Below, one piece after another: positions 1-64,000 of a DNA stretch of 64,000 bases; positions within the stretch are counted from its first letter, which is position 1; each line of letters opens with the position of its first letter. The DNA is from Candidatus Omnitrophota bacterium (GTDB lineage: Bacteria; Omnitrophota; Gorgyraeia; Tantalellales; Tantalellaceae), in the NCBI GenBank assembly GCA_049642015.1, contig JBAROI010000054.1, positions 553 to 64,552 on the forward strand, in the 5' to 3' direction. The position numbers and the translations under genes were made by a program. Below the pieces are notes generated by a model. It was not told where the DNA came from, did not search any database, and worked only from the letters and a program-made list of their open reading frames with translations.

Positions 1-171
1 ACTGGAAAAATGCAAAGAAACGTTAAAAGTATGGCAGGAAAAGCCTGATAAAACCTTGCGCTCGGTCAGTGTCATAGTTGTTGCGATCGGTTTGTTGCTT
101 CTCTATTCCGCGTAAGATAAGCGCAAGATGGCTTTTAAGTATACGTATAGAGATACGCTATAATAAGCGCT

Positions 172-672
172 ATGGAGATACTTGCCCTTTCTATTCTGAT
201 AATCTTCAGCCTGGCCGGGTTTGCGGCTATTTTCTTTACGACATTCGGGACGCTTATTATCCTGATAGGCGCTGTCCTGCACGGACTTTTAACGGGCTTT
301 TCCGCTCTTTCCTTAAGAACGTTCCTGATACTACTCACGCTTTATTTGTGCGGCGAGGTTCTGGAGTATGTTTTGATCATAATGGGGGCTAAAAAACTAG
401 GGGCTTCCAATGCCGCGGTGGCGGGTGCTATAATAGGCGGGATAGTAGGGGCTATCGTTGGCGCGCCCGTGCTGGGAGTGGGCCTTATTCTCGGGGCTTT
501 TCTCGGGATTTTTTTCGGAGCTTTTATTGTTGAACTGATCATCCAGAGGGACCTGGTAAAATCACTTAAGGCCGGAGCAGGCGGCGTTTTTGGCAGGATA
601 GGTTCAGTAGTTGTCAAAGTAGTGATAGCCGTTATTATGCTGAGCATTATTGCTTCCGGAATAATTTCTTGA
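172..672 (+). CDS. Gly-rich multi-pass membrane protein (DUF456-like)
   Basis: ORF with several hydrophobic helices and GxxxG-rich segment (GAIIGGIVGAIVGAPVLGVGLILGAFLG); family assignment from memory. Confidence 0.45.
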   Translation: MEILALSILIIFSLAGFAAIFFTTFGTLIILIGAVLHGLLTGFSALSLRTFLILLTLYLCGEVLEYVLIIMGAKKLGASNAAVAGAIIGGIVGAIVGAPVLGVGLILGAFLGIFFGAFIVELIIQRDLVKSLKAGAGGVFGRIGSVVVKVVIAVIMLSIIASGIIS

Positions 673-673
673 T

Positions 674-1408
674 ATGAGATATCGAACAGTAACAGTTTTC
701 ACAGTAATTCTTGTATGTGCGGCTCTTGCGGCCGGATTTTTTCTCTGGCGTTTAAGGCTTTCTGAAATGAGAACAGCTGTGGGATGGGAAGAGGATTTTA
801 ATTCTGTTTCCAGGAGCGGCAGGCCCGTTATTCCGAAAGGCTGGAGGAGGCAAAAAAAACTTGGAACGAAATCGGCTGTTTTCTCCGCGGAAAAAGATAA
901 AAAGAACGGCTTGTCTTTCCTTCATATGGAGGCGGACAAGGCGAGTGCTACGCTTCTTTGTAAACCCGGGAACGTCGACCTGAAAAAGACACCCGTTTTA
1001 AAATGGCGCTGGAGGGCAACGGTTTTGCCTGAAGATGCGGACGGCAGGATAAAGGATAAGGACGATCAGGCTATTGGGATCTATGTAGGCACCGGAAGCG
1101 TTTTGAACCAAAAAGCGATATCGTACAGATGGGATACGGAGACCCCTAAAGGGGCTGAAGGGTCTTGCGATTACGGGGATGGAATGGTTAAGGTTAAGTG
1201 GTTCACGCTGAGAAATAAGCAAGATGCCGGCAGCGGCCGGTGGTTTGTCGAAAAGCGTGATTGTGCCGAAGATTTTAAAACGGCCTGGGGTTTTTATCCA
1301 AAGAAGATTTATCTGGGTGTTTCCTGCAACAGCCAGTATACTGGGACTAAAGCCGCGGCGGATTTGGACTGGATAGAGTTCATGTCCACGTCCGGTAACA
1401 ATGGTTAA
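674..1408 (+). CDS. DUF3047-like secreted/anchored protein (paralog 1)
   Basis: N-terminal TM/signal; shares W-W-R / KDDQA-IGIYV / SDSD-like motif pattern with ORF 12926..13936; DUF3047 assignment by recollection. Confidence 0.45.
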   Translation: MRYRTVTVFTVILVCAALAAGFFLWRLRLSEMRTAVGWEEDFNSVSRSGRPVIPKGWRRQKKLGTKSAVFSAEKDKKNGLSFLHMEADKASATLLCKPGNVDLKKTPVLKWRWRATVLPEDADGRIKDKDDQAIGIYVGTGSVLNQKAISYRWDTETPKGAEGSCDYGDGMVKVKWFTLRNKQDAGSGRWFVEKRDCAEDFKTAWGFYPKKIYLGVSCNSQYTGTKAAADLDWIEFMSTSGNNG

Positions 1409-1411
1409 ACA

Positions 1412-2227
1412 ATGATCACTGAAAGTTTACCAAAACGGATAATCAAAACACCTGTGCTTGTGGAAACCGAGCAGTTTTTGGTCAAGCTGGCCGAAAACCA
1501 GGAAGAAGTCGAGAAGACCCTGCGTCTCCGCTACGAGGTCTTTAATATCGAGCAGGGAAGGGGACTTAAAACCGCTGAAGAACACTCGATCGACTCTGAC
1601 GAGTTTGATCATTACTGTTTGCATTTATTTGTGCTGGAAAAATGGTCCGGCCGGGTAATAGGGACATACCGCATCCATCTTGGCATGGTGGCAAAGTCCG
1701 CGAAGGGTTTTTATTCTTCGAGAGAGTACGAGATAAAGGGGCTCTATAAAATAGCGGACAAATGCATGGAATTAGGCAGGTCCTGTGTGACGCCGGAATT
1801 CCGCACCGGCAGCGTGATCGCCCTTCTCTGGAAAGCGATAACTGAACTTTTGGTCAGAACGGAACTTACTTTCATGCTTGGATGCGTTAGCCTTGAGGAA
1901 GAGGACCCTGTAACGGGATGGGCTTTATATGAGTATTTTCACAGGGCGAATTTATTGAGCGAGCATATCGCCGCTATTCCCCATCCTGAGTTTGAACTGG
2001 AGCGTCCGCCGGATCACGAGATAGAAAAGTTCTTATCGGACGAAAGAGCTCTTAAAAAATGCATTCCTCCGCTTTTCAAGGGTTACCTCCGGCTCGGCGG
2101 CCTTGTATGCGGACAGCCCGCGCTGGACAGTGAGTTCGGAACGATCGATTTTTTCATAATGGTCGATACTACCAGGATCCCGGAACGCTACGTCCGGCAT
2201 TTTAATTACATTAGGAACATTGGTTGA
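1412..2227 (+). CDS. olsB: GNAT-family N-acyltransferase, OlsB-like (ornithine/amino-acid lipid N-acyltransferase)
   Basis: LRLRYEVFNIEQG...DEFDHYCLHLFV...GTYRI pattern typical of hemolysin-like Acetyltransf_5; immediately followed (8-nt overlap) by PlsC-family acyltransferase. Confidence 0.6.
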   Translation: MITESLPKRIIKTPVLVETEQFLVKLAENQEEVEKTLRLRYEVFNIEQGRGLKTAEEHSIDSDEFDHYCLHLFVLEKWSGRVIGTYRIHLGMVAKSAKGFYSSREYEIKGLYKIADKCMELGRSCVTPEFRTGSVIALLWKAITELLVRTELTFMLGCVSLEEEDPVTGWALYEYFHRANLLSEHIAAIPHPEFELERPPDHEIEKFLSDERALKKCIPPLFKGYLRLGGLVCGQPALDSEFGTIDFFIMVDTTRIPERYVRHFNYIRNIG

Positions 2228-3014
2228 TATCATGGCGTTTTTTCTTCGTTTATACCGGATCACGGCGCTTGCCGTATGGCTTCTGTTCATCATCCTTTTA
2301 ACCATACCGTACCAATTCAGAGGCTGGAACGGGGTTAAAAAGATAAACCGCCTCGTCCATTTACTGATGACGGGCGCCGCAAAGATCATTAATCTGCGTG
2401 TTAAATTGTCAGGCGAAGTTCCCGATGCGTCCGCGGGTTTGGTTGTTTCAAACCATCTTAGTTATCTGGATATAATCGCCCACGGCTCGGTTTTTCCCAT
2501 TCGTTATTCCCCAAAATCAGAGATCGCAAAATGGCCGATCCTTGGATGGGTTACCGCTTTAAGTCATCCGATATGGATCAAAAGAAAAATGAAACAAGCG
2601 TCCAAAGAGACCTTGAAAGATTTCGCGGAAACCGCCAAACATGGAATAAACCTTTTAGTTTACCCGGAGGGAACAAGTTCTGACGGAAAGAGCGGTGTTC
2701 TTCCGTTCAAGTCCACTCTTTTTGAAGCCGCCGTTGCGGAAGACCTGCCGGTCATTCCCGTACTGACGCGCTATCGTGAGGCTCCCGGAAGAACTACCGT
2801 ATGCTGGTACGGCGACATGACCCTGCTTCCTCATCTCTGGCAGGTGCTGGGCTTTCCTTCCATAGAATCGGAACTTCATCTTCTTCCACCTGTTTTTCCG
2901 GAAGGAAGGTCAAGAAAGGAAATGGCTTCCCACGTGCATGAACTTCTCAGCCGTGAATATAATAAGATTATCGGTGTGGACGCAAAATGGCAAACATCAG
3001 AAAGCATGTTTTGA
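2220..3014 (+). CDS. olsA: lysophospholipid acyltransferase (PlsC family), OlsA-like
   Basis: N-terminal TM, VVSNHLSYLDII (HX4D-type motif) and YPEGTSS motif; operonic with OlsB-like gene. Confidence 0.65.
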   Translation: MVDIMAFFLRLYRITALAVWLLFIILLTIPYQFRGWNGVKKINRLVHLLMTGAAKIINLRVKLSGEVPDASAGLVVSNHLSYLDIIAHGSVFPIRYSPKSEIAKWPILGWVTALSHPIWIKRKMKQASKETLKDFAETAKHGINLLVYPEGTSSDGKSGVLPFKSTLFEAAVAEDLPVIPVLTRYREAPGRTTVCWYGDMTLLPHLWQVLGFPSIESELHLLPPVFPEGRSRKEMASHVHELLSREYNKIIGVDAKWQTSESMF

Positions 3015-3265
3015 TAAGCGGGATGGTCCAGGGAGTGTTTTTTCGCTCCGACACGAGGGAGATGGCGCGCAGCCTCGGGATGACGGGTTGGGTCAGGAAC
3101 TGCTGGGACGGAAGAGTGGAAGCCGTCTTTGAAGGAGAGGAATCCATGGTTGACCACGCGGTCGAATGGTGCCGTAAGGGACCTCCTTCAGCTCATGTAA
3201 ATAAAATTGATGTTACTACCGAAAAATATACCGGTCAATTCGATACTTTTGATATAACGTACTAA
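2987..3265 (+). CDS. acyP: acylphosphatase
   Basis: GMVQGVFFRSDTR...GWVRNCWDGRVEAVFEGE signature of acylphosphatase fold. Confidence 0.8.
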   Translation: MANIRKHVLISGMVQGVFFRSDTREMARSLGMTGWVRNCWDGRVEAVFEGEESMVDHAVEWCRKGPPSAHVNKIDVTTEKYTGQFDTFDITY

Positions 3266-3278
3266 AGGGGGGTGTGAG

Positions 3279-3587
3279 ATGTTGGCAGAGATAAGCATTA
3301 TACCTGTTGGCGAAGGCGTTTCGATCAGCAGTCATGTGGCCAGAATGGCGAACATCATCGACGAAAGCGGCCTGGATTACAAGATCAATCCGATGGCTAC
3401 GGTCATAGAAGGCGATTTCGATGAGGTCATGCGCCTTGTAAAGAAATGCCACGAGACTATTATGGAAGAGGCAGAAAGGGTCATCATCAATGTGGTCATA
3501 GACGACCGCAGGGATAAGACGGCCCCGCGCCTGGATAAGAAGCTGGAGTCGGTGGAACAGAAGGCCGGAAAGACCTTGAAGAAGTAG
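3279..3587 (+). CDS. MTH1187/YkoF-family (DUF77) protein
   Basis: ~100 aa; AEISIIPVG...INPMATVIEG...VVIDDRRDK matches thiamine-binding YkoF/MTH1187 family. Confidence 0.7.
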   Translation: MLAEISIIPVGEGVSISSHVARMANIIDESGLDYKINPMATVIEGDFDEVMRLVKKCHETIMEEAERVIINVVIDDRRDKTAPRLDKKLESVEQKAGKTLKK

Positions 3588-3612
3588 GCGCGTTCAGGCC
3601 AAAAGACCGAAT

Positions 3613-4356
3613 ATGAGAAACCTCACAAGAACCGGAACGAATATCAATTCAAAAATAGGTAAGGCGATAGGCGATTACGGCCTCATCGAAGACGGCGACA
3701 AAATACTGGTCGCCGTTTCCGGCGGGAAGGATAGCCTCACTCTCCTGACGCTCCTTAAGGAGATCCAGAGATGGGCGCCGGTAAAGTTTGAACTTTTCGC
3801 GGCGCACATAATGACGGACTTTCGCTGCGGCGGCTGTGTGCATGAAAATAGTCTCTCCGGCATATTCAAGGAAATGAGTGTCGAATATGTTTTCAGGGAC
3901 ATCAAGGTGCTTGATGAAGAAGGCAAGACCACGTGTTTCTGGTGTTCCTGGAACAGGCGCAAAGCGCTTTTTGAGATCGCGGCCGAACTCGGCTGTAATA
4001 AAGTAGCCCTGGGACATCACAAAGACGACATCGTTGAGACCGTTCTTATGAACCTTCTTTATAAGGGCGAGATATCTACCATGAATCCCTGTCAGGAGAT
4101 GTTCGACGGCAAGATCGTCATCATCAGGCCTCTTTGTTACGTGGAAGAGAAGACGATAAAGAAATTCGCGAAAGAAAGCAAATTCCCTGAACAACTATGC
4201 AAGTGTCCCTTCGGAAAAGATTCAAAAAGACGGTACGTGAAAAAATTCATCAGGGAGACGGAAAAAAGCACACCGCGCCTCAATGTCAAAACAAATATTT
4301 TTAAAAGCATTGCCAGGATCAAAGAAGATTACATTAATGTGAAAGAGGAAAAATGA
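3613..4356 (+). CDS. ttcA: tRNA 2-thiocytidine(32) synthetase TtcA (PP-loop ATPase)
   Basis: SGGKDS PP-loop motif, paired CxxC motifs (CGGC, CKCPFGK). Confidence 0.8.
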   Translation: MRNLTRTGTNINSKIGKAIGDYGLIEDGDKILVAVSGGKDSLTLLTLLKEIQRWAPVKFELFAAHIMTDFRCGGCVHENSLSGIFKEMSVEYVFRDIKVLDEEGKTTCFWCSWNRRKALFEIAAELGCNKVALGHHKDDIVETVLMNLLYKGEISTMNPCQEMFDGKIVIIRPLCYVEEKTIKKFAKESKFPEQLCKCPFGKDSKRRYVKKFIRETEKSTPRLNVKTNIFKSIARIKEDYINVKEEK

Positions 4357-5180
4357 AAAAGGTTTTTGTTCTCGCAATAATTTTTTTCCATCTGGTTGGC
4401 ACTGTTTTTTGCCAGCCGGAAGACATGGAAGTTAAGATCTTTAAAATAAAAAACAGACGCGCAGAATCCTTGCTGCCTGTAGTTGAGCACATGAAAAGCG
4501 GCGAAGGCAAGGTAACGGTTGACTCCAACACGGACAGCCTGATAGTCGTCGATTATCCGCAGAACCTGACAAGGATGGCGGAAGTCCTCAAAACTTTGGA
4601 TGTTCCCGAGAAGCAGGTTGAAATAAAGGTCCTTGTCGCGGAAATCACGGATGCCTTTTTGGGGCAGGCGGGCCTGAGCTTTGGACAATCGGTCATGACG
4701 CCGGAAAGGTTTGACCGGATGCGGTACCTGCTTGAAAAGAGTGAAAACTCAAACGTACGTTCAGAAATGACAGTTCTGACGATGAGCGGACAGCCCGCGA
4801 CCATAAAAGTCGCCCAGGAGGAGATATTATGGGGGGCGGTGGTAAGCGTGCCCGAGAGTAAAACAATAACGGTCGCGCCTGTCGCGAAAAGAAGCGCCGG
4901 GAAATTCCTGGAAGTCTTGCCCAGAGTGAACAACGACGGCTCTATTACCGTTACCTTGAGGCCGGAAGTAAGCGAGTTCCAAAAGGACCGCAGTATATAT
5001 GAGAGGTCCATTATAACCCAGGTTAACGTTGGAAACGGTGATACAATAGCGATAGGCGGCCTTGAGGCGGAAAAAAAATATACCGAGCAGACTGGGATCC
5101 CACTTACCGGGACAAGGGTTCATGCGGGGATGAAGGAAAGAAGAAAAATAATAATGTTCCTTACTGCAACCGAAAAATAA
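4353..5180 (+). CDS. minimal secretin-family outer-membrane protein (signal peptide + one secretin-N domain + secretin domain)
   Basis: Signal peptide; secretin-N-like domain (LIVVDYPQNLTRMAEVLKTLDV); C-terminus GDTIAIGGL...GIPLTG...RRKIIMFLTATEK matches secretin C-terminal consensus; ATGA overlap with ttcA stop. Confidence 0.55.
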   Translation: MKKVFVLAIIFFHLVGTVFCQPEDMEVKIFKIKNRRAESLLPVVEHMKSGEGKVTVDSNTDSLIVVDYPQNLTRMAEVLKTLDVPEKQVEIKVLVAEITDAFLGQAGLSFGQSVMTPERFDRMRYLLEKSENSNVRSEMTVLTMSGQPATIKVAQEEILWGAVVSVPESKTITVAPVAKRSAGKFLEVLPRVNNDGSITVTLRPEVSEFQKDRSIYERSIITQVNVGNGDTIAIGGLEAEKKYTEQTGIPLTGTRVHAGMKERRKIIMFLTATEK

Positions 5181-5312
5181 TCCGATTTTCTTGCAAAACG
5201 GATAGATTGCATATATCATTTACATTAATAGGGATATGGAAATTATAACAATAGTTAATTTTAATAGGACAAAAAGGCAATTGTCAAGATAAGCGCAAGA
5301 AGAGGAGAAGCG

Positions 5313-5666
5313 ATGGATAGCTCAATTTGTCAGGTAGAATCACAGGGCGAGGTTACGGTGCTGTCCATGAACCTGGATGACGTTGACGTTCACCAGGAGA
5401 GGGTCCTGATGAGGGATTTCTTCAAACTCGTGGACGAGGGCAGCAAGAACATAGTCATAGACCTTTCCCGGACAAGCCACATCGCTTCGGTCGGGATAGC
5501 CGTTTTAATATTCATGCTTAAAAGGACGAAAAAGAAAGATTGCAACCTTGCGATCTGCGGCGCCAGCGAAAAGATAAAGAACGTTTTGAAGACAACGAAC
5601 GTCGACACCTTGTTTGAAGTGTACGATGACAGGGAAAAAGCCATAAGCCGGCTTACTTCCGCATAG
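5313..5666 (+). CDS. STAS-domain protein (anti-sigma-factor antagonist-like)
   Basis: SpoIIAA-like layout: VLSMNLDDVDV...IVIDLSRTSHIASVGIAVL...VYDDREKA. Confidence 0.65.
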   Translation: MDSSICQVESQGEVTVLSMNLDDVDVHQERVLMRDFFKLVDEGSKNIVIDLSRTSHIASVGIAVLIFMLKRTKKKDCNLAICGASEKIKNVLKTTNVDTLFEVYDDREKAISRLTSA

Positions 5667-5679
5667 AACGGGACTGATC

Positions 5680-6003
5680 ATGGAAAGTAACATAATGCGC
5701 CTGATGGCATCCTATCTTCTTGCCGGGTTCCTTGTTTTTCTGCTTATACAGTTGAGGAGGGATCCGGAGCGAAGGCGCGCCCTTGGATTCAAGTCCCTTC
5801 TGGGTCGTTTCTTTCTGGCAGTGTTTATTTTTTACGCGTTTCCTTTGATCGCGTTCCTGTCATATCACTGTTTTAAAGTTGTAATTGTGCAAAAGTACAC
5901 CACACATCAATTTAAGCTATACGCCATTTCGGTGTTGTTTAACGAGTTTAATGGATATTATTTGGCGATATGGAACTGGGTCAAGAATCAGCTTAGGCTG
6001 TGA
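5680..6003 (+). CDS. hypothetical membrane protein
   Basis: ORF with 3 predicted TM helices; no recognisable family. Confidence 0.3.
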   Translation: MESNIMRLMASYLLAGFLVFLLIQLRRDPERRRALGFKSLLGRFFLAVFIFYAFPLIAFLSYHCFKVVIVQKYTTHQFKLYAISVLFNEFNGYYLAIWNWVKNQLRL

Positions 6004-6015
6004 GGGGGGGGAGGC

Positions 6016-6534
6016 ATGAAGAAGACCGTTTTAGTAATGGTGGCGGTGATCGTCCTGGCGGTGCTGGTGTTTGTCGGCCGCGGATTATTATTCGGGAGGA
6101 ATATTTACAAAGATGAAAATGTTGTTTTTGCGTATCCAGAGGGATGGCAGGGGAGCAGCAGGACAGATTTCATGTTTTATCCGCCCCAGATCGGAGTGGA
6201 AGAGGAGGGCATGAAAAGCCGCATCAGCTTAAGGGTGGACGACATGATGGCGAAAAACGCGGCAATAAACGTCACTCCTGAGAAGATCAAAAAAGGGCTC
6301 GCACAGCGCATCCCGGACGTAAGCTTCCTGGCTGAGACATCGACCACAGTATCCGGTAAGAAAGGATACCGTGTCGTGATCGGAGGCAGTTTCCGGAAAG
6401 TGCCCATCAAGGGAATAGGCATATTTGTCGCAAAAGGGGCGAAATTGTACTCGATAACGTACACCTCACCCATTGATTCCTTTGAGAAGGACCTGAAAGA
6501 ATTTGATAAGTTCCTTAAATCGATAAAATTTTAA
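6016..6534 (+). CDS. hypothetical membrane-anchored protein
   Basis: ORF with N-terminal TM anchor; GGGGG-rich SD (6004-6012) upstream. Confidence 0.35.
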   Translation: MKKTVLVMVAVIVLAVLVFVGRGLLFGRNIYKDENVVFAYPEGWQGSSRTDFMFYPPQIGVEEEGMKSRISLRVDDMMAKNAAINVTPEKIKKGLAQRIPDVSFLAETSTTVSGKKGYRVVIGGSFRKVPIKGIGIFVAKGAKLYSITYTSPIDSFEKDLKEFDKFLKSIKF

Positions 6535-6535
6535 A

Positions 6536-7012
6536 ATGAAAATAATAATAATCTCGACAGCTTTAATGTTATTTTACGTATTCATCGCGTTCATCGGCCT
6601 TTTCTTGTATACTAAGCCTTCCAGGGCGATCGAACTGCAGAAAAAGTTTTACGAAAAGATAAACTGGAGGATAGAGCCGGTATCGATGGAAAAGGAGATC
6701 CGCAATACCAGGATCATGGGGCTGATCTTGCTCATTGCGACCTTTGTGTCGATAATATTATCAGTCTTGAGTTGCGGGGCCTTTGCGGACGAGGACAGGA
6801 AGCTGCCAGAGAAGGGCGTGACGCAGATGGAGGACTTCGGAGGCGGGCAGTACATGACGGGCGGCGGCGAAATAGTGCAGATGGACGACCTGGGCGACGA
6901 CGATTACCTGACGACAGACGGAGAATTGATACAGACGGAAGACATGGGCGGCGGGGACTACCTGACAAGCGAGGGAAAGATACTGCAAATAGAAGGCGAA
7001 GGAAAGGATTAG
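6536..7012 (+). CDS. membrane protein with C-terminal acidic Gly-rich tandem repeats
   Basis: Two TM helices then 3.4 copies of a 19-aa unit (xEDhGGGxYhTxxGEIhQ) encoded by 57-nt DNA repeats. Confidence 0.4.
   Translation: MKIIIISTALMLFYVFIAFIGLFLYTKPSRAIELQKKFYEKINWRIEPVSMEKEIRNTRIMGLILLIATFVSIILSVLSCGAFADEDRKLPEKGVTQMEDFGGGQYMTGGGEIVQMDDLGDDDYLTTDGELIQTEDMGGGDYLTSEGKILQIEGEGKD
6827..7009 (+). repeat. 57-nt coding tandem repeat (3.2 copies)
   Basis: Encodes the 19-aa acidic Gly-rich repeat of ORF 6536..7012. Confidence 0.6.
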
Positions 7013-7016
7013 CGGC

Positions 7017-7286
7017 ATGCCTGACGAAGAAAATATAATTTCGGATGAGCTGAAATTAAAATTACAGGAAGACGAGATCATAAAGTCGGTCAAGTCGTCC
7101 GGGGAATATCTTTATTACTGGAACATGCAAAAGATGACCCTGGCCCTTTTTTTACTTCTTCTCACAGCGAGTATTATCTGGAGCTGGTGGATCCTGCTCA
7201 TCTCGTTCACCTTTCTCGGTGTTAATCTGTACGCGAACTTCAAAAGGATGAGGTTGCTGCTGGAGCATAGAACCGCAAGTCATTGA
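7017..7286 (+). CDS. hypothetical small membrane protein
   Basis: ORF with two TM helices; abuts neighbours. Confidence 0.3.
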   Translation: MPDEENIISDELKLKLQEDEIIKSVKSSGEYLYYWNMQKMTLALFLLLLTASIIWSWWILLISFTFLGVNLYANFKRMRLLLEHRTASH

Positions 7287-8050
7287 TGCTAAAAAAATTC
7301 TCAATCCTAATTTTGATCTGCTCGATATCCTATCAATTTGCCTGGGCCGGCGAGGCGCAGGGCCCCGATGTTGTCACCATTCAGCTTAAAAATAAGGGAA
7401 AGGTCGAAGGTGTTATCGTCAAAGAGACGGAAGAAGGGATATTTGTGGATGTCGGTTTCGGGACCGTCGGCGTTTCAAAGAGCGAGATCGAAGAAATAGA
7501 GTATCCCGCGGGCGGCGAAAAAGGCGATATGGTGAGGACCTGGAGAATGCACCGGACCGAAACCATAAGAAATATAAAGAGAAGAAGAAGTGACGAAGAA
7601 GCGGTGGAGAGAAGAATAGAAGAAAGCATGAGGGCCAAGGAAAAGATCGCCGAAAAAGCAAGAAGGGAAGAAGGATACAGGGTAAAATTCGCGGACAGGT
7701 CCAGGATCCAGGTGGAAGCCGTTCTTAACGAAGAAGCCACGGCGACGCTCCTTGTTGATACCGGGGCTACCCTCGTGGTCATACCCCTTGAAGTTGCGGA
7801 ACGCTTGACCGGCGTGGACCTGGATTCCGCGAGAAAAATAGAAACGAAACTTGCGGACGGGACGGTGAGGGAAAGCGTTCCCATAATGTTAAGATCTGTC
7901 GAAGTCGGTGATATGAAAGCCAGGAACGTAGAAGCTGCCGCAATGGATCTGCAGGGGAAAAGTGGCCTTCTGGGGATGTCTTTTTTGAGCCGGTTCCACA
8001 TACACATGGATGCTGAAAATAAAGAGCTGGTGTTCAGGGAGAAGAAATAG
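7283..8050 (+). CDS. retropepsin-like (clan AA) aspartic protease with signal peptide
   Basis: LLVDTGATLVVIP active-site motif (D-T-G-A) in C-terminal domain; N-terminal signal sequence. Confidence 0.65.
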   Translation: MMLKKFSILILICSISYQFAWAGEAQGPDVVTIQLKNKGKVEGVIVKETEEGIFVDVGFGTVGVSKSEIEEIEYPAGGEKGDMVRTWRMHRTETIRNIKRRRSDEEAVERRIEESMRAKEKIAEKARREEGYRVKFADRSRIQVEAVLNEEATATLLVDTGATLVVIPLEVAERLTGVDLDSARKIETKLADGTVRESVPIMLRSVEVGDMKARNVEAAAMDLQGKSGLLGMSFLSRFHIHMDAENKELVFREKK

Positions 8051-8054
8051 AGCC

Positions 8055-9287
8055 ATGGATAACGAACGGCGGAAAAAGCCCGAACTGGTAGCACCCGCAG
8101 GAGACTGGAGCTCGCTTTACAGCGCTTCCGAGGCCGGCGCTGATGCCGTGTATTTCGGCGTCAAGGGCCTTAACATGCGCGCGAGCGCGAGAAATTTTGA
8201 TATTCTTGAAATAAGAAAAGTAATGGATTTTCTTCGCGGGGAAGGCAGGAAGGGATACCTGGCTTTGAACGTCCTTGTCTATGACCGCGAGATGGACCTG
8301 GCAAGAAAGATCCTGGACGCGGCCCGGGAGGCGGGAGTTGACGCCGTCATCGTCTGGGACATGGCGGCGCTTTCGATCGCGAAGGAACTCGGACTTTGCG
8401 CGCACCTTTCGACCCAGGCGAGTGTCGCCAACCTGCCGGCGCTGAAGGCGTATTCCTCCCTGGGTGTTGACCGGGTCGTATTGGCAAGAGAGTGCGCCTT
8501 AAAAGACATAGAAAATATGATACAGGGCCTCTCCCGGGAAAAAATAAAATGCAGGATCGAGACGTTCATCCACGGGGCGATGTGCGTAAGCGTTTCCGGC
8601 AGATGCTTTCTTTCCCATCATTCTTTTTTCAGGTCGGCGAACAGGGGCGATTGTATCCAGCCATGCAGGAGGGAATTCACCATTATTGATAAGGACAAGG
8701 AGTGCGGTTACGTGCTGGGGGAGGATTACGTATTAAGCGCGAAAGACCTGTGCACCGTAGGATTCATAGACAAACTGATAGAGGCCGGCATTCACGCCTT
8801 CAAGATCGAAGGAAGAATGCGTCCGCCGGAATACGTAAGTGTCGTTACTTCTGTCTACAGGGACGCTATAGATTCGTTTTTTGAAGGCGGTTTTGATGAT
8901 GATAAGAAAGAGGAGCTTTTAAAAAGGCTCGGCCGGTCCTTTAACAGGGGCTTTACGAGCGGGTTCTATTTCGGCAGGCCCGATGATACCGGAGGAAGAG
9001 TAAGCAGGGAGTACGAAAAAGTCTACCTGGGAGAGGTCGTTAAGTTCTATAAAAAAGTAGGCGTTGCCGAGATAATGGTAAGGGGCGAGGCTTTGAACAC
9101 GGGCCAGGAGATATTAGTTACAGGTAAAAAAACGCCTGCCAGCTTTGCCAGGGTGACGGAAATGCAGATAGAACACGAGGCGGTTGAATCGGCCGAAAAG
9201 GGACAGGCTGTAGGGGTTAAACTTCCGTTTGCGGTCCGTCGGGACGATAAAGTTTTTCTCTGGAAGTCAAGTGAGGCCCAAACTTAG
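8055..9287 (+). CDS. peptidase U32 family protein (collagenase-like; RlhA/UbiU-type)
   Basis: ELVAPAGDW...AGADAVYFG N-terminal U32 signature, Cys-rich core, C-terminal beta-barrel domain; start moved from 8010 to in-frame ATG 8055 to avoid overlap with upstream gene. Confidence 0.8.
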   Translation: MDNERRKKPELVAPAGDWSSLYSASEAGADAVYFGVKGLNMRASARNFDILEIRKVMDFLRGEGRKGYLALNVLVYDREMDLARKILDAAREAGVDAVIVWDMAALSIAKELGLCAHLSTQASVANLPALKAYSSLGVDRVVLARECALKDIENMIQGLSREKIKCRIETFIHGAMCVSVSGRCFLSHHSFFRSANRGDCIQPCRREFTIIDKDKECGYVLGEDYVLSAKDLCTVGFIDKLIEAGIHAFKIEGRMRPPEYVSVVTSVYRDAIDSFFEGGFDDDKKEELLKRLGRSFNRGFTSGFYFGRPDDTGGRVSREYEKVYLGEVVKFYKKVGVAEIMVRGEALNTGQEILVTGKKTPASFARVTEMQIEHEAVESAEKGQAVGVKLPFAVRRDDKVFLWKSSEAQT

Positions 9288-9500
9288 CAAAGCTAAGTTT
9301 GGTGGCCGAACTTGACCCAGCCTTCTAAGCTGTTAATGGGCAGTAGTGATTTAAGAGAAAAGTTAACTGAAATACAAAAGGATTTTTGAAACTTACCAGC
9401 ATAGAAGGCTGGGTTTAATTCGCAGACGGCCTAAAAGGCCTACAATTTATGTCGTCCATAGAGGACTCCATAAATTGTCTGCTCATTAAAAAAGGAGGTA
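9268..9500 (+). repeat. family-1 structured intergenic leader element, copy A
   Basis: caagtgaggccc + ccaaacttagc/gctaagtttgg hairpin + gccgaacttgacc + cccag...ctggg stem (75-nt insertion in loop) + tttaattcgcagacggcctaaaaggcc + acaatttatg/cataaattgt hairpin + ctcattaaaaaaggagg SD. Confidence 0.7.
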
Positions 9501-9503
9501 AAG

Positions 9504-9752
9504 ATGAAACTTAATGTGAAAGCTTTTGCTCTGGCGGGCGGCATCCTGTGGGGGGTAAGCATGTTTATTCTTACCTGGTGGATCATGATGTTCACGGGTA
9601 ATACCGGCGACCCTACCATTGTCGGAAAGATGTATTATATAGGTTACAGCATAAGCCCGCTAGGAAGCCTGATAGGCGCGGTGTATGGATTTTTCGACGT
9701 CGGTTTCGCCTGTGCGGTCTTCGCGCTGTTATATAACAAGCTGGCAAAATAG
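9504..9752 (+). CDS. hypothetical small membrane protein
   Basis: 82 aa, two TM helices; AGGAGG SD 6 nt upstream; preceded by family-1 leader element. Confidence 0.4.
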   Translation: MKLNVKAFALAGGILWGVSMFILTWWIMMFTGNTGDPTIVGKMYYIGYSISPLGSLIGAVYGFFDVGFACAVFALLYNKLAK

Positions 9753-9760
9753 CAGGTTTC

Positions 9761-10144
9761 ATGAATAAAACTATCATATTGTTAGTTATGCTCGCGCTTT
9801 TCACGGTTTCCGGATGCGCGCCCGCAGGCGTCATTGTAGTTCATCTCAAGGGCGATGCGGAGATAGAGATCGCCAGAAACCAGGAACTTGAGGTCGAGCT
9901 GGAGGCGAATCCGACTACCGGGTACAGCTGGAGAGTGTCCGGCCTCGCGGATAGCAGCATTCTCCGGCAAAAGGGTGGATCACATTACGAAAGAAAATCA
10001 GATCTTATAGGCGGAGGCGGCATAGAGAAGTATCGTTTCGAGGCGTTAAGAGGAGGACGCGCGGATCTTGTTTTCGAGTATCAAAGGCCGTGGGAAGATA
10101 AAGAACCGGTAAAAAAATATACTCTGGGCGTGGTTGTCCGCTAG
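9761..10144 (+). CDS. chagasin-family peptidase inhibitor I42 (lipoprotein)
   Basis: Lipobox (FTVSGCAP); NPTTGYSW, GGGG and RPWE motifs characteristic of chagasin/I42 inhibitors. Confidence 0.75.
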   Translation: MNKTIILLVMLALFTVSGCAPAGVIVVHLKGDAEIEIARNQELEVELEANPTTGYSWRVSGLADSSILRQKGGSHYERKSDLIGGGGIEKYRFEALRGGRADLVFEYQRPWEDKEPVKKYTLGVVVR

Positions 10145-10191
10145 GTCATGCGGATTTGCTTTTTTACCTGTTACATGATATAAATATAACC

Positions 10192-10839
10192 ATGATCGAT
10201 CTACATACTCATTCAATACTTAGTGACGGAGAACTTATCCCCAGCGAGCTTGCCAGGCGCGCGCAGGTTAACGGCTGCCGGGCCATAGCCATCACGGATC
10301 ACGCGGACCACTCGAATATAGAGATCGTGCTGTCAGGCCTTGTAAAAGTATCGAAGGTCTTGAATAAATACTGGGATATTTTCGTGATACCCGGTGTTGA
10401 GATCACCCACGTTCCGGTAGAAGCGATTCCGGACCTTGTCAGATTCGCGAGAAAGAAGGGTGCCGGGATCGTGGTAGGGCACGGCGAATCTCCCGTTGAG
10501 CCCGTGATACCCGGAACCAACGCCGCAAGCATAAAAGCCGGCGTGGATATATTGGCCCATCCGGGCTTTATTAGCGAGGAAGACGCCCGCCTGGCGGCAA
10601 GCAAGGGGGTATACCTGGAAATAACCTCGAGAAAAGGGCATTCCGAGGGGAATAAGCACGTTTTTGATGTTACCCAAAAGACCGGCGCAAATTTGGTTTT
10701 GTGCACGGATACCCATTCGCCGGAAGACATGCTCACGCCCCAGATCCAGCGCGAAATACTCGCCTCCCTGACGGCTTCAGATGAGGTTAAAAACGGTATT
10801 TTAGCCAATTCCGGGAAAATTTTAGAAGGCCTACGCTAA
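10192..10839 (+). CDS. PHP-domain metal-dependent phosphoesterase
   Basis: MIDLHTHSILSDG start typical of PHP family; HxH and conserved His/Asp positions; start chosen at internal MID of track ORF 10156. Confidence 0.6.
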   Translation: MIDLHTHSILSDGELIPSELARRAQVNGCRAIAITDHADHSNIEIVLSGLVKVSKVLNKYWDIFVIPGVEITHVPVEAIPDLVRFARKKGAGIVVGHGESPVEPVIPGTNAASIKAGVDILAHPGFISEEDARLAASKGVYLEITSRKGHSEGNKHVFDVTQKTGANLVLCTDTHSPEDMLTPQIQREILASLTASDEVKNGILANSGKILEGLR

Positions 10840-10871
10840 AATTTGATTCACCTAACAGGAAGAAAAATCTC

Positions 10872-10899
10872 CCTACTGCACTTGACACTTCCGATTTAC
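10872..10899 (+). promoter_or_regulatory. sigma70-like promoter TTGACA-16-TATACT (extended TGaTATACT)
   Basis: ttgaca at 10872-10877, tatact at 10894-10899; ~265 nt upstream of the outer-membrane protein gene (long 5' UTR). Confidence 0.4.
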
Positions 10900-11165
10900 A
10901 TGATATACTTTCTGAAAATATGGTACTCTTGGCATATTTTGCGCAGGGGTAGATATGTTCTTTTACTTATAATTTTTAGGATGTACAGCCGAGGCAGTTT
11001 CAATTCCGGCAAAGAAAGGGGGGAGGAAATGCATATACAAAAATCCTGCCAGGAACTGTCAATATTGAAGGCGATACTAATATAGAAAAACCAAAAAAGT
11101 AAGCAATTCGCTTGCTTGTTTTAATATTTGTTTAGCTTAAAAAATTACCTTTATAAGGAGGTAAA

Positions 11166-12608
11166 ATGAAGTTATTGAAAGTTTTTTGCGTTCTGGTGCT
11201 TGTGTTCGCGGTATCCGCGATCGCACATGCCGAAACGCAGAGCGTAAAAGTGAGCGGTGATATCACCCAGCGCGCTTTTGCGAGAGGTGATTATGACCTG
11301 GATGAAGGGGATCCGGAAGCCGCAAACGGCACCGAATCCAACGACTGGTCAACTTACCTGTTGAGCACGGTCGAAGTTCAGGTTGATGCTGACCTTACCG
11401 ACAACGTATCCGGTGTTATCAGACTCATCAACCAGAGGGTATGGGGCGATGGTCTGTACCAGAGCAACCCCGCCGGCGGCGAACTGAGAGAGATCAGCCA
11501 GAACGGCGCAGTTGGTGTCAAGGCTGTTGCTCCCGGTTCAGCAGACGCGTTTGAGGTTGGGGTCGACCTGGCCTATATCGAACTGAAAGAGTTCCTATAC
11601 TCTCCTCTTACACTGAGGATAGGTCGTCAGGACCTTTGGTTCGGTAAGGGCTTCATCATTGGCGCGAACCTGAACGATATCGCGGGAAGCATTTTCCCGA
11701 CAGAGTACACTGCGGTCTCTTCATTTGACGCAGTCCGTGCGACGTTGGACTATGATCCCTGGACCATTGACGCTGTTTACGCGAAGATAAGCGAAAACGC
11801 CAGAAGGTCCGATGACGATATCAACCTCTGGGGCGTAAACGTCGGCTACGTTTTCGACGCTTACAACGCAGAAGCTGAAGCTTATTGGTGGTTCAAGGAT
11901 GCCAGGAACCCGGGTGCGGGTGTTGGTAACTCCCTGAACAGCATCGATGGCAAATGCTCCAATGACGTTCACGTTATGGGTGGTCGCGGCAGCTTCGATC
12001 CGATCGAAGACTGGACGATCGCTGTAGAAGGTGCTTATCAGCTCGGCCGTTACATGGTGGCTTCTCAGGTGGATAGAAGAGAAAGAAGCGCCTGGGCGCT
12101 CGACGCGATGATCGAATGCCGCTACTGGCAGGATGATTTCGCGTGGAGACCCGTAATGGGCGTAGAATACGTCTTCTACTCCGGCAACGAGAACATGGGC
12201 AATCAGTTAGCTACGACCAGCGGCGACTGGAAGGGCTGGGACCCGATGTACAGAGGCAAGTTTGACACTGCCATCAGAGAGTTCCAGAACTCGTTTTATG
12301 CCACCGCGATGGCCAGCAGCCCGTCCTACACGAACCAGCATCAGCTGCTCGTTACTGGTGTTGTTGAGCCGACAGACAGCCTTACTTTCAAAGCGAAGTA
12401 CGGCCACTTCTGGCTCGCTGAGGACTGGTCAAGCACCAACACTGACAAGAATGTCGGTGACGAAGTCGATCTACTCCTGACATGGGATTACACCGAGGAC
12501 GTTCAGTTCAGTCTTCTGACTGCATGGTTCTTCCCGGGCGATCACTTCGACGGTGGACAGGATTCAGCAGCTACCGACATAGTCGGTTCTGTAAAGCTCA
12601 GCTTCTAA
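11166..12608 (+). CDS. outer-membrane beta-barrel protein (putative porin)
   Basis: Cleavable signal peptide (AIAHA/ET), alternating amphipathic strands, C-terminal ...SVKLSF (terminal Phe), strong SD AAGGAGG, followed by intrinsic terminator. Confidence 0.55.
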   Translation: MKLLKVFCVLVLVFAVSAIAHAETQSVKVSGDITQRAFARGDYDLDEGDPEAANGTESNDWSTYLLSTVEVQVDADLTDNVSGVIRLINQRVWGDGLYQSNPAGGELREISQNGAVGVKAVAPGSADAFEVGVDLAYIELKEFLYSPLTLRIGRQDLWFGKGFIIGANLNDIAGSIFPTEYTAVSSFDAVRATLDYDPWTIDAVYAKISENARRSDDDINLWGVNVGYVFDAYNAEAEAYWWFKDARNPGAGVGNSLNSIDGKCSNDVHVMGGRGSFDPIEDWTIAVEGAYQLGRYMVASQVDRRERSAWALDAMIECRYWQDDFAWRPVMGVEYVFYSGNENMGNQLATTSGDWKGWDPMYRGKFDTAIREFQNSFYATAMASSPSYTNQHQLLVTGVVEPTDSLTFKAKYGHFWLAEDWSSTNTDKNVGDEVDLLLTWDYTEDVQFSLLTAWFFPGDHFDGGQDSAATDIVGSVKLSF

Positions 12609-12630
12609 GTTAAATACATCTAGCTTAACA

Positions 12631-12668
12631 AAGCCCCGGCTCGCAAAACGAGCCGGGGCTTTTTTTAT
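12631..12668 (+). terminator. rho-independent terminator
   Basis: gccccggctcg-caaaa-cgagccggggc stem-loop followed by T7 run. Confidence 0.8.
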
Positions 12669-12840
12669 ACCTGTCTAGAAGTATGTCATCCCGGGCGACT
12701 TCTGCGAAGCCCTTACTAGTTGACAGGCAAGCTGAAGGGCGAAGCAGAGGAGACCCGGGATCACATAAAAGTTTTATTTGATCCCGGATATTCGCCTTCG
12801 GCGAATTCCGGGATGACATATATTCACTTCGGTGAACCGG
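12669..12840 (+). repeat. structured inverted-repeat region (13-bp perfect IR tatgtcatcccgg/ccgggatgacata with inner UUCG-type hairpins)
   Basis: IR arms at 12682-12694 and 12808-12820; inner hairpins cggatattcgcc-ttcg-gcgaattccg and tcac-ttcg-gtga. Confidence 0.5.
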
Positions 12841-12925
12841 GATTTTTCTATGCGCTATACGCTAGTTATATATTGACTTTTGGGATTTAAACATTAGAAT
12901 ATATAATCAAAACAACATATCACAC

Positions 12926-13936
12926 GTGAAATTTTCAAAAAACTTTATTATAACAATTTCTATTATTATCTTCGTAGCGCTGGCGCTGGCGGGTTTTATG
13001 ATATGGAAGGCGAAAAGGCCGCCGCTGAAAGTCGGGCGCGAAGTAATCCGAGATTTCTCGTTTCCCGATGCTAAAAGCTTGAATGAATGGGAAGATAAGC
13101 TTTTGGCCCGCAGCCGCACTGATTACAGCGTGGCCGAAGAGGCGGGCAAGAGCTGCGTCAAGGCCCAAAGCGAAGATTCGGCATCAGCCCTTTTTTACCA
13201 GCGCAACCTTTTTTTCTTAAAGAGGCCCTTTGTAAGCTGGGACTGGAAGGTGGCGAAATTCCCGGAACGGCAGCAGCAAGAGAACCTTGATAAGAAAGAA
13301 GAGTTTGATTTCGGCGCTCAATTTTACGTTATATTCGCATCCAGGTTCTTTCTTAATACAAAGGCCATCCAGTATGTCTGGACCGAAAAGATGCCGGCGG
13401 GGACGGTCAGTAATAGCCCGTATACAAAAAATGTTAAGATCATGGTCCTTGAATCCGGGCCTTCTGAAGAGTGGAAACACGAAGAGCGGAACATAGAAGA
13501 GGATTTTAGAAATCTTTTTGGCAAGGAACTCAATAAGAACGTGGCCGCGGTAGCGCTTATGTCGGATTCTGACAGCACCGGGACCAGCGCTTTAGCTTAT
13601 TTCAGCAATATTGTACTCGGCTATCTTGGAGTGGATTTGAGCAGGCGAAAGCGCTATGTAAAGAAAAAGCTTGTGCGGTCAAAGCGCTTCCCGTTTAGAA
13701 AGATAGAAGTTGAAGTAGCAGAAGAAGTGGAACCGGCAAAGAAAGTAGAGCCGGTAAAAGAAGTGGTGCCGGCAGAGGAAGTAGAGCCGGTAAAGGAAGT
13801 GGAGCCGGTAGAAGAAATAGCACCCGCAGAAGAAGCAGAACCGATAAAGGAAGAAAAGCCAATAGAAGAAGCAGAACCAGCAAAGGAATTGGAGCCAACA
13901 AAGGAATTGGAGCCAACAAAGGAGGAAAGCCATTAA
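12926..13936 (+). CDS. DUF3047-like protein (paralog 2) with C-terminal E/P/K-rich tandem repeat tail
   Basis: N-terminal TM; core similar to ORF 674..1408; C-terminal (EPxKEx) repeats. Confidence 0.45.
   Translation: MKFSKNFIITISIIIFVALALAGFMIWKAKRPPLKVGREVIRDFSFPDAKSLNEWEDKLLARSRTDYSVAEEAGKSCVKAQSEDSASALFYQRNLFFLKRPFVSWDWKVAKFPERQQQENLDKKEEFDFGAQFYVIFASRFFLNTKAIQYVWTEKMPAGTVSNSPYTKNVKIMVLESGPSEEWKHEERNIEEDFRNLFGKELNKNVAAVALMSDSDSTGTSALAYFSNIVLGYLGVDLSRRKRYVKKKLVRSKRFPFRKIEVEVAEEVEPAKKVEPVKEVVPAEEVEPVKEVEPVEEIAPAEEAEPIKEEKPIEEAEPAKELEPTKELEPTKEESH
13705..13930 (+). repeat. tandem coding repeats (~24-30 nt units, gaagtRgagccggtaaaggaa-like)
   Basis: Direct repeats visible in DNA; encode VEPVKEVEPVEE... 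tail. Confidence 0.6.
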
Positions 13937-13967
13937 GTACTTTAATAGAACCCTACAGACACACAAT

Positions 13968-14342
13968 TTGTTTATCATTGTTCTTTCAATGATCATTCCC
14001 ACGGCGTTTGTCGGCGGCTGCCTCTATTATTTTATTTTTACCGTCATGGCTAAACAGCTTGCGCTGCCCGATGTGATAGCGCTGAACCTCCTGCCGGTAA
14101 TTCACAAGATCAACTACCTGCTCCTTTTGGGGCTTCCGGTCCTTTTTGTTGTGATGCTGGGATGGGCCGTTTTTTTGTCGTACAGGTTCATAGCGCCGCT
14201 GGAACGCCTCGAGGTGGACCTCGAAAAGATCGACAAAGGCGATTATTCCGCACGGCTGCAGATCAATAAAGACCACGATCTGAGCCCGATCGCGGACGTG
14301 ATCAACGATCTTGTCGATAAACTGGAAAGGCAAAAAGGGTAA
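13968..14342 (+). CDS. two-TM protein with stand-alone HAMP domain
   Basis: Two TM helices followed by IAPLERLEVDLEKIDKGDYSARLQI...IADVINDLVDKL (HAMP-like amphipathic helices); no output domain. Confidence 0.45.
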   Translation: MFIIVLSMIIPTAFVGGCLYYFIFTVMAKQLALPDVIALNLLPVIHKINYLLLLGLPVLFVVMLGWAVFLSYRFIAPLERLEVDLEKIDKGDYSARLQINKDHDLSPIADVINDLVDKLERQKG

Positions 14343-14349
14343 ACAGGCG

Positions 14350-15141
14350 ATGGGGATACACCAGACAGCTATCGTGGCAAAAAATACCGAGATCGATGAT
14401 TCCGTGGAGATCGGGCCTAATGTCATAATAGAAGAAAAAGTAAGGATCGATCCTGGCGTTAGGATAATGGCCAACGCGTATATCCACAAAAATACGGAAA
14501 TAGGCGAAGGCACCGTCATCCACCCCGGGGCCGTCATAGGGGGCGAGCCGCAGGATTATTCGTACAAGGGCGGGGAGACTTTCACCAGGATCGGGAAGAA
14601 TAACATCATACGGGAATATGTCACCATTCACCGCGGCACCGAGGAGGGTTCGGCGACCGTGGTCGGTGACAATAATTTCCTGATGGTCCAATCCCACCTC
14701 GGCCATAATTGCAGAATAGAAAATGAAGTGACCATCGCCAACGGGGCGCTTTTGGCGGGACACGTTGAGGTTGAAAAGGGCGCCTTTATATCCGGCAATG
14801 TTGTCTTTCACCAGTTCTGCCGGGTGGGTCGCTACGCGATGATAGGGGGATTCACCGGGGTGAACAAGGATGTCCCGCCGTACATGCTGGTCAGGGGGCC
14901 TTCCGTTATAAGGGGTATCAACCTCGTGGGGCTCCGGCGCGCGGGGTTCAGCAGAGAAGTGATAAAAGAAATAAAAGAGGCGTATAGACTGCTGTTTACC
15001 GCGGGAAGAACGACCCGTGAGGCGGCCGAGAAGATCAGGGAGAACTTGAAGTCCGGCGAGATAGAGCATCTTGTCTCGTTTGTCGAAGCTTCTAAAAGGG
15101 GTATATGCAAGCTTAGGTATAGCAAGGAAGAATATTTTTAA
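14350..15141 (+). CDS. lpxA: acyl-ACP--UDP-N-acetylglucosamine O-acyltransferase
   Basis: Left-handed hexapeptide repeats; IHQTAIVAKNTEIDDSVEIGPN...IGKNNIIREYVTIHRGT aligns with E. coli LpxA N-terminus; start set at MGIHQ (14350) rather than track 14311. Confidence 0.85.
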   Translation: MGIHQTAIVAKNTEIDDSVEIGPNVIIEEKVRIDPGVRIMANAYIHKNTEIGEGTVIHPGAVIGGEPQDYSYKGGETFTRIGKNNIIREYVTIHRGTEEGSATVVGDNNFLMVQSHLGHNCRIENEVTIANGALLAGHVEVEKGAFISGNVVFHQFCRVGRYAMIGGFTGVNKDVPPYMLVRGPSVIRGINLVGLRRAGFSREVIKEIKEAYRLLFTAGRTTREAAEKIRENLKSGEIEHLVSFVEASKRGICKLRYSKEEYF

Positions 15142-15143
15142 AT

Positions 15144-15306
15144 CAAGTGAGGGCCAAACTTAGCTTCGCTAAGTTTGGTGGCCGAACTTGACCCCACACC
15201 CAGAATTACCTGGGTGTGGGGTTTAATTCGCAGACGGCCTAACGGCCTACAATTTATGTCGTCCATAATGGACTCCATAAATTGTCTACTCATTAAAAAA
15301 AGGAGG
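15144..15306 (+). repeat. family-1 structured intergenic leader element, copy B
   Basis: Same modules as copy A; begins 3 nt after lpxA stop. Confidence 0.7.
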
Positions 15307-15312
15307 AGAGGA

Positions 15313-15666
15313 ATGGAAAAAAATGATTTAAACAAGCTGATTAAAAAATACGAGCCTGTCATGAAGAAGACCGGCGAGCAGCTCACGAAGGCAATGAAAA
15401 GCGCCGAGAAAGATGTTTCCAAAATGTATAAAATAGCCCAGACCCACGTAGAGATACAGATGAAGAATCTGCAGAAGGAAAAACTCTACTATGAATTGGG
15501 CAAATACGTTGCGGGAAAACTCAAAAAAGGGGAGATCGAGATCGCCGGCCTTGAAAAGTACAAAAAATCCCTAAGCAAGATCGAGTCCGAAGGGAAAATG
15601 ATGAAAAGCAAATTATCCCGGATCGGAACAGGCAAGGGTAAGGAAAAATCTTCTAAGAAAAAATAA
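15313..15666 (+). CDS. hypothetical Lys-rich coiled-coil protein
   Basis: ORF with strong AGGAGG SD, preceded by family-1 leader element; start at MEKNDL within longer track ORF. Confidence 0.4.
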   Translation: MEKNDLNKLIKKYEPVMKKTGEQLTKAMKSAEKDVSKMYKIAQTHVEIQMKNLQKEKLYYELGKYVAGKLKKGEIEIAGLEKYKKSLSKIESEGKMMKSKLSRIGTGKGKEKSSKKK

Positions 15667-15716
15667 CTTCAGGCCCTTTATATCAGGAATAAGCGGTTAG
15701 ACCGCAGGAGAGAAAA

Positions 15717-17075
15717 ATGACAAATAAGATCATTGCGATGACACTTTGCTTTATGCTGGCCGGCATGCCGGCTTTGTCTCATGCCGAAAAGAAAGCTTTT
15801 TGGGTGGAAAGGGATTATAAGACAAATAAGATCAAACGGCTTGTTTCCCAGCTTTACGATAAAAGCAAGCGGACCCAGGCAAAGAAAGACCTTTCAAATT
15901 ACGGCCCGGATGTCCTTGAATATGTGATTCCCCTTCTTAATGACAAAGGCAACGAGTCTGTCCGCATTGCTGCGCTTTATATAATCGGGCAGGTCGGTGA
16001 CAGCTCAGCGGAAGAGGTAGTGGTCGAGAAACTGAGGGACCCGAGCCGCAGGGTAAGAAAGGAAGCGGCTAAGGCATTGAGCGCTATGGGCATGAAAGAT
16101 ATACCGGTCGTGGCCTATAAAGAAAAGAAAAGCCTTTGGGTAAAAAGGGAGACCGGGGAAAACAAGACAAAACGGCTCGCTTTCCAGCTTTACGATAAGC
16201 GCAAAAGAATGGACGCGCAAAGAAATCTTGCGGCTTACGGCAAAGAAGCCACCAGCTATGTTGTGCCGCTCCTGGAGGATAAGAATAATGAGTTCGTCCG
16301 CATCGCTGCTTTGCGTATTATAGCCGACGTGAAGGATAGCTCGGTGGAAGACCAGGTAATAAGAAGGTTGCGCGACAGGGACACCAGGGTAAGGCAGGAA
16401 GCGGCCAGAACGCTGAGCGTAATAGGTACCCAGAAAGCCGTAGACCCCCTAAAAAGGCTCCTTAATGACCGCGACACGAACGTCAGGTTCAACGCGCTCA
16501 TGGCGCTGACTAAAATAGCGCCGAAACAGGAAAAAGAGCTTTTCATAACCGCGCTTAATGATTATGATCCGCGTATCCGGATGGTCGCCATAATTGCTTT
16601 GGGAAAACTCAAGGCCCGCGATGCCGTGCCTTATCTTTCGCAGCTTGTCCAGGACTATGATCCCGCTGTCAGGATGCAGCTCGCGAAGGCGTTCGGGAGG
16701 ATAGGCAGCAAAGAGTGTCTGCAGCCCCTGTTCTGGCTTATGGGGGACCCTGATCCCAATGTAAGCATTCTTGCCGTTGAAAACATAAGCAGGCTCAATA
16801 TCCCCGAAGCCGAAACTCCGCTGATCGAGGCAGCATATAATCCCGATTCAAGGGTGGCCAGCATTGCCATATTGTCACTTGGAAGAAGGAACAGCCCGAA
16901 GGCGCTGGAGATCGCGAAAGAGAATCTGGATGATGAGCATATGTCAGTAAGGCTTGCCTGTATCGAAGTTATCGGGAGAAACGGAGACGAGGGAGACAGG
17001 CAGATGCTTGAGCCTCTTCTTGAAGCCGAATCATCCCAGGTAAGACAAAAGGCCAGAGAGGTCCTGCAGAGGTAA
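15717..17075 (+). CDS. HEAT-repeat (PBS-lyase-type) protein with signal peptide and internal ~110-aa duplication
   Basis: Repeated ...RVR.EAA.ALG... HEAT-like units; two near-duplicate N-terminal modules (KKAFWVERDYKTNKIKRL... / KKSLWVKRETGENKTKRL...). Confidence 0.55.
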   Translation: MTNKIIAMTLCFMLAGMPALSHAEKKAFWVERDYKTNKIKRLVSQLYDKSKRTQAKKDLSNYGPDVLEYVIPLLNDKGNESVRIAALYIIGQVGDSSAEEVVVEKLRDPSRRVRKEAAKALSAMGMKDIPVVAYKEKKSLWVKRETGENKTKRLAFQLYDKRKRMDAQRNLAAYGKEATSYVVPLLEDKNNEFVRIAALRIIADVKDSSVEDQVIRRLRDRDTRVRQEAARTLSVIGTQKAVDPLKRLLNDRDTNVRFNALMALTKIAPKQEKELFITALNDYDPRIRMVAIIALGKLKARDAVPYLSQLVQDYDPAVRMQLAKAFGRIGSKECLQPLFWLMGDPDPNVSILAVENISRLNIPEAETPLIEAAYNPDSRVASIAILSLGRRNSPKALEIAKENLDDEHMSVRLACIEVIGRNGDEGDRQMLEPLLEAESSQVRQKAREVLQR

Positions 17076-17084
17076 AAACAAGAG

Positions 17085-18200
17085 ATGACAACGGATAACA
17101 CGCCGTCAAGATCCAAGAGGTACTCAGCGGTAAAGACGCGTTTTTTTATTGCTGACCTTGTTCTGACGGTTGTAGCGCTTATGGTGTTTCAGCTATTCGT
17201 TTCCCGCGCCGTATCGCAGGCGGCCCTCAACTCGTTCAATTCCTTTTATCTCGCCTGCCTTGTCTACATGATGGTATTTTTGCTGTTCATGTATGTCGTG
17301 GGCTTCCCGCTTCATCTTGCGAGCTCTTTCTTTGTCGAGCGCCGTTACGGCCTGTCCGACCGGGGATTTCCGTCGTGGGCCCTGGATGAGATCAAATCCG
17401 TGGCGCTTTCTTCCGTTCTCTCGGTGATATGTATCCAGGTTTTTTATCTCGTCCTGCGCAATTTTCCGCATACGTGGTGGATAATCGTTTCGATACTCTG
17501 GATATTTTTTTCCATCGTTTTAAGCCGGCTTCTTCCCGTGCTGATCATCCCGATATTTTTCAAGTATATCCCGATCGAGAACAAGGAGCTTAAGGAAAGG
17601 ATACTTGATTTGGCGCGCAGAGCGGGTGTATCACTGACGGACATATGTCAGATAGATCTCAGCACGAAGACGAAGAAGGCCAACGCGGCGCTTGTGGGGC
17701 TGGGCAGGACGCGAAAAGTCATCCTCGCGGATACTTTAACAAATGAATTTACAACGGAAGAGGTAGAGGCAGTCGTTGCCCATGAATTCGGCCATTTCAA
17801 GTACAAGCATATCTGGCAGCTTCTCGCTTTTTCGGGAGCGGTCACCCTGGCGGGTTTCTATATCCTTTCTCTTGTAGCCGAAAAGCTGGTGAACTTGACC
17901 GGCGCGTCCGGGCTCGATGACTTATACCTTTTTCCGGCACTTTTGCTTCTCATGATCTTTTTCGGGCTTGTTATCCTGCCCTGGCAAAACCTGTTTTCGC
18001 GCGTGCTGGAGCGCCAGGCGGACAGATTCACCCTGGATATTACGGCCGACGCCGGCACTTTCATATCGGTAATGAGAAAGCTGGCTTCGATGAATCTGGC
18101 GGACGTCGATCCGTCATGGTGGCGGAAGGTGTTTTTTTACGATCATCCCCCGATAGTAGAGCGCATAAAGATGGCGGAGCATGGCAAGCAGCAAGCGTAA
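17085..18200 (+). CDS. M48-family zinc metallopeptidase (Ste24/CAAX-protease-like)
   Basis: Multi-TM; HEFGHFKYKH (HExxH) and downstream ERQADRF motif typical of M48A. Confidence 0.75.
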   Translation: MTTDNTPSRSKRYSAVKTRFFIADLVLTVVALMVFQLFVSRAVSQAALNSFNSFYLACLVYMMVFLLFMYVVGFPLHLASSFFVERRYGLSDRGFPSWALDEIKSVALSSVLSVICIQVFYLVLRNFPHTWWIIVSILWIFFSIVLSRLLPVLIIPIFFKYIPIENKELKERILDLARRAGVSLTDICQIDLSTKTKKANAALVGLGRTRKVILADTLTNEFTTEEVEAVVAHEFGHFKYKHIWQLLAFSGAVTLAGFYILSLVAEKLVNLTGASGLDDLYLFPALLLLMIFFGLVILPWQNLFSRVLERQADRFTLDITADAGTFISVMRKLASMNLADVDPSWWRKVFFYDHPPIVERIKMAEHGKQQA

Positions 18201-18834
18201 GATAAGAAAGATATACGGTTCTTTAGATAAATATTTCGGAAACCTTGGATGGTGGCCGGCAGATTCGGCGTTTGAGGTGATAGTCGGTGCGGTTTTGACG
18301 CAGAATACGGCATGGACGAATGTCGAAAAAGCCATAACTGAGCTGAAGCGGAACGGGCTTTTGAACCCCGAAAAGATAGAGCGGATGAGCGACACGCGCC
18401 TTGCGCGCCTTATACGGTCTTCCGGATATCATCGCGTGAAAGCGGCGAGACTGAAAGCCGTGTGCCGTTTTTTACGGGACGAATGCGGGTCGAAATTGTC
18501 CAGGCTCAAGAAGGAAAACACGAGTAAACTCAGGCAGAAACTTTTGAGCGTTAACGGCGTAGGGCCCGAAACAGCGGATTCGATCCTGATATACGCATTA
18601 AATAAACCCGTCTTTGTTGTGGATGCTTATACCAGGCGGATATTCGCGCGGCACGGACTTGTCCGGGATGACGCCTCTTACGGTGAAGTTCAGTCTATAG
18701 TGCATGAGGATTTCCCCAGGGAATACAAAAAACTCAACCAGTTTCATGCCCTTTTGGTCGAAACCGGAAAAAGGTTTTGCAAAAAGAAGAAAGGGCTTTG
18801 TAGGGAGTGTCCGTTAAAAGAGATCAGTCGTTAG
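18181..18834 (+). CDS. endonuclease III-related HhH-GPD base-excision repair protein
   Basis: LLSVNGVGPETADSILIY...VVDAYTRRIFARHGL HhH-GPD motif; C-terminal Cys cluster. Confidence 0.7.
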   Translation: MASSKRKIRKIYGSLDKYFGNLGWWPADSAFEVIVGAVLTQNTAWTNVEKAITELKRNGLLNPEKIERMSDTRLARLIRSSGYHRVKAARLKAVCRFLRDECGSKLSRLKKENTSKLRQKLLSVNGVGPETADSILIYALNKPVFVVDAYTRRIFARHGLVRDDASYGEVQSIVHEDFPREYKKLNQFHALLVETGKRFCKKKKGLCRECPLKEISR

Positions 18835-18854
18835 TTTTCAGAAAGGGGGGTGAA

Positions 18855-19139
18855 ATGATTTTCGGGATTTTTGGAGGCAAAAAGAAGGAAGAGGTCCTTA
18901 TAGGCGAAGTCGTGCATTTTTTTCCCAAGGTCAAGGCCGCAATTATAAAGGTAAACAAGGAGAAAGTGGCAATTGGGGACCGGATAAGGATCAAGGGTCA
19001 TACGACGAATTTTGACCAAACGATCAAGTCCATGCAGATAGAACATGAGTTGGTGGAAAGTGTTAAGAAAGGCGAAGAGGTGGCGGTAAAAGTCGGAAAG
19101 AAAGTAAGAAGAGGGGATCAGGTTTTTTTACTTAAGTAA
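18855..19139 (+). CDS. stand-alone homolog of the U32-peptidase C-terminal beta-barrel domain
   Basis: MQIEHELVESVKKGEEVAVKV...RGDQVFLLK parallels C-terminus of ORF 8055..9287 (MQIEHEAVESAEKGQAVGVKL...RDDKVFLWK); SD GAAAGGGGGG upstream. Confidence 0.5.
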   Translation: MIFGIFGGKKKEEVLIGEVVHFFPKVKAAIIKVNKEKVAIGDRIRIKGHTTNFDQTIKSMQIEHELVESVKKGEEVAVKVGKKVRRGDQVFLLK

Positions 19140-19147
19140 GGATCGGA

Positions 19148-19930
19148 ATGGAAGAAACAAGGAAAATACGAGATATAGCGGCTGAAGTTGTGCGCGAAAC
19201 GGGTAAAATCGCTTTCCAGAATATCGGGGAATTAAGAACAATAGAATACAAGAGTGCGCGGACTGACCTCGTGACCGATGTGGACAAACGGTGCGAAAGC
19301 ATTATTATCGAACGGATAAGGAAAGAATACCCCGATCATGCGATACTGGCCGAGGAAAGCGGAGAGAAGCAGGGCCAAAGCGAATACGAGTGGGTGGTAG
19401 ACCCGCTTGACGGTACGACAAATTACGCGCACAGATTTCCTGTTTTCTGCGTATCGATAGGGGTAAAGCGCGGCGATGAGGTAGAAGTCGGCGTTGTGTA
19501 CGATCCTTCGCGGGATGAATTATTTGAAGCATGCCGGGGGAAGGGCGCTTTACTTAATGGCAGTCCTATCAAGGTTTCTTCTGCAGATGCCGTTCGAGAT
19601 TCGCTCCTTGCGACAGGATTTGCGTATAACGTGGAAGGGAAGATAGCTAATCTGGATTACTTCAAGAGAATGCTCGAAAGCGCCCAGGCCGTGAGAAGGC
19701 TGGGATCAGCCGCAATAGACCTGTGTTACGTCGCTTGCGGCAGGCTTGACGGATTCTGGGAGCTGGGTCTAAACCCCTGGGACATGGCAGCGGCCCAGCT
19801 TATCGTGAAAGAAGCCGGAGGAATGGTCACGACGATGAAGGGCGGACAATTCGACATATCTAAAGATGATATACTCGCAAGTAACGGCAGGATCCATGAA
19901 GAAATGACGGACCTGTTTACCAACCTGTAA
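19148..19930 (+). CDS. inositol monophosphatase family protein
   Basis: WVVDPLDGTTNY and ...AAIDL... motifs of IMPase/SuhB family. Confidence 0.8.
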   Translation: MEETRKIRDIAAEVVRETGKIAFQNIGELRTIEYKSARTDLVTDVDKRCESIIIERIRKEYPDHAILAEESGEKQGQSEYEWVVDPLDGTTNYAHRFPVFCVSIGVKRGDEVEVGVVYDPSRDELFEACRGKGALLNGSPIKVSSADAVRDSLLATGFAYNVEGKIANLDYFKRMLESAQAVRRLGSAAIDLCYVACGRLDGFWELGLNPWDMAAAQLIVKEAGGMVTTMKGGQFDISKDDILASNGRIHEEMTDLFTNL

Positions 19931-20032
19931 AAAAAATCTCCCAAAAAGTTAGCCCAATTAAAGTCCAAGAATATTACATATTTCCTAAAAATAAGCGAAT
20001 TTAAACACGAAGTTAGGATATAAAAAAGCCAG

Positions 20033-20061
20033 TTGACTATTGTTCTTATTTATCATATAAT
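20033..20061 (+). promoter_or_regulatory. sigma70-like promoter TTGACT-17-TATAAT
   Basis: ttgact at 20033-20038, tataat at 20056-20061, ~50 nt upstream of ORF 20113. Confidence 0.55.
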
Positions 20062-20112
20062 GGTAAGCGAGAAAAAAGTTAGTATGCTTGGCATTACTTT
20101 GGGAGAAAAACG

Positions 20113-20484
20113 ATGAAATACAGAACGTTGATTGAGCTTATATGCGATGCGGCAAACAGGGAAGACGCGCTCCACACTGTAGGCGAGTATCTGCGCGGTG
20201 AAGTAGAATCAGGCGTTGATATGAGATTCAGGACCATTATGCTTGTCACGCACAAGATCCAGAAATACGGCGTGATGGGCCTTCTGGTCATGTTCTTCCT
20301 GTCTACGATCTTTCTTGGAGTAGCCACGAAAGAGAAGAACAAAAACCTTAGACACATCTCTAGTCTGATCTCAGGCAACACCTATACGATCCAGCCTGTC
20401 CTGAAAACCACTTGTAAAAACGGCTTTAAGAAAGCGTGGGAAAAGAAAAAGGACGAAGCAATTCTTGAATATATAAAGAAGTAA
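20113..20484 (+). CDS. hypothetical protein
   Basis: ORF downstream of a canonical promoter and upstream of an intrinsic terminator; no family recognised. Confidence 0.35.
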   Translation: MKYRTLIELICDAANREDALHTVGEYLRGEVESGVDMRFRTIMLVTHKIQKYGVMGLLVMFFLSTIFLGVATKEKNKNLRHISSLISGNTYTIQPVLKTTCKNGFKKAWEKKKDEAILEYIKK

Positions 20485-20509
20485 AAGCTGCTCGGCAAAA
20501 TTTGGATAA

Positions 20510-20541
20510 GAGAAGGGGTGGTAAAGCCCCTTCTTTTTTTG
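20510..20541 (+). terminator. rho-independent terminator
   Basis: gaagggg-tggtaaag-ccccttc hairpin followed by T7. Confidence 0.7.
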
Positions 20542-20605
20542 TCTACTATCTGGTAAAACCCTTTCCGGTTAGGTATAATTAACGCGTATAAAGGATAGGG
20601 GGAAT

Positions 20606-21037
20606 ATGGCCAGAAAAGGCGAAAAATCAAAAGCGGCCGGAAAGCTGAAGATACTTGTAGTTGACGACCAGATAGGCATATCTTCTTTTTTATTTGATTT
20701 CTTTAGCAAAAAAGGTTACGACGTCTTGCAGGCGAGAAACGCCAAAAAGGCGATAAAATTAGTGGAAAAGGAAAAACCACCCATCGTCCTCCTGGACATA
20801 CGGCTGGGCTGGGGAAAGAACGGAGTCGACGTGCTTAAGGAAATAAAGGAACTTGAGCCCAAGACAAAAGTCATTATGATGACGGGAGTGAAAGACGAAG
20901 AGATCATGAACAGGACCAGAGATCTCGGAGCTGACGATTATATTACAAAACCGTTCAGCCTATCGTACCTTGAAAAGGTCGTGGCGCTTAAGATATTGAA
21001 GCTTCAGATCGAGAGTATAGGCGAAAGCGAGGTGTAG
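20606..21037 (+). CDS. stand-alone response-regulator receiver (CheY-like) protein
   Basis: KILVVDDQ...LLDIRL...MMTG...ADDYITKPF receiver-domain signature residues. Confidence 0.75.
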   Translation: MARKGEKSKAAGKLKILVVDDQIGISSFLFDFFSKKGYDVLQARNAKKAIKLVEKEKPPIVLLDIRLGWGKNGVDVLKEIKELEPKTKVIMMTGVKDEEIMNRTRDLGADDYITKPFSLSYLEKVVALKILKLQIESIGESEV

Positions 21038-21041
21038 AGGT

Positions 21042-21545
21042 TTGGCAGGCAAAAAGATGTTCGGAGGACGCATTATTCGCCTTTTTGCGGGAAAGAAAAC
21101 CCTCCCCAACGGCAAGAAGGCTTATATCGAAGAGGTGGACCACCCCGGGGCGGCGCTCATTGTCCCGTTTGCTTCAGGCAAGATGGTTTTTGTCAGGCAG
21201 TATCGCGCAGTGATCGATAAGTATATCTGGGAGCTGCCAGCGGGCATAATCGACCGGGGAGAGACCCCTTACGCCTGCGCCAAAAGAGAGATCGCGGAGG
21301 AAACGGGCTACAGCGTGCGGAATCTTAGAAGAATAGGGGTCATATACACCTCGCCCGGTTTCTGCAATGAAAAAATTCATATATTCAGGGCTGATTGCGG
21401 GGCCAGAAAAGCGCCGGCTACGGAAGAACACGAGCTCTTAAGGGTCAGGCATTTCAGCAAAAAAGAGGTCGTCAGCCTGTTCAGGAGCGGCAAGATAACC
21501 GATTCAAAAACCATCGCGGCCCTGGCATTTGCGCGAGTTTTGTGA
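21042..21545 (+). CDS. NUDIX hydrolase (ADP-ribose pyrophosphatase-like)
   Basis: NUDIX box GIIDRGETPYACAKREIAEETGY. Confidence 0.75.
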   Translation: MAGKKMFGGRIIRLFAGKKTLPNGKKAYIEEVDHPGAALIVPFASGKMVFVRQYRAVIDKYIWELPAGIIDRGETPYACAKREIAEETGYSVRNLRRIGVIYTSPGFCNEKIHIFRADCGARKAPATEEHELLRVRHFSKKEVVSLFRSGKITDSKTIAALAFARVL

Positions 21546-21550
21546 AAGAC

Positions 21551-21579
21551 TTGACAATTCATATTATATGGGATATACT
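21551..21579 (+). promoter_or_regulatory. sigma70-like promoter TTGACA-17-TATACT
   Basis: ttgaca 21551-21556; tatact 21574-21579; ~25 nt upstream of ORF 21606. Confidence 0.55.
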
Positions 21580-21605
21580 CCAAGCAAAAGATTAAAGGGG
21601 GGAAA

Positions 21606-21896
21606 ATGAAAAGGTTTGTAACGTTTTTTATTATAGTCGCTGTCCTTTTTTGCGCGGTTAATGTTGGCGCGTTTGCATCTACAAACAAGCCCTTGAAAAA
21701 TCTCGGTCAGGGATTAGACGACATACTTTACGGACAGCTTGAGGTTCCGGACAGCATCGACGAAACAGGAACAAAAGGGACGCCGGCGTACCCGGACTGC
21801 ACAAGTAAGACCAACGATGATGTGGGAAGAGGTATAGCCAGATTTGTAGGAGGACTCTGGCGCATAGCGACCTTTTGGTACCCGGAAGAAGATTAA
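21606..21896 (+). CDS. hypothetical small secreted protein
   Basis: Signal peptide, 96 aa, AAGGGGGG SD, followed by bidirectional terminator. Confidence 0.35.
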   Translation: MKRFVTFFIIVAVLFCAVNVGAFASTNKPLKNLGQGLDDILYGQLEVPDSIDETGTKGTPAYPDCTSKTNDDVGRGIARFVGGLWRIATFWYPEED

Positions 21897-21916
21897 TTAG
21901 AATACTGGATCAATAA

Positions 21917-21956
21917 AAAAGCCCGTCTTATATGTAAGACGGGCTTTGTGTTTTTG
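21917..21956. terminator. bidirectional intrinsic terminator between convergent genes
   Basis: gcccgtctta-tatg-taagacgggc hairpin flanked by A-run upstream and T-run downstream. Confidence 0.7.
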
Positions 21957-21967
21957 CGGCCTATAGT

Positions 21968-22516
21968 TTATAGCTTATAGCTGTTATACTTAATAACATC
22001 ATTCCGCTGTTTTAGATTCTTTTCCGGAAGTTCCGTTTCCGCGGGATACCCCAGGGTAATAACCAGTTCGATCTTCTTGAAGCGGGGAACGCGCAGTATC
22101 TTTTTTATTTTCCTTTCATTGAACCAGCCCAATATACATGACCCGATACCAAGTTCCTGGGCCTGCAGAACCAGGTGCGCGCAGGCAATACCTATATCGG
22201 TATCCCGGAAATCGATGTTTCTTAGTTTTCCGCCGATCCACGCGGCAAATTTTTGTTTTTCTGAAACGATAGCGATGAACGCCCGTGCGTCACGCGTGAA
22301 GGAATTCAGATTGCCCGGTCCGTAAGCGGCGGCCCTTGCGACGAGGTCCCTTTTTTCGGGATCGTCGATTATGACGAAACTCCACGGCTGTGCATTACAG
22401 GCGGAAGGGGCGTGCCTCGCTGCTTCCACGCAGAGTTCAAGATCCTTCCGTTCAATGTTTTTGTCGGTATACGCTCGGACGCTTCGCCGCGATTTCGCAA
22501 GATCCAGAAATAACAT
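21968..22516 (-). CDS. nitroreductase-family protein
   Basis: SVRAYTDKNIE...AARHAPSACNAQPW nitroreductase signature; only clearly supported minus-strand gene in first half. Confidence 0.75.
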   Translation of the reverse strand: MLFLDLAKSRRSVRAYTDKNIERKDLELCVEAARHAPSACNAQPWSFVIIDDPEKRDLVARAAAYGPGNLNSFTRDARAFIAIVSEKQKFAAWIGGKLRNIDFRDTDIGIACAHLVLQAQELGIGSCILGWFNERKIKKILRVPRFKKIELVITLGYPAETELPEKNLKQRNDVIKYNSYKL

Positions 22517-22567
22517 GACTCCTCCTTCTGAGGCTGGCTATTTTGTATCATTTTGATTATAATATAG

Positions 22568-23389
22568 TTGATGCGCAAAGTTCAATATATAATTATGATA
22601 ATAGTTATTATGCTCGGGGCCGCGGGATGCGCCAATATTGGCACGATAAGGCCCCTGGTACAAGTTGGGGATATCTCCGGAGAAAAGGTTGCCGCTTCGA
22701 TGTCGGTCAAACCCCGGTTCCTTTCCCGCAAAAAGTTCACCTACTTAATGGCGTGGAACAGTATTCCTATCGGCAGCATTGTCGCCGAAGTGGGCGAGGT
22801 AAGGAAATACCGCGGGCGCGATGTGTACATAGTAACGCTTGTGACCCGCTCCAACAAGTTTCTTTCCAAGATATACAACGTGGAGGATACGTATACTTCG
22901 TACGTCGATGCGGAAACCATGACCAGCCGCAGGTATGAGGCTGACCGGAAGGAAGGGAACTATCGCAAGCACGTCATTGTAGAATATGATTTCGGAAAAA
23001 ACGAAGCCATTTATACGAATCTTACCGACGGTTCCGTTAAACGGTGCAAGATCGAAAAGAACGTCCAGGACCCCTTGAGCGCAATGTGCTATTTCATGGC
23101 GCTTCCGGTCAGCCTGGACGACAAGATCAGCATGACCGTGAACCTGAACGAGAAAAATTACAAGCTGTACGGACAGGTTGAAAGCGTGGATGTCGTGAAG
23201 TTGCCGGTTCTTGGATCGTTCCCCGCTTTCAGGATCAGGCCATACGCCGTCTTGGGGAATGAACGCGTGAAAAAAGGCAGGGGATGGATGTATTTTATGG
23301 CGGACGAAAAGCGGTACCCCCTTTACGGAGTTGTGTGGATACCTTTCGGCAGGGTGACTTCCACGCTTTCCGGGGTCGAGGACATTTAG
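22568..23389 (+). CDS. lipoprotein, DUF3108-like
   Basis: Lipobox LGAAGC; beta-rich sequence; family call tentative. Confidence 0.4.
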   Translation: MMRKVQYIIMIIVIMLGAAGCANIGTIRPLVQVGDISGEKVAASMSVKPRFLSRKKFTYLMAWNSIPIGSIVAEVGEVRKYRGRDVYIVTLVTRSNKFLSKIYNVEDTYTSYVDAETMTSRRYEADRKEGNYRKHVIVEYDFGKNEAIYTNLTDGSVKRCKIEKNVQDPLSAMCYFMALPVSLDDKISMTVNLNEKNYKLYGQVESVDVVKLPVLGSFPAFRIRPYAVLGNERVKKGRGWMYFMADEKRYPLYGVVWIPFGRVTSTLSGVEDI

Positions 23390-23396
23390 GAAGAAG

Positions 23397-24203
23397 ATGA
23401 GAAAAGATAAGCTGGCTATACTGTTGACCTTGCTTCTGGCTACGCCCTTTCTGACAGGCGGGGTAATGACGCTGAACCCGGCTACGGAAGAAGAGGAACT
23501 GATATTTATACCTGCTGCCAAGGAAAGGAACATGGGCAGAAACATCAATAAACAGGTGCACGAACACTTCAAGATCCCGGTAGATCCGCTTGTGCAGAAA
23601 CGCATAGACCAGATCGGCGAAAAACTTGCCGGAGGGACGGACAGAAGAGACATAGTATACCACTTCACGGCATTGAGCGATGAAAAAGAGGACAATTACA
23701 ACGCTTTCGCCGCTCCGGGAGGATATATTTATATATTTGACGATCTTGTCGAGACGATGGAAACGGACGACAAGATCGCCGCGGTTCTGGCCCATGAGAT
23801 GGGGCACATCGAGGCAAAGCATTCGATCAAGCGCCTTCAGGGCTCCCTCGGCACTACGCTGCTGCTGATCCTCGGCAGCCAGATGAGGACGGAGAAAGGC
23901 GACTTCGCCGCGGCAAACAAGGCGATCGGCCAGTTGATGATGGCGTATTCCCGTCACGACGAACGCCAGGCTGACGAACTTTCCGTTAGATACATGGAAA
24001 GAGCGGAGTTTGATCCGGACGGAGCCGTGCAGGCGCTTAAAACACTTAAAAAATTGCGTAAGAAGGCGCCGCTTATGAGGCATTCCTTTTACAGGAGCCA
24101 CCCGTATCTTTCGGAACGCATCGCGCACCTTAAGAACATTATCAGGGGATACACGGATTTTGAATCGTACATAAACATAATGCCCGAAAAGGAGAAATTA
24201 TGA
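23397..24203 (+). CDS. M48-family metallopeptidase (HtpX/BepA-like) with signal peptide
   Basis: LAHEMGHIEAKHS (HExxH) plus downstream glutamate; N-terminal signal. Confidence 0.7.
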   Translation: MRKDKLAILLTLLLATPFLTGGVMTLNPATEEEELIFIPAAKERNMGRNINKQVHEHFKIPVDPLVQKRIDQIGEKLAGGTDRRDIVYHFTALSDEKEDNYNAFAAPGGYIYIFDDLVETMETDDKIAAVLAHEMGHIEAKHSIKRLQGSLGTTLLLILGSQMRTEKGDFAAANKAIGQLMMAYSRHDERQADELSVRYMERAEFDPDGAVQALKTLKKLRKKAPLMRHSFYRSHPYLSERIAHLKNIIRGYTDFESYINIMPEKEKL

Positions 24204-24673
24204 AGAGAATAGCCATAGTTTATTATTCGAGGACGGGGAACACTGAGAAGATGGCCCGTCTTGTGGAGGAAGGGGTAAAATCAGAATCCGGCGTGCGGGC
24301 TGAAGTGAAGAAAGTCGAGGATTTCCCGGCCGCGGAAGCCCTGAAATACGACGGACTGATCATCGGCTCCCCCACGTATTACGGGTCCATGTCCTCCGAA
24401 ATAAAGAAATTCCTGGACGAGACGGTCGAGCACCACGGGAAGCTGTCCGGAAAAGTAGGCGCTGCTTTCAGTTCTGCCGCGAACGTGGGCGGCGGTAACG
24501 AGACCACGGTCCTGTCTGTCCTGAACGCGTTCTTGATCCATGGGATGATCGTCCAGGGGGACCACCGGGGTGACCATTATGGACCGGTTTCGATAGGCTC
24601 ACCCGACGCGCGTGTTAAAAAACAGTGCCACGCCCTCGGTAAGAAAGTGGCTGTGCTTGTGAAAATGCTTTGA
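24200..24673 (+). CDS. flavodoxin-like FMN-binding protein (WrbA/NADPH-FMN-reductase-like)
   Basis: IAIVYYSRTGNTEKMA and GSPTYYGSMSS flavodoxin-type phosphate/FMN-binding loops. Confidence 0.6.
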   Translation: MKRIAIVYYSRTGNTEKMARLVEEGVKSESGVRAEVKKVEDFPAAEALKYDGLIIGSPTYYGSMSSEIKKFLDETVEHHGKLSGKVGAAFSSAANVGGGNETTVLSVLNAFLIHGMIVQGDHRGDHYGPVSIGSPDARVKKQCHALGKKVAVLVKML

Positions 24674-24726
24674 ATTTCAGGATATTACAGTTATACTATA
24701 ATATTATTTAAAGAGAGGAGCCAGGG

Positions 24727-26049
24727 TTGAGCAAGACATTTGTCCTTGATACCAACGTTATTTTACATAATCCCAACTCGCTTGTGTCTTTCGCGGACAA
24801 TACCGTTCTTCTTCCGATCGAAGTACTGGAAGAGCTGGACAGGTTCAAAAAGGGCCACGACGAAAAAGGACGCAACGCGAGAATAGCGATACGGATGCTG
24901 GATGAGTTCCGCCAAAAGGGAGAGCCGGGAAAGGGATACCCGCTCGAAAACGGGGGAACGCTAAAGATCGCAACGGGCACGGATTACAGCGTCATCGCGG
25001 ACCTTGGACTGTCAAAAAGCGTGGCTGATAACAGGATTTTGATCACGGCCTATGTCTTAATGGAGAAAGGGGAACGCGTTGTTTTTGTCTCCAAAGACAT
25101 AAATACCAGGGTAAAGGCGGATGCCCTGGGCATTCCCTGCATGGATTTCGAAAAGCAGAAGGTTGATTTCGAGCACTTCTACACCGGCTGGCGGACTGTT
25201 GAAATGTCAAGGGAAGAGATCGACTCCTTTTACTCCAAGAAAGAATATAAGGTAGAAGCGGGCCGGTTTTGCCCCAATGAGTTCGCTTTTATGGTGGACA
25301 AGGCTGAACCAAAGCACACTGCGATCGGCAGATATAAAGAAGAGTTCGGAATACTGATGCCCCTTATCTTTAACAAGATGCACATTATGTCTATACGGCC
25401 CCGCAACAAGGAACAGGCCATGGCGATGGAGCTGCTTTTGAATGATGACATACACCTGATCACGCTTGTCGGATCCGCGGGTACCGGAAAAACCCTGCTG
25501 GCGATCGCGGCAGGCCTGCAGAAAGTCGTAAAGGACAAATCCTACAACGGCCTTTTGATCTCGCGTCCGGTTATGCCTTTGGGGAAAGATATCGGATATC
25601 TTCCGGGGTCCAAGGAAGAAAAGCTGGAGAGTTGGATGGGGCCCATATTTGACAATATGGAATATATATTCAACGTCGAGAAGGGCGAAAAAGAGGCAAA
25701 AGGAAAGACAAAGAACCTGATCGACAAATATATCCAGGAAGGCGTCATCGAACTGGAAGCCATGACCTTTATGAGGGGCAGGAGCATTCCGAACCAGTTC
25801 ATTATTATCGATGAGGCGCAGAACCTTACGCCGCACGAGGTAAAAACCGTTATCAGCCGTGCCGGGAACAAGACTAAAATGGTGCTTACGGGAGACCCTT
25901 ACCAGATCGACAACCCGTATCTTGATTCTTCAAGTAACGGGCTTACGTATTGCGCGGAGAAAATGAAAGGCCAGAAGATGTTCGGGCATATCATGCTGAC
26001 GAAAAGCGAAAGGAGCTCGCTGGCTTCTCTTGCGGCGGAACTTCTGTAG
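24727..26049 (+). CDS. PIN-domain/PhoH-like ATPase (PhoH2/YlaK type)
   Basis: N-terminal PIN (VLDTNVILH...), Walker A VGSAGTGKT, Walker B IIIDEAQN. Confidence 0.8.
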   Translation: MSKTFVLDTNVILHNPNSLVSFADNTVLLPIEVLEELDRFKKGHDEKGRNARIAIRMLDEFRQKGEPGKGYPLENGGTLKIATGTDYSVIADLGLSKSVADNRILITAYVLMEKGERVVFVSKDINTRVKADALGIPCMDFEKQKVDFEHFYTGWRTVEMSREEIDSFYSKKEYKVEAGRFCPNEFAFMVDKAEPKHTAIGRYKEEFGILMPLIFNKMHIMSIRPRNKEQAMAMELLLNDDIHLITLVGSAGTGKTLLAIAAGLQKVVKDKSYNGLLISRPVMPLGKDIGYLPGSKEEKLESWMGPIFDNMEYIFNVEKGEKEAKGKTKNLIDKYIQEGVIELEAMTFMRGRSIPNQFIIIDEAQNLTPHEVKTVISRAGNKTKMVLTGDPYQIDNPYLDSSSNGLTYCAEKMKGQKMFGHIMLTKSERSSLASLAAELL

Positions 26050-26079
26050 CGGCTGGCGCTGGCGCCTGGGGGATAAGAT

Positions 26080-26400
26080 ATGGAAAGAGTGGTGAGGGCC
26101 GGAAGGCCGAAGAAAAAGAGGGTTGTCCACAGGAAACCCGAAAGTTTTAAATTCAGTCCCAGGGGAAAACGCGGCAAGCCTGACAGCGTTCTCCTGACGC
26201 TGGAAGAATTCGAGGCGATACGCCTGGCGGATTGCCAGTCGAAAAAACATTCCGATGCTGCTGATTCGATGAACATATCCCGTCAGACGTTTGAGAGGAT
26301 ACTTAAGTCCGCCCGCAAGACCGTATCAGACGCTATCGTTAACGGGAAAGCGATAAAAATATGGGGTGGGGCGTATGATTTCGGGAACATGGAATTATAA
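26080..26400 (+). CDS. DUF134 (UPF0251) putative DNA-binding protein
   Basis: GRPKKKR...FKP.G...LTLEEFEAIRLAD...ISRQTFERILKSARKTVSDAIVNG matches DUF134 consensus. Confidence 0.7.
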   Translation: MERVVRAGRPKKKRVVHRKPESFKFSPRGKRGKPDSVLLTLEEFEAIRLADCQSKKHSDAADSMNISRQTFERILKSARKTVSDAIVNGKAIKIWGGAYDFGNMEL

Positions 26401-26410
26401 AGGAGGGACC

Positions 26411-27097
26411 ATGCTGAAAAGATCGTTGATCGTTGTAGTGTTTCTTAGTTTAGTACTCTTGAACGTGGGAGATGCGCTGGCGGTAAGTGCATCCAAGCTT
26501 GACCTGAGAATAAAAGAAGCGCGCGAGGTTTTGGAAGAGATGCAGGAAATGCCGGACCAATCCATACCTAAAGACCTGATAGAAAATTGCGCGGGCATTG
26601 CTATATTTCCTTCGGTCATAAAGGGCGGTTTTATTATAGGCGGACAGTACGGACAAGGCGTGCTGCTGAACAAGGACAAAAAGACGGGCAAATGGAGCCC
26701 TCCGGTTTTTGTTTCGATAGGCGGCGCGAGTTTTGGTTTTCAAATAGGCGGACGCGCGTCGGACATGATCCTCGTTATCGGCGGCAGAAGAAGTGTTGAA
26801 AGCCTTTCGCACAGCAACGTGACCCTGGGAGGGGACGCTTCAGTGGCTGCGGGTCCGGTCGGCAGGGACGCGTCCGTTGATACCGACGTGCTCTTGAAGG
26901 CGGGGATACTTTCATACTCCAGGAGCAGGGGCTTGTTTGCCGGGATCAGTCTTAAAGGCGCCATTGTAGGGCCAATGAAAAATCTTAATGAAAAATATTA
27001 CGGAAAAGGCACTACCGCTGACGACATACTTTTTTCAGGCAAAGTAAAGCCGACTAAAGCGGGACGGGAGCTTATAGGCTTTTTGAATAAGTATTAA
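26411..27097 (+). CDS. SYLF (Ysc84/DUF500) lipid-binding domain protein with signal peptide
   Basis: YSRSRGLFAGISLKGAIVG and GGDASVAAGPVGRDAS motifs of SYLF domain; start at MLKRS after AAGGAGGG SD. Confidence 0.7.
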   Translation: MLKRSLIVVVFLSLVLLNVGDALAVSASKLDLRIKEAREVLEEMQEMPDQSIPKDLIENCAGIAIFPSVIKGGFIIGGQYGQGVLLNKDKKTGKWSPPVFVSIGGASFGFQIGGRASDMILVIGGRRSVESLSHSNVTLGGDASVAAGPVGRDASVDTDVLLKAGILSYSRSRGLFAGISLKGAIVGPMKNLNEKYYGKGTTADDILFSGKVKPTKAGRELIGFLNKY

Positions 27098-27286
27098 CAG
27101 GACGGATCATGCAGATAAATATACGCTACCTGAAGGAAAAGGATATTTTTGAGATCCAGATCGTGGACAAGAAACTCCGTTCACATTTTATTCTCAAAAG
27201 GCCCGAGCTTAACAACCTGAGGACCATGCTGGAAAAGGCGCTCCTGCAGAGCAAAAGCAAGGATAAGGGTAAAAGTAAGGATTAAA

Positions 27287-27721
27287 ATGAGGAAAGTGGC
27301 CCTGATTTTAACGTGTGTGTTTCTTTCCTGCGCGGTTACTGTGAGTACCGCGGCGGAGAGGAAAAAGGCGCAGTCTAAAAAGGTCAAGTACGTTAAGTCC
27401 AAGTATGGTGTGAAAGCCCTTATCGAACTCGGCAAGAGCATGGGAGACATGGCCGAGGAGCTGAAACAGGACACAAAGAATTACAGGAAGGTCACCAAGG
27501 CGATAGACCACGAGACGATAAAAAAGGGAGAAAGCGCATCCAAAGTCGAAAAGGCTTTCGGGGAGCCCGTGATCATTCTCTCCAATGAGAAGGAAAAGGT
27601 CACGAAGTGGATCTATAAACCCGGCAATGTTACTTTTTTCGAAAATAAGAAAGTTTATCTGATCTTTGATGAAGACAACAAACTTGCCGACTGGATAACT
27701 ATGAACGGAAAGGGGCAATAA
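27287..27721 (+). CDS. hypothetical secreted/lipoprotein
   Basis: Signal peptide (LSCAVTVSTAA); Lys-rich; no family recognised. Confidence 0.35.
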   Translation: MRKVALILTCVFLSCAVTVSTAAERKKAQSKKVKYVKSKYGVKALIELGKSMGDMAEELKQDTKNYRKVTKAIDHETIKKGESASKVEKAFGEPVIILSNEKEKVTKWIYKPGNVTFFENKKVYLIFDEDNKLADWITMNGKGQ

Positions 27722-28200
27722 TGGGCGGTAAAAAAATACCTTTGACCCGCGAAGGACATGATAAGCTGGTCAAAGAACTGGAATATATGAGAGGCGAAAA
27801 GAGGCGCCAGATATCTAAAGATATAGGTGAAGCCAGAGAGAAAGGGGATCTAAGCGAGAACGCCGAGTATGACGCCGCTAAAGAGGCCCAGGCCCACAAT
27901 GAAAAGAGGATCGCCGAACTCGAAGAGAAATTAAGCAGGGCCAACTTGATCGAGGAAAAGGATATTACCCTGGATAAAGTTGCGCTGGGTACGACAGTAA
28001 AGGTCAAAGACAAGGCTTCCGGAGAAGAGTTCAGCTACATGCTTGTATCTGAAGAGGAGTCTGATTTTGAAGCAAATAAGATATCCGCCTCTTCTCCTGT
28101 CGGGAAAGCCCTTATGAGCAAGAAAGAGGGCGATGTCGTGGAGATAAGCGTTCCGGCAGGCACGCTTCAATACGAGATCCTGGAAATCACCCTGGAGTAA
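27721..28200 (+). CDS. greA: transcription elongation factor GreA
   Basis: N-terminal coiled coil with GDLSENAEYDAAKE motif; C-terminal FKBP-like domain. Confidence 0.85.
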   Translation: MGGKKIPLTREGHDKLVKELEYMRGEKRRQISKDIGEAREKGDLSENAEYDAAKEAQAHNEKRIAELEEKLSRANLIEEKDITLDKVALGTTVKVKDKASGEEFSYMLVSEEESDFEANKISASSPVGKALMSKKEGDVVEISVPAGTLQYEILEITLE

Positions 28201-28204
28201 AAAT

Positions 28205-29203
28205 ATGTGGAAAAAGATAATAATAGCTTTATTAGTTGCAATGATCGTGTACTCGTTTCTCCCGCTCATTCCATTCTGGTTTATGGAGGGGGCGGAAAAA
28301 AGCGACAATAACGAAGCGAATGTCGAAAGGCTTAAAGACAATAAGGGAGTTTATTATTCTTTTATCGTCTTCGGCGATAACCATTCAGGGCTTATTTTTA
28401 ACGACGCGGCTACGCTCAAGCTCATATGGCACATGAACAGGGAGGACAGGTTCAGGAAAGTCCCGATAGATTTCGTCCTGAACGTGGGAGATGTTTCGCT
28501 TGACGGGGCACGTTCCCATTTTCGCGCGTTTAAAAAGATGCAAAAGCTCATTAAGTGGCCCGTGATCACCGCTATAGGCAATCACGACGACCGCGGGCTT
28601 TTTGGGGAATTTTGCGGAAAAAAGGAATTTGCTTTTGCGGACCGCAACTCGTATTTTATCGTCCTGGACAACGAAGTGGGAGAACTTACCGGGCCGCAGC
28701 TTGAATGGCTTGAAGGAAAACTGAAAGAAGGACAGGGGTTCGGCCACATATTTATAGCGATGCATAAACCCCCCTTCGATCCGTACCAGCAAGAGTGGTA
28801 CAACATGGACTCAAAGCCCTGGGCTTACCGGTTCAGGAAGCTTTGCGCCGAATACGGGGTAGACATGGTCTTTTCCGGCCATAAACACATGTTTAAGAGC
28901 GAAAAGTTTGACGGCGTCGAAAATATCGTGACCGGCGGCGGTGGAATGCTTATAGAGATCCCGGAACAAGACGGCGGTTATCTCCATTACGTGAGAGTAA
29001 TGGTCAATAACGATTATGTGACATATGAGGTAAGAAAAATATCACCTCCTCTCTGGGAATATTTGACTTATTACTTCTGGAAAGAAGCTGTTTACTGGGT
29101 CCGCAACTTTTACGGATCGGGTTACATTTTCGGGAGAAACACGAAGATCCAGCCCCTCCGGGTATCAGAGGTCAACGACAAGGAATACTGGTTTAAGAAG
29201 TAA
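28205..29203 (+). CDS. calcineurin-like metallophosphoesterase (membrane anchored)
   Basis: GDNHSG, GDVSLDG, GNHDD, GHKH metallophosphatase motifs. Confidence 0.7.
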   Translation: MWKKIIIALLVAMIVYSFLPLIPFWFMEGAEKSDNNEANVERLKDNKGVYYSFIVFGDNHSGLIFNDAATLKLIWHMNREDRFRKVPIDFVLNVGDVSLDGARSHFRAFKKMQKLIKWPVITAIGNHDDRGLFGEFCGKKEFAFADRNSYFIVLDNEVGELTGPQLEWLEGKLKEGQGFGHIFIAMHKPPFDPYQQEWYNMDSKPWAYRFRKLCAEYGVDMVFSGHKHMFKSEKFDGVENIVTGGGGMLIEIPEQDGGYLHYVRVMVNNDYVTYEVRKISPPLWEYLTYYFWKEAVYWVRNFYGSGYIFGRNTKIQPLRVSEVNDKEYWFKK

Positions 29204-29242
29204 CCAGGTTTAAGGGTTTCGAATTAAAGTGGCGGTAGATGG

Positions 29243-29272
29243 AGCCAGGGCTAATAGCCCTGGCTTTTTTAT
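29243..29272 (+). terminator. rho-independent terminator
   Basis: gccagggc-taata-gccctggc hairpin + T6. Confidence 0.75.
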
Positions 29273-29282
29273 TAAAAAAGTA

Positions 29283-29310
29283 TTGACAGAGCGCTAAAAC
29301 CTGATATAAT
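29283..29310 (+). promoter_or_regulatory. sigma70 promoter TTGACA-16-TATAAT
   Basis: ttgaca 29283-29288, tataat 29305-29310; drives Rrf2-metY-cysK-metX-metW. Confidence 0.65.
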
Positions 29311-29341
29311 CCTAATTGTCGATAGGGAATTAGGAGAATAT

Positions 29342-29776
29342 ATGCTTATTGGGAAAAAGGGTTATTACTATATAAAAATTCTGCTCTTCTTTGCCTATAG
29401 CGGAGAAACTTCTTTTTCTATTAAGGAAATATCCGAAAGATTAGGTATATCGGAGAAGGTTATGGAGCAGGTTCTTTTGACGCTTAAAAATGCTGGTTTT
29501 TTGACAAGCAAAAGGGGGCCGCACGGGGGCTATAGTCTCGCCCAGGACCCTTCGGAATTGACCATAATAGATATTCTTGAGAAAACCGGGCAAAGAATAG
29601 ATATTCTTCCTCCCGACATCAGGGGAAAAGTGAACGCGATTGATGATGTGCTGTTAGAGGCGGGGGAAGTGGCCAAGAACGAGATCCATAAGGGTCTCAA
29701 GAAACTTAAAATAAAGAATTTAAGAAAGAAGATGGGTGAAAAAGTAACGGAAACTGGATTTAATTATGTGATTTAA
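29342..29776 (+). CDS. Rrf2-family transcriptional regulator (CymR-like by context)
   Basis: Rrf2 wHTH (ISKKGYY..., ISEKVMEQVLLTLKNAGFLTSKRGPHGGYSLA); no Cys ligands; heads Cys/Met biosynthesis operon. Confidence 0.65.
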   Translation: MLIGKKGYYYIKILLFFAYSGETSFSIKEISERLGISEKVMEQVLLTLKNAGFLTSKRGPHGGYSLAQDPSELTIIDILEKTGQRIDILPPDIRGKVNAIDDVLLEAGEVAKNEIHKGLKKLKIKNLRKKMGEKVTETGFNYVI

Positions 29777-29788
29777 CTATGGAGGTAG

Positions 29789-31084
<1,296 letters not shown>

Positions 31085-31236
31085 GTCAGGTGAGGCTATT
31101 ACTTATGGTGCAGAGCGCCATAAGTAATAAAGCCGAACTTGACCCCACACCCAGAATTACCTGGGTGCGGGGTTTAATTCGACCGAATAGTTTACGTGCA
31201 CGTTGTGCACGTAAACTATGGTCTCATTAAAGGAGG
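31085..31236 (+). repeat. family-1 structured intergenic leader element, copy C (module-1 hairpin replaced; module 3 of ttacgtgcac/gtgcacgtaa type)
   Basis: gtgaggc + attacttatggtg/cgccataagtaat hairpin (one G·U) + gccgaacttgacc + cccacacccag/ctgggtgcggg + tttaattcgaccgaata + hairpin + ctcattaaaggagg SD. Confidence 0.65.
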
Positions 31237-31242
31237 GGAGTC

Positions 31243-32175
31243 ATGAAAATATACGATGATATCACAAAAACTATCGGGAATACGCCTCTTGTTAGGATCA
31301 AAAGGGTAAGCGAAGGTCTTCCGGGCAACATCATAGCCAAGCTGGAGTTTTTCAACCCCCTTTCCAGCGTGAAGGACCGTATCGCTATATCCATGATCGA
31401 AGCGGCGGAGAAGGCGGGAAAACTAAAGAAGGACTCGATCGTTATCGAGCCCACAAGCGGCAATACCGGCATAGGTCTTGCTTTTGTCTGTGCCGCGAAA
31501 GGATACAAGCTGATCCTGACCATGCCTGACACAATGAGCGTAGAGAGAAGGGTCCTTTTGAAGATAATGGGCGCGGATCTTGTTCTTACGCCCGGTGAAA
31601 AAGGCATGAAAGGGGCAGTTGAGAAAGCCGAGGAGCTGGTCAAGTCCACGCCGAATGCGGTCATGCCGCAGCAGTTCGAGAACGAAGCCAACCCGGAAAT
31701 TCACCGGAAGACCACAGCGCAGGAAATATGGGACGATACCGACGGAAATATCGATATATTCATTTCCGGGATAGGAACAGGCGGGACCATTACGGGTGTT
31801 GGTGACGTGCTGAAGAAGAAAAAACCCGACGTTAAGATCGTGGGCGTGGAGCCCGAATCTTCAGCCGTGCTCTCGGGAGGAGAACCCGGCCCCCACAAGA
31901 TACAGGGTATCGGAGCAGGTTTCATCCCAAAGGTCTTGAAAAAAGAGTTGATAGATGAGATAATAACGGTTTCTGACGACGAATCCGGAGAGTATGCCCG
32001 CAGGATCGCCAGGGAAGAGGGCATGCTTGTAGGGATATCGTCGGGTGCCGCCATGGCCGCGGCTGTCAAGGTCGCCTCAAGGGAGGAGAACAAAGGAAAA
32101 AACATCGTTGTAGTTTTTCCTGACACCGGCGAAAGATACCTGAGCACGTGGCTTTTTAAAGATTTTATGGATTAA
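31243..32175 (+). CDS. cysK: cysteine synthase A
   Basis: [19 protein letters not shown]-lysine motif; SGNTGIGLA; GIGAGFIP. Confidence 0.85.
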
Positions 32176-32177
32176 TT

Positions 32178-33314
32178 ATGGCAGATAAAAAAACTAAAAA
32201 ATACGTTGAAACGAAATATTTCAACCTGCCAAAGGGGCAGGATTTTGCCCTTGAGAGCGGGGCGAAACTTAAGGGCCTCAAGATAGCTTATGAAGCGTAC
32301 GGCGAGCTGAACAGCAAGAAAAGTAACGCTGTCCTGATCTGCCATGCGCTTTCAGGCGACGCTCACGCGGCCTTCTATCATCGCGGCGAGACAAAGCCCG
32401 GATGGTGGGACGACATGATCGGTCCGGGCAAGGCTTTTGATACGGACAAGTATTACGTGATCTCGTCCAACATAATAGGCGGATGCAAAGGTTCCAGCGG
32501 GCCAAATTCCATAAATCCGGATACAGGCAAGCCCTACGGTTTAAGTTTCCCGATAGTTTCTATAAAGGACATGGTAAACGCCCAGAAAGTACTTATAGAT
32601 TCCCTGGGCATAAAAAAACTCCTTTCGGTATGCGGGGGTTCAATGGGGGGAATGCAGGCATTGCAATGGGCCGTAAGTTATCCTGAAAGCGTGATCTCGT
32701 GCATCCCCGTAGCAACTTCTTTCAAGCATTCGGCCCAGCAGATAGCTTTTGACGAGGTCGGCAGACAGGCCATTATGGCGGATCCCGCGTGGTGCGAAGG
32801 TGATTATTACGATAAAAAGACGCACCCCTCGGCAGGACTTGCGGTTGCCAGGATGATCGGGCACATCACCTATATGAGCAACGATTCGATGGAGGAAAAG
32901 TTCGGCAGGACCCTGAAAAAGAAGGAACTGGGGTATGAGTTTTCCACCGAATTCGAAGTGGAAGGGTATCTCAGGTACAGGGGCGACAACTTTGTTAAAC
33001 GGTTCGACGCTAACTCGTACCTGTACATCACAAAAGCCATGGATTATTTTGACCTCCACAAGGACAAGAAGCTGTCCCAGGTTTTCAGCAAGGTGAAGTT
33101 GCGTTTTCTCGTTATCGCGTTCAGCTCTGACTGGCTTTATCCTCCGCACCAGTCAAAGGAGGTCGTAAAAGCCCTTAAGATGAACGGCATCGATGTGACG
33201 TATTGCGAAATAAGCACTGATTACGGCCACGACGCGTTTCTGATAGAGTTTGACGAGGAAACCAAACTGGTAAAGCATTTTCTGGACAAGACGTTTAAAA
33301 AGGCGGACAAGTAA
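32178..33314 (+). CDS. metX: homoserine O-acetyltransferase
   Basis: alpha/beta hydrolase [13 protein letters not shown] nucleophile elbow; followed by metW. Confidence 0.85.
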
Positions 33315-33317
33315 ACC

Positions 33318-33923
33318 ATGATAAGCGTTAAAAAGGAAGAGTTGAGACTGGACCACAAAGTCATAGGCGACCTCATCGAGCTCGGTTCCATGGTCCTCGA
33401 CCTGGGTTGCGGCGACGGAGACCTCCTTGAATATCTGGTCGTCAATAAGGACGTTAAAGGGAGCGGCGTGGAGATAAACGAGGAAGCTATCTACAGGTGC
33501 GTCGAAAAAGGCCTGAGTGTGTCCCACGGCGATATAGATTCAGGACTTACGGAATATCCGGACAAGCTGTTCGATTACGTGATCTTCAACCAGACCATGC
33601 AGCAGGTCCATAACCCTAAAGACGCCATTCAGGAAGCTTTGAGGATAGGCAAAAAGGCAATCATAGGTTTTCCCAACTTTTGCTATATCAGCGCCAGGCT
33701 GCAGCTGTTTTTTGCGGGACACGTGCCCATAACCCCGTCGCTGCCATACAGGTGGTACGATACGCCTAACTTGCATTTTTTAAGCATCAAGGATTTTAAG
33801 GTGTTCTGCGCGGAACAGAACTTTACCGTTGAAAAGGTATTTTTTCTGACCGAAAAAAGAATGGTCAGATTCATGCCGAATCTGTTCGCGCTCAACGCTA
33901 TATTTCAGATATCCGGGAAATAA
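33318..33923 (+). CDS. metW: methionine biosynthesis protein MetW
   Basis: SAM-MTase-like LDLGCGDGDLL motif; canonical position after metX. Confidence 0.75.
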   Translation: MISVKKEELRLDHKVIGDLIELGSMVLDLGCGDGDLLEYLVVNKDVKGSGVEINEEAIYRCVEKGLSVSHGDIDSGLTEYPDKLFDYVIFNQTMQQVHNPKDAIQEALRIGKKAIIGFPNFCYISARLQLFFAGHVPITPSLPYRWYDTPNLHFLSIKDFKVFCAEQNFTVEKVFFLTEKRMVRFMPNLFALNAIFQISGK

Positions 33924-33939
33924 CCCCGGCCCCCGAAAC

Positions 33940-36900
33940 ATGGATGCCTTTCAGGAGCATTATAAAAGCTTGAACACCGAACAGAAGGAGGCCGTAGACG
34001 CGATCGACGGCCCGCTTCTTGTGCTTGCCGGTCCCGGCACGGGAAAAACGCAGCTTCTCTCGATCCGCGCTTCTAACATTATCCACCAGGAGGAGGCCCT
34101 TCCGGAGAACATCCTCATTCTCACGTTCACGAACGCGGCTGCCAGGGCCATGCGCGAGCGTCTTGCCGGGATCATCGGCCATGACGGATATAACGTTGAA
34201 GTCGAGACGTTCCACAGTTTCGCCAATTCCATAGTGCTCGAATCAGAGGGGGCGATCAAATACGTAAAGGACAAGATCGAGATAGGCGAGATCGAAAAGG
34301 TGCGCGCCCTGGAATACATTCTGGATAATGTCAAAGGGGTCGAACCTTTAAGGCCTTTCGGCGCGCCGTATATCCACCGCAGGGAGATAGAGAAAAGGAT
34401 AAGCGAAATGAAGCGCGAAGGCATTATGCCCGGAGAGTTTAAAAAAGAACTCAAAGATGTGCGGCCGGACGGTATCAACCTTGAAGAAAAACACATTTCA
34501 CGCTTAAAGGCCCTCGCGAACATATACGAAGATTATGAAAAACTCAAGGACGAAAAAGCGACTTTGCTTTTCGACGAAAGAGGTCGTATAGACTACGACG
34601 ATATGATACTCATAGCCCTGGAGGCGCTTAAGAACGACAAGGAACTACGGGAAGCGTTCAGGGAGCAATACAAATACATCATGGTAGACGAATACCAGGA
34701 CACCAACGGGGCGCAGCTGGAGCTTTTGTTCACCATCCTTGATCCGGATTCGCAGAATGTATGCTGTGTCGGAGATGACGATCAGTCTATCTACAGGTTC
34801 CAGGGGGCTACCCTTTCGAATTTCCGCGTATTGAAGGAAAGATTACCCGCACTTAAAACGATCGCCCTCAGGGACAATTACCGTTCCACCGGCGACATAA
34901 TAAATTTCTCAGGCGGGATCATCGGCCAGCTTCCGGAAGAGGAGCGGATAGCCGTGAAAAAGATCAAAGCCTGCAGGGACTACGGCGGCGGGGATATACG
35001 GTTTCTCGAGTTTACGACCGAAGAAGAGGAACTTGCCTTTATCGTAGAAGAGATAAAACGCCAGGCCGGTATCATAAAAAAAGATAAATCGCTTTCGGAA
35101 GAGGAAAGAGAAAAACCTTTTAACAATATCGCCGTTCTCGTGCGCAAGAGAGACTATATATTAAAAGTGATAGACGCTTTTCTCAAGGCCGGCATCCCTT
35201 ACGCGACTGACGGTGAGGAAGACATCCGACAGGAAAAACGCGTGCGCCAGATGCTTGACGTTCTTGAACTGGCCGACGCGGATACGGAAACCGGCGAAAG
35301 GAAGCCCCTTGCCCTGTACAAAGTGCTGACTTCAGATTACGTAGGAGCGTCTCACGCGGATATATTGAAGTTCATCGGATTCGTCAATAAAAACAGGAGC
35401 CTGGCGAAAGAAAAGGGCATCGAAGAGTTCCGCTCGTATAACCTTTTCCAGCGCTTCCAGGAACACTTCACCCGTTTCAAAAAAGATAATGACGGAGAAT
35501 TACTGCCGCCTTCGGCGGATGATTCAGCCGGGCTGGATATTTCCAGGAAACTGAAGCTTGAAGATCCTCACGCCTTGCACAAGGCGGCCTGGGCGATAGC
35601 GAGGCTCCTTACCGACGCCGGAAGCCGGCCGGTTCATGACATGCTCATGCGTTACGTGGACGATACCGGTCTCTACAGGTTTATACTGAAAAAATACGAA
35701 ACCGACAAGGTCTTGCGCGTGCGGGACCTCAGGTCGCTTGTGTCATTTATCAACAGGATAAAGGAATCCGATCTTTCTAACCCGGCAGTCGGACTCGATG
35801 ATTTTCTGGAGGAGCTGGGCCTCAGGGACATGCACGGCATGCCCATAAAGGGTCAGATGGCTACTTTGAGCCAGGACGGCGTCAGGGTTTATACGGCGCA
35901 CAGCGCCAAGGGACTTGAGTTTTATACGGTTTTTATACCTTTTTGTCTCCAGCAGAAGAGCTGGCCGCTTCGTAAAAAACCCGACGTGGTCCCGCTCCCG
36001 CCCGATATTTACAAAAGCAAGGAACGCGTTGAGGAAAAAAGTAAAATAAAGCTACTGGACCGGTATGATGAACTTCGTCTTTTTTATGTGGCTTCCAGCC
36101 GCGCGAAAGCTCACCTGGTATACAGCGCAACGCCGGCGGAAAAAGTGATAGTGAGCCCCTTTTTAAGTCACGTCGGTATTGAACCGGAATCAGGAGCCCC
36201 GGCTGATGAAGAAAAATTCCTGGGCAAGTTTCTTGAAGTCGGTTCGGAGGACGAACCCCTTAAGGGAACTTCACAAATACTAAAAGATATCGTCTCACAT
36301 CTTTCACTGAATCCCACGAGCCTGAATAATTACATCATGTGCGGGAGAAAGTATCTGTACGATAACGTTCTAATGCTTCCCGGCAGAAAGAACCAGCACC
36401 TGGTTTTCGGTAACTGCGCGCACAAGGCGCTCGAAGAGGTCTACACCGTTTTTATGGATAAGAAGATATTTCCGCCCTTCAAGGCCTTTAAAGAGGCCTT
36501 CAAGAAAGAGCTGGAGTATCAGGGCACAAATAAAGCGATAAGAGGGTGGTGCATCGACAGGCTTGAAACGCTGAAAGAGTGGTATAGGATCGAGTCGAAA
36601 TCCCCGGTCATGCCGGTCGAACTTGAAAATAAACTTGAAATAAGTTTTCCGGAAGGCTTGTTATTTAAAGGCACTTTTGACAAGATCGAAGAAGAGGGAA
36701 AGGGAACGATCCGGGTCGTCGACTACAAAACCGGCAAACCCGACAAACACGTAAAGGCGATAACGAACTGTCGCGATCTTCTGGAATACAAATGCGATGA
36801 CTATTACCGCCAGCTTATCGCGTATAAAATGCTGTACGAAGAGTCCGGCAAGAGCAGCAAAAAAGGAAAAGTCGCCAGAGGCGTCCTGCAGTTCCTGGAA

Positions 36901-37116
36901 CCCGTGGGGGCGACGGTAAAAAAATACGACCTCGAAAAAGGCACTTACAAGACAGTTACGATCGACCTGACGGACGATATGGTCAAGGAGTTGGAGAAAG
37001 TGATAGCAAAGTGCTGGAAGGACATACAAGAACTTAAATTTGACAAGCTGCCGGAAAGGGACGCAAGCGACCGGTGCGCCAGGTGTGAATTCGACTCTAT
37101 TTGCTGGGCCCGTTAG
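33940..37116 (+). CDS. UvrD/PcrA-type SF1 helicase fused to C-terminal PD-(D/E)xK nuclease with 4-Cys (Cas4/AddB-like) cluster
   Basis: Walker A AGPGTGKTQ, VDEYQDTN, helicase motifs; C-terminal VVDYKTG nuclease motif and C...CARCEFDSIC cysteines. Confidence 0.75.
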   Translation: MDAFQEHYKSLNTEQKEAVDAIDGPLLVLAGPGTGKTQLLSIRASNIIHQEEALPENILILTFTNAAARAMRERLAGIIGHDGYNVEVETFHSFANSIVLESEGAIKYVKDKIEIGEIEKVRALEYILDNVKGVEPLRPFGAPYIHRREIEKRISEMKREGIMPGEFKKELKDVRPDGINLEEKHISRLKALANIYEDYEKLKDEKATLLFDERGRIDYDDMILIALEALKNDKELREAFREQYKYIMVDEYQDTNGAQLELLFTILDPDSQNVCCVGDDDQSIYRFQGATLSNFRVLKERLPALKTIALRDNYRSTGDIINFSGGIIGQLPEEERIAVKKIKACRDYGGGDIRFLEFTTEEEELAFIVEEIKRQAGIIKKDKSLSEEEREKPFNNIAVLVRKRDYILKVIDAFLKAGIPYATDGEEDIRQEKRVRQMLDVLELADADTETGERKPLALYKVLTSDYVGASHADILKFIGFVNKNRSLAKEKGIEEFRSYNLFQRFQEHFTRFKKDNDGELLPPSADDSAGLDISRKLKLEDPHALHKAAWAIARLLTDAGSRPVHDMLMRYVDDTGLYRFILKKYETDKVLRVRDLRSLVSFINRIKESDLSNPAVGLDDFLEELGLRDMHGMPIKGQMATLSQDGVRVYTAHSAKGLEFYTVFIPFCLQQKSWPLRKKPDVVPLPPDIYKSKERVEEKSKIKLLDRYDELRLFYVASSRAKAHLVYSATPAEKVIVSPFLSHVGIEPESGAPADEEKFLGKFLEVGSEDEPLKGTSQILKDIVSHLSLNPTSLNNYIMCGRKYLYDNVLMLPGRKNQHLVFGNCAHKALEEVYTVFMDKKIFPPFKAFKEAFKKELEYQGTNKAIRGWCIDRLETLKEWYRIESKSPVMPVELENKLEISFPEGLLFKGTFDKIEEEGKGTIRVVDYKTGKPDKHVKAITNCRDLLEYKCDDYYRQLIAYKMLYEESGKSSKKGKVARGVLQFLEPVGATVKKYDLEKGTYKTVTIDLTDDMVKELEKVIAKCWKDIQELKFDKLPERDASDRCARCEFDSICWAR

Positions 37117-37160
37117 AAATCTATTGGGGCAAAAGGGTTTAACGCAATTTCTAACGGGCC
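37108..37160 (+). repeat. family-3 hairpin (ggcccgttagaaat / atttctaacgggcc), copy 1
   Basis: 14-bp perfect stem, 25-nt loop; helicase-nuclease stop TAG (37114-37116) lies inside the 5' arm. Confidence 0.6.
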
Positions 37161-37173
37161 TGGGGAGGCTGAC

Positions 37174-38145
37174 ATGGATAAAAGATTTATAAATGAACTG
37201 AAAGTCAATGAGCAGGTCGACTCTTTTTTTGTGATGAGCAAAAAAGAGCTTAAGCTTACAAAATATGACAAACCTTATTTGCAGATAGCTTTGTCAGACA
37301 AGACGGGAAGAATAGAGGCGCGCCTCTGGGATAATGCCGAAAAATACAACGAAGCGGCGGAAACGGGGGACATCATCCACGTGAAAGGTACGGTGGATAA
37401 GTTCCGGGAAGAAAAACAGTTTAAACTGGATTTTATCGCGAAGGCGGACGAAAGAGCTTTTCGCTTTGAAGACATGGTTCGTGTAGCGGAGAACAGGGAT
37501 AAGCTTTATAAGGACACTCTTTCGTATCTTAAAGAGATAAAAAATCCCTGGATAAAAAAACTGTCGGAAAAATTCACCGAGGACGAGGAGCTTATGGCTC
37601 TTTTCGAGGATGGCATTGGGGGAAAAAGCTGGCATAACGCCTATATCGGCGGGCTTTTAGAGCATACTTACGAAGTGATGCATATAGTTGACCAGATGTG
37701 TAGTCTTTATCCCGAAGTTGACAAGGATATAGCCATATTCGGGTCATTTATTCACGACATCGGAAAGGTGCATGAGCTTGACGTGAAAAAGATGGAATAC
37801 ACGGTAGAAGGAGGGCTGGTAGGACACATAGCCATAGGGCACAAGTTGCTCATGGAGAAGATCCAGACTGTTCCGGATTTCCCGCGAAGCCTCTCGCTCA
37901 GGCTCGAGCACATCATTTTGAGCCATCACGGGGAGTACGAGCAGCAGTCGCCGGTTCTTCCCAAGACGCTTGAAGCAACGATAATATACCAGACGGACGA
38001 GTTGGTTTCCCAGACGAACGCGATAAAGGAGATACAGATCGCCCAAAAGGAAGAGGGCAAAGATTGGAGCCATTTCGTCACGATAAAAAACCGGAAATAT
38101 TACATTAAAGACGCGCAGGACGAGGACTGGAAAATTGAATCGTAA
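37174..38145 (+). CDS. yhaM: OB-fold + HD-domain 3'-5' exonuclease, YhaM-like
   Basis: N-terminal OB fold then HD motif (HNAYIGGLLEHT...HDIGK...SHHGEYE). Confidence 0.6.
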   Translation: MDKRFINELKVNEQVDSFFVMSKKELKLTKYDKPYLQIALSDKTGRIEARLWDNAEKYNEAAETGDIIHVKGTVDKFREEKQFKLDFIAKADERAFRFEDMVRVAENRDKLYKDTLSYLKEIKNPWIKKLSEKFTEDEELMALFEDGIGGKSWHNAYIGGLLEHTYEVMHIVDQMCSLYPEVDKDIAIFGSFIHDIGKVHELDVKKMEYTVEGGLVGHIAIGHKLLMEKIQTVPDFPRSLSLRLEHIILSHHGEYEQQSPVLPKTLEATIIYQTDELVSQTNAIKEIQIAQKEEGKDWSHFVTIKNRKYYIKDAQDEDWKIES

Positions 38146-38503
38146 GGATTTTGAAAAACTCGTAATAAAGGCCCTTGAAGACCTGCCGGAAGCTTTCAAA
38201 CGCAGCCTTAATAATGTTGACGTCGTAATAGAGGACGAACCCACCCCCGATCAGGCAAATAAAGTAGACGCCGCCCACCGCCGCATGGTCCTGGGTCTTT
38301 ATCAGGGCGTGCCCCTTGCCAGGAGAAACCATCTCTACGGCATGGTGATGCCGGATAAAATATCCATTTTCCAGAAGAACATTGAAAGGGTATGCAAGAC
38401 GGAAGAAGACATAGTACGCCTGGTCACGCATACTGTCGAACACGAGCTGGCGCATCACTTTGGAATATCGGATAAACGCCTTAAAGAATTAGGTATCTAT
38501 TGA
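38135..38503 (+). CDS. small zincin-like metallopeptidase-fold protein (DUF1025-like)
   Basis: HTVEHELAHHFG HExxH motif in ~120-aa protein. Confidence 0.55.
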   Translation: MNRKDFEKLVIKALEDLPEAFKRSLNNVDVVIEDEPTPDQANKVDAAHRRMVLGLYQGVPLARRNHLYGMVMPDKISIFQKNIERVCKTEEDIVRLVTHTVEHELAHHFGISDKRLKELGIY

Positions 38504-39588
38504 GAGGATGAGACCCTGATATTGTCTATGTAGATAGGGCCCGAATAAGCGGGTTTCCTGTTTGATTCTATCCTCAGCGCTATTTTCCGCACATCGGACC
38601 TGAAGGCTTCGTCGACTTTCGCCCGTTTCCAGTCGCTTCCCCCTTCCAGCATGTTCGCGCTTATGGTTGTCCACTCTCCGGGGACCAGACGCACGCTGCG
38701 CGACATTTCAACAAATCGCCAGTCTCCGCCGACCGTAAGGATGAGGCGGGCCCTGAGGCCCTCCGGACAATCGGCAGGCACGAAAACATCCGCCTGGATA
38801 CCGTCGTAGTTGCTGAGATCAAGATATTGCTGCACTTCTATCAGGGCCGCGGTCCAATGGCCGCCGGAGAATTCCGCGATGAGTTCAAGGCCGCCGCTCC
38901 CGCTATTCGCGAAGGCGTCCGTCCTCTTAAGGGACCTGGCGACGTGATCCGGCTTATCGACTTCCCAGGCAGGTATCTCCCAGCCATCTTCGTCGACCTC
39001 GAAATCATACAGAGTTTTAACGTTTCGCGCGGCGGGTGCCGTCACGGGAGGCTTGGGTTTAGTTTTAGGTTTTGGAATTTCAATAAATGCGGCTTCAGGC
39101 CGCGAAGCGTGTATTTTATTGGGCAGGTCCTGCTTTAGCCTGGCAACGAACTCCTGCGCTGTTTTGGGCAGGGAAAACCTTATCGTTTCAGACGACGGGT
39201 GCATCACCCCCGGCAAAACGATCTGTATTTTTTCGGACGAAGAGACCCGTTTTAATTTAGCCGTTAAGTCCTGTATTATCCTGGGTGGCTTGGTTTGCTT
39301 TCTGGAAGCGATCCCCGGTTCAACGTTAATGTTTACGTTGAAGACGATACGTTTTCCGCGCAGTAGATAACCTGCCGCGAAAATGATACTGCTGATTATC
39401 CAGAGGATAAAAAGGAAGGTTAACGGAGACCAACGGCGTCGAGGGGGTGCATACTGCACCTTTTCCTGTTGGGCCTTTTCCTGTTGAGCTTTTTCCTGAA
39501 TGGGGGACGAGGGTTTATCCTCTGTATTTCCGAAATATGTACGTGACAGTTCAATATCTATTTGGTCACGCGTTTTATGCTCTCCCAT
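38497..39588 (-). CDS. membrane-anchored protein with Pro/Lys linker and C-terminal carbohydrate-binding-module-like beta-sandwich domain
   Basis: Start with SD on minus strand; N-terminal Gln/Lys repeats, one TM, PKPKTKPKPP linker; C-terminal ...IYIDNIRVS typical of CBM-like domains; divergent from ParA-CBM48 gene. Confidence 0.45.
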   Translation of the reverse strand: MGEHKTRDQIDIELSRTYFGNTEDKPSSPIQEKAQQEKAQQEKVQYAPPRRRWSPLTFLFILWIISSIIFAAGYLLRGKRIVFNVNINVEPGIASRKQTKPPRIIQDLTAKLKRVSSSEKIQIVLPGVMHPSSETIRFSLPKTAQEFVARLKQDLPNKIHASRPEAAFIEIPKPKTKPKPPVTAPAARNVKTLYDFEVDEDGWEIPAWEVDKPDHVARSLKRTDAFANSGSGGLELIAEFSGGHWTAALIEVQQYLDLSNYDGIQADVFVPADCPEGLRARLILTVGGDWRFVEMSRSVRLVPGEWTTISANMLEGGSDWKRAKVDEAFRSDVRKIALRIESNRKPAYSGPIYIDNIRVSSSQ

Positions 39589-39676
39589 AGTCGTAAATCT
39601 CCCGTGCCAAGCTATTTACAATTTGATTATATTAAAGTTTTACATAATAAGTCAAGAATTTATTTACGCGCCATTA

Positions 39677-39705
39677 TTTACATATCATAATTAATATGAT
39701 ATACT
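39677..39705 (+). promoter_or_regulatory. putative promoter (TTTACA-17-TATACT) with 8-5-8 palindromic operator in the spacer
   Basis: tttaca 39677-39682; tatact 39700-39705; palindrome atatcata-attaa-tatgatat at 39682-39702. Confidence 0.5.
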
Positions 39706-39738
39706 TTGCACAAAAAGAAGCGCGAAGCGGGAGTATAC

Positions 39739-40782
39739 ATGAGAGTAATATCCGTTGCCAACCAGAAGGGGGGCTGTGGAAAAACAACCCTGGCCACGAA
39801 CATAGCGGCGTCCTTTTCAGGCCTGGGAAATGAAACCCTACTGATCGACCTGGATCCCCAGGCGCACGCCACGTTCGCCATGGGTTATTGCAAGAAATCG
39901 TCCGACCGCAGGACGTCGTACGATATTTTCCGGGCCCATTTTGAAGGCTCGCCCATACCGTTTGACCAGATCGTCGCGACTGATAGAAGCAAGCTATCGT
40001 TTATATCCGCGAATATGATGCTCAGCGCGGCCGAGATCAATCTCGGGAGCGTGAACGGAGCGGCGGCCATATTGTCCCGCACTCTGTCCGATCCTTTTTT
40101 TGAAAAATACGAATACATCATTATTGACTCACCCCCCAGCTTCGGCTTTTTAACGCTTAATTCCATGTATGCCGCGGATGTGATCCTGGTCCCCATGGAC
40201 CTGGGCTACTTTTCTCTGAACAGCGTTGACAGTGTGCACCGGGTGACGGGCCTGTTGAATTCCGAAACAGGGAGGAACCCTTCGGTATTTTTTGTCCTGA
40301 ACCTTTTTGACAAGCGTTCAAGGTTCGCAAAAAGATTCGAGAACGACGCGATCAAGAAGCTTGGGCCTTATCTTCTTTCCACCAGGATCCACTCAAGCGT
40401 GAGGCTGAGAGAGGCCGCCGAAACCGGCAAGACGATATTCGAACATGATCCCGAATCCACGTCAGCGCTTGATTTTTGCAACCTGACCAAGGAGCTTTTG
40501 ACCATTGAGGATGAGGACATAAATACCAGCATAAAGCAATTCTTTATCCACGCCCCGCAGGCCAGCCACGTGTACGTGCTTGGGGACTTTAACGGATGGC
40601 AGAAATCGCAAGCCAGCCGTCTTTCCCGGCTGGAGGACGGCAGCTGGTCGGCCCACATTATGCTGGATCGAGGAAGATACCGTTACAAGTACCTCATAGA
40701 CGATCAATGGATCCACGATTCTAAAAACCCCCAGAAAGAGACTAATCCGTTTGGCAGCATTGACTCAGTTCTGACAGTTTAA
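39739..40782 (+). CDS. ParA/MinD-family ATPase fused to C-terminal CBM48 (AMPK-beta glycogen-binding) domain
   Basis: Deviant Walker A VANQKGGCGKTT, ParA core; C-terminal HVYVLGDFNGWQ...YRYKYLIDDQWIHDSKNP matches AMPK1_CBM/CBM48; start chosen at MRVISVANQ (39739). Confidence 0.75.
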   Translation: MRVISVANQKGGCGKTTLATNIAASFSGLGNETLLIDLDPQAHATFAMGYCKKSSDRRTSYDIFRAHFEGSPIPFDQIVATDRSKLSFISANMMLSAAEINLGSVNGAAAILSRTLSDPFFEKYEYIIIDSPPSFGFLTLNSMYAADVILVPMDLGYFSLNSVDSVHRVTGLLNSETGRNPSVFFVLNLFDKRSRFAKRFENDAIKKLGPYLLSTRIHSSVRLREAAETGKTIFEHDPESTSALDFCNLTKELLTIEDEDINTSIKQFFIHAPQASHVYVLGDFNGWQKSQASRLSRLEDGSWSAHIMLDRGRYRYKYLIDDQWIHDSKNPQKETNPFGSIDSVLTV

Positions 40783-40863
40783 GGAAAGAGGTAGGCATGT
40801 CACAACCTGTAATCTATGATAAAAATAAACAGGACATAGTTGTTCGCTATAACCGGTAGTGGT

Positions 40864-41283
40864 ATGCAAAAATTCAACGTAAGCCCAGCAAAAGAAAAAA
40901 ATCTTAAAGACAAAATGTGCCGCTTCGGCATAAAAGAGCGCGACCTGACGGAGAAGTTCATCAGGTCAAGCGGCAAAGGCGGACAGCACGTCAATAAAAC
41001 GTCTACCTGCGTATACCTGAAGCATAATCCGACGGGTATAGAGGTCAAATGCGGCAAAGAGCGCTCTCAGGTCCTGAACCGGTTTCTGGCCCGCAGGATG
41101 CTGGCGGGGAAGATCGAGACGATGGTGCTGGGAAAAGAAGCGGAAGAAAAAAAGCGCATTGCGAAAATACGCAGACAAAAGCGCAAAAGGTCCAAAAGGG
41201 CAAAAGAAAAAATGCTCGCTACCAAGAAAAGACGAGCTGAGAAGAAGACCCTGCGCAAGAAAGTAGGACTTGAGAACGATTAG
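40864..41283 (+). CDS. arfB: alternative ribosome-rescue factor ArfB (peptidyl-tRNA hydrolase, GGQ)
   Basis: SGKGGQHVNKT motif, short size, Lys/Arg-rich C-terminal tail; start uncertain (40840 TTG, 40864 ATG or 40915 ATG). Confidence 0.7.
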   Translation: MQKFNVSPAKEKNLKDKMCRFGIKERDLTEKFIRSSGKGGQHVNKTSTCVYLKHNPTGIEVKCGKERSQVLNRFLARRMLAGKIETMVLGKEAEEKKRIAKIRRQKRKRSKRAKEKMLATKKRRAEKKTLRKKVGLEND

Positions 41284-41293
41284 TAGCGCTCTG

Positions 41294-41393
41294 ATAACCG
41301 GTGAAGGGTACTCCGCGCGCAGTTTCCGAAAAATAGTAATCTTAGGTCATTGTTTTCGGACTGTTTGAGCACGGAGTACCCTTCACCGGTTAT
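41294..41393 (+). repeat. family-2 long hairpin element (copy 1)
   Basis: 22-bp perfect outer stem ataaccggtgaagggtactccg/cggagtacccttcaccggttat around conserved core cgcgcagtttccgaaaaat...ttttcggaNtgtttgagcacgg; begins 11 nt after arfB stop. Confidence 0.6.
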
Positions 41394-41430
41394 TAAGGCG
41401 CCGCTAGTACGGGAACGACAAGGGTAGCAG

Positions 41431-42993
41431 ATGGGCAAGAAGATCAGGGAGACTTGGGGCACGCGCCTGGGCGTTATAATGGCTGTTGCCGGATCGGCGG
41501 TAGGCCTGGGCAATTTCCTGCGTTTTCCGGTGCAGGCGGCAAAGAACGGAGGGGGCGCGTTCATGATCCCCTACTTTGTTGCGCTCCTCCTGGTAGGGAT
41601 ACCGCTGATGTGGATAGAGTGGTCCATAGGGCGCTACGGCGGCGGATTTGAGCATTCCTCGGCTCCCGGCGTGTTCCACAGCCTGTGGGAAAAGAACCGC
41701 TTTATCAAGTATTTCGGGGTCATAGGGATATTCGGTCCGCTTGTGATCATGATCTACTACACCTATATCGAATCGTGGACCCTTGCCTACAGCTTTTTCT
41801 CGGTCACGGGAAGATATTCCGGCCTGACGGATCGCTCCTCCATGGAGGCATTTCTATCCGCCTTTCAGGGGTTGACAAAGAATCAGTATTTTTCCAGCAT
41901 AGCCCCGGCGTACATATTTTTTCTGATAACGTTCGCGATCAACATGGCGGTCCTGTCTTACGGTATCCGCGGGGGGATAGAACGGTTCTGCAAGTTCGCG
42001 ATGCCGACCCTGCTTATCTTCGGCATCATACTGGCCGTCCGGGTCCTCAGTCTCGGAGTCCCTGATCCCGCGAAACCCGCATGGAACGTGGCAAACGGAC
42101 TGGGATATCTGTGGAACCCGGATTTTTCCCGTCTTAAAGAAGCGAGGGTATGGCTTGCGGCAACCGGGCAGATATTCTTTACGCTGAGCGTAGGCATCGG
42201 CGTTATACTGACGTACGCCAGTTACCTTAGAAGGGGTGACGACGTGACGCTGTCGGGACTTACCGCGGTAAGCATGAACGAAACGGCTGAAGTCGTCCTT
42301 GGCGGCAGCATCGTGATCCCCGCGGCTTTTATATTTTTTGGTCCGATGGCGATAGGAGCAATAGCCAACTCCGGCGCTTTCAATCTTGGATTTGTAACAA
42401 TGCCTCTGATCTTTTTACACATGCCTTTTTCGGAACTTTTAGGATTTTTGTGGTTCGCCCTTCTTTTTCTTGCCGGCGTCACTTCGTCCGTTTCCCTCGC
42501 GCAGCCGGCCATCGCTTTCCTCGAAGATGAATTCGACATATCGCGGAAAAAGGCCGTGCTGCTTTTCGGTATAGTGACTTTTACCCTGTGTAACGGCGCG
42601 ATATTTTTCCTCGGAAGGGGAGTAGTGGACGAGCTGGATTTTTGGGGCGGCACATTTTGCCTGGTGCTTTTTGCCGCGATCGAAGTGATCTTGTTCGGAT
42701 GGATATTCGGGATAGAGAAGGCGTGGGAGGAAGCTCATCACGGGGCCGACATGAGAATTCCGGGAATCTATAAATACATAATCAAGTACGTAACGCCGGT
42801 ATTTCTTCTGGCGGTTCTTGCAGCGTGGTTCTTCCAGGATTGGCTGCCCATCATGCGTATGGATAACATTTCACCGGAGAACGCTCCTTATATCATGGCA
42901 ACGCGAGTAGGCCTCTTGCTGCTTTTTCTCGCGCTTGCGATAATGGTCAAGGTCGCGTGGAAAAAACGGAGAATAAAGGGGAATCCTGTATGA
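41431..42993 (+). CDS. sodium-dependent transporter, NSS (SNF) family
   Basis: 12-TM; N-terminal GTRLGVIMAVAGSAVGLGNFLRFP signature. Confidence 0.85.
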   Translation: MGKKIRETWGTRLGVIMAVAGSAVGLGNFLRFPVQAAKNGGGAFMIPYFVALLLVGIPLMWIEWSIGRYGGGFEHSSAPGVFHSLWEKNRFIKYFGVIGIFGPLVIMIYYTYIESWTLAYSFFSVTGRYSGLTDRSSMEAFLSAFQGLTKNQYFSSIAPAYIFFLITFAINMAVLSYGIRGGIERFCKFAMPTLLIFGIILAVRVLSLGVPDPAKPAWNVANGLGYLWNPDFSRLKEARVWLAATGQIFFTLSVGIGVILTYASYLRRGDDVTLSGLTAVSMNETAEVVLGGSIVIPAAFIFFGPMAIGAIANSGAFNLGFVTMPLIFLHMPFSELLGFLWFALLFLAGVTSSVSLAQPAIAFLEDEFDISRKKAVLLFGIVTFTLCNGAIFFLGRGVVDELDFWGGTFCLVLFAAIEVILFGWIFGIEKAWEEAHHGADMRIPGIYKYIIKYVTPVFLLAVLAAWFFQDWLPIMRMDNISPENAPYIMATRVGLLLLFLALAIMVKVAWKKRRIKGNPV

Positions 42994-43156
42994 AGCCGCT
43001 TGGATGGATTTTTTTAGTTTTGTCATGGGCCTGCATTTTGGGGCTGGTATTCTTCTGTTTCATGAAAATTTTCAAAAAAAAGGAAATTGATTGATTTTTA
43101 TTAATATTTATATATAATTATAATATTGATATACTTACTGGAACAAGGAGGAAGAC

Positions 43157-43390
43157 ATGGAAAAAGACGTCGCAGTGTTTGAAAAGAACAAATACCAGGA
43201 CGTGAAATTCCGGATCTCGGAATATCAGGGCAATGATGTAATAGATATCCGGATCTGGACCCAACCCCCGCAGGGAGGAGAAAAGGTTCCTACCGGCAAA
43301 GGAGTGAACATCAATGTCAAACTTTTTCCAAAGCTGAAGGAATCCGTTCTTAAGCTGGAGAAAGATCTCGCGGAAGCCAGCATGCTTTGA
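43157..43390 (+). CDS. PC4/YdbC-like ssDNA-binding protein
   Basis: ~75-aa protein with KYQDVKFRISEYQGNDVIDIRIW...GKGVNIN pattern reminiscent of PC4-like fold; tentative. Confidence 0.5.
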   Translation: MEKDVAVFEKNKYQDVKFRISEYQGNDVIDIRIWTQPPQGGEKVPTGKGVNINVKLFPKLKESVLKLEKDLAEASML

Positions 43391-43430
43391 GTGGCCTCGC
43401 TATATAATGCGAAGCCCGTAAGGAATACAC

Positions 43431-43868
43431 ATGCAAAAACGCGAGAGGAGACATTTTATAAGGCATCTTCTTGTTAACCCTCTTGAATTCAAGGTTACCG
43501 AGGAGGAAGAGCCGGAGAAGACGGAGACGATAAACGTAAGCGAGGGCGGACTTCTTTTCATGGCAAAAAAAGACGTCGCACCCGGCACGGTTATAAGGAT
43601 CCAGATGCCGCTCTACGAAAAGACGTTCAACATAAAAGCGAGCGTCGTACACAGTGACAAAGATTCCACATCCGGCCTGTATAAGGTCGGCGTTAAATTC
43701 TTGACCTACTCTGACGCTTTCAAAGTCAAGCTCATCGAACAGATCTATCTAATAGAAGAATATCGTGTTCTTCGCTCACTTCAGCTGGGCAAAGACATGT
43801 CCCTTAAAGAAGCCTCAAGCGAGTGGATAAAAAAGTACTCGGAAACCTTCGAGAAACTTTACTGGTAA
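43431..43868 (+). CDS. PilZ-domain protein (putative c-di-GMP receptor)
   Basis: N-terminal RRHFIR (RxxxR) and downstream D-S-EGG motif. Confidence 0.65.
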   Translation: MQKRERRHFIRHLLVNPLEFKVTEEEEPEKTETINVSEGGLLFMAKKDVAPGTVIRIQMPLYEKTFNIKASVVHSDKDSTSGLYKVGVKFLTYSDAFKVKLIEQIYLIEEYRVLRSLQLGKDMSLKEASSEWIKKYSETFEKLYW

Positions 43869-44000
43869 AACGCCTTCCCGTCAAAAAAAATCAAAGAAAT
43901 TTTTAAAATCTAAACCACTACATTATGTAGGCAAAAATAACCTTGTACCTGCATAATGTAGACTTTTAAAAATTGTTTAAAATGTCAATTTTTTAGCCAT

Positions 44001-44029
44001 TTGACAAATATATATATATTGTGTATACT
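44001..44029 (+). promoter_or_regulatory. dcw-cluster promoter TTGACA-17-TATACT
   Basis: ttgaca 44001-44006; tatact 44024-44029. Confidence 0.65.
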
Positions 44030-44031
44030 TC

Positions 44032-44066
44032 TGGGTTGTAGTGGAATAAAGTGGAGGAGAGTGGAG
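44032..44066 (+). promoter_or_regulatory. putative MraZ operator: four TGGRN direct repeats at 10-bp phasing
   Basis: tgggt 44032, tggaa 44042, tggag 44052, tggag 44062; matches known MraZ TGGGN-N5 repeat architecture. Confidence 0.55.
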
Positions 44067-44506
44067 TGTTCTACGGCGAATACCTACATGCACTTGATAA
44101 AAAAGGGCGGATAATAATTCCCTCAAAATTCCGGGATGTTATTCAGGAAATGTGTATAGAAAAGTTCTACATTACCCGCGGCCTGGATGAGTGTCTTTTT
44201 ATGTTCTCCGAGAGTGAATGGAAGGCCCAGGAGAGCAAGTTCAAGACGATGCCGTTCACCAAACAGAAGGCAAGACAGTTTAACCGTTTATTCTTTTCAG
44301 GCGCCGTTGAAGCCGTTCCCGACAAGCAGTGGAGGATACTGGTACCCGGTTATCTGAAGAATTACGCGAAGCTCTCAAAGAATATCGTTATAGTCGGCAT
44401 ATCTACACGCATAGAGATCTGGGATAAGGACAAGTGGGTTGAATTTTATAAATCCTCAAAGGCGAATTACGAGGAGATTGCCGAACAATTGATGGATTTT
44501 GAATAA
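44066..44506 (+). CDS. mraZ: transcriptional regulator MraZ
   Basis: Start at GTG 44066 gives MFYGEY... matching canonical MFRG MraZ N-terminus and leaves GGAGGA SD; two duplicated MraZ half-domains. Confidence 0.8.
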   Translation: MFYGEYLHALDKKGRIIIPSKFRDVIQEMCIEKFYITRGLDECLFMFSESEWKAQESKFKTMPFTKQKARQFNRLFFSGAVEAVPDKQWRILVPGYLKNYAKLSKNIVIVGISTRIEIWDKDKWVEFYKSSKANYEEIAEQLMDFE

Positions 44507-44526
44507 AAAAAAGGGGGGGACCGTCA

Positions 44527-44717
44527 TGTACAGGCGATACGCTGTTAAATTAAATAAAAGACAAGTTGAATTTATTAATTGCGTGAATATGGTGGAGAGG
44601 ATAAAAAAAGCGCGGGCCCTGCCTTCGGGCATCGATCATCTGGGGGTCAAGTGCTATCAGATCTCTTCATCGGGGACCGGAAAAAACACATACTACACTC
44701 TCAAAGACTGTGTTTGA
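44527..44717 (+). CDS. hypothetical small protein inserted between mraZ and rsmH
   Basis: 62-aa ORF with strong SD (AAGGGGGGGA) 6 nt upstream; fills 200-nt mraZ-rsmH gap; no homology recognised. Confidence 0.3.
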
Positions 44718-45618
44718 GGAATGGGGAAAGCAGTTGCATTATCCGGCACTTTTGAGAGAGACGATCGAGAACCTTAACCTTAAGGCCGGTGATGTGGTAT
44801 TAGACGCGACTTTGGGGGGCGGAGGACACGCGAAAGAGATCCTGGGCAGAATTCTTCCGGGCGGCCGGTTAATAGGGGTAGACAGGGACCCGGAAGCCTT
44901 AAAAAGAGTCCAGGACGAATTACGGGACCATAAAGATACAATAACTTACGTCAGCGAGGATTTCAGGGAGATCGACGAGGTCTTCCATTCTCTGGGCATC
45001 GGGTCGATCGACGGGGCGATATTCGATCTTGGCATGTCATCTTTTCAGGTAGACGACGAAAAACGGGGTTTCAGCTTTTTGAAGGACGGCCCCCTGGACA
45101 TGAGGTTCGATCGGCGCAAGGGAATGACGGCCGCCGACGTGGTCAATAAATTTGGCCGGGAAGAACTGGCCGAGATCATAAAAGAATACGGGGAAGAGAG
45201 GCACGCCCGGTTTGTTGCCGGGGCCATTTGCTCGGCAAGGAAGCAGAAAAAGATCGAGACCACGGGTGAGCTTAGAGATATTATTGCCAGGGCAATAGGG
45301 CGTAAGTATAAAAGACAAAGATTGCATCCGGCGGCAAGGACGTTTCAGGCGATACGGATATACGTTAACGACGAACTCGGGGCGATAAAAGAGGCGATAA
45401 GAGAGACGGTTCCTTATTTGAGGGCGAAAGCGAGAATATGTATTATTTCTTTTCATTCGCTTGAGGACCGCATCGTAAAAAACGCCTTCAGGGACATGAA
45501 GAAGGAAGGCGTGCTGAATGTCCTTACAAAAAAGCCGATAACGCCGGGAAGGGAAGAAGTCAGGGACAACCCGAGATCAAGAAGCGCTAAATTGCGCGTA
45601 GCGGAGAAAGCGGCATGA
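44710..45618 (+). CDS. rsmH: 16S rRNA (cytosine1402-N4)-methyltransferase RsmH
   Basis: DATLGGGGHAKEIL SAM-binding motif; canonical dcw position. Confidence 0.85.
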   Translation: MFEEWGKQLHYPALLRETIENLNLKAGDVVLDATLGGGGHAKEILGRILPGGRLIGVDRDPEALKRVQDELRDHKDTITYVSEDFREIDEVFHSLGIGSIDGAIFDLGMSSFQVDDEKRGFSFLKDGPLDMRFDRRKGMTAADVVNKFGREELAEIIKEYGEERHARFVAGAICSARKQKKIETTGELRDIIARAIGRKYKRQRLHPAARTFQAIRIYVNDELGAIKEAIRETVPYLRAKARICIISFHSLEDRIVKNAFRDMKKEGVLNVLTKKPITPGREEVRDNPRSRSAKLRVAEKAA

Positions 45619-45995
45619 GAGTATACAGATATATTTGTACAGGAGTGATCGTGACGATAATGGCTGTTGGTTATGTCCATCAGCGCGTTGAAATAGTCAA
45701 AACAGGGTACAACCTCCAGAAAGACAGGGAGTACCTGTCCCGCCTCGTTGACCAGAATTCGAAATTAATGTATAATCTTTTCAAACTTGAATCTCCCAGG
45801 AATCTGTTCGCTTCAATGAACGACGAAAAAATAAAGTTCGCACGCCATACGGCAAGGCAGGAAGACGGTCGGACATACCGGACAAGCCGCGTCGTGACCG
45901 TTCCCGGCTACAATGTAGCAAGCGCGGGTAAGGGTTTTGTCGGCCGGTTTCTGGATTTTTTCGTGGCAGATGCTGAAGCGAGTCCCCGTAACTGA
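45615..45995 (+). CDS. ftsL: cell-division protein FtsL-like
   Basis: Single TM + coiled-coil, between rsmH and ftsI; ATGA coupling with rsmH. Confidence 0.5.
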   Translation: MRVYRYICTGVIVTIMAVGYVHQRVEIVKTGYNLQKDREYLSRLVDQNSKLMYNLFKLESPRNLFASMNDEKIKFARHTARQEDGRTYRTSRVVTVPGYNVASAGKGFVGRFLDFFVADAEASPRN

Positions 45996-46025
45996 TTTTT
46001 AGGACCGTGACCAGAATGAGGTAAC

Positions 46026-47696
46026 ATGTTCAAAGCGCGCCAATATCTTGTGCTCTTTCTTTTTATGTTTTTCCTCCTGGCGCTGCTGGCGAGATTGTTC
46101 TATCTGCAGATCGTCGGCTATCAGAAGTTTTCAGGCATGGCGGCCGAGCAGCATAACAGGGTCATGAGGATCGATCCGCGAAGGGGCGCGTTGTGCGACA
46201 GCAACATGGAGCCGCTGGCCATAAACCTGGACTCACCGAGTATTTTTGCGGACCCGCGAAACATAGAAGATCCCGAACACACGGCCGACATACTTTCGGA
46301 TGTACTCGACATCGACCGGGAGATCCTCCTGGAGCGTCTCAAGAAAGATAAATCTTTTGCCTGGGTCAAGAGGAAAGTGAGTGAAGAAAAGGCCGACAGG
46401 GTCAAGGCACTTGGTTTAAAAGGCGTGCACTTCCTTAACGAGCGTAAAAGAAGCTATCCCAACGATAACATGGCTTCGCATGTCGTCGGATTTGCCGGCA
46501 TTGATAATACAGGGCTGGAAGGGGTCGAGCTGCAGTATGATGAGAAACTGAAGGGGAAGCCGGGATGGCGGTATCTTGTTAAAGACGCCAGGAGAAGGAC
46601 CGTCCTGTACAACGAGAGAGATTCCATTCCGCCGCAGAACGGGTATAACATCATCCTTACCATCGACAGCGTTATTCAGTTCATAGTCGAGGAAGAGCTC
46701 AGGAAGATGGTCTCGAGATATCATGCCGATAGCGCTTCGGCTATTGTCATGGACCCCTTTTCGGGCAGGGTCCTGGCGATGGCAAATTACCCCGACTACG
46801 ATCCTAATTCTTTTGACGAAGTATCGACCTCTTTTATCAAAAATACGAGCGTCTCAAGCGTTTTTGAGCCAGGTAGTGTGTTTAAAATAGTGACCGCGAG
46901 TGCCGCCCTGAATGAAAAAAAGTTCGAGACGGATGACGTGATTTACTGTGAAAATGGCAACTACAGGGTCGCCGGAAGAGTATTGCACGATTTTCATAGT
47001 TACGGGGATCTCTCTTTCAGGGAAGTCATAACAAAGTCAAGCAATATCGGGACCGTGAAGGTAGCGCGGGAACTGGGAGAAGAGACTGTTTACGAGTATA
47101 TCGGCAAATTCGGCTTCGGAAGGAAGACCGGGATCGACCTTCCCGGAGAGGTAAACGGCATAAGCAGGTCCCCTTCCGTCTGGTCGGGAAGCGATATTAC
47201 GACTATACCGATCGGCCAGGGCATCGCGGTGACCCCGATACAGCTGGTGCGTGCTATAAGCGTTATCGCCAACGGTGGTTACCTGGTTACGCCGCACGTG
47301 GTTGACCGGATCATGACCTGGGAGGGAGAATTTTACAGTAAGTACGATCCGCCGAAAAAAGCGCAGGTTTTAAGCAGGGATACTTGCAAAAAAATGAAGG
47401 ACATCCTGCGGGGGGCTGTGACTAGCGGGACGGGAAGATACGCCCAGTCCAAGTTTTACACTACGTGCGGTAAAACAGGAACGGCTCAAATGATAAATCC
47501 CAAAGGCGGTTACTATCCCAATAAGTATGTCGCTTCGTTTATAGGGTTCGCCCCGGAGGAAAGGCCCCTTGTGAGCATTGTCGTAACCGCGAAGAACCCT
47601 CATCCTGTTTATTTCGGAGGCACCGTCGCCGGACCGGTCTTCAAAAAGATAGCAGAAAGGACTTTACAGTACCTTGGGTCAGGCAAAAATGAGTAA
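46026..47696 (+). CDS. ftsI: peptidoglycan D,D-transpeptidase FtsI (PBP3-type)
   Basis: N-terminal TM, PBP dimerisation domain, SxxK (SVFEPGSVFK) and SxN/KTG (KTGTA) transpeptidase motifs. Confidence 0.85.
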   Translation: MFKARQYLVLFLFMFFLLALLARLFYLQIVGYQKFSGMAAEQHNRVMRIDPRRGALCDSNMEPLAINLDSPSIFADPRNIEDPEHTADILSDVLDIDREILLERLKKDKSFAWVKRKVSEEKADRVKALGLKGVHFLNERKRSYPNDNMASHVVGFAGIDNTGLEGVELQYDEKLKGKPGWRYLVKDARRRTVLYNERDSIPPQNGYNIILTIDSVIQFIVEEELRKMVSRYHADSASAIVMDPFSGRVLAMANYPDYDPNSFDEVSTSFIKNTSVSSVFEPGSVFKIVTASAALNEKKFETDDVIYCENGNYRVAGRVLHDFHSYGDLSFREVITKSSNIGTVKVARELGEETVYEYIGKFGFGRKTGIDLPGEVNGISRSPSVWSGSDITTIPIGQGIAVTPIQLVRAISVIANGGYLVTPHVVDRIMTWEGEFYSKYDPPKKAQVLSRDTCKKMKDILRGAVTSGTGRYAQSKFYTTCGKTGTAQMINPKGGYYPNKYVASFIGFAPEERPLVSIVVTAKNPHPVYFGGTVAGPVFKKIAERTLQYLGSGKNE

Positions 47697-49149
47697 TACA
47701 GATCTGAATAAATTAGTAGATTCCGGATTTATCAGCAGAGATAACCTCAAGATCGATTCGCGCGAGGTCATAGAGGGTGATATTTTCGTCGCCCTGAAAG
47801 GGACCGCGTGCGACGGGCACGATTTTATCGGTGAAGCTCTTGCCAGGGGCGCCGCCGGGGTAATATGCGAACGCGAAGTGCCGGGGCTCCTCGAAGCCGA
47901 CAGCGCGAAGCTGATAAAGGTCGAAAACGTGAGGAGGGCGCTGGCGCAGGCGGCGAAACGGATATTTGAAGACCCTTCCGAAAAACTGGAAGTTTACGGT
48001 GTTACGGGAACAAACGGGAAAACAACGACGATTTTCCTGATCGACGGCATTCTTTCCGCCGCGGGGAAAAACGGCGGCCTGGTAAGCACGGTCTTTACGA
48101 AGACGTCCGATGATGCTATTACCCGTTCGTCCATGACAACGCCGGACGCGGTCACGCTGAACCGGTTATTGTCAGAAATGGTCTCCGGCGGGAAAAAGGC
48201 TGTTGCCCTGGAGATATCCAGTCACGCGCTTTCTCAAGGAAGGACGCTCGGCATAGGCCTGGACGGCGCTGTTTTTACGAATATCACGCCCGAACACCTT
48301 GATTATCACGGCAATATGGAGAATTACCTCAGGGATAAGTCCAGGATCTTCGATAACCTTAAGTCCGGCGGGACAGGTGTCATAAACCTGGACGATCCGA
48401 CTCTCAAGGAACTTAAGGGAAAATTAAACCTTCCGCGCCTTATCTCTTACGGCACATCTCCGGAAGCGGATATAAGGGCAAAAAACATAAAGACCGGACC
48501 CGATGGATTGAGGTTTGATCTGGTAATGAAAGATGGCCGCGGAGTAAGCATCAGTTCAGGCCTGATAGGAAGACATAATGTTTATAACATGATGGCGGCG
48601 GCGGCTGTTCTTTCCGGGAACGGCATCAACGCGGAAGATATTAAAAAAGGTCTGGAAAGCGCTCAGGCGGTTCCGGGGAGGATGGACGCGGTGAGAAGCG
48701 GAGCCCCATTCAAGGTTTTCGTGGACTACGCCCACACGCCTAATGCTCTTGAAAACGCTTTGAAGTGTCTTCGCTCTATCGCCGGACGGCGGCTGATCTG
48801 CGTCTTCGGGTGCGGAGGAGACCGGGACCGGGCAAAAAGGCCCGTTATGGGGAGTCTCGCGTCAGAGATCTGCGACCACGTGATCGTGACCAGCGACAAT
48901 CCCAGAACGGAGGACCCCGAAGATATTATACGGCAGATCGAAAAGGGGATGCCTGATAACGGTAAATATAGTATAATATTACAACGACGCGAAGCCATTC
49001 GGAAAGCCTTGAAAATGGCGGATGACAGCGACATAGTTATTATAGCCGGTAAAGGACATGAAGATTACCAGATAATAGGCGAAAAGGTCCTGCACTTTGA
49101 CGACAAGGAAGTCGCCGGCGAAATATTGACAGAACTTGGATATGATTGA
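47689..49149 (+). CDS. murE: UDP-N-acetylmuramoyl-L-alanyl-D-glutamate--2,6-diaminopimelate ligase
   Basis: Mur ligase GVTGTNGKTTT; start set at MSNTDL (47689), which aligns with the E. coli MurE N-terminus. Confidence 0.85.
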   Translation: MSNTDLNKLVDSGFISRDNLKIDSREVIEGDIFVALKGTACDGHDFIGEALARGAAGVICEREVPGLLEADSAKLIKVENVRRALAQAAKRIFEDPSEKLEVYGVTGTNGKTTTIFLIDGILSAAGKNGGLVSTVFTKTSDDAITRSSMTTPDAVTLNRLLSEMVSGGKKAVALEISSHALSQGRTLGIGLDGAVFTNITPEHLDYHGNMENYLRDKSRIFDNLKSGGTGVINLDDPTLKELKGKLNLPRLISYGTSPEADIRAKNIKTGPDGLRFDLVMKDGRGVSISSGLIGRHNVYNMMAAAAVLSGNGINAEDIKKGLESAQAVPGRMDAVRSGAPFKVFVDYAHTPNALENALKCLRSIAGRRLICVFGCGGDRDRAKRPVMGSLASEICDHVIVTSDNPRTEDPEDIIRQIEKGMPDNGKYSIILQRREAIRKALKMADDSDIVIIAGKGHEDYQIIGEKVLHFDDKEVAGEILTELGYD

Positions 49150-50518
49150 ACTTACGGTAAAGGACATAGCGAGAGTTACGGACGGAAAGCTTGTCTCGAA
49201 AGACGAGAACGCCGTTGTGTGGGGATTTTCAATAGACTCGAGGACGATATGTCCGGGTGAATTCTTTATCGCCGTCAAGGGGCAGAATTTCGACGGCCAT
49301 GACTTTATCGGCGCGGCCGTTCAGAAAGGAGCCGCGGGCATCCTTGCTGAACGCGATGTAAGTTCTGAATATGGCGGGAAGATCGATCACGTTCTCACGG
49401 TTGAAGATTCGCGCGAGGCCATGGGCCGGATAGCGGCTGAGATAAGAAACCGCGCGCGTATTCCCGTGGTGTGCGCGACCGGCACCAGCGGCAAGACCAC
49501 GCTGAAAGAGATGCTTTCGTGCCTTTTGTCTTCGAAGTACAACGTCCTGAAAAGCAAGAAGTCCTATAATAACATCATAGGTTTAAGCCTGACGTTATTC
49601 GGGCTTAGCCCGAGTCATGACGTAGCCGTTCTGGAATTGGGAACCAACCGCCCGGGCGAGATCTCGGACCTCGCCCAGATAGCGCGTCCGTCCGTGTGCG
49701 TTATCACCAATATCGGCGATGGGCACCTTGAATTTTTAAAGGACCGGGAGGGAGTCTTTGCCGAAAAGGTGAAACTGCTGGATTTTCTGAAAGATTCAGG
49801 CGCGGCGTTTTTGAACAGCGATGACCCGCTTCTAAAGAAGGTAAGCGCGGAAGAAGGCGCGATAAGATTTTTCGGCACTTCCGGTGATCCCGATTTCCGG
49901 ATCACTGATATAAAAAAGGAGAAAAGCGGATATAGTTTTTCTCTCGGCGGAAGCGCTTTTTTTGTTCCCCTGGAGGGAGAACATAACGTTTACAACGCGG
50001 CTGCCGCGATCGCGGTATCGAGGCATCTGGGCGTAGGCGATGAGGAGATACGTTCAAAGATGAAGGAGATGACCCTGCCCGGCATGCGCCTCGAAAGGGT
50101 GGAGGCAGGCGGCGTGACGTTTATCAACGATTCTTATAACGCCAATCCCGATTCTTTCAAGTGCGCCCTGGAAGTTCTGCGGGAAAGCCCCACGAAAGGA
50201 AAAAGGATCGTGGTGGCCGGCGACATGATGGAACTGGGCGCTAAAACCACAAGCTTTCATGAAATAATAGGAAAGAGCATAGCGGGGAAGAATATCGATT
50301 TTCTGATCACTATAGGCGGCATGGCTGAACATATTGCCCGCGGAGCGCTGGAGTCGGGCATGGCGAGGGAAAATGTTGTTCGCGTAGGAAGCCATGAAGA
50401 AGCAGCTGATATAATCCGGCGCGTAGCGAAAGCCGGCGATATCGTATTGGTAAAAGGCTCGCGGGCCAGCAAAATGGAGGAAGTTCTCAGATGTTTTACC
50501 ACCTACTGTATCCACTGA
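49136..50518 (+). CDS. murF: UDP-N-acetylmuramoyl-tripeptide--D-alanyl-D-alanine ligase
   Basis: Mur ligase GTSGKTT, DSYNANP motif. Confidence 0.85.
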   Translation: MDMIELTVKDIARVTDGKLVSKDENAVVWGFSIDSRTICPGEFFIAVKGQNFDGHDFIGAAVQKGAAGILAERDVSSEYGGKIDHVLTVEDSREAMGRIAAEIRNRARIPVVCATGTSGKTTLKEMLSCLLSSKYNVLKSKKSYNNIIGLSLTLFGLSPSHDVAVLELGTNRPGEISDLAQIARPSVCVITNIGDGHLEFLKDREGVFAEKVKLLDFLKDSGAAFLNSDDPLLKKVSAEEGAIRFFGTSGDPDFRITDIKKEKSGYSFSLGGSAFFVPLEGEHNVYNAAAAIAVSRHLGVGDEEIRSKMKEMTLPGMRLERVEAGGVTFINDSYNANPDSFKCALEVLRESPTKGKRIVVAGDMMELGAKTTSFHEIIGKSIAGKNIDFLITIGGMAEHIARGALESGMARENVVRVGSHEEAADIIRRVAKAGDIVLVKGSRASKMEEVLRCFTTYCIH

Positions 50519-51579
50519 AGGATCTATGGTTCGGTTTTAATGTTTTCAGGTACATAACTTTCCGGGCAAGCATGGCCGCGGTAACGGCGTTTTTGCTTTC
50601 CATAATAGTCGGTCCGGCCATTATAGGATGGCTGAAAAAATGGAACGTCGGGCAGTACATCCGCAGGCAGCACGTGGACGATATCTACGATCTTCACAAG
50701 CACAAAGAAGGAACGCCGACGATGGGCGGCGCTATGATCATAGTTTCCGTTCTCATATCGACTATTTTATGGGCGAGGCTGGATAACGACTTTATAATTC
50801 TCGTGCTTGGCGGCATGGTGTGGATGGGCATCATCGGATTTATCGACGATTATTTGAAACTGAAGACCAAGAGCCCCAAGGGCGTGCACGCGATGACCAA
50901 GATCGTCGGGCAGGTGTCGCTTGCCCTTATCGTCGGCCTTTTTGTTCTGCGTAACAGCGCGATCGGAACAGACCTCTACCTTCCGTTTTTGAAGAATGCC
51001 GTTGCGAACCTGGGCGTATTTTATATCCTTTTTATTCTGCTGGTGATCGTAGGCACTTCGAACGCGGTTAACCTGACGGACGGCTTGGATGGGCTGGCGA
51101 TCGGGTGCGTTGTTTTTGTCGCGTTAACGTACGCCGTCGTAAGTTACGTGACCGGTAACGCTGTTGCGAGTAAATACCTTAACGTCTTTTATCTTTCCGG
51201 CTCGGGAGAGTTAACGTGTTTTTGCGCCGCCCTGGCGGGCGCGGGATTAGGATTTTTATGGTTCAACGGCCCTCCCGCAAGCATTTTTATGGGGGATACG
51301 GGAGCGCTTTCGCTTGGCGGAGCCATCGGCATCGTCAGCGTCCTGATCAAAAAAGAAGCGCTTCTCCTGATCGCCGGCGGCATTTTTGCCGTAGAAGCGC
51401 TGTCGGTTATTTTGCAGGTGCTGTTTTTTAAGTTGGGGAAAAAACGTCTCTTCCTGATGACCCCGATCCATCACCATTTTCAGATCAAAGGGCTTGCCGA
51501 ATCCAAGATCACGGTTCGGTTCTGGATCATCGCCGCCTTACTCGCGCTCTTGAGCATGACCACGTTAAAGGTGCGCTAA
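50491..51579 (+). CDS. mraY: phospho-N-acetylmuramoyl-pentapeptide transferase
   Basis: 10-TM; GFNVFRYITFRA N-terminus and NAVNLTDGLDGLA motif. Confidence 0.9.
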   Translation: MFYHLLYPLKDLWFGFNVFRYITFRASMAAVTAFLLSIIVGPAIIGWLKKWNVGQYIRRQHVDDIYDLHKHKEGTPTMGGAMIIVSVLISTILWARLDNDFIILVLGGMVWMGIIGFIDDYLKLKTKSPKGVHAMTKIVGQVSLALIVGLFVLRNSAIGTDLYLPFLKNAVANLGVFYILFILLVIVGTSNAVNLTDGLDGLAIGCVVFVALTYAVVSYVTGNAVASKYLNVFYLSGSGELTCFCAALAGAGLGFLWFNGPPASIFMGDTGALSLGGAIGIVSVLIKKEALLLIAGGIFAVEALSVILQVLFFKLGKKRLFLMTPIHHHFQIKGLAESKITVRFWIIAALLALLSMTTLKVR

Positions 51580-51581
51580 CC

Positions 51582-52898
51582 ATGATCGATATCAGAGGCA
51601 AAAAAGTACTGGTAGCCGGGCTGGGCATAAGCGGTTACGCGGCCGCGGAACTGCTTGCGTGCAAAGGCGCCCTGGTGAAGGTGACCGAGAGCGAAGATGT
51701 CCCGGAGGCGAGGCAGAGACTGAAAAAGCTTGCGTGCTACGAGGTGCAGTATGAGATTGGCGGGCATACGGCGCCTTTTTGCTCGGATGTCGAACTTGTT
51801 GTCATCAGTCCCGGTATGGGCGCTGACTCTTTCCCTGTTTCCGTTGCGCGTGAAAAGGGCATCCCGGTCGTGGGTGAGCTGGAATTGGGGTTCTGGTTCT
51901 GCCCCGCGCCGGTGATCGCCATAACCGGGACTAATGGGAAAAGCACTGTGACGGAACTTATCGGAAGCATGCTTTCTTCTTCGGGCATGCACGCGGTAGT
52001 ATGCGGGAATATAGGCAATCCTTTGAGCGGCGTAGTAGATGAACTTTCGGAAAAGAGCGTGGCGGTAGTAGAGGTGAGCTCTTTTCAGCTGGAGACGATA
52101 AAAGATTTCAAACCCCGCGTTGCCGCTCTTCTGAATATATCCGACGACCACTATGAGCGGCACGGCGATTACACAAGCTACAAGGCGGAGAAGTTCAGGA
52201 TTTTCAGCAACCAGGACGAAAAGGACTGGGCCCTGGTCCATTCTGATTTTCAAGGTGATCCGGCGCTGAAAAATGTCCGCAGCCAGGTCGTTTATTTCGA
52301 TTCCGGAAAAGAAGAAGCCTTTAAAGGAACCATAAAGAGAGAAGAAGTGCCCCTGGAGGGTAAACATAACCTGGAGAATATTGCCTGTTCCATTCTCGCG
52401 TCAAGGATAATGGGCGCGCCGGAGAAAAGCATGCGGGAAGCGATCCTGGCTTTTAAAGGCTTGCCTCACAGGTTTGAAAGAGTGGGGGCGTACGAAGGGG
52501 TGGAGTTTATCGACGACTCTAAAGCCACGAATATCGACGCGGCGAAGCGCGCGCTGGAATCTCTTGAAAAAAAAACGGTTTTAATAGCCGGGGGCAGAGA
52601 TAAGGGCGGCGATTACGATTCCGTTTTACCCGTTGTGGAAGACAGGGTAAAAGCCATGGTGCTTATTGGTGAAGCGCGCGAAAGGATGGCGGAGGCATTT
52701 TCAAAAACGGTGTCCGTTTCCAGCGCCGGAACAATGGGAGAAGCCGTGAAAAAGGCCTATTCGCTGGCGGAGAAGGGAGATGTGGTTATGCTTTCGCCGA
52801 TGTGCTCGAGCTTTGATATGTTTTTGAGCTATAAAGAGCGCGGAGAGGTGTTCCAGGCGGAAGTTAAGAAATTATTCCAGGAGGCGAAAACCGGGTGA
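51582..52898 (+). CDS. murD: UDP-N-acetylmuramoylalanine--D-glutamate ligase
   Basis: GLGISG Rossmann N-terminus, GTNGKST Mur-ligase P-loop. Confidence 0.85.
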   Translation: MIDIRGKKVLVAGLGISGYAAAELLACKGALVKVTESEDVPEARQRLKKLACYEVQYEIGGHTAPFCSDVELVVISPGMGADSFPVSVAREKGIPVVGELELGFWFCPAPVIAITGTNGKSTVTELIGSMLSSSGMHAVVCGNIGNPLSGVVDELSEKSVAVVEVSSFQLETIKDFKPRVAALLNISDDHYERHGDYTSYKAEKFRIFSNQDEKDWALVHSDFQGDPALKNVRSQVVYFDSGKEEAFKGTIKREEVPLEGKHNLENIACSILASRIMGAPEKSMREAILAFKGLPHRFERVGAYEGVEFIDDSKATNIDAAKRALESLEKKTVLIAGGRDKGGDYDSVLPVVEDRVKAMVLIGEARERMAEAFSKTVSVSSAGTMGEAVKKAYSLAEKGDVVMLSPMCSSFDMFLSYKERGEVFQAEVKKLFQEAKTG

Positions 52899-53980
52899 AT
52901 AAGGACGCAAGGATAGTTCTTTTGGTGACGTCGCTGCTTGTGATGATAGGCATAGTGATGATCTATTCCTCGAGCGGTGTATACGCGCACGGCACTTACG
53001 GGGACAGCCTGTATTTTGTGAAGAGGCACCTCATGTATCTTATAATAGGCCTGGCGGTGGCGGTATTCTGCATGTCGGTCCCGCCTATGGGCATCCAGGA
53101 GCACGCCAGGAAGACCATGCTGATCTCCATCGTTCTTCTTTTCGCGGTCCTGGTGCCGGGGATAGGTTCTGAGATCTCCGGGGCAAGGAGGTGGATAAGG
53201 TTCGCGGGCTTCGGGTTTCAGCCCTCTGAACTGGCGAAGCTGGCGGTGATCATTTATCTGGCCGACCTGACGTCACGAAAGAAATATTCCATGCAGGACC
53301 TGAGATACGGTTTTTTTCCACCCTTATTTGTTATCGGTTTTACCGGGGCCCTGGTCCTTGTCGAGCCGGACATGGGAACCTCTATTGCGATACTTTTTGT
53401 GGGGCTGGCTCTTTTGTTTGCCGCGGGGGCAAAAATAAAACACTTGATCTTTGTCGCGGCAAGCATGCTTCCCATGTTATGCCTTGCCGTTATCAGCGCA
53501 CCTTACAGGTTAAGGCGCATAATGATCTTTTTTAATCCATGGCGGGATCCTCGCGGTGCCGGGTTTCAGCTCATACAGTCTTTTATCGCCCTGGGTTCCG
53601 GGGGATTCACGGGCGTGGGGCTGGGCTCGTCGAAACAGAAGTTGTTTTATCTGCCGGAATCGCATACGGATTTCATTTTTTCGATCATCGGCGAAGAACT
53701 GGGTTTTTTCGGGACCGCGTCGGTGCTTATTCTCTTTACTGTTCTTGTATGGTATTCTTTTAGAATAGCGCTGAAGCTAAAAGAGATGTTCATGTCGCGG
53801 GTCGTGCTCGGCATAAGCATGATGATCGCTTTTGAAGTAGCCGTGAACATCGGCGTGTCGACAGGGGCGCTGCCGACGAAAGGGCTTCCCCTTCCGTTTA
53901 TAAGTTACGGCGGCAGCTCCCTTGTATGCCATCTTGCCGCGATAGGTATTATTCTTAACATGTCAAAAGAGGCGGAATAA
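52895..53980 (+). CDS. ftsW: peptidoglycan glycosyltransferase FtsW (SEDS)
   Basis: SEDS-family multi-TM protein; PESHTDFIFS motif. Confidence 0.85.
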   Translation: MNKDARIVLLVTSLLVMIGIVMIYSSSGVYAHGTYGDSLYFVKRHLMYLIIGLAVAVFCMSVPPMGIQEHARKTMLISIVLLFAVLVPGIGSEISGARRWIRFAGFGFQPSELAKLAVIIYLADLTSRKKYSMQDLRYGFFPPLFVIGFTGALVLVEPDMGTSIAILFVGLALLFAAGAKIKHLIFVAASMLPMLCLAVISAPYRLRRIMIFFNPWRDPRGAGFQLIQSFIALGSGGFTGVGLGSSKQKLFYLPESHTDFIFSIIGEELGFFGTASVLILFTVLVWYSFRIALKLKEMFMSRVVLGISMMIAFEVAVNIGVSTGALPTKGLPLPFISYGGSSLVCHLAAIGIILNMSKEAE

Positions 53981-55093
53981 ATGAAAGTATTACTCGCAGC
54001 CGGCGGAAGCGGAGGGCATATTTTTCCCTCGATCGCCCTTGCGCGAGAACTGGAAGAGCACGGTGTTGACGGGATCTATTTCGTATCAAGCAAAAGACGG
54101 CTCGACCGGAATATCCTGAAAAAGGACAGGCATAAAAGTTTTTTTCTTTCCGTAAACCCGATGCCGTTCGGGTTTACGCCCCTGCGCATCCTGGCTTTCA
54201 CTTTTAAACTGCTGATGGATACACTCGCTTCGATATGGATCCTTATCAGGGTCCGCCCGGATTGCGTGGTCGGCTTCGGAGGTTATTCTTCGGGATGCAT
54301 AGCGAAGTTGGCAAGCCTTTTCGGCATCCCTGTGCTTATACATGAACAAAACCTTCTTCCCGGCAGGGCGAATCGCCTGCTGAGCGGCGTTGCTGACCGC
54401 ATCGCGGTCAGTTTTTCCGGATCAGCGAAGTATTTTCCCGGGTCGGAAGAGAAGGTCGTATACTCGGGAAACCCGCTCAGGATGGAGCTTTTGTCGAACA
54501 ACAGGGCGGAATCGGTAAAAAAGCTGGGACTGTCCCCGAAAAAGCCGACAGTCCTTATAATGGGAGGCAGCCAGGGGTCGACCTTTCTTAATCGGGCCGC
54601 TTCTGAAGCGGCATGCCTGATCAAAGCGAAAAACGGCGACGCGGTCCAGTTTATTCATCTTACCGGAAGCAAAGATTACGACAAGGTAAAAGAATTTTAC
54701 GAAAAAAACAATATTTCGTGCAAGGTGTTTTCTTTTCTGGAAAGGATAGATGAAGCTTACGCGGCAAGCGATCTGGCGATAAGCCGCGCGGGAGCTGCCG
54801 CGATATTTGAGCTGGCGTTTTACGCGAAGCCCATGATCCTCGTTCCTTACCCGAGCAGCAAGAACAACCAGAGGTATAACGCGATATATTTTTCTCAAAA
54901 AGGCGCCGCCATTTATAAGGAAGAGACGGACCTTTCCCCGGCAGCTTTGGCGGAAACGGTCAGCGATGTGCTGGCGGATATTTCCAGGAGGAGCCGCATG
55001 TCTCATGCCGCCGGGAATTTAAGTAATCCCGACGCGGGAAAAATGCTGGCAGAAGAAGTTATCGCCCTGGCGAAGAAAAGGATGTATAGATGA
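53981..55093 (+). CDS. murG: undecaprenyldiphospho-muramoylpentapeptide beta-N-acetylglucosaminyltransferase
   Basis: AAGGSGGHIFP N-terminal GT28 motif. Confidence 0.85.
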   Translation: MKVLLAAGGSGGHIFPSIALARELEEHGVDGIYFVSSKRRLDRNILKKDRHKSFFLSVNPMPFGFTPLRILAFTFKLLMDTLASIWILIRVRPDCVVGFGGYSSGCIAKLASLFGIPVLIHEQNLLPGRANRLLSGVADRIAVSFSGSAKYFPGSEEKVVYSGNPLRMELLSNNRAESVKKLGLSPKKPTVLIMGGSQGSTFLNRAASEAACLIKAKNGDAVQFIHLTGSKDYDKVKEFYEKNNISCKVFSFLERIDEAYAASDLAISRAGAAAIFELAFYAKPMILVPYPSSKNNQRYNAIYFSQKGAAIYKEETDLSPAALAETVSDVLADISRRSRMSHAAGNLSNPDAGKMLAEEVIALAKKRMYR

Positions 55094-56463
55094 AAGAGAA
55101 GATCCATTTTATTGGAATAGGCGGGATCGGGATGAGCGGCCTGGCGGCTTTCTCGCTCGCGAAAAATAAAGCCGTGTCTGGGTCCGACCTTGAAAAAAAT
55201 GATCTGACCGCGCGCCTCGGCCGTGACGGCGCGACCGTGTACGAAGGCCACAGCGAAGACAACATTGCGGACGATGTGAAGCTTGTCGTCAGGTCCGCGT
55301 GCATAAAAGATGATAACCCGGAGATCGTAAAGGCCCGCCGTCTCGACATTCCGGTTATTTCCAGGGGGGAGTATCTTAAAAGGGTAATGGAAGAGTTCCC
55401 CGTTTCCATAGCGGTTACCGGCACGCACGGGAAAACGACCACAAGCGGCCTTATTGCGCACATCCTGGAATGCTGCGGCAAAGACCCGGCCGCGCTGATA
55501 GGCGGCGAAATAGAGATATTAAAAGGCAACGCCAAATATGGCCGGGGCGATATAATAGTGGCGGAAGTCGACGAGAGCGATGGGACCTTCAGCGAGATCA
55601 AGTCAACTCACGCGTTGATCACCAGCATCGAAAGAGAGCACATGGATCATTATGATTCGATGGAAAATGTCGTTAAAGCGTACAGGGAATTTGTAAGCCG
55701 CATTTCCCCGCAGGGCACTTTCTTTTTTAACGGCGAAGATCCTACAGTCCGCCACCTTTCGCGCGAGGTCGAGCGAAAAAAGGGGAGCTTCGGCATCAAT
55801 GGCGATTTTCAGGTGACCTGCAAAGGCCTGGAGTGCACAAAATCAATAGAATTCGATTCAGTGATTTCCGGGGTGGATTTCGGAAGAATAAAGAGCTCTC
55901 TGGTAGGCCGGCATAACGTCATGAACATCCTGGGGGCGATCGCGGTCAGTATGTCCATGGGGCTTGGTTTCGAGAAGGTTTCAGAGGCGATCGGATCGTT
56001 CAGCGGCGTCAAAAGAAGATTTGAAGTAATAGACAGAGTGGGAACGATAGAAGTAATAGAGGATTACGCCCATCACCCGACGGAGCTTGACGCCGTGATC
56101 AGCGCGGCCAGGGATTACAGCGAAGGCCGCGTCATCACTGTGTTTCAGCCCCACCGCTATTCGAGGACGCGTGACCTGGCGGGGAGTTTTGTAAATTGCT
56201 TTTACGATTCGAACGTCTTAATACTGACCGACGTTTATTCCGCGTTTGAAGACAAGACAGAGGAAACAGATATACGCGATATTTTTAACGGTATCGATAA
56301 GGACAGGTTCGAGATCCTGGATTTTATGGAAATGGACCGTATCCCGGAATACGTATCGGGTATAGTCCGGGAAAACGACCTGGTCCTTGTCCTCGGGGCC
56401 GGGGATATCCGTAAAATATCCGGTGCGATAGCAGAAAAGATCAGGGAAAAGAAGGGTGACTGA
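55090..56463 (+). CDS. murC: UDP-N-acetylmuramate--L-alanine ligase
   Basis: IHFIGIGGIGMSGLA and GTHGKTTT motifs. Confidence 0.85.
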   Translation: MKEKIHFIGIGGIGMSGLAAFSLAKNKAVSGSDLEKNDLTARLGRDGATVYEGHSEDNIADDVKLVVRSACIKDDNPEIVKARRLDIPVISRGEYLKRVMEEFPVSIAVTGTHGKTTTSGLIAHILECCGKDPAALIGGEIEILKGNAKYGRGDIIVAEVDESDGTFSEIKSTHALITSIEREHMDHYDSMENVVKAYREFVSRISPQGTFFFNGEDPTVRHLSREVERKKGSFGINGDFQVTCKGLECTKSIEFDSVISGVDFGRIKSSLVGRHNVMNILGAIAVSMSMGLGFEKVSEAIGSFSGVKRRFEVIDRVGTIEVIEDYAHHPTELDAVISAARDYSEGRVITVFQPHRYSRTRDLAGSFVNCFYDSNVLILTDVYSAFEDKTEETDIRDIFNGIDKDRFEILDFMEMDRIPEYVSGIVRENDLVLVLGAGDIRKISGAIAEKIREKKGD

Positions 56464-57373
56464 AAAAGTACGAAATAAATTAGTCGAAATATGCGATGCA
56501 ACCGGAAGCCGTGTCGCTTTTGACGAGGATCTTTCCACGCACAGCACGATTTCCGTCGGCGGAAAAGCAAAAGCCTGGTTTGTGCCTTCTTCTCTTGAAG
56601 CCTTGCGCGAAGCGGTCCTTTTTCTGTGCGATTCGGGAACATCTTCAATTGTCGTGGGCAACGGCAGCAACGTCCTGATGCCGGATAACGGGCTGGAAGT
56701 CGCGATCAACCTGGACAACGGTTTTTTCGTTAAGAAAGAGTTCGAAGACAGAAAAGTCCTTGCCGGCGCGGGTGTGGACCTGGGGGGTCTCATTTCCGAT
56801 TGCTGCCTGAGGGGACTCTCGGGGATTGAAGGGCTTGTGGGGATACCGGCTACGGTCGGCGGAGCCCTGGCCACGAACGCTTCATACAAAACGGCGATAA
56901 GCGATTGTCTCGAAAGCGTCCGTGTCATGAATAAAGAAGGTAACGCGAGATGGGTGAAAAAAGGTGACATCAGGTTCGGTTATCGCTCATCTTCTTTTAA
57001 GAACGGTGAAGTGATCGTCGAGGCGGTTTTCAACCTGGCTGAAATGTCGCCGGACCAGCTGAAGCAAGCGCTGAAGGCGAATTTTTGCGACAAAAAACAT
57101 AAACAGCCTCTCGGCGTAAAGACCCTGGGCTGCATATTCAAGAACCCGGAAGGCAGCGAAAGAAAAGCCGGAGAGCTGATCGAGCTAGCAGGCATGAAAG
57201 GCGCGAGCGTTGGCGACGCCCAGGTATCGCAGATGCACGCCAACTTCATCGTCAACAGCGGAAACGCGACCGCACGCGACGTTATTGTGCTCATTGAGGA
57301 AGTGCGCCAGCAAGTCTTCGAGAAGTTTTCGATCGCCCTGGAGCTCGAAATTGAAATATTAGATACCCGGTAG
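56456..57373 (+). CDS. murB: UDP-N-acetylenolpyruvoylglucosamine reductase
   Basis: FAD-binding VVGNGSNVL motif; C-terminal MurB domain. Confidence 0.85.
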   Translation: MTEKVRNKLVEICDATGSRVAFDEDLSTHSTISVGGKAKAWFVPSSLEALREAVLFLCDSGTSSIVVGNGSNVLMPDNGLEVAINLDNGFFVKKEFEDRKVLAGAGVDLGGLISDCCLRGLSGIEGLVGIPATVGGALATNASYKTAISDCLESVRVMNKEGNARWVKKGDIRFGYRSSSFKNGEVIVEAVFNLAEMSPDQLKQALKANFCDKKHKQPLGVKTLGCIFKNPEGSERKAGELIELAGMKGASVGDAQVSQMHANFIVNSGNATARDVIVLIEEVRQQVFEKFSIALELEIEILDTR

Positions 57374-57374
57374 A

Positions 57375-57463
57375 TTGTGTGCGGTATTCCGCGCGCAGTT
57401 TCCGAAAAATCGTATTCTAGTTTAGCGTTTTTCGGATGTTTGAGCACGGAATACCGCACACAA
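57375..57463 (+). repeat. family-2 long hairpin element (copy 2)
   Basis: Outer stem ttgtgtgcggtattccg/cggaataccgcacacaa (different sequence, same pairing) around the same conserved core as 41294..41393; begins 2 nt after murB stop. Confidence 0.6.
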
Positions 57464-57486
57464 GCTGCCGGGGTGCTAAGATTACT

Positions 57487-58416
57487 ATGAAAGAGTTAGA
57501 TGCGCTTAGAAAATACGAGATAGGAGTTTTGGCTGGCGGAAGTTCGAGCGAGCGGGAAATAAGCCTGAAGAGCGGAAGAGCCGTTTTCGATGCTTTGCGC
57601 GAGGCAGGCCTTGACGCGGCGCTCATCGACGTCAAAGAGGACGACTTTGCTTTACTGGTGAACGAGGCCGGCATAGACCTGGCCTTTATCGCCCTGCATG
57701 GCAGGTTCGGCGAGGACGGGACGGTCCAGAAGATGCTGTTCGAAAGAGGCGTTCTTTACACTGGCTCAGGGCCGGAAGCCTCCCGTATGGCGCTCGACAA
57801 GATCGCGTCAAAAGAGCGGTTAAGCGGGAAAGACCTGAAGACTCCCGAGTACATGGTTACGGAGCTCGGAGAAAGCATACCGTACGAAAGCGTCTGGTTC
57901 CCCTGTGTCGTCAAGCCCCAGCATGAAGGGTCGAGCATAGGCCTTACGGTCGTTTCCTCGAAGGAGCACCTGGCAGAGGCGGTGGACAGGGCTTCTAATT
58001 ACAGCAGGCGCATCATCATCGAAAAATTTATTGAGGGCAGAGAGATAACAGTCGGCATACTGGAGAACAGGGCGCTGCCCGTGGTAGAGATCGTCCCCGA
58101 AGGAGGGTGCTACGATTTTAACGCCAAGTATCAATCGGCAAATACCAGGTACATCGTTCCGGCTGATATCGACGAAGACGTTTTTAAACGCGCCCAGGAA
58201 ACGGCGGTAAACGCCCACAACGCCCTTGGCTGCGAGGAATTCTCCAGGGTGGATATGCGGCTTTCGTCCGAGGGAGAATTATTTATTCTGGAGGTCAACA
58301 CCATCCCGGGACTCACCGAGAGGAGTTTGCTTCCGATGGCAGCAAAGGCGGTGGGCTTGAGTTTTACCGAGCTATGCGTTAAGATACTTGTGGGAGCGAT
58401 CAGGAAAGTCAAGTGA
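57487..58416 (+). CDS. ddl: D-alanine--D-alanine ligase
   Basis: ATP-grasp; GVLAGGSSSEREISL N-terminus; start at MKELDAL (57487) within track ORF 57436. Confidence 0.85.
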   Translation: MKELDALRKYEIGVLAGGSSSEREISLKSGRAVFDALREAGLDAALIDVKEDDFALLVNEAGIDLAFIALHGRFGEDGTVQKMLFERGVLYTGSGPEASRMALDKIASKERLSGKDLKTPEYMVTELGESIPYESVWFPCVVKPQHEGSSIGLTVVSSKEHLAEAVDRASNYSRRIIIEKFIEGREITVGILENRALPVVEIVPEGGCYDFNAKYQSANTRYIVPADIDEDVFKRAQETAVNAHNALGCEEFSRVDMRLSSEGELFILEVNTIPGLTERSLLPMAAKAVGLSFTELCVKILVGAIRKVK

Positions 58417-58565
58417 GGGCCAAACTTAGCGAAGCTAAGTTTGCTGGCCGAACTTGACCCCACACCCAGCATATTATGAACATAGCATGCTGGGTGTGGG
58501 GTTTAATTCGACCGAATACCTTACGTGCACAGTGTGCACGTAAGGTATGGTCTCATTAAAGGAGG
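58410..58565 (+). repeat. family-1 structured intergenic leader element, copy D
   Basis: caagtgagggcc + module-1 hairpin + gccgaacttgacc + cccacacccag...ctgggtgtggg + ttacgtgcac/gtgcacgtaa hairpin with outer stem acct/aggt (agtt/aact in copy C) + ctcattaaaggagg SD; ddl stop TGA lies inside the element. Confidence 0.7.
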
Positions 58566-58573
58566 ATAAATAA

Positions 58574-59350
58574 GTGGCGAGAAGAAAAAAAGGACAGGAT
58601 TTTGGAAATCTTTTCAAGAATCTCTTTAGCAGCAAACTTGTTTTGATAGGTCTTTTGTGCATTGTTGTAACAGGAGGTTTTTTTTACGGCATCTGGTATT
58701 TTCTGCATAATGACCCGTTTTTCACTATAAACAGCGTATCGGTGAACGAGGAAGGGGATTATTCCCTGTGGAAAGGGAAGGATAGGCTCGGCAGGCTTTA
58801 TGCGGGAAGGAACATATTTAGCGTAAATCCCGCGGAGATAGAGATAATGATAAGAGATGAAGCCCCGCAGCTGGATACTGTAACCGTGCGGCGGATCATG
58901 CCGGACAGGCTTGAAATAGACGTTGTTCCCCGCAGACCCGTGGCATTTATAGACGCGGGGGAACCTGTTATTATCGACGCTGAGGCGATCGTCTTGAGCC
59001 GGGAAGGCAGCACAGGGGATCTGGTCCAGATAAAAGGGATCAGGTTCTTTTTTTCAAGCCCTTCGGTGGGCGAGCGTATCGACAACGCGATGCTGTCCAA
59101 AGCCCTGGCGCTTCTGGATGCCTTGCGCGAGAAAGGCATCTCCGGAAAAATCCCCGTTAAATTTATTGATATCTCCGACCGGAACGATATCCAGTTCAGC
59201 ATTCTTGACGTCAGGATAAAGATGGGAAACAGCGGTTTTCCCGGAAAAATAATCAAACTCAAAGAGATACTGGATGACCCCGATGTTGACATCAAAGACA
59301 TAAAATACATCGATCTGAGGTTCGAGAAGGCGGTCATATCTCCGAAGTGA
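58574..59350 (+). CDS. ftsQ: cell-division protein FtsQ (POTRA)
   Basis: GTG start 8 nt after GGAGG; single TM then POTRA-like domain; dcw position. Confidence 0.7.
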   Translation: MARRKKGQDFGNLFKNLFSSKLVLIGLLCIVVTGGFFYGIWYFLHNDPFFTINSVSVNEEGDYSLWKGKDRLGRLYAGRNIFSVNPAEIEIMIRDEAPQLDTVTVRRIMPDRLEIDVVPRRPVAFIDAGEPVIIDAEAIVLSREGSTGDLVQIKGIRFFFSSPSVGERIDNAMLSKALALLDALREKGISGKIPVKFIDISDRNDIQFSILDVRIKMGNSGFPGKIIKLKEILDDPDVDIKDIKYIDLRFEKAVISPK

Positions 59351-59489
59351 AGTAAGGACACAACTTACGGAGTGAAACGACGTAAGTTGTAAGTCCGAAC
59401 TTCATCCTGAGCGAACGAACAAAGTGAGTGAGTCGAAGGATCTCAAGAAAGATTCCTCGACTCCCCTGGGTCTTCGCCCGGGGTCGCTC

Positions 59490-59520
59490 GCCCCGTTAGA
59501 AACGGAATTTCTAACGGGGC
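59490..59520 (+). repeat. family-3 hairpin (gccccgttagaaa / tttctaacggggc), copy 2
   Basis: 13-bp stem, 5-nt loop, in ftsQ-ftsA spacer; shares ccgttagaaa arm with copy 1. Confidence 0.6.
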
Positions 59521-59566
59521 TCGGAATGACATCAGGAAGACTAATGAAGTCGAAGGATCTAAAAAG

Positions 59567-60619
59567 ATGAACAGGTATTTTGCGATCTTAAATACGGGAT
59601 CTGACGAGATCACGGCAGTTGCAGCCCGCTGGACGGGGAGCGGCGACTATTTACTGGAAGGTTTCTGCAGGGGCGCCTCGAGGGGCCTTCGGAAGGGAGT
59701 CGTCGACGATATTACCGCCGCGGCAAGCGCTGTGCACGGCGTATTGAACGACCTGAAGGAGAGATCGGGCAAAAAATTTTCAGATGTGTACGCAAGTATA
59801 AGCTCTTCCTCCGTCAGGATCGCTTCGTCCCGGGGGATGGTGGTGCTTTCGAAATACGGACGCGAGATCAACGAGAACGACATAAAGAAATGCGTCCAGG
59901 CCGGGTCCACGGTAAAGATGCCGCTCGATAAAGAGGCCCTGCATTACATAGTTAGCGGGTTTTCCGTTGACGGAGAAAAATCCGTAAAAAATCCTTTGAA
60001 TCTGGAAGGCGTCAAACTTAACGCCAACATGAACATTATCACGATAAACTCTTCGGCGTTAAACAATCTTGCTAAATGTATTACCATGGCCGGCTTTTCT
60101 CCCGCGGGGTTTGTTTTTTCCGGACTTGCCACGTCTTACAGGGTCCTGGACGAAGAGGAAAAAGAAGAAGGGACCGTTTTGCTGGACATAGGAGACGATA
60201 CCGTTGAAGCCCTGGCCTTTTACAGGGGCATATTAAGAGGGTGCAGGGTTTTTCCCATAGGATTGAACGAGATCCTCCTGAAAGGCGAGAATGTCGATAA
60301 AAGCAGCATAGATGATCTTGTTTCACAGATCGTTTCCCTGCCCGGCTGGGATACGACCCGCAAGGTAGTGGTGACAGGCAATGGGGCAATGGTCGACAGG
60401 CTGGTCGAGGTTCTGGAAAAGTCCTTCAAGCGCCCTACCGAGATCGGGACTTTTCTTGTAAAGCCGTTCGAGGAACTCCCTCCCGAAAGAATGAGGTATC
60501 TCGGGAACATCGGCATACTGGATTACCTCCGGGAAAAGAAACTGGCAGAACGTCACTCCGGAAATCCGACAAAAAGGGTTTTCAACAAGATCCTCGCTTT
60601 CATCGACCGCTATTTCTAG
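59567..60619 (+). CDS. ftsA: cell-division protein FtsA (actin-like ATPase), short form
   Basis: Alignable to E. coli FtsA blocks (LDIGDDTVEALAFYRG..., VVVTGNGAM...). Confidence 0.7.
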   Translation: MNRYFAILNTGSDEITAVAARWTGSGDYLLEGFCRGASRGLRKGVVDDITAAASAVHGVLNDLKERSGKKFSDVYASISSSSVRIASSRGMVVLSKYGREINENDIKKCVQAGSTVKMPLDKEALHYIVSGFSVDGEKSVKNPLNLEGVKLNANMNIITINSSALNNLAKCITMAGFSPAGFVFSGLATSYRVLDEEEKEEGTVLLDIGDDTVEALAFYRGILRGCRVFPIGLNEILLKGENVDKSSIDDLVSQIVSLPGWDTTRKVVVTGNGAMVDRLVEVLEKSFKRPTEIGTFLVKPFEELPPERMRYLGNIGILDYLREKKLAERHSGNPTKRVFNKILAFIDRYF

Positions 60620-60703
60620 CTTTATATTCCGCAATTGACAATACCCCTAAATTATGATAATTTTAACCATTAACTTCGTGGCTAAAATAATGGGGTATAT
60701 ATT

Positions 60704-61504
60704 ATGAATAATTTTAAAATAGGGATTATAGGCTGTGGCAATATGGGCGGGGCCATCGTCCGCGGCATGGTCAATAAAGGCATCGTCGAAGGCAAGAATA
60801 TATATTTAGAAGACAAAGATATAAATAAATCGGCGTCTCTTGCCAAAGAGACCGGGGCCCTGGATGAGGACCTTTGTTTTTTGATGAGTAAATCGGACAT
60901 TGTCATCATAGCCGTAAAGCCCCAGGACTTTGATCACCTGTCGGAGGGCATAGTCTCCGAGGTTGCCGGACAGACCTTTATTTCCGTAATGGCGGGAATA
61001 AATATAGATACGATCGTTAAAAAGCTCGGCAGGGAAGTGCCGGTCGCCAGAGCCATGCCTAATATGGGCGCGTTCGTGGCCGAAGGCGTGACATGTCTTT
61101 CGTATAACTCTCTTGTAAACAAGAAGGAAGAGGTAAGATCTGTTTTTTCGGGCATAGGTGAAGTGTTTGAGGTGGAAGAAGGCGCCATGAACGCTGTGAC
61201 GGCCGTCTCCGGAAGCGGACCCGCATACCTTTTTTATCTGGCGGATGCCATGATCTCAGCCGCCGAAAAGTCAGGGCTGGACAAAGATACAGCCGCGAAA
61301 CTTGTTGAGCAGACCTTGCTGGGAAGCACGATGCTGCTCAAAAAGTCGGGAGAGTCGCCCGGCGAGCTTATCTCTAAAGTTGCCTCAAGGGGAGGGACCA
61401 CGGAAGCCGCGTTATCTGTTTTTGACGCGGAAAACCTGAAATCCATCATCGAAAACGCTATCCAGAAGGCGAAAGAACGCTCCGAGGAACTTTCGAAAGG
61501 ATAA
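60704..61504 (+). CDS. proC: pyrroline-5-carboxylate reductase
   Basis: IGIIGCGNMGGAIVRG Rossmann motif; GSGPAYLF; C-terminal P5CR dimerisation domain. Confidence 0.8.
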   Translation: MNNFKIGIIGCGNMGGAIVRGMVNKGIVEGKNIYLEDKDINKSASLAKETGALDEDLCFLMSKSDIVIIAVKPQDFDHLSEGIVSEVAGQTFISVMAGINIDTIVKKLGREVPVARAMPNMGAFVAEGVTCLSYNSLVNKKEEVRSVFSGIGEVFEVEEGAMNAVTAVSGSGPAYLFYLADAMISAAEKSGLDKDTAAKLVEQTLLGSTMLLKKSGESPGELISKVASRGGTTEAALSVFDAENLKSIIENAIQKAKERSEELSKG

Positions 61505-61508
61505 AAAG

Positions 61509-61805
61509 ATGTTTATCGTAGGGGAAGTATTAAAAAGCCTTGCTTTATTAATATCACTGCTCTTCAACGTGATCTACTTCGTTTTGATAATAAGGATCAT
61601 TCTTTCGTGGGTCGGCGCCGACCCTTATAACGAAATAGTCCAGATCATTTACAGGGTTACCGATCCGATATTGGCCCCGTTCCGCAGGCTTCCGCTCCAA
61701 ATGGGCGCGATAGATTTTTCCCCGATCCTGGCCTTTATAGTGCTGAGCGTTCTGAGGAACTTTATCGTTAATATTCTCTACCAGCTGGCGTACCGGCTAG
61801 GATAG
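61509..61805 (+). CDS. YggT-family membrane protein
   Basis: ~98 aa, two TM, YggT-like pattern; common dcw-distal neighbour. Confidence 0.65.
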   Translation: MFIVGEVLKSLALLISLLFNVIYFVLIIRIILSWVGADPYNEIVQIIYRVTDPILAPFRRLPLQMGAIDFSPILAFIVLSVLRNFIVNILYQLAYRLG

Positions 61806-61809
61806 GCAG

Positions 61810-62034
61810 ATGAAACTGAAGGTAAAGGTTTTTCCGAAGTCTTCACGCGAAGAGCTGGTTGAAACCGGCGGAGTCATCAAGGTCTACGTCAAGGCCGCGC
61901 CCGAGAAGGGAAAGGCTAATAAGGCCCTGATAGCGCTTGTCGCGAAAGAATACGGGGTGAAGAAAAGTAAAGTGGTGATCTTGAGGGGCGAAACAGGCAG
62001 GAACAAACTTCTGGAGGTTTTAAAAGATGGGTAA
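61810..62034 (+). CDS. DUF167 (YggU-like) protein
   Basis: KVKVFPKSSREEL...VKAAPEKGKANKALIALVAKEYGV matches DUF167. Confidence 0.65.
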   Translation: MKLKVKVFPKSSREELVETGGVIKVYVKAAPEKGKANKALIALVAKEYGVKKSKVVILRGETGRNKLLEVLKDG

Positions 62035-62890
62035 AATAGGCATTATAGGTGGAAGCGCTCTTTATGCGATAGAAGGACTTGATGTAATAGAAACAAAGGA
62101 AGTCTCAACGCCTTTTGGTGAACCTTCTGATGAGTTTGTGATAGGGAACCTGGCCGGGAAGGAAGTCGTCTTTCTTCCGAGACACCAGAGGACGCACAGC
62201 CTGCTCCCGACCGAGATAAATTACAGGGCCAACATGTTCGCCTTTAAGCTTCTCGGTGTCGACAGGATAATATCCGTATCCGCGGTCGGCAGTCTCAAAG
62301 AGGAGGTAAGGCCCCTGGATATTCTTCTCGTTGATCAGTTCATAGACAGGACCAATCAGGGAAGGTCAACGACCTTTTTTGGTGACGGTATTGTCGCGCA
62401 CATAGCGTTCGCCGAGCCGATCTGCCCCGAGCTCAAAGAGCTGATCTACAAAAGCAACCGCGAGCTTGATGTCAAGATACATGACAGCGGGACTTACATC
62501 AACATGGAGGGCCCGGCCTTTTCGACAAAGGCAGAGTCGTACCTCTACAAAAGCTGGGGCGCTGATGTTATCGGGATGACCAATATACAGGAAGCGCGGT
62601 TGGCCCGCGAAGCCGGCATATGTTACTCCACGATAGCGATGATAACAGATTATGATTGCTGGCATCTCAGTCCGCAGGTCGAAACGGTGTCGGTGGAAAT
62701 GGTCATGCAGAACCTCGATAAGGGCGCTGATATCTCCAAAAAAATGCTGCTGAACACTATAAAGAACATGCCGGATACCAGGTCATGCGGATGCGCGGAA
62801 GCGCTTCGGAACGCTGTTGTCACAAGGAAAGAGGCGGTCCCGAAAGAGATCCTGGAAAGATTAAAACCGATCATCGAAGGGTTCATGTAA
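62027..62890 (+). CDS. mtnP: S-methyl-5'-thioadenosine phosphorylase
   Basis: PNP/MTAP family: MGKIGIIGGSALY...FLPRHQRTHSLLPTEINYRAN. Confidence 0.8.
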   Translation: MGKIGIIGGSALYAIEGLDVIETKEVSTPFGEPSDEFVIGNLAGKEVVFLPRHQRTHSLLPTEINYRANMFAFKLLGVDRIISVSAVGSLKEEVRPLDILLVDQFIDRTNQGRSTTFFGDGIVAHIAFAEPICPELKELIYKSNRELDVKIHDSGTYINMEGPAFSTKAESYLYKSWGADVIGMTNIQEARLAREAGICYSTIAMITDYDCWHLSPQVETVSVEMVMQNLDKGADISKKMLLNTIKNMPDTRSCGCAEALRNAVVTRKEAVPKEILERLKPIIEGFM

Positions 62891-62891
62891 A

Positions 62892-64000
62892 ATGGGCGAA
62901 AAAGTTAACTATAAAGAGACTCTTAATCTTCCGAAGACTTCGTTCTCAATGAAGGCTAACCTGCCCCAGAGGGAGCCCGAGATCCTTAAGAAATGGCAGA
63001 AGTCCGACGTTTACGCCGGGATCATAAAAAACCGCGAAAACGCCGGGAAGACCTTTATCCTGCACGACGGTCCCCCGTACGCGAACGGCCATATCCACAT
63101 GGGACACGTTCTCAACAAGATACTCAAGGATATCTGTGTTAAGTATTTCACGATGAAAGGATATCTCTCTCCCTTTATACCGGGGTGGGATTGCCACGGA
63201 TTGCCGGTCGAGCACCAGCTTTTTAAAGAACTGGACATAGGCAAGGACGATATCAGCCAGGTCGAATTCCGCAAGAAGGCTTATAAATACGCCATGAAAT
63301 ACGTGGACATACAGTCCGACGAGTTTGAAAGGCTCGGGGTGTTCGGGGACTGGAAAAATCCCTACCTGACGCTGACCAAAGACTACGAAGCCGACATTCT
63401 ATCGGCGCTCGCGGACCTTTACGAGAAGGGTTATATCTACAAAGACTTGAAGCCCGTGAATTGGTGCAGATCCTGCGAAACGGCCCTGGCGGAGGCTGAA
63501 GTGGAATACGAGGACAAGACCTCGCCTTCGATCTATGTGAAGTTCGAGTCCGAAGTCAAAGTGGGGGGAAAGAAAACATTTTTCGTTATATGGACCACCA
63601 CGCCCTGGACGCTTGTTGCCAATGTCGCCATTGCCGTTCACCCGGAATTCATGTATTCGTATGTTGAAACCGGAGGCGAAGTATGGATCATGGCCTCTGA
63701 CCTTGCCGGAAGCTTAATGGAGAAATTCCAGATAAAGGATTATAACGTCACGGCCGAACATCCCGGAGGGAAGATAGCGGAAGAAATGAAAAGCGCCAGG
63801 CATCCGTTCATAGACAGGGATTCGGTGATAGTGCGGGCTGATTACGTCACGAAAGAGGAGGGGACGGGCTGTGTGCACACCGCCCCGGGGCACGGCCAGG
63901 AGGATTACCTGACAGGAAAGAAATATGGCCTTCCCATGGTGATGCCCGTTGATAGTAAGGGAAAATTCATGGAGGAAGCCGGCGAGTTTTCCGGACAGGA
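62892..64000 (+). CDS. ileS: isoleucine--tRNA ligase (N-terminal part; continues beyond window)
   Basis: Class I HIGH motif PYANGHIHMGHVLNKILKD and IleS-type N-terminus; no stop before window end. Confidence 0.85.
   Translation, partial: MGEKVNYKETLNLPKTSFSMKANLPQREPEILKKWQKSDVYAGIIKNRENAGKTFILHDGPPYANGHIHMGHVLNKILKDICVKYFTMKGYLSPFIPGWDCHGLPVEHQLFKELDIGKDDISQVEFRKKAYKYAMKYVDIQSDEFERLGVFGDWKNPYLTLTKDYEADILSALADLYEKGYIYKDLKPVNWCRSCETALAEAEVEYEDKTSPSIYVKFESEVKVGGKKTFFVIWTTTPWTLVANVAIAVHPEFMYSYVETGGEVWIMASDLAGSLMEKFQIKDYNVTAEHPGGKIAEEMKSARHPFIDRDSVIVRADYVTKEEGTGCVHTAPGHGQEDYLTGKKYGLPMVMPVDSKGKFMEEAGEFSGQ

What the first reader, a model, noticed from the sequence alone, without database searches (positions are those of the whole stretch)
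38497..40782. ParA/MinD ATPase fused to a CBM48 glycogen-binding domain, divergently paired with a membrane-anchored CBM-like protein
What the sequence shows:
- ORF 39739..40782 has a complete ParA-type deviant Walker-A ATPase core (KGGCGKTT).
- Its last ~85 residues (HVYVLGDFNGWQ...YRYKYLIDDQWIHDSKNP) match the AMPK-beta/CBM48 starch and glycogen-binding module.
- The divergent minus-strand gene 38497..39588 encodes a single-pass membrane protein with a PKPKTKPKPP linker and a C-terminal CBM-like beta-sandwich ending ...IYIDNIRVS.
- The 150-bp shared region holds a promoter (TTTACA-17-TATACT). Its spacer is an 8-5-8 palindrome (atatcata-attaa-tatgatat), which looks like an operator.

Established knowledge: ParA-like ATPases position cargos such as plasmids, carboxysomes (McdA) and chemoreceptor arrays, using cargo-specific adaptor domains.

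Inference: this may be a ParA-type positioning or segregation system whose cargo is a glycogen-like polysaccharide granule or a carbohydrate-decorated envelope structure. The CBM48 domain would take the adaptor role. To my knowledge this has not been described.
Basis: partly seen in the sequence, partly recalled or inferred. Interest (0 to 1): 0.8.

Follow-up and report, generated by a model that had tools for sequence, protein, structure and literature searches.

The report
Glycogen-binding ParA ATPase with membrane partner
An uncultured Omnitrophota bacterium encodes a ParA-type positioning ATPase fused to a glycogen-binding module and paired with a small membrane protein, which looks like an undescribed system for organising glycogen stores inside the cell.

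Summary
ORF 39739..40782 encodes a 347-aa Soj-like ParA ATPase. All catalytic motifs are intact, and it carries a C-terminal CBM48/AMPK-beta glycogen-binding module that passes Pfam thresholds and keeps the sugar-contacting Trp/Lys/Trp.

The fusion is not an artefact. More than 100 full-length orthologs exist in Candidatus Omnitrophota, with remoter ones in Latescibacterota, Thermodesulfobacteriota and Planctomycetota MAGs.

Gene context ties it to glycogen:
- In nine Omnitrophota loci it sits in a GH57 amylopullulanase – membrane protein – ParA-CBM48 operon.
- In a Latescibacterota MAG it heads a glycogen synthase / branching enzyme / phosphorylase cluster.

The neighbouring membrane protein is a real partner. 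In 31 of 38 loci, an adjacent gene encodes the same architecture: a conserved cytoplasmic N-terminal helix (L-[AS]-x-x-[YF]-[FL]), one TM helix, and a CBM-fold beta-sandwich. That sandwich is extracytoplasmic, so it cannot share a cytoplasmic cargo with the ParA.

The promoter is conserved. The "operator" palindrome is not.

Best reading: an ATP-switched module that anchors or partitions glycogen granules. The positioning function itself is untested. No description was found in the searchable literature. I class it as a new variant of the ParA/MinD kind.

The parts
39739..40782 (+). ParA-CBM48 gene (347 aa plus stop)
   Evidence: The AlphaFold model has pLDDT 90 and pTM 0.87.
39739..40503 (+). 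Soj-type ParA ATPase domain (aa 1-255). It has the deviant Walker A KGGCGKT (K10, K15), D37/D39 and Walker B D130.
   Evidence: Pfam AAA_31/CbiA. Best PDB sequence matches are ParA 8ray (E 1.5e-30) and T. thermophilus Soj 1wcv. Foldseek gives target-normalised TM 0.88-0.91 and rmsd about 2 A to Soj. The catalytic residues are invariant in 51 and in 38 sequences.
40504..40524 (+). Linker between the ATPase and CBM48. It is short in this clade. In alignment columns spanning window aa 251-270, relatives have 17-55 residues with no conserved sequence.
40525..40779 (+). CBM48 / AMPK-beta-type glycogen-binding module (aa 263-347)
   Evidence: AMPK1_CBM 45.9 bits and CBM_48 28.7 bits. phmmer to AMPK beta1 CBM structures, including 1z0n, gives E 5e-8. 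W287, K317 and W324 align to the AMPK beta1 sugar-binding W100, K126 and W133; both Trp are invariant, K317 is K or R, F338 is F/Y/L and D342 is D/N.
38497..39588 (-). Partner gene: a type-II single-pass membrane protein (363 aa)
   Evidence: It is found only in Omnitrophota (95 hits). It lies divergently adjacent to ParA-CBM48 in eight clade-I loci, the window included (seven distinct sequences; L004 and L005 are copies), and a giant gene separates the two in L001.
39529..39567 (-). Conserved cytoplasmic N-terminal helix of the partner (aa 8-20, DQIDIELSRTYFG). It is the candidate ParA-contact peptide.
   Evidence: It is the only conserved stretch in an otherwise variable N-terminus. It is modelled as a helix at aa 9-18. 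An equivalent L-[AS]-x-x-[YF]-[FL] motif occurs in all 31 partner proteins.
39355..39426 (-). Transmembrane helix of the partner (aa 55-78)
   Evidence: Model helix 55-78 at pLDDT 82-96. Hydropathy maximum at aa 58-76.
38506..39024 (-). Extracytoplasmic CBM-fold beta-sandwich of the partner (aa 189-361)
   Evidence: pLDDT 95-98. Foldseek matches 1wky, CBM27, CBM11 and CBM28. Lipoprotein-type paralogs carrying the same domain lie in GH113/ABC-sugar-transporter operons.
39677..39705 (+). Promoter of the ParA-CBM48 gene: TTTACA-17-(TG)ATATACT
   Evidence: It is conserved in register in L004, L009, L010 and L012, and in weaker form in L001 and L011.
39626..39655 (-). Back-to-back promoter-like site for the partner gene: TTGACT-18-TATAAT (11 of 12 matches)
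   Evidence: This is a consensus match only.
39682..39702 (.). 8-5-8 palindrome in the promoter spacer. It is probably not a functional operator.
   Evidence: It is present in the window but absent from all seven other clade-I intergenic regions examined. Chance frequency is 6.4%.

Best explanation
This is a two-gene module that couples cytoplasmic glycogen (alpha-glucan) particles to an ATP-driven ParA switch.

The ParA-CBM48 protein is an active Soj-like ATPase. On binding ATP it forms a sandwich dimer, so each dimer presents two flexibly tethered CBM48 modules that grip glycogen. This step is inferred from the family.

The dimer then docks on a support, for which there are two candidates:
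- The conserved cytoplasmic N-terminal helix of the co-encoded single-pass membrane protein. This would recruit the ATPase to the inner membrane, stimulate its hydrolysis, or both, much as MinE, ParB and McdB peptides or the CapA tail do for their ATPases.
- The nucleoid, especially in lineages that keep both Soj DNA-binding arginines.

Cycles of ATP binding and hydrolysis would then anchor, space or partition glycogen granules, together with the GH57 enzyme co-expressed in many relatives, so that each daughter cell inherits stores.

The partner's outer CBM-fold domain ties the module to an envelope or external glycan. Its ligand is unknown.

Shown: the domain architecture, intact catalytic and sugar-binding residues, conservation of the gene pair, linkage to glycogen genes, and the partner's topology.
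Inferred: glycogen binding, the peptide-ATPase contact, and the positioning outcome.
For: 1. Active ParA. The deviant Walker A (K10, K15), D37/D39 and D130 are invariant. The fold matches Soj at TM about 0.9.

2. Real CBM48. It passes the Pfam gathering scores and matches AMPK beta CBM structures at E 5e-8. The Trp/Lys/Trp sugar platform is conserved across 38-51 sequences. The linker is variable (17-55 residues over window aa 251-270), as expected for a tethered module.

3. Glycogen context.
- A cytoplasmic GH57 lies 595-793 bp upstream of ParA-CBM48, on the same strand and with the partner gene between them, in 8 loci; it lies 1.7 kb upstream in L013. Its closest solved structure is the amylopullulanase 8zyi/9jlq at E 6e-88 (PMC12106739). 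It has no signal peptide.
- In L041, ParA-CBM48 heads a co-directional run: a CBM48-only protein, two GT4/GT5 starch-synthase-like transferases, GH57 plus a branching-enzyme C-domain, an alpha-glucan phosphorylase and a second GH57.
- Omnitrophota MAGs are inferred to make glycogen (PMC8542988).

4. Partner. In 31 of 38 loci an adjacent gene has the same layout: an N-terminal helix motif, one TM helix and a beta-rich C-domain. It is divergent in the window's clade and abutting on the same strand in the distant clade. The families link by hhalign: A-B 97%, B-C 96%, I-A 65%, I-B 76%.

5. Specificity of the peptide. Paralogs not adjacent to a ParA lack the N-terminal peptide. They are lipoproteins in glycan-uptake operons.
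Against: - No experiment exists. Glycogen binding, dimerisation, the peptide contact and positioning are all inferred.
- The window itself has no glycogen gene within 64 kb.
- Aadella gelida carries the fusion (P0042), yet it is listed with trehalose synthesis only, not glycogen synthesis, in a 91%-complete MAG.
- In classical ParA systems the cargo carries the ATPase stimulator, not the ATPase itself. A ParA bolted to its cargo may simply tether rather than position.
- The window's clade keeps only one of the two Soj DNA-binding arginine positions, so nucleoid binding is uncertain there.
- Homology between the window's partner and the distant-clade partners rests on 65-76% hhalign probabilities.
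- L041 and L013 lack the partner.
- The ligand of the partner's outer domain, and why it is needed, are unexplained.
Confidence: 0.45

Rival explanations
1. Glycogen-status sensor or regulator. As in AMPK, the CBM48 reports glycogen or malto-oligosaccharide load. It gates the ParA ATP switch, whose real output is something else: localising or regulating the membrane partner and an associated glycan-capture apparatus, or controlling access of GH57 and phosphorylase to the granule. Nothing is moved.
For: - The CBM48 is closest to the AMPK beta regulatory CBM.
- The partner's outer domain derives from glycan-uptake lipoproteins. That suggests a link between external glycan capture and internal storage.
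- The whole-protein pTM of 0.87 in the short-linker clade suggests the CBM packs against the ATPase.
- Co-transcription with a degradative GH57.
Against: - Linkers of up to 55 residues with unconserved sequence in most relatives argue for a tethered module rather than an allosteric one.
- No obvious output domain or regulated target is conserved across clades other than the partner.
Confidence: 0.2
2. Envelope polysaccharide assembly or export regulator, in the manner of BcsQ or of split BY-kinases (CapA/CapB). A ParA/MinD-fold ATPase is activated by a short cytoplasmic peptide of a membrane protein. It organises secretion of an alpha-glucan-type polymer through the AlgE-like outer-membrane porin, while the CBM48 holds the nascent chain.
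For: - An Alginate_exp (AlgE-like) beta-barrel gene lies upstream on the same strand in 7 distant-clade loci (Pfam). A copy is in the window at 11166..12608.
- The partner has an extracytoplasmic CBM fold.
- There are weak CBP_BcsQ, cellulose_yhjQ, eps_fam and CapB-type hits.
Against: - No synthase, Wza/Wzx/Wzy, Bcs or Alg gene was seen in the loci whose neighbours were annotated.
- There is no C-terminal tyrosine cluster.
- The BcsQ and eps family scores are far below their cut-offs.
- The linked enzymes (GH57 without a signal peptide, GT5, phosphorylase) belong to cytoplasmic glycogen metabolism.
- The porin is 27 kb away in the window.
Confidence: 0.12
3. It is simply the chromosomal partition ATPase (Soj) of these bacteria with an accessory domain, acting with a ParB encoded elsewhere.
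For: - The ATPase domain's closest solved relatives are chromosomal Soj/ParA proteins.
- The equivalent of the Soj R189 DNA-binding arginine is R or K in 47 of 51 homologs and in 26 of 38 fusion loci.
- The gene is chromosomal, next to the dcw cluster.
Against: - It is only about 30% identical to Soj.
- It scores 107.5 bits against a cut-off of 180 for the NCBIfam ParA_partition model.
- No ParB-like GERRxRA box occurs in any credible gene across the 38 loci, 533 kb plus the window. No ParBc Pfam hit appears in the annotated neighbourhoods.
- The conserved neighbour is a membrane protein, and the conserved operon mates are glycogen enzymes.
Confidence: 0.05

Closest known systems
Chromosomal Soj/ParA (type Ia ParA; e.g. 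T. thermophilus Soj 1wcv/2bek, H. pylori Soj 6iub)
   Same: The fold is the same (target-normalised TM 0.85-0.91). The deviant Walker A with signature lysine, Walker A' and Walker B are all present. The R189-equivalent basic residue is mostly kept.
   Different: - About 30% identity.
- Cys13 and His43 are family-specific invariants (KGGCGKT and DPQAHAT).
- It has a C-terminal CBM48.
- No parB is nearby. The partner is a membrane protein.
McdA/McdB carboxysome positioning, and other cargo-specific ParA systems (PomZ, ParC, PpfA)
   Same: A ParA-fold ATPase dedicated to a non-DNA cytoplasmic cargo. McdA is among the best structural matches.
   Different: In those systems a separate adaptor on the cargo (McdB and its equivalents) both binds the cargo and stimulates the ATPase. 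Here the cargo-binding module is fused to the ATPase, and the candidate stimulator sits in the membrane. This comparison draws on my own knowledge of those systems.
AMPK beta-subunit carbohydrate-binding module (CBM48)
   Same: Sequence match at E 5e-8. The sugar-binding W100/K126/W133 positions are conserved, with L146 replaced by F and N150 by D or N.
   Different: It is attached to a P-loop ATPase instead of a kinase scaffold, and it is bacterial. Whether it acts as a tether or as a sensor is unknown.
MinD-MinE, and split BY-kinases (CapA/CapB)
   Same: A ParA/MinD-fold ATPase working at the membrane and controlled by a short peptide of a partner. In CapA that peptide is the juxtamembrane tail of a membrane protein. 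CapA1/CapB1 (4jlv) appears among the PDB hits.
   Different: - There is no C-terminal amphipathic membrane helix (the CBM48 occupies that end).
- There is no MinC or MinE.
- There is no tyrosine cluster.
- The family scores fall far below their cut-offs.
PhaM/PhaF-type tethering of PHB granules to the nucleoid (functional analogue; my knowledge)
   Same: A solution to the same problem: equal inheritance of storage granules.
   Different: Those are non-ATPase DNA-binding phasins, and no ParA is involved.

Membership tests
ParA/MinD (deviant Walker A, SIMIBI) ATPases | Deviant Walker A KGGxxK[ST] with signature lysine, Walker A' aspartates, and Walker B | tested here: met
   KGGCGKT is present. 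K10, K15, D37, D39 and D130 are invariant in 51 sequences; K10 and K15 are also invariant in the 38 fusion loci.
ParA/MinD (deviant Walker A, SIMIBI) ATPases | Soj/MinD alpha/beta fold | tested here: met
   Model pLDDT is 90. Foldseek gives target-normalised TM 0.88-0.91 to Soj and ParA.
ParA/MinD (deviant Walker A, SIMIBI) ATPases | ATP-dependent sandwich dimer, with partner-stimulated hydrolysis | not testable with these tools
   Needs biochemistry or multimer modelling. A candidate stimulating peptide was identified.
Chromosomal ParABS (Soj) | Adjacent parB gene, or a ParB partner | tested here: not met
   No ParBc Pfam hit in the annotated neighbourhoods. No GERRxRA box in any credible gene across the 38 loci. 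This regex test is crude.
Chromosomal ParABS (Soj) | Score above the curated cut-off of the ParA partition equivalog | tested here: not met
   NF041546 scores 107.5 bits against a cut-off of 180.
Chromosomal ParABS (Soj) | Non-specific DNA-binding arginines (B. subtilis R189 and R218; residue numbers from my knowledge) | tested here: inconclusive
   The R189 equivalent (aa 222) is R or K in 26 of 38 loci. The R218 equivalent (aa 241) is R or K in 20 of 38, and it is T, S, A or P in the window's clade.
CBM48 / AMPK1_CBM | Profile match above the gathering score | tested here: met
   AMPK1_CBM 45.9 bits vs GA 26.8. CBM_48 28.7 bits vs GA 22.4.
CBM48 / AMPK1_CBM | Sugar-platform residues (two Trp and a Lys) | tested here: met
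   W287 and W324 are invariant. K317 is K or R.
CBM48 / AMPK1_CBM | Binding of glycogen, starch or cyclodextrin | not testable with these tools
   Context evidence only.
MinD | C-terminal amphipathic membrane-targeting helix; minC/minE context; equivalog score | tested here: not met
   The C-terminus is a beta-sandwich. minD_bact scores 40 bits vs a cut-off of 212.9. No Min genes appear in the neighbourhoods.
BcsQ (cellulose synthase localisation ATPase) | Equivalog score and bcs operon context | tested here: not met
   TIGR03371 scores 64.2 bits vs a cut-off of 157.85. No bcs genes are nearby.
BY-kinase (Wzc/CapB) | C-terminal tyrosine cluster, and a polysaccharide co-polymerase partner | tested here: not met
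   The C-terminus is a CBM48. eps_fam scores 32.7 bits vs a cut-off of 108. The partner has one TM helix and a CBM fold, not a PCP fold.
CBM27/CBM11-like galactose-binding-like beta-sandwich (the partner's C-domain) | Fold match to solved CBMs | tested here: met
   Foldseek: 1wky at E 4e-11 and rmsd 2.3 A; CBM27 1pmh at E 3e-8. The sequence profile is only borderline: Mann_GBD_bact 26.1 bits vs GA 27.

The most novel reading that the evidence does not exclude
Bacteria have a dedicated ATP-driven system for positioning and inheriting glycogen granules. In it, the ParA ATPase carries its own cargo-binding module, and it is controlled by the cytoplasmic tail of a transmembrane glycan-binding protein. 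This would be an inverted ParA logic that physically couples capture of external glycans at the envelope to the placement of internal carbon stores.
Probability: 0.3. Interest if true: 0.85.

Novelty: new variant of a known kind. Interest (0 to 1): 0.7.

Why it matters
ParA/MinD ATPases are the general-purpose positioning engines of bacteria. Known cargos include chromosomes, plasmids, carboxysomes, chemoreceptor arrays and division sites. No ParA system for glycogen turned up in the literature I could search, and as far as I know how bacteria place and inherit glycogen granules is unresolved.

This family offers a directly testable candidate. It also has an unusual design: the cargo-binding domain is fused to the motor, and the likely regulator is a membrane protein. 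That design would broaden the accepted ParA mechanism.

It also supplies a compact two-protein module, with a defined peptide motif, that could be reconstituted in vitro or in E. coli. That route avoids the fact that Omnitrophota cannot be cultured.

Tried and rejected
- **Operator palindrome.** It is not conserved in the seven other clade-I intergenic regions, and its chance frequency is 6.4%. Rejected as an operator.
- **Rfam scan of 38000..41500.** No match at E <= 1. There is no known riboswitch or leader.
- **Link to cell division through the adjacent dcw cluster.** The synteny holds only in the window's clade. The distant clade is not near dcw genes. Treated as inherited gene order.
- **Exhaustive representative search with the C-terminal profile.** The list is swamped by proteins with tandem CBM48 repeats, so no usable count of the fusion family came out of it.
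- **First motif regex.** It was too strict and missed most partners. It was replaced by neighbour listing and hydropathy analysis.
- **L039 492-aa downstream protein with a similar N-terminal motif.** It has no TM helix, no ParA similarity and no relatives in the loci. Left as an unexplained aside.
- **Modelling the ParA-peptide complex.** Both structure-prediction jobs went on the two monomers, and the tool offers no multimer mode.
- **Literature searches** for ParA + CBM48 / glycogen positioning / Omnitrophota found nothing relevant. The library holds open-access papers and bioRxiv only, so absence there is not proof.


Full report
**Observation**

The plus-strand gene (39739..40782, 347 aa) starts MRVISVANQKGGCGKTT. 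Its Pfam scores are:
- AAA_31: 134.9 bits.
- CbiA: 63.9 bits.
- AMPK1_CBM: 45.9 bits (gathering score 26.8) over aa 272-346.
- CBM_48: 28.7 bits (gathering score 22.4).

The minus-strand gene (38497..39588, 363 aa) has one hydrophobic helix, the PKPKTKPKPP linker and the ...IYIDNIRVSSSQ end. Its only Pfam hit, Mann_GBD_bact, falls just short of threshold (26.1 vs 27).

The promoter TTTACA-17-TATACT, with a TG extension, is at 39677..39705. A back-to-back TTGACT-18-TATAAT site serves the divergent gene.

The 8-5-8 palindrome lies at 39682..39702.

**The fusion is real and conserved**

A search of 5.8 billion proteins returned about 100 full-length proteins at 60-81% identity. Every one that carries a source name is from Candidatus Omnitrophota MAGs, and all carry both domains. 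A second tier at about 40% identity has the same architecture. That rules out a frameshift or an assembly join.

The window's partner protein is 100% identical to an NCBI Omnitrophota MAG protein (P0121).

**The ATPase**

The closest solved structures by sequence are chromosomal ParA/Soj proteins: 8ray at E 1.5e-30 and T. thermophilus Soj at 3.7e-28.

The AlphaFold model is confident (pLDDT 90, pTM 0.87). Its ATPase domain superposes on Soj with target-normalised TM 0.88-0.91 at about 2 A. McdA, MinD and BcsQ match less well.

K10, K15, D37, D39 and D130 are invariant in 51 homologs. Cys13 and His43 are invariant family-specific markers shared by both identity tiers, which argues for a single origin of the fusion.

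The protein scores well below the curated cut-offs for ParA_partition, MinD, BcsQ and BY-kinase models.

**The CBM48**

On its own, the C-terminal 87 residues hit AMPK beta1/beta2 CBM structures at E 5e-8. They also hit pullulanase, branching-enzyme and SEX4/LSF CBM48s.

In that alignment, the AMPK beta1 residues I know to contact sugar (W100, K126, W133, L146, N150) pair with W287, K317, W324, F338 and D342. Across 38 fusion loci:
- The two Trp are invariant.
- K317 is K or R.
- F338 is F or Y.
- D342 is D or N.

Over the alignment columns spanning window aa 251-270, the 38 fusions have between 17 and 55 residues with no sequence conservation. That is what a flexible tether looks like.

**Distribution and context**

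I scanned GTDB species representatives with a C-terminal-specific profile and then analysed the loci locally with HMMs. This gave 38 loci with a full-length fusion. They fall into two groups:
- A close clade: the window, L001-5 and L008-12.
- A distant clade of 27 loci. Most are Omnitrophota; some of these MAGs are labelled "uncultured Planctomycetia". It also includes one MAG each from Thermodesulfobacteriota, Latescibacterota and Planctomycetota.

In the close clade the whole neighbourhood is syntenic:
UvrD-like – HD/OB – Zincin_1 – partner (minus strand) – ParA-CBM48 – RF-1 – ... – PC4 – PilZ – MraZ – dcw cluster.

The distant clade is not near dcw genes. I therefore treat the dcw proximity as inherited gene order.

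**The partner gene**

In the close clade the membrane-protein gene lies divergently 49-270 bp upstream in eight loci, the window included. These are seven distinct sequences, because L004 and L005 are copies of one another. In L001 a 2082-aa giant gene has been inserted between the pair.

The distant clade gave no hit to the partner's C-domain HMM. Even so, the gene immediately upstream, on the same strand and abutting the ParA start (offset -5 to -46), encodes a 187-271-aa protein of the same design. It has an N-terminal L-[AS]-x-x-[YF]-[FL] helix, a basic stretch, one TM helix and a beta-rich C-domain that often ends ...VYIDNI.F.K.

Counting both clades, 31 loci have such a partner. Of the other seven:
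- L002 and L003 are short copies of the L001 arrangement.
- L035 is too short a contig to tell.
- L013, L039 and L041 have no such gene in the sequence held.
- L005 duplicates L004 and was not tabulated separately.

Profile-profile comparison links the partner families as follows:

| Pair | Probability | E-value | Region aligned |
|---|---|---|---|
| A–B | 97% | 2e-11 | C-terminal domain |
| B–C | 96% | 2e-9 | C-terminal domain |
| Window family–A | 65% | 6e-5 | C-terminal domain |
| Window family–B | 76% | 2e-5 | N-terminal motif region |

Adjacency has persisted through sequence divergence this deep, and through a change of strand and gene order. That is strong evidence of functional coupling.

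**Partner topology and fold**

The model gives a helix at aa 9-18 (the conserved motif), a TM helix at 55-78, and a beta-sandwich at 189-361 with pLDDT 95-98.

The sandwich matches carbohydrate-binding modules: mannanase CBM 1wky (E 4e-11), then CBM27, CBM11, CBM28, CBM16 and CBM22.

Short paralogs carry the same domain directly behind a lipobox-type signal peptide. They lie in GH113 / F5_F8 / ABC-sugar-transporter / GH94 / GH116 operons, with no ParA nearby. K/R residues are enriched on the N-terminal side of the TM helix, 157 against 84 over 31 proteins.

The domain is therefore extracytoplasmic. Only the short N-terminal tail can meet the cytoplasmic ATPase. The conserved peptide occurs only in the ParA-adjacent versions.

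**Link to glycogen**

In the distant Omnitrophota clade, a 527-aa GH57 gene lies upstream of the partner on the same strand. Its end is 595-793 bp from the ParA-CBM48 start in 8 loci, and 1.7 kb away in L013. This GH57 has no signal peptide and begins with the HMHQP motif. Its nearest solved relative is a GH57 amylopullulanase that cuts alpha-1,4 and alpha-1,6 bonds (E 6e-88; PMC12106739).

In the Latescibacterota locus L041, ParA-CBM48 is the first gene of a co-directional run:
1. A stand-alone CBM48 protein.
2. Two GT4/GT5 starch-synthase-like transferases.
3. A GH57 with a branching-enzyme C-domain.
4. An alpha-glucan phosphorylase.
5. A second GH57.

Published genome analyses infer glycogen synthesis for most Ace Lake Omnitrophota. 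One of them, Tantalella remota, carries the fusion. Aadella gelida also carries it but is listed with trehalose synthesis only (PMC8542988).

The window itself holds no glycogen gene.

**Regulatory region**

The -35 element and the extended -10 are conserved in register across the close clade. The palindrome's left arm is unique to the window, and its right arm is simply the conserved TGnTATACT. An inverted repeat of this size appears in 6.4% of shuffles.

I do not consider it an operator. No Rfam family matches the region.

**Interpretation**

The best-supported reading is an ATP-switched, glycogen-binding ParA that works with a membrane-anchored partner to anchor, space or partition glycogen granules.

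What is shown:
- The architecture.
- Intact catalytic and sugar-binding residues.
- Gene-pair conservation.
- The partner's topology.
- Operon linkage to glycogen enzymes.

What is inferred:
- Actual glycogen binding.
- The peptide-ATPase contact.
- Nucleoid binding. The R189-equivalent position is R or K in 26 of 38 loci. The second Soj arginine position is lost in the window's clade.
- The positioning outcome.

The design departs from classical ParA systems because the cargo-binding module sits on the ATPase itself. A simple ATP-gated tether is therefore as plausible as a Brownian-ratchet positioning mechanism.

The rivals are:
- A glycogen-status sensor on AMPK logic.
- A BcsQ- or BY-kinase-like regulator of envelope polysaccharide export. 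This is suggested by an AlgE-like porin gene upstream in seven distant-clade loci, but no synthase or export genes support it.
- A decorated chromosomal Soj. This is disfavoured by about 30% identity, sub-threshold family scores, and the absence of any ParB signature in 533 kb of flanking sequence.

**Novelty**

Five literature searches found no description of a ParA-CBM48 protein or of a ParA system for glycogen. Databases label these proteins only "AAA family ATPase" or "chromosome partitioning protein".

I class it as a new variant of the ParA/MinD kind. It merits experimental follow-up.

Noticed in passing
window 44051..61504: The dcw cluster runs MraZ (44051-44506), then genes syntenic with RsmH, FtsI, MurE, MurF and MraY in relatives, then FtsQ (58574-59350) and a short FtsA-like protein (59567-60619, 350 aa). 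It is followed directly by proC (60704-61504) and a PNP-family gene. No ftsZ follows ftsA. Whether this Omnitrophota genome has ftsZ elsewhere is unknown.
   Followed up: partly
window 39705..39738; L004 about 10001-90..10000; L009, L010, L012 5' UTRs: A short word resembling (A/C)CACAAAATGT recurs, once or twice, between the conserved -10 and the ParA-CBM48 start codon in the close clade. In the window it reads GCACAAAAAG. It could be a regulatory site or an RNA element. There is no Rfam match.
   Followed up: no
window 18807..19139; L014 10502-10870, L033 10485-10889, L022 1830-2216 and others: A small protein with a very K/R-rich N-terminus and a conserved C-terminal domain of about 75 aa (..VTHYFPKV.AAV.KL...L..GD.I.IKGHTTDF.Q.V.SMQID..P...A.KG.EIG..V) lies 13-1108 bp downstream of ParA-CBM48 in 10 distant-clade loci. 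It has a homolog 20 kb upstream of ParA-CBM48 in the window. It has no Pfam or NCBIfam hit. It may be a nucleoid-associated protein and a possible third component.
   Followed up: partly
L001 1..9809: Two giant genes (at least 2012 aa and 2082 aa, with no Pfam hits) sit between the partner gene and ParA-CBM48 in one Omnitrophota contig of 746 kb. This is in keeping with the giant genes reported for this phylum (bioRxiv 10.1101/2023.11.21.568195).
   Followed up: no
window 11166..12608; L020, L023, L024, L029, L032, L033 upstream of ParA-CBM48: An Alginate_exp (AlgE-like) outer-membrane beta-barrel gene lies upstream of ParA-CBM48 on the same strand in seven distant-clade loci. In six of them it is within 2.5 kb; in L014 it is 6.5 kb away. 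A copy is present 27 kb away in the window.
   Followed up: partly
L039 1882..3360: In a Thermodesulfobacteriota MAG, the gene downstream of ParA-CBM48 encodes a 492-aa soluble protein whose N-terminus (KKQLEEIAHLYFSS) resembles the partner motif. It has no TM helix, no Pfam hit and no relatives in the other loci.
   Followed up: partly
P0216, P0218, P0232, P0242, P0268: Very large proteins (1,800-7,400 aa) contain 14-20 tandem CBM48-like repeats. They dominate the exhaustive profile search. Their nature and origin were not examined.
   Followed up: no
window 43157..43868 and syntenic positions in L001, L004: A PC4-like (eukaryotic transcriptional coactivator p15 family) 77-aa protein and a PilZ-domain protein form a conserved pair immediately upstream of mraZ in this Omnitrophota clade.
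   Followed up: no
L042, L044, L051, L055, L061-L063, L066, L070, L072: In Latescibacterota, Krumholzibacteriia and related MAGs, one or two stand-alone CBM48 proteins of about 125-150 aa follow a CBM48-containing protein of 650-700 aa in a recurring three-gene arrangement.
   Followed up: no

Follow-up and report, generated by a model that had tools for sequence, protein, structure and literature searches.

The Correia/NEMIS elements of Neisseria and the ERIC/IRU elements of enterobacteria are hairpin MITEs of ~100–150 bp that are non-coding and palindromic almost from end to end. They lie in intergenic regions, are flanked by a duplicated TA dinucleotide, are co-transcribed as hairpins within mRNAs, and are polymorphic among strains for presence and absence. 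Their terminal inverted repeats are common to tens to hundreds of copies, and ERIC is best conserved at its center. Integron attC sites are imperfect hairpins of 57–141 nt that are found right after ORFs and are defined by structure more than by sequence; their outer R and L boxes are conserved and their centers variable, and the cassettes form arrays beside an integrase. To our knowledge, transposition of the IS200/IS605 type leaves no target duplication. REP sequences and REPINs (PMC3116915, PMC3337134) are extragenic palindromic doublets that form long hairpins, are non-autonomous and RAYT-mobilized, and persist within lineages; REPINs have conserved REP ends around a less conserved spacer and occur in tens to hundreds of copies. 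Casposase or Cas1-type integration produces target-site duplications of 14–15 bp and preferentially targets the extreme 3′ terminus of a host gene (PMC6977970).

The window analyzed here, a 64,000-nt stretch of DNA from an uncultivated Candidatus Omnitrophota species represented by several near-identical MAGs and run assemblies, contains two long hairpins, c1 at 41294–41393 on the arfB side and c2 at 57375–57463 on the murB side, both of which had been reported by the initial annotation and were recovered at the same positions. Their perfect outer stems of 22 bp (c1) and 17 bp (c2; + strand, 5′ arm 57375–57391 and 3′ arm 57447–57463) were confirmed as well. These stems had been considered completely different in sequence, which holds beyond a GGTA/TACC boundary and fails for the inner 9 bp: the stem GGTAYTCCG/CGGARTACC, to which the inner 9 nt of the c2 5′ arm belong, is common to c1 and c2, closes a conserved block and carries one compensatory change from C-G to T-A. 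This shared block is larger than earlier described and extends over 73–74 nt, from 41307 to 41380 in c1 (+ strand; GGTACTCCGCGCGCAGTTTCCGAAAAAT, an 18-nt loop and TTTTCGGACTGTTTGAGCACGGAGTACC; nhmmer profile E-value of 2e-13) and from 57383 to 57455 in c2 (+ strand; nhmmer E-value of 6.5e-13), the latter having a 1-nt deletion relative to c1 (GGACTG to GGATG). By blastn, the two centers aligned in one segment of 28/28 with 1 mismatch and another of 19/19 with 1 mismatch. In the center common to the copies (71–74 nt), the 9-bp closing stem is followed by an asymmetric internal loop, which is conserved, then by an inner hairpin (TCCGAAAA/TTTTCGGA) and, at the tip, by an apical loop of ~18 nt that is conserved in part. 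A K-turn in the internal loop was rejected on a by-eye check, since the non-bulged strand does not have the required GA.

Palindromy was found to reach further out than the perfect stems, namely over 41281–41321/41366–41406 at c1 and, weakening outward, over 57350–57397/57441–57488 at c2, where the strong palindrome covers 57366–57473. The inserted palindrome of c1 was placed at 41284–41406 (+ strand, 123 nt), with a right end that may lie at 41410 and a left end that is ambiguous within TAG/TAG, and that of c2 at 57362–57485 (+ strand, deduced boundaries). Inserts of ~115–127 nt have no coding capacity and hold only spurious run-through ORFs. As RNA, both hairpins are highly stable, with folding energies of −71.9 kcal/mol for c1 (z = −11.3) and −67.3 kcal/mol for c2 (z = −12.2), and 0/200 shuffles were as stable in either case. 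A search with the core motif, the 19-mer CGCGCAGTTTCCGAAAAAT, retrieved exactly two occurrences in the window, and the 3′ half of the core is likewise present at both sites. With 3 mismatches a third match appeared at 36402 (at least three matches in 0/100 shuffles), which is inside a coding region and was rejected as a chance match rather than a family member. A further copy, c3, was found elsewhere in the same species.

Comparison of assemblies with and without c1 proved that this copy is an insertion, shown by a presence/absence polymorphism with a target-site duplication. The spacer between arfB and the downstream transporter gene is 147 nt in the window and in contigs L042 and L043, in which c1 is identical, and 8 nt in L044 and L045, which are devoid of c1; the transporter protein is 100% identical on all four contigs, and L044 and L045 share 99.7–99.9% identity with the window on either side of the site. 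The empty allele reads ...GGAGAACGACTAG GGTAGCAG ATG..., and the filled allele ...TGAGAACGATTAG / TAGCGCTCTG...GCCGCTA gtac / GGGAACGACAAG GGTAGCAG ATG..., the insert (41284 to 41406 or 41410) being palindromic from its first base and over its whole length. The target GAGAACGACTAG, 12–14 nt in length, occurs once in the empty allele and on both sides of c1 in the filled allele, and the two BLAST segments of the window versus L044 overlap by 14 nt. The left copy of the duplication (GAGAACGAtTAG, 41272–41283, unstranded) includes the arfB stop codon and agrees with the empty-allele copy at 11/12 positions, while in the right copy (GgGAACGACaAG, 41411–41422, unstranded) the stop is mutated to AAG and the agreement is 10/12; left and right copies agree with each other at 9/12 positions. 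In the sister lineages L040 and L041, with transporters of 90% and 87% identity, the arfB and transporter genes overlap as ATGA and TAGTG, and their empty junctions are gaggaATGAagaaa and gacTAGTGggg, respectively. The comparison of filled and empty alleles shows that the copy-specific outer stem of c1 arrived as part of the inserted DNA, and was neither an older local hairpin nor a copy of the flank. The opposite event, in which the empty allele is a deletion product, was rejected because a crossover between the repeats would give AAG where TAG is observed, and the outgroups resemble the empty allele too. A TA target duplication of the IS630/Correia kind, which by eye fits c2 and c3, is refuted at c1 by the empty allele.

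Immediately to the left of c1, a cluster of substitutions distinguishes the filled from the empty alleles (41222–41283, unstranded; 11 mismatches in 62 nt). Over 5.3 kb the two alleles differ at 13 positions, 11 of which are in this cluster and 2 in the other ~5.2 kb, and 9/11 cluster substitutions show G/C in the empty versus A/T in the filled allele. Two explanations offer themselves, import of the filled allele from a diverged lineage and mutagenic repair during the insertion. The cluster also alters five residues of the basic tail of ArfB.

Like c1, for which this is proven, c2 looks like an insertion. The element supplies the last three murB codons (D-T-R) and the stop codon at 57371–57373. 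In a relative with 67% MurB identity (L005), murB and ddl overlap as ATGA, and deleting 57362–57487 from the window restores GAAATATTATGAAAGAG, the same ATGA stop/start overlap, which indicates that murB gained its three extra codons and stop from c2. This copy is identical in seven other assemblies, and only weak candidates for a target duplication were found. Its 3′ flank CTAAGATTACTAT (57476–57488, + strand) overlaps the ddl start codon at 57487. Gene callers start ddl from an ATG at 57436 inside c2; this ATG was created by the 1-nt deletion in the center of c2, and the true start is likely 57487 in the same frame, so that the annotated Ddl carries a spurious 17-residue extension in several assemblies. 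The initial placement of the hairpins directly after stop codons therefore stands for c1 only, because at c2 the element itself supplies the end of murB, and c3 lies in a divergent promoter region. The c1 loop ATAGTAATCTTAG (41333–41345) is the exact reverse complement of 57476–57488 over 13 nt, and a match of at least 11 nt between non-core parts was obtained in 17/5000 shuffles (p ~0.003); the same apical loop agrees with the last murB codons at 10/13 positions. In another Omnitrophota member with 62% MurB identity, the murB–ddl spacer holds an unrelated hairpin of ~190 nt (ATTGATGTTTAGGT...ACCTAAACATCAAT; L006, 3780–3970), and the junction is colonized independently there. A second metagenome scan, directed at MurB-related loci, returned relatives at 31–40% identity only.

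The third copy is located between the divergent genes pfkB and hflX, upstream of a gene and not after one. Its host is the species of the window, as the HflX encoded there shares 100% identity with that of a scaffold from the window's sample. c3 has the same center with few changes, enclosed by a third unrelated pair of arms (~23–31 nt); it is identical in every assembly examined, and here too only weak candidates for a target duplication were found. In a sister lineage (L039), the gene order around hflX differs and hflX is relocated; a CIRCE operator, TTAGCACTC-N9-GAGTGCTAA, was observed upstream of hrcA at 6840–6870 of the same contig. One MAG contig begins inside c3 (L038, 1–64), which suggests that hairpins of this kind break short-read assemblies and that copy numbers in MAGs are lower bounds.

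Searches beyond these loci gave a narrow distribution. A strict pattern of the center matched a single place among 185,579 species representatives, which is c3, and had 0 matches in JGI metagenomes, and a looser pattern gave 4 matches in viral contigs, all by chance and without the partner half. No related copy was detected by BLAST against plasmids and phages, and no diverged or further copy by the nhmmer profile over 447 kb of collected sequence; tRNA and tmRNA genes are absent. Rfam at gathering and permissive thresholds returned no family, and the generic miRNA-hairpin models that matched were all below threshold. So far as the evidence goes, the family is limited to one Omnitrophota species and has about three members, which are dispersed among unrelated gene contexts.

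The anatomy initially proposed for c1 and c2, a conserved interior between complementary and non-homologous arms, was borne out in all copies. Local alignments of the arms against shuffles gave p values of 0.06–0.99, hence no significant similarity between the termini of one copy and another, and pairing is nonetheless kept. Similarity falls abruptly from ~97% to random exactly at GGTA/TACC, and the arm length is similar in all copies at ~23 nt on each side. Homologous arms shifted by an indel (GATAACCGGT versus GATACCCGGT) were rejected at p = 0.16, with p = 0.99 for the right arms. The apical loops are ~50% alike between c1 and c2 and match at 13/19 positions between c1 and c3; with arms that have diverged further than the loops, plain divergence with compensatory change is disfavored. 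No donor of, or other match to, the arms was found in the 447 kb of collected sequence, and 18-mers from the arms had no exact match in viral contigs. Copying of the arms from local flanks by fold-back or template switching was rejected, as the empty c1 allele shows that neither arm derives from the ancestral flanks; the sole flank-like case is that of the outermost 13 nt of c2, which pair at 10/13 positions with murB codons. Covariation of the stems is equally real: the three-copy alignment keeps the pairing, with 94% of cells paired and 13/35 pairs changed on both sides, a result reached in 0/500 shuffles, and controls in slid registers were 30–47% paired. Nevertheless, a DNA palindrome yields the same signal, and covariation therefore cannot tell RNA function from DNA symmetry.

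We conclude, with a probability of roughly 0.6, that c1–c3 are low-copy, non-autonomous, foldback MITE-like DNA palindromes of ~120 nt inserted between genes. On this reading they are neither terminators nor conserved gene-specific cis-regulators. The layout had been taken by the initial annotation to exclude a mobile element and to favor a structured RNA or a protein-binding motif; this is not supported in view of the polymorphism and target duplication of c1, and a dedicated structured RNA is further disfavored as relatives have abutting or overlapping genes at each of the window sites, the contexts are unrelated and no other species representative was matched. In common with MITEs, the elements are short and non-coding, have a target duplication and a presence/absence polymorphism (both at c1), and have empty sites in relatives, while terminal inverted repeats are not common to the copies, which share only the center. 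Conservation at orthologous positions, as expected of a cis-regulatory RNA, was not seen, the elements being absent in relatives and polymorphic within the species. Several observations count against a mobile palindrome: the known copies number only three, c1 alone has a clear target duplication, the termini are completely different where ordinary MITEs have common ones, the copies have a sense bias, and neither a donor copy with the c1 arms nor a transposase turned up in the sequence covered. Specifically against a recent transposition of c1, the adjacent substitution cluster could mean import by recombination.

For a mobile palindrome of this type, the conserved center would be the part recognized by the mobilizing machinery, and the arms would need only to pair. 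Because c1 and c2 split formerly coupled, co-directional gene pairs, they are probably transcribed within polycistronic mRNA, where each would form an imperfect hairpin of ~50 bp and the stop/start coupling would be removed. Such a hairpin might serve as an RNase III site or as a barrier to 3′-exonucleases, and a secondary effect at the RNA level, for example 3′-end protection or processing, may be suspected from the sense orientation of the copies and their better folding on that strand. The net effect of the insertions is probably near neutral, and no evidence was seen for a gene-specific regulatory role.

In a rival explanation, the element is a functional structured RNA, whose center would bind a protein or RNase and whose long arms of arbitrary sequence would form a stable mRNA hairpin that protects the 3′ end of the upstream cistron or directs RNase III; it may have come by insertion and still have been kept for this function. 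Each of the three copies lies in the sense orientation relative to the genes that flank or follow it, and the sense strand folds better by 4–10 kcal/mol in every copy (sense versus antisense: −71.9 versus −67.7 for c1, −67.3 versus −62.0 for c2, and −76.3 versus −66.0 kcal/mol for c3). The imperfections in the arms are mostly G.U by our own count, with 6 G.U versus 1 A.C on the sense strand. In addition, conservation extends to the asymmetric internal loop and to part of the apical loop, compensatory changes affect more than a third of the pairs (13/35), and neither c2 nor c3 varies in any assembly examined. The sense-strand bias, which hints at selection at the RNA level, could also result from strand-biased mutation, and an excess of G.U could also be explained by strand-biased C-to-T changes, while conserved pairing is expected of any DNA palindrome. 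Moreover, c1 is dispensable, as some strains do without it, sister lineages have nothing at the c1 site and a more distant relative nothing at the c2 site, and the unrelated gene contexts, the lack of an Rfam family and a center unmatched in other species all speak against a maintained RNA, which we regard as unlikely. A terminator or attenuator of the downstream gene would account for a strong hairpin at or just after the arfB and murB stop codons. As the initial annotation had pointed out, however, neither c1 nor c2 is followed by a T-run and they are not canonical terminators; terminator as well as promoter scans were negative at both sites, and canonical terminators with a GC-rich stem and a T-run are used elsewhere in the genome, including the window. 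Given also that c2 is inside the dcw (division and cell-wall) operon at murB–ddl, that c3 is upstream of a gene and that strains and relatives manage without the element, rho-independent termination is very hard to credit. Equally hard to credit is a guide-bearing hairpin, in which the arms or the apical loop would target other nucleic acids in the manner of antisense or spacer sequences, although the arms are unique, ~23 nt long and similar in length in all copies, and the c1 loop can pair perfectly along 13 nt with the region of the ddl translation start beside c2: the arms and their 18-mers went unmatched in the 447 kb and in viral contigs, respectively, on which ground they were rejected as spacers or guides, and besides the dispensability of c1, they are sequestered in a perfect duplex.

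How the shared center came to be joined to unrelated arms admits other histories. If only the 74-nt center, with its 9-bp inverted ends, was mobile and landed in the apex of three pre-existing unrelated hairpins, similarity would drop from ~97% to random exactly where it does; swapped or enlarged inner hairpins are seen in other hairpin families of the genome, and the diverged flank of the filled c1 allele may reflect a long separate history with room for two events. But pairing continues uninterrupted from the arms into the conserved block, and neither a remnant loop nor a target duplication marks the center/arm junction, which argues against simple nested insertion, since this would require targets that were perfect palindromes lacking any loop. 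Arms and center are missing together from the empty c1 allele, and a core-less version of any arm pair is absent from the 447 kb of collected sequence, so such a nested origin is distinctly doubtful. More improbable yet is a structure-defined mobile hairpin, of which the 74-nt center is inherited and the ~23-nt arms are rebuilt at each transposition. As one example, a single-stranded intermediate might snap back and prime the synthesis of its own arms, and the blunt hairpin would then be integrated in a casposase-like fashion by a ruler-type integrase making 12–14-bp staggered cuts at gene 3′ ends. This model would yield unrelated yet perfectly paired arms, an abrupt drop in similarity, a constant arm length and a long target duplication.

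The host genome is compact, yet it is peppered with other inserted families of intergenic hairpins. A composite intergenic module occurs in four copies in the window (9280–9500, 15160–15310, 31130–31240 and 58420–58575), arranged in the order AAACTTAGCnAAGCTAAGTTTG, GGCCGAACTTGACCC[hairpin]GGGTTTAATTCG, second hairpin, CTCATTAAAGGAGG and start codon, and provides the downstream gene with a strong Shine-Dalgarno sequence. One copy (9307–9422) has had its inner hairpin replaced, and another (58446–58513) shows an enlarged loop; being conserved outside and variable inside, the module is the mirror image of the c1–c3 family. A small hairpin family, GCCCCGTTAGAAA...TTTCTAACGGGGC, is present in two intergenic regions (37107–37160 and 59490–59521), four consecutive hairpins occupy the spacer at 59351–59566, and a large nested structure with an outer stem (ATGTCATCCCGG/CCGGGATGACAT) around three inner hairpins at 12683–12822 lies just downstream of a canonical terminator (12627–12672).

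Several implications follow from treating c1–c3 as mobile palindromes. A mobile DNA palindrome can produce a conserved core with covarying stems, and an empty-site test is needed before such a layout is read as RNA covariation. The elements distort annotation, as seen in the three codons and new stop added to murB, the false start of ddl and the contig that starts within c3. Insertions into a very compact genome can split ATGA-coupled gene pairs, and one pair split in this way is kept in every assembly examined. The layout together with the duplication might point to an undescribed mobilization of hairpins; with three copies, the wider importance is modest unless a mechanism is shown.

Compared with the described systems, c1–c3 resemble the Correia/NEMIS and ERIC/IRU elements in size, lack of coding capacity, palindromic hairpin, intergenic insertion with a target duplication, probable co-transcription with the neighbors and strain polymorphism, and ERIC further in that the center is its best conserved part; they differ from them in their copy-specific termini, their number of three and the 12–14-nt duplication. 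With REPINs (PMC3116915, PMC3337134), they share long extragenic hairpins, non-autonomy and persistence within a lineage; in contrast to REPINs, the center is conserved and the ends are copy-specific, the copies are three, and no GTAG-type REP motif is present. attC sites are similar hairpins after ORFs, whereas in the present family the center is conserved, the ends are variable and the neighbors are housekeeping genes. The likeness to intrinsic terminators is a stable hairpin downstream of a stop codon, but here there is no U-tract, the stems are far longer, and the elements lie within operons and are dispensable. The duplication at c1, which is 12–14 nt long and covers the last arfB codons and the stop, recalls casposase integration (PMC6977970). 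Casposons span several kilobases, encode Cas1 and PolB and are bounded by defined terminal repeats, whereas c1 is a 123-nt palindrome; the resemblance, drawn from the length of one duplication with nothing that ties c1 to a Cas1 gene, may serve only as a lead. The object is real but largely ordinary, a rare mobile palindrome, and what is unusual about it is its layout: a shared center with copy-specific arms which, combined with a 12–14-nt duplication, fits no standard MITE, REP or attC scheme.
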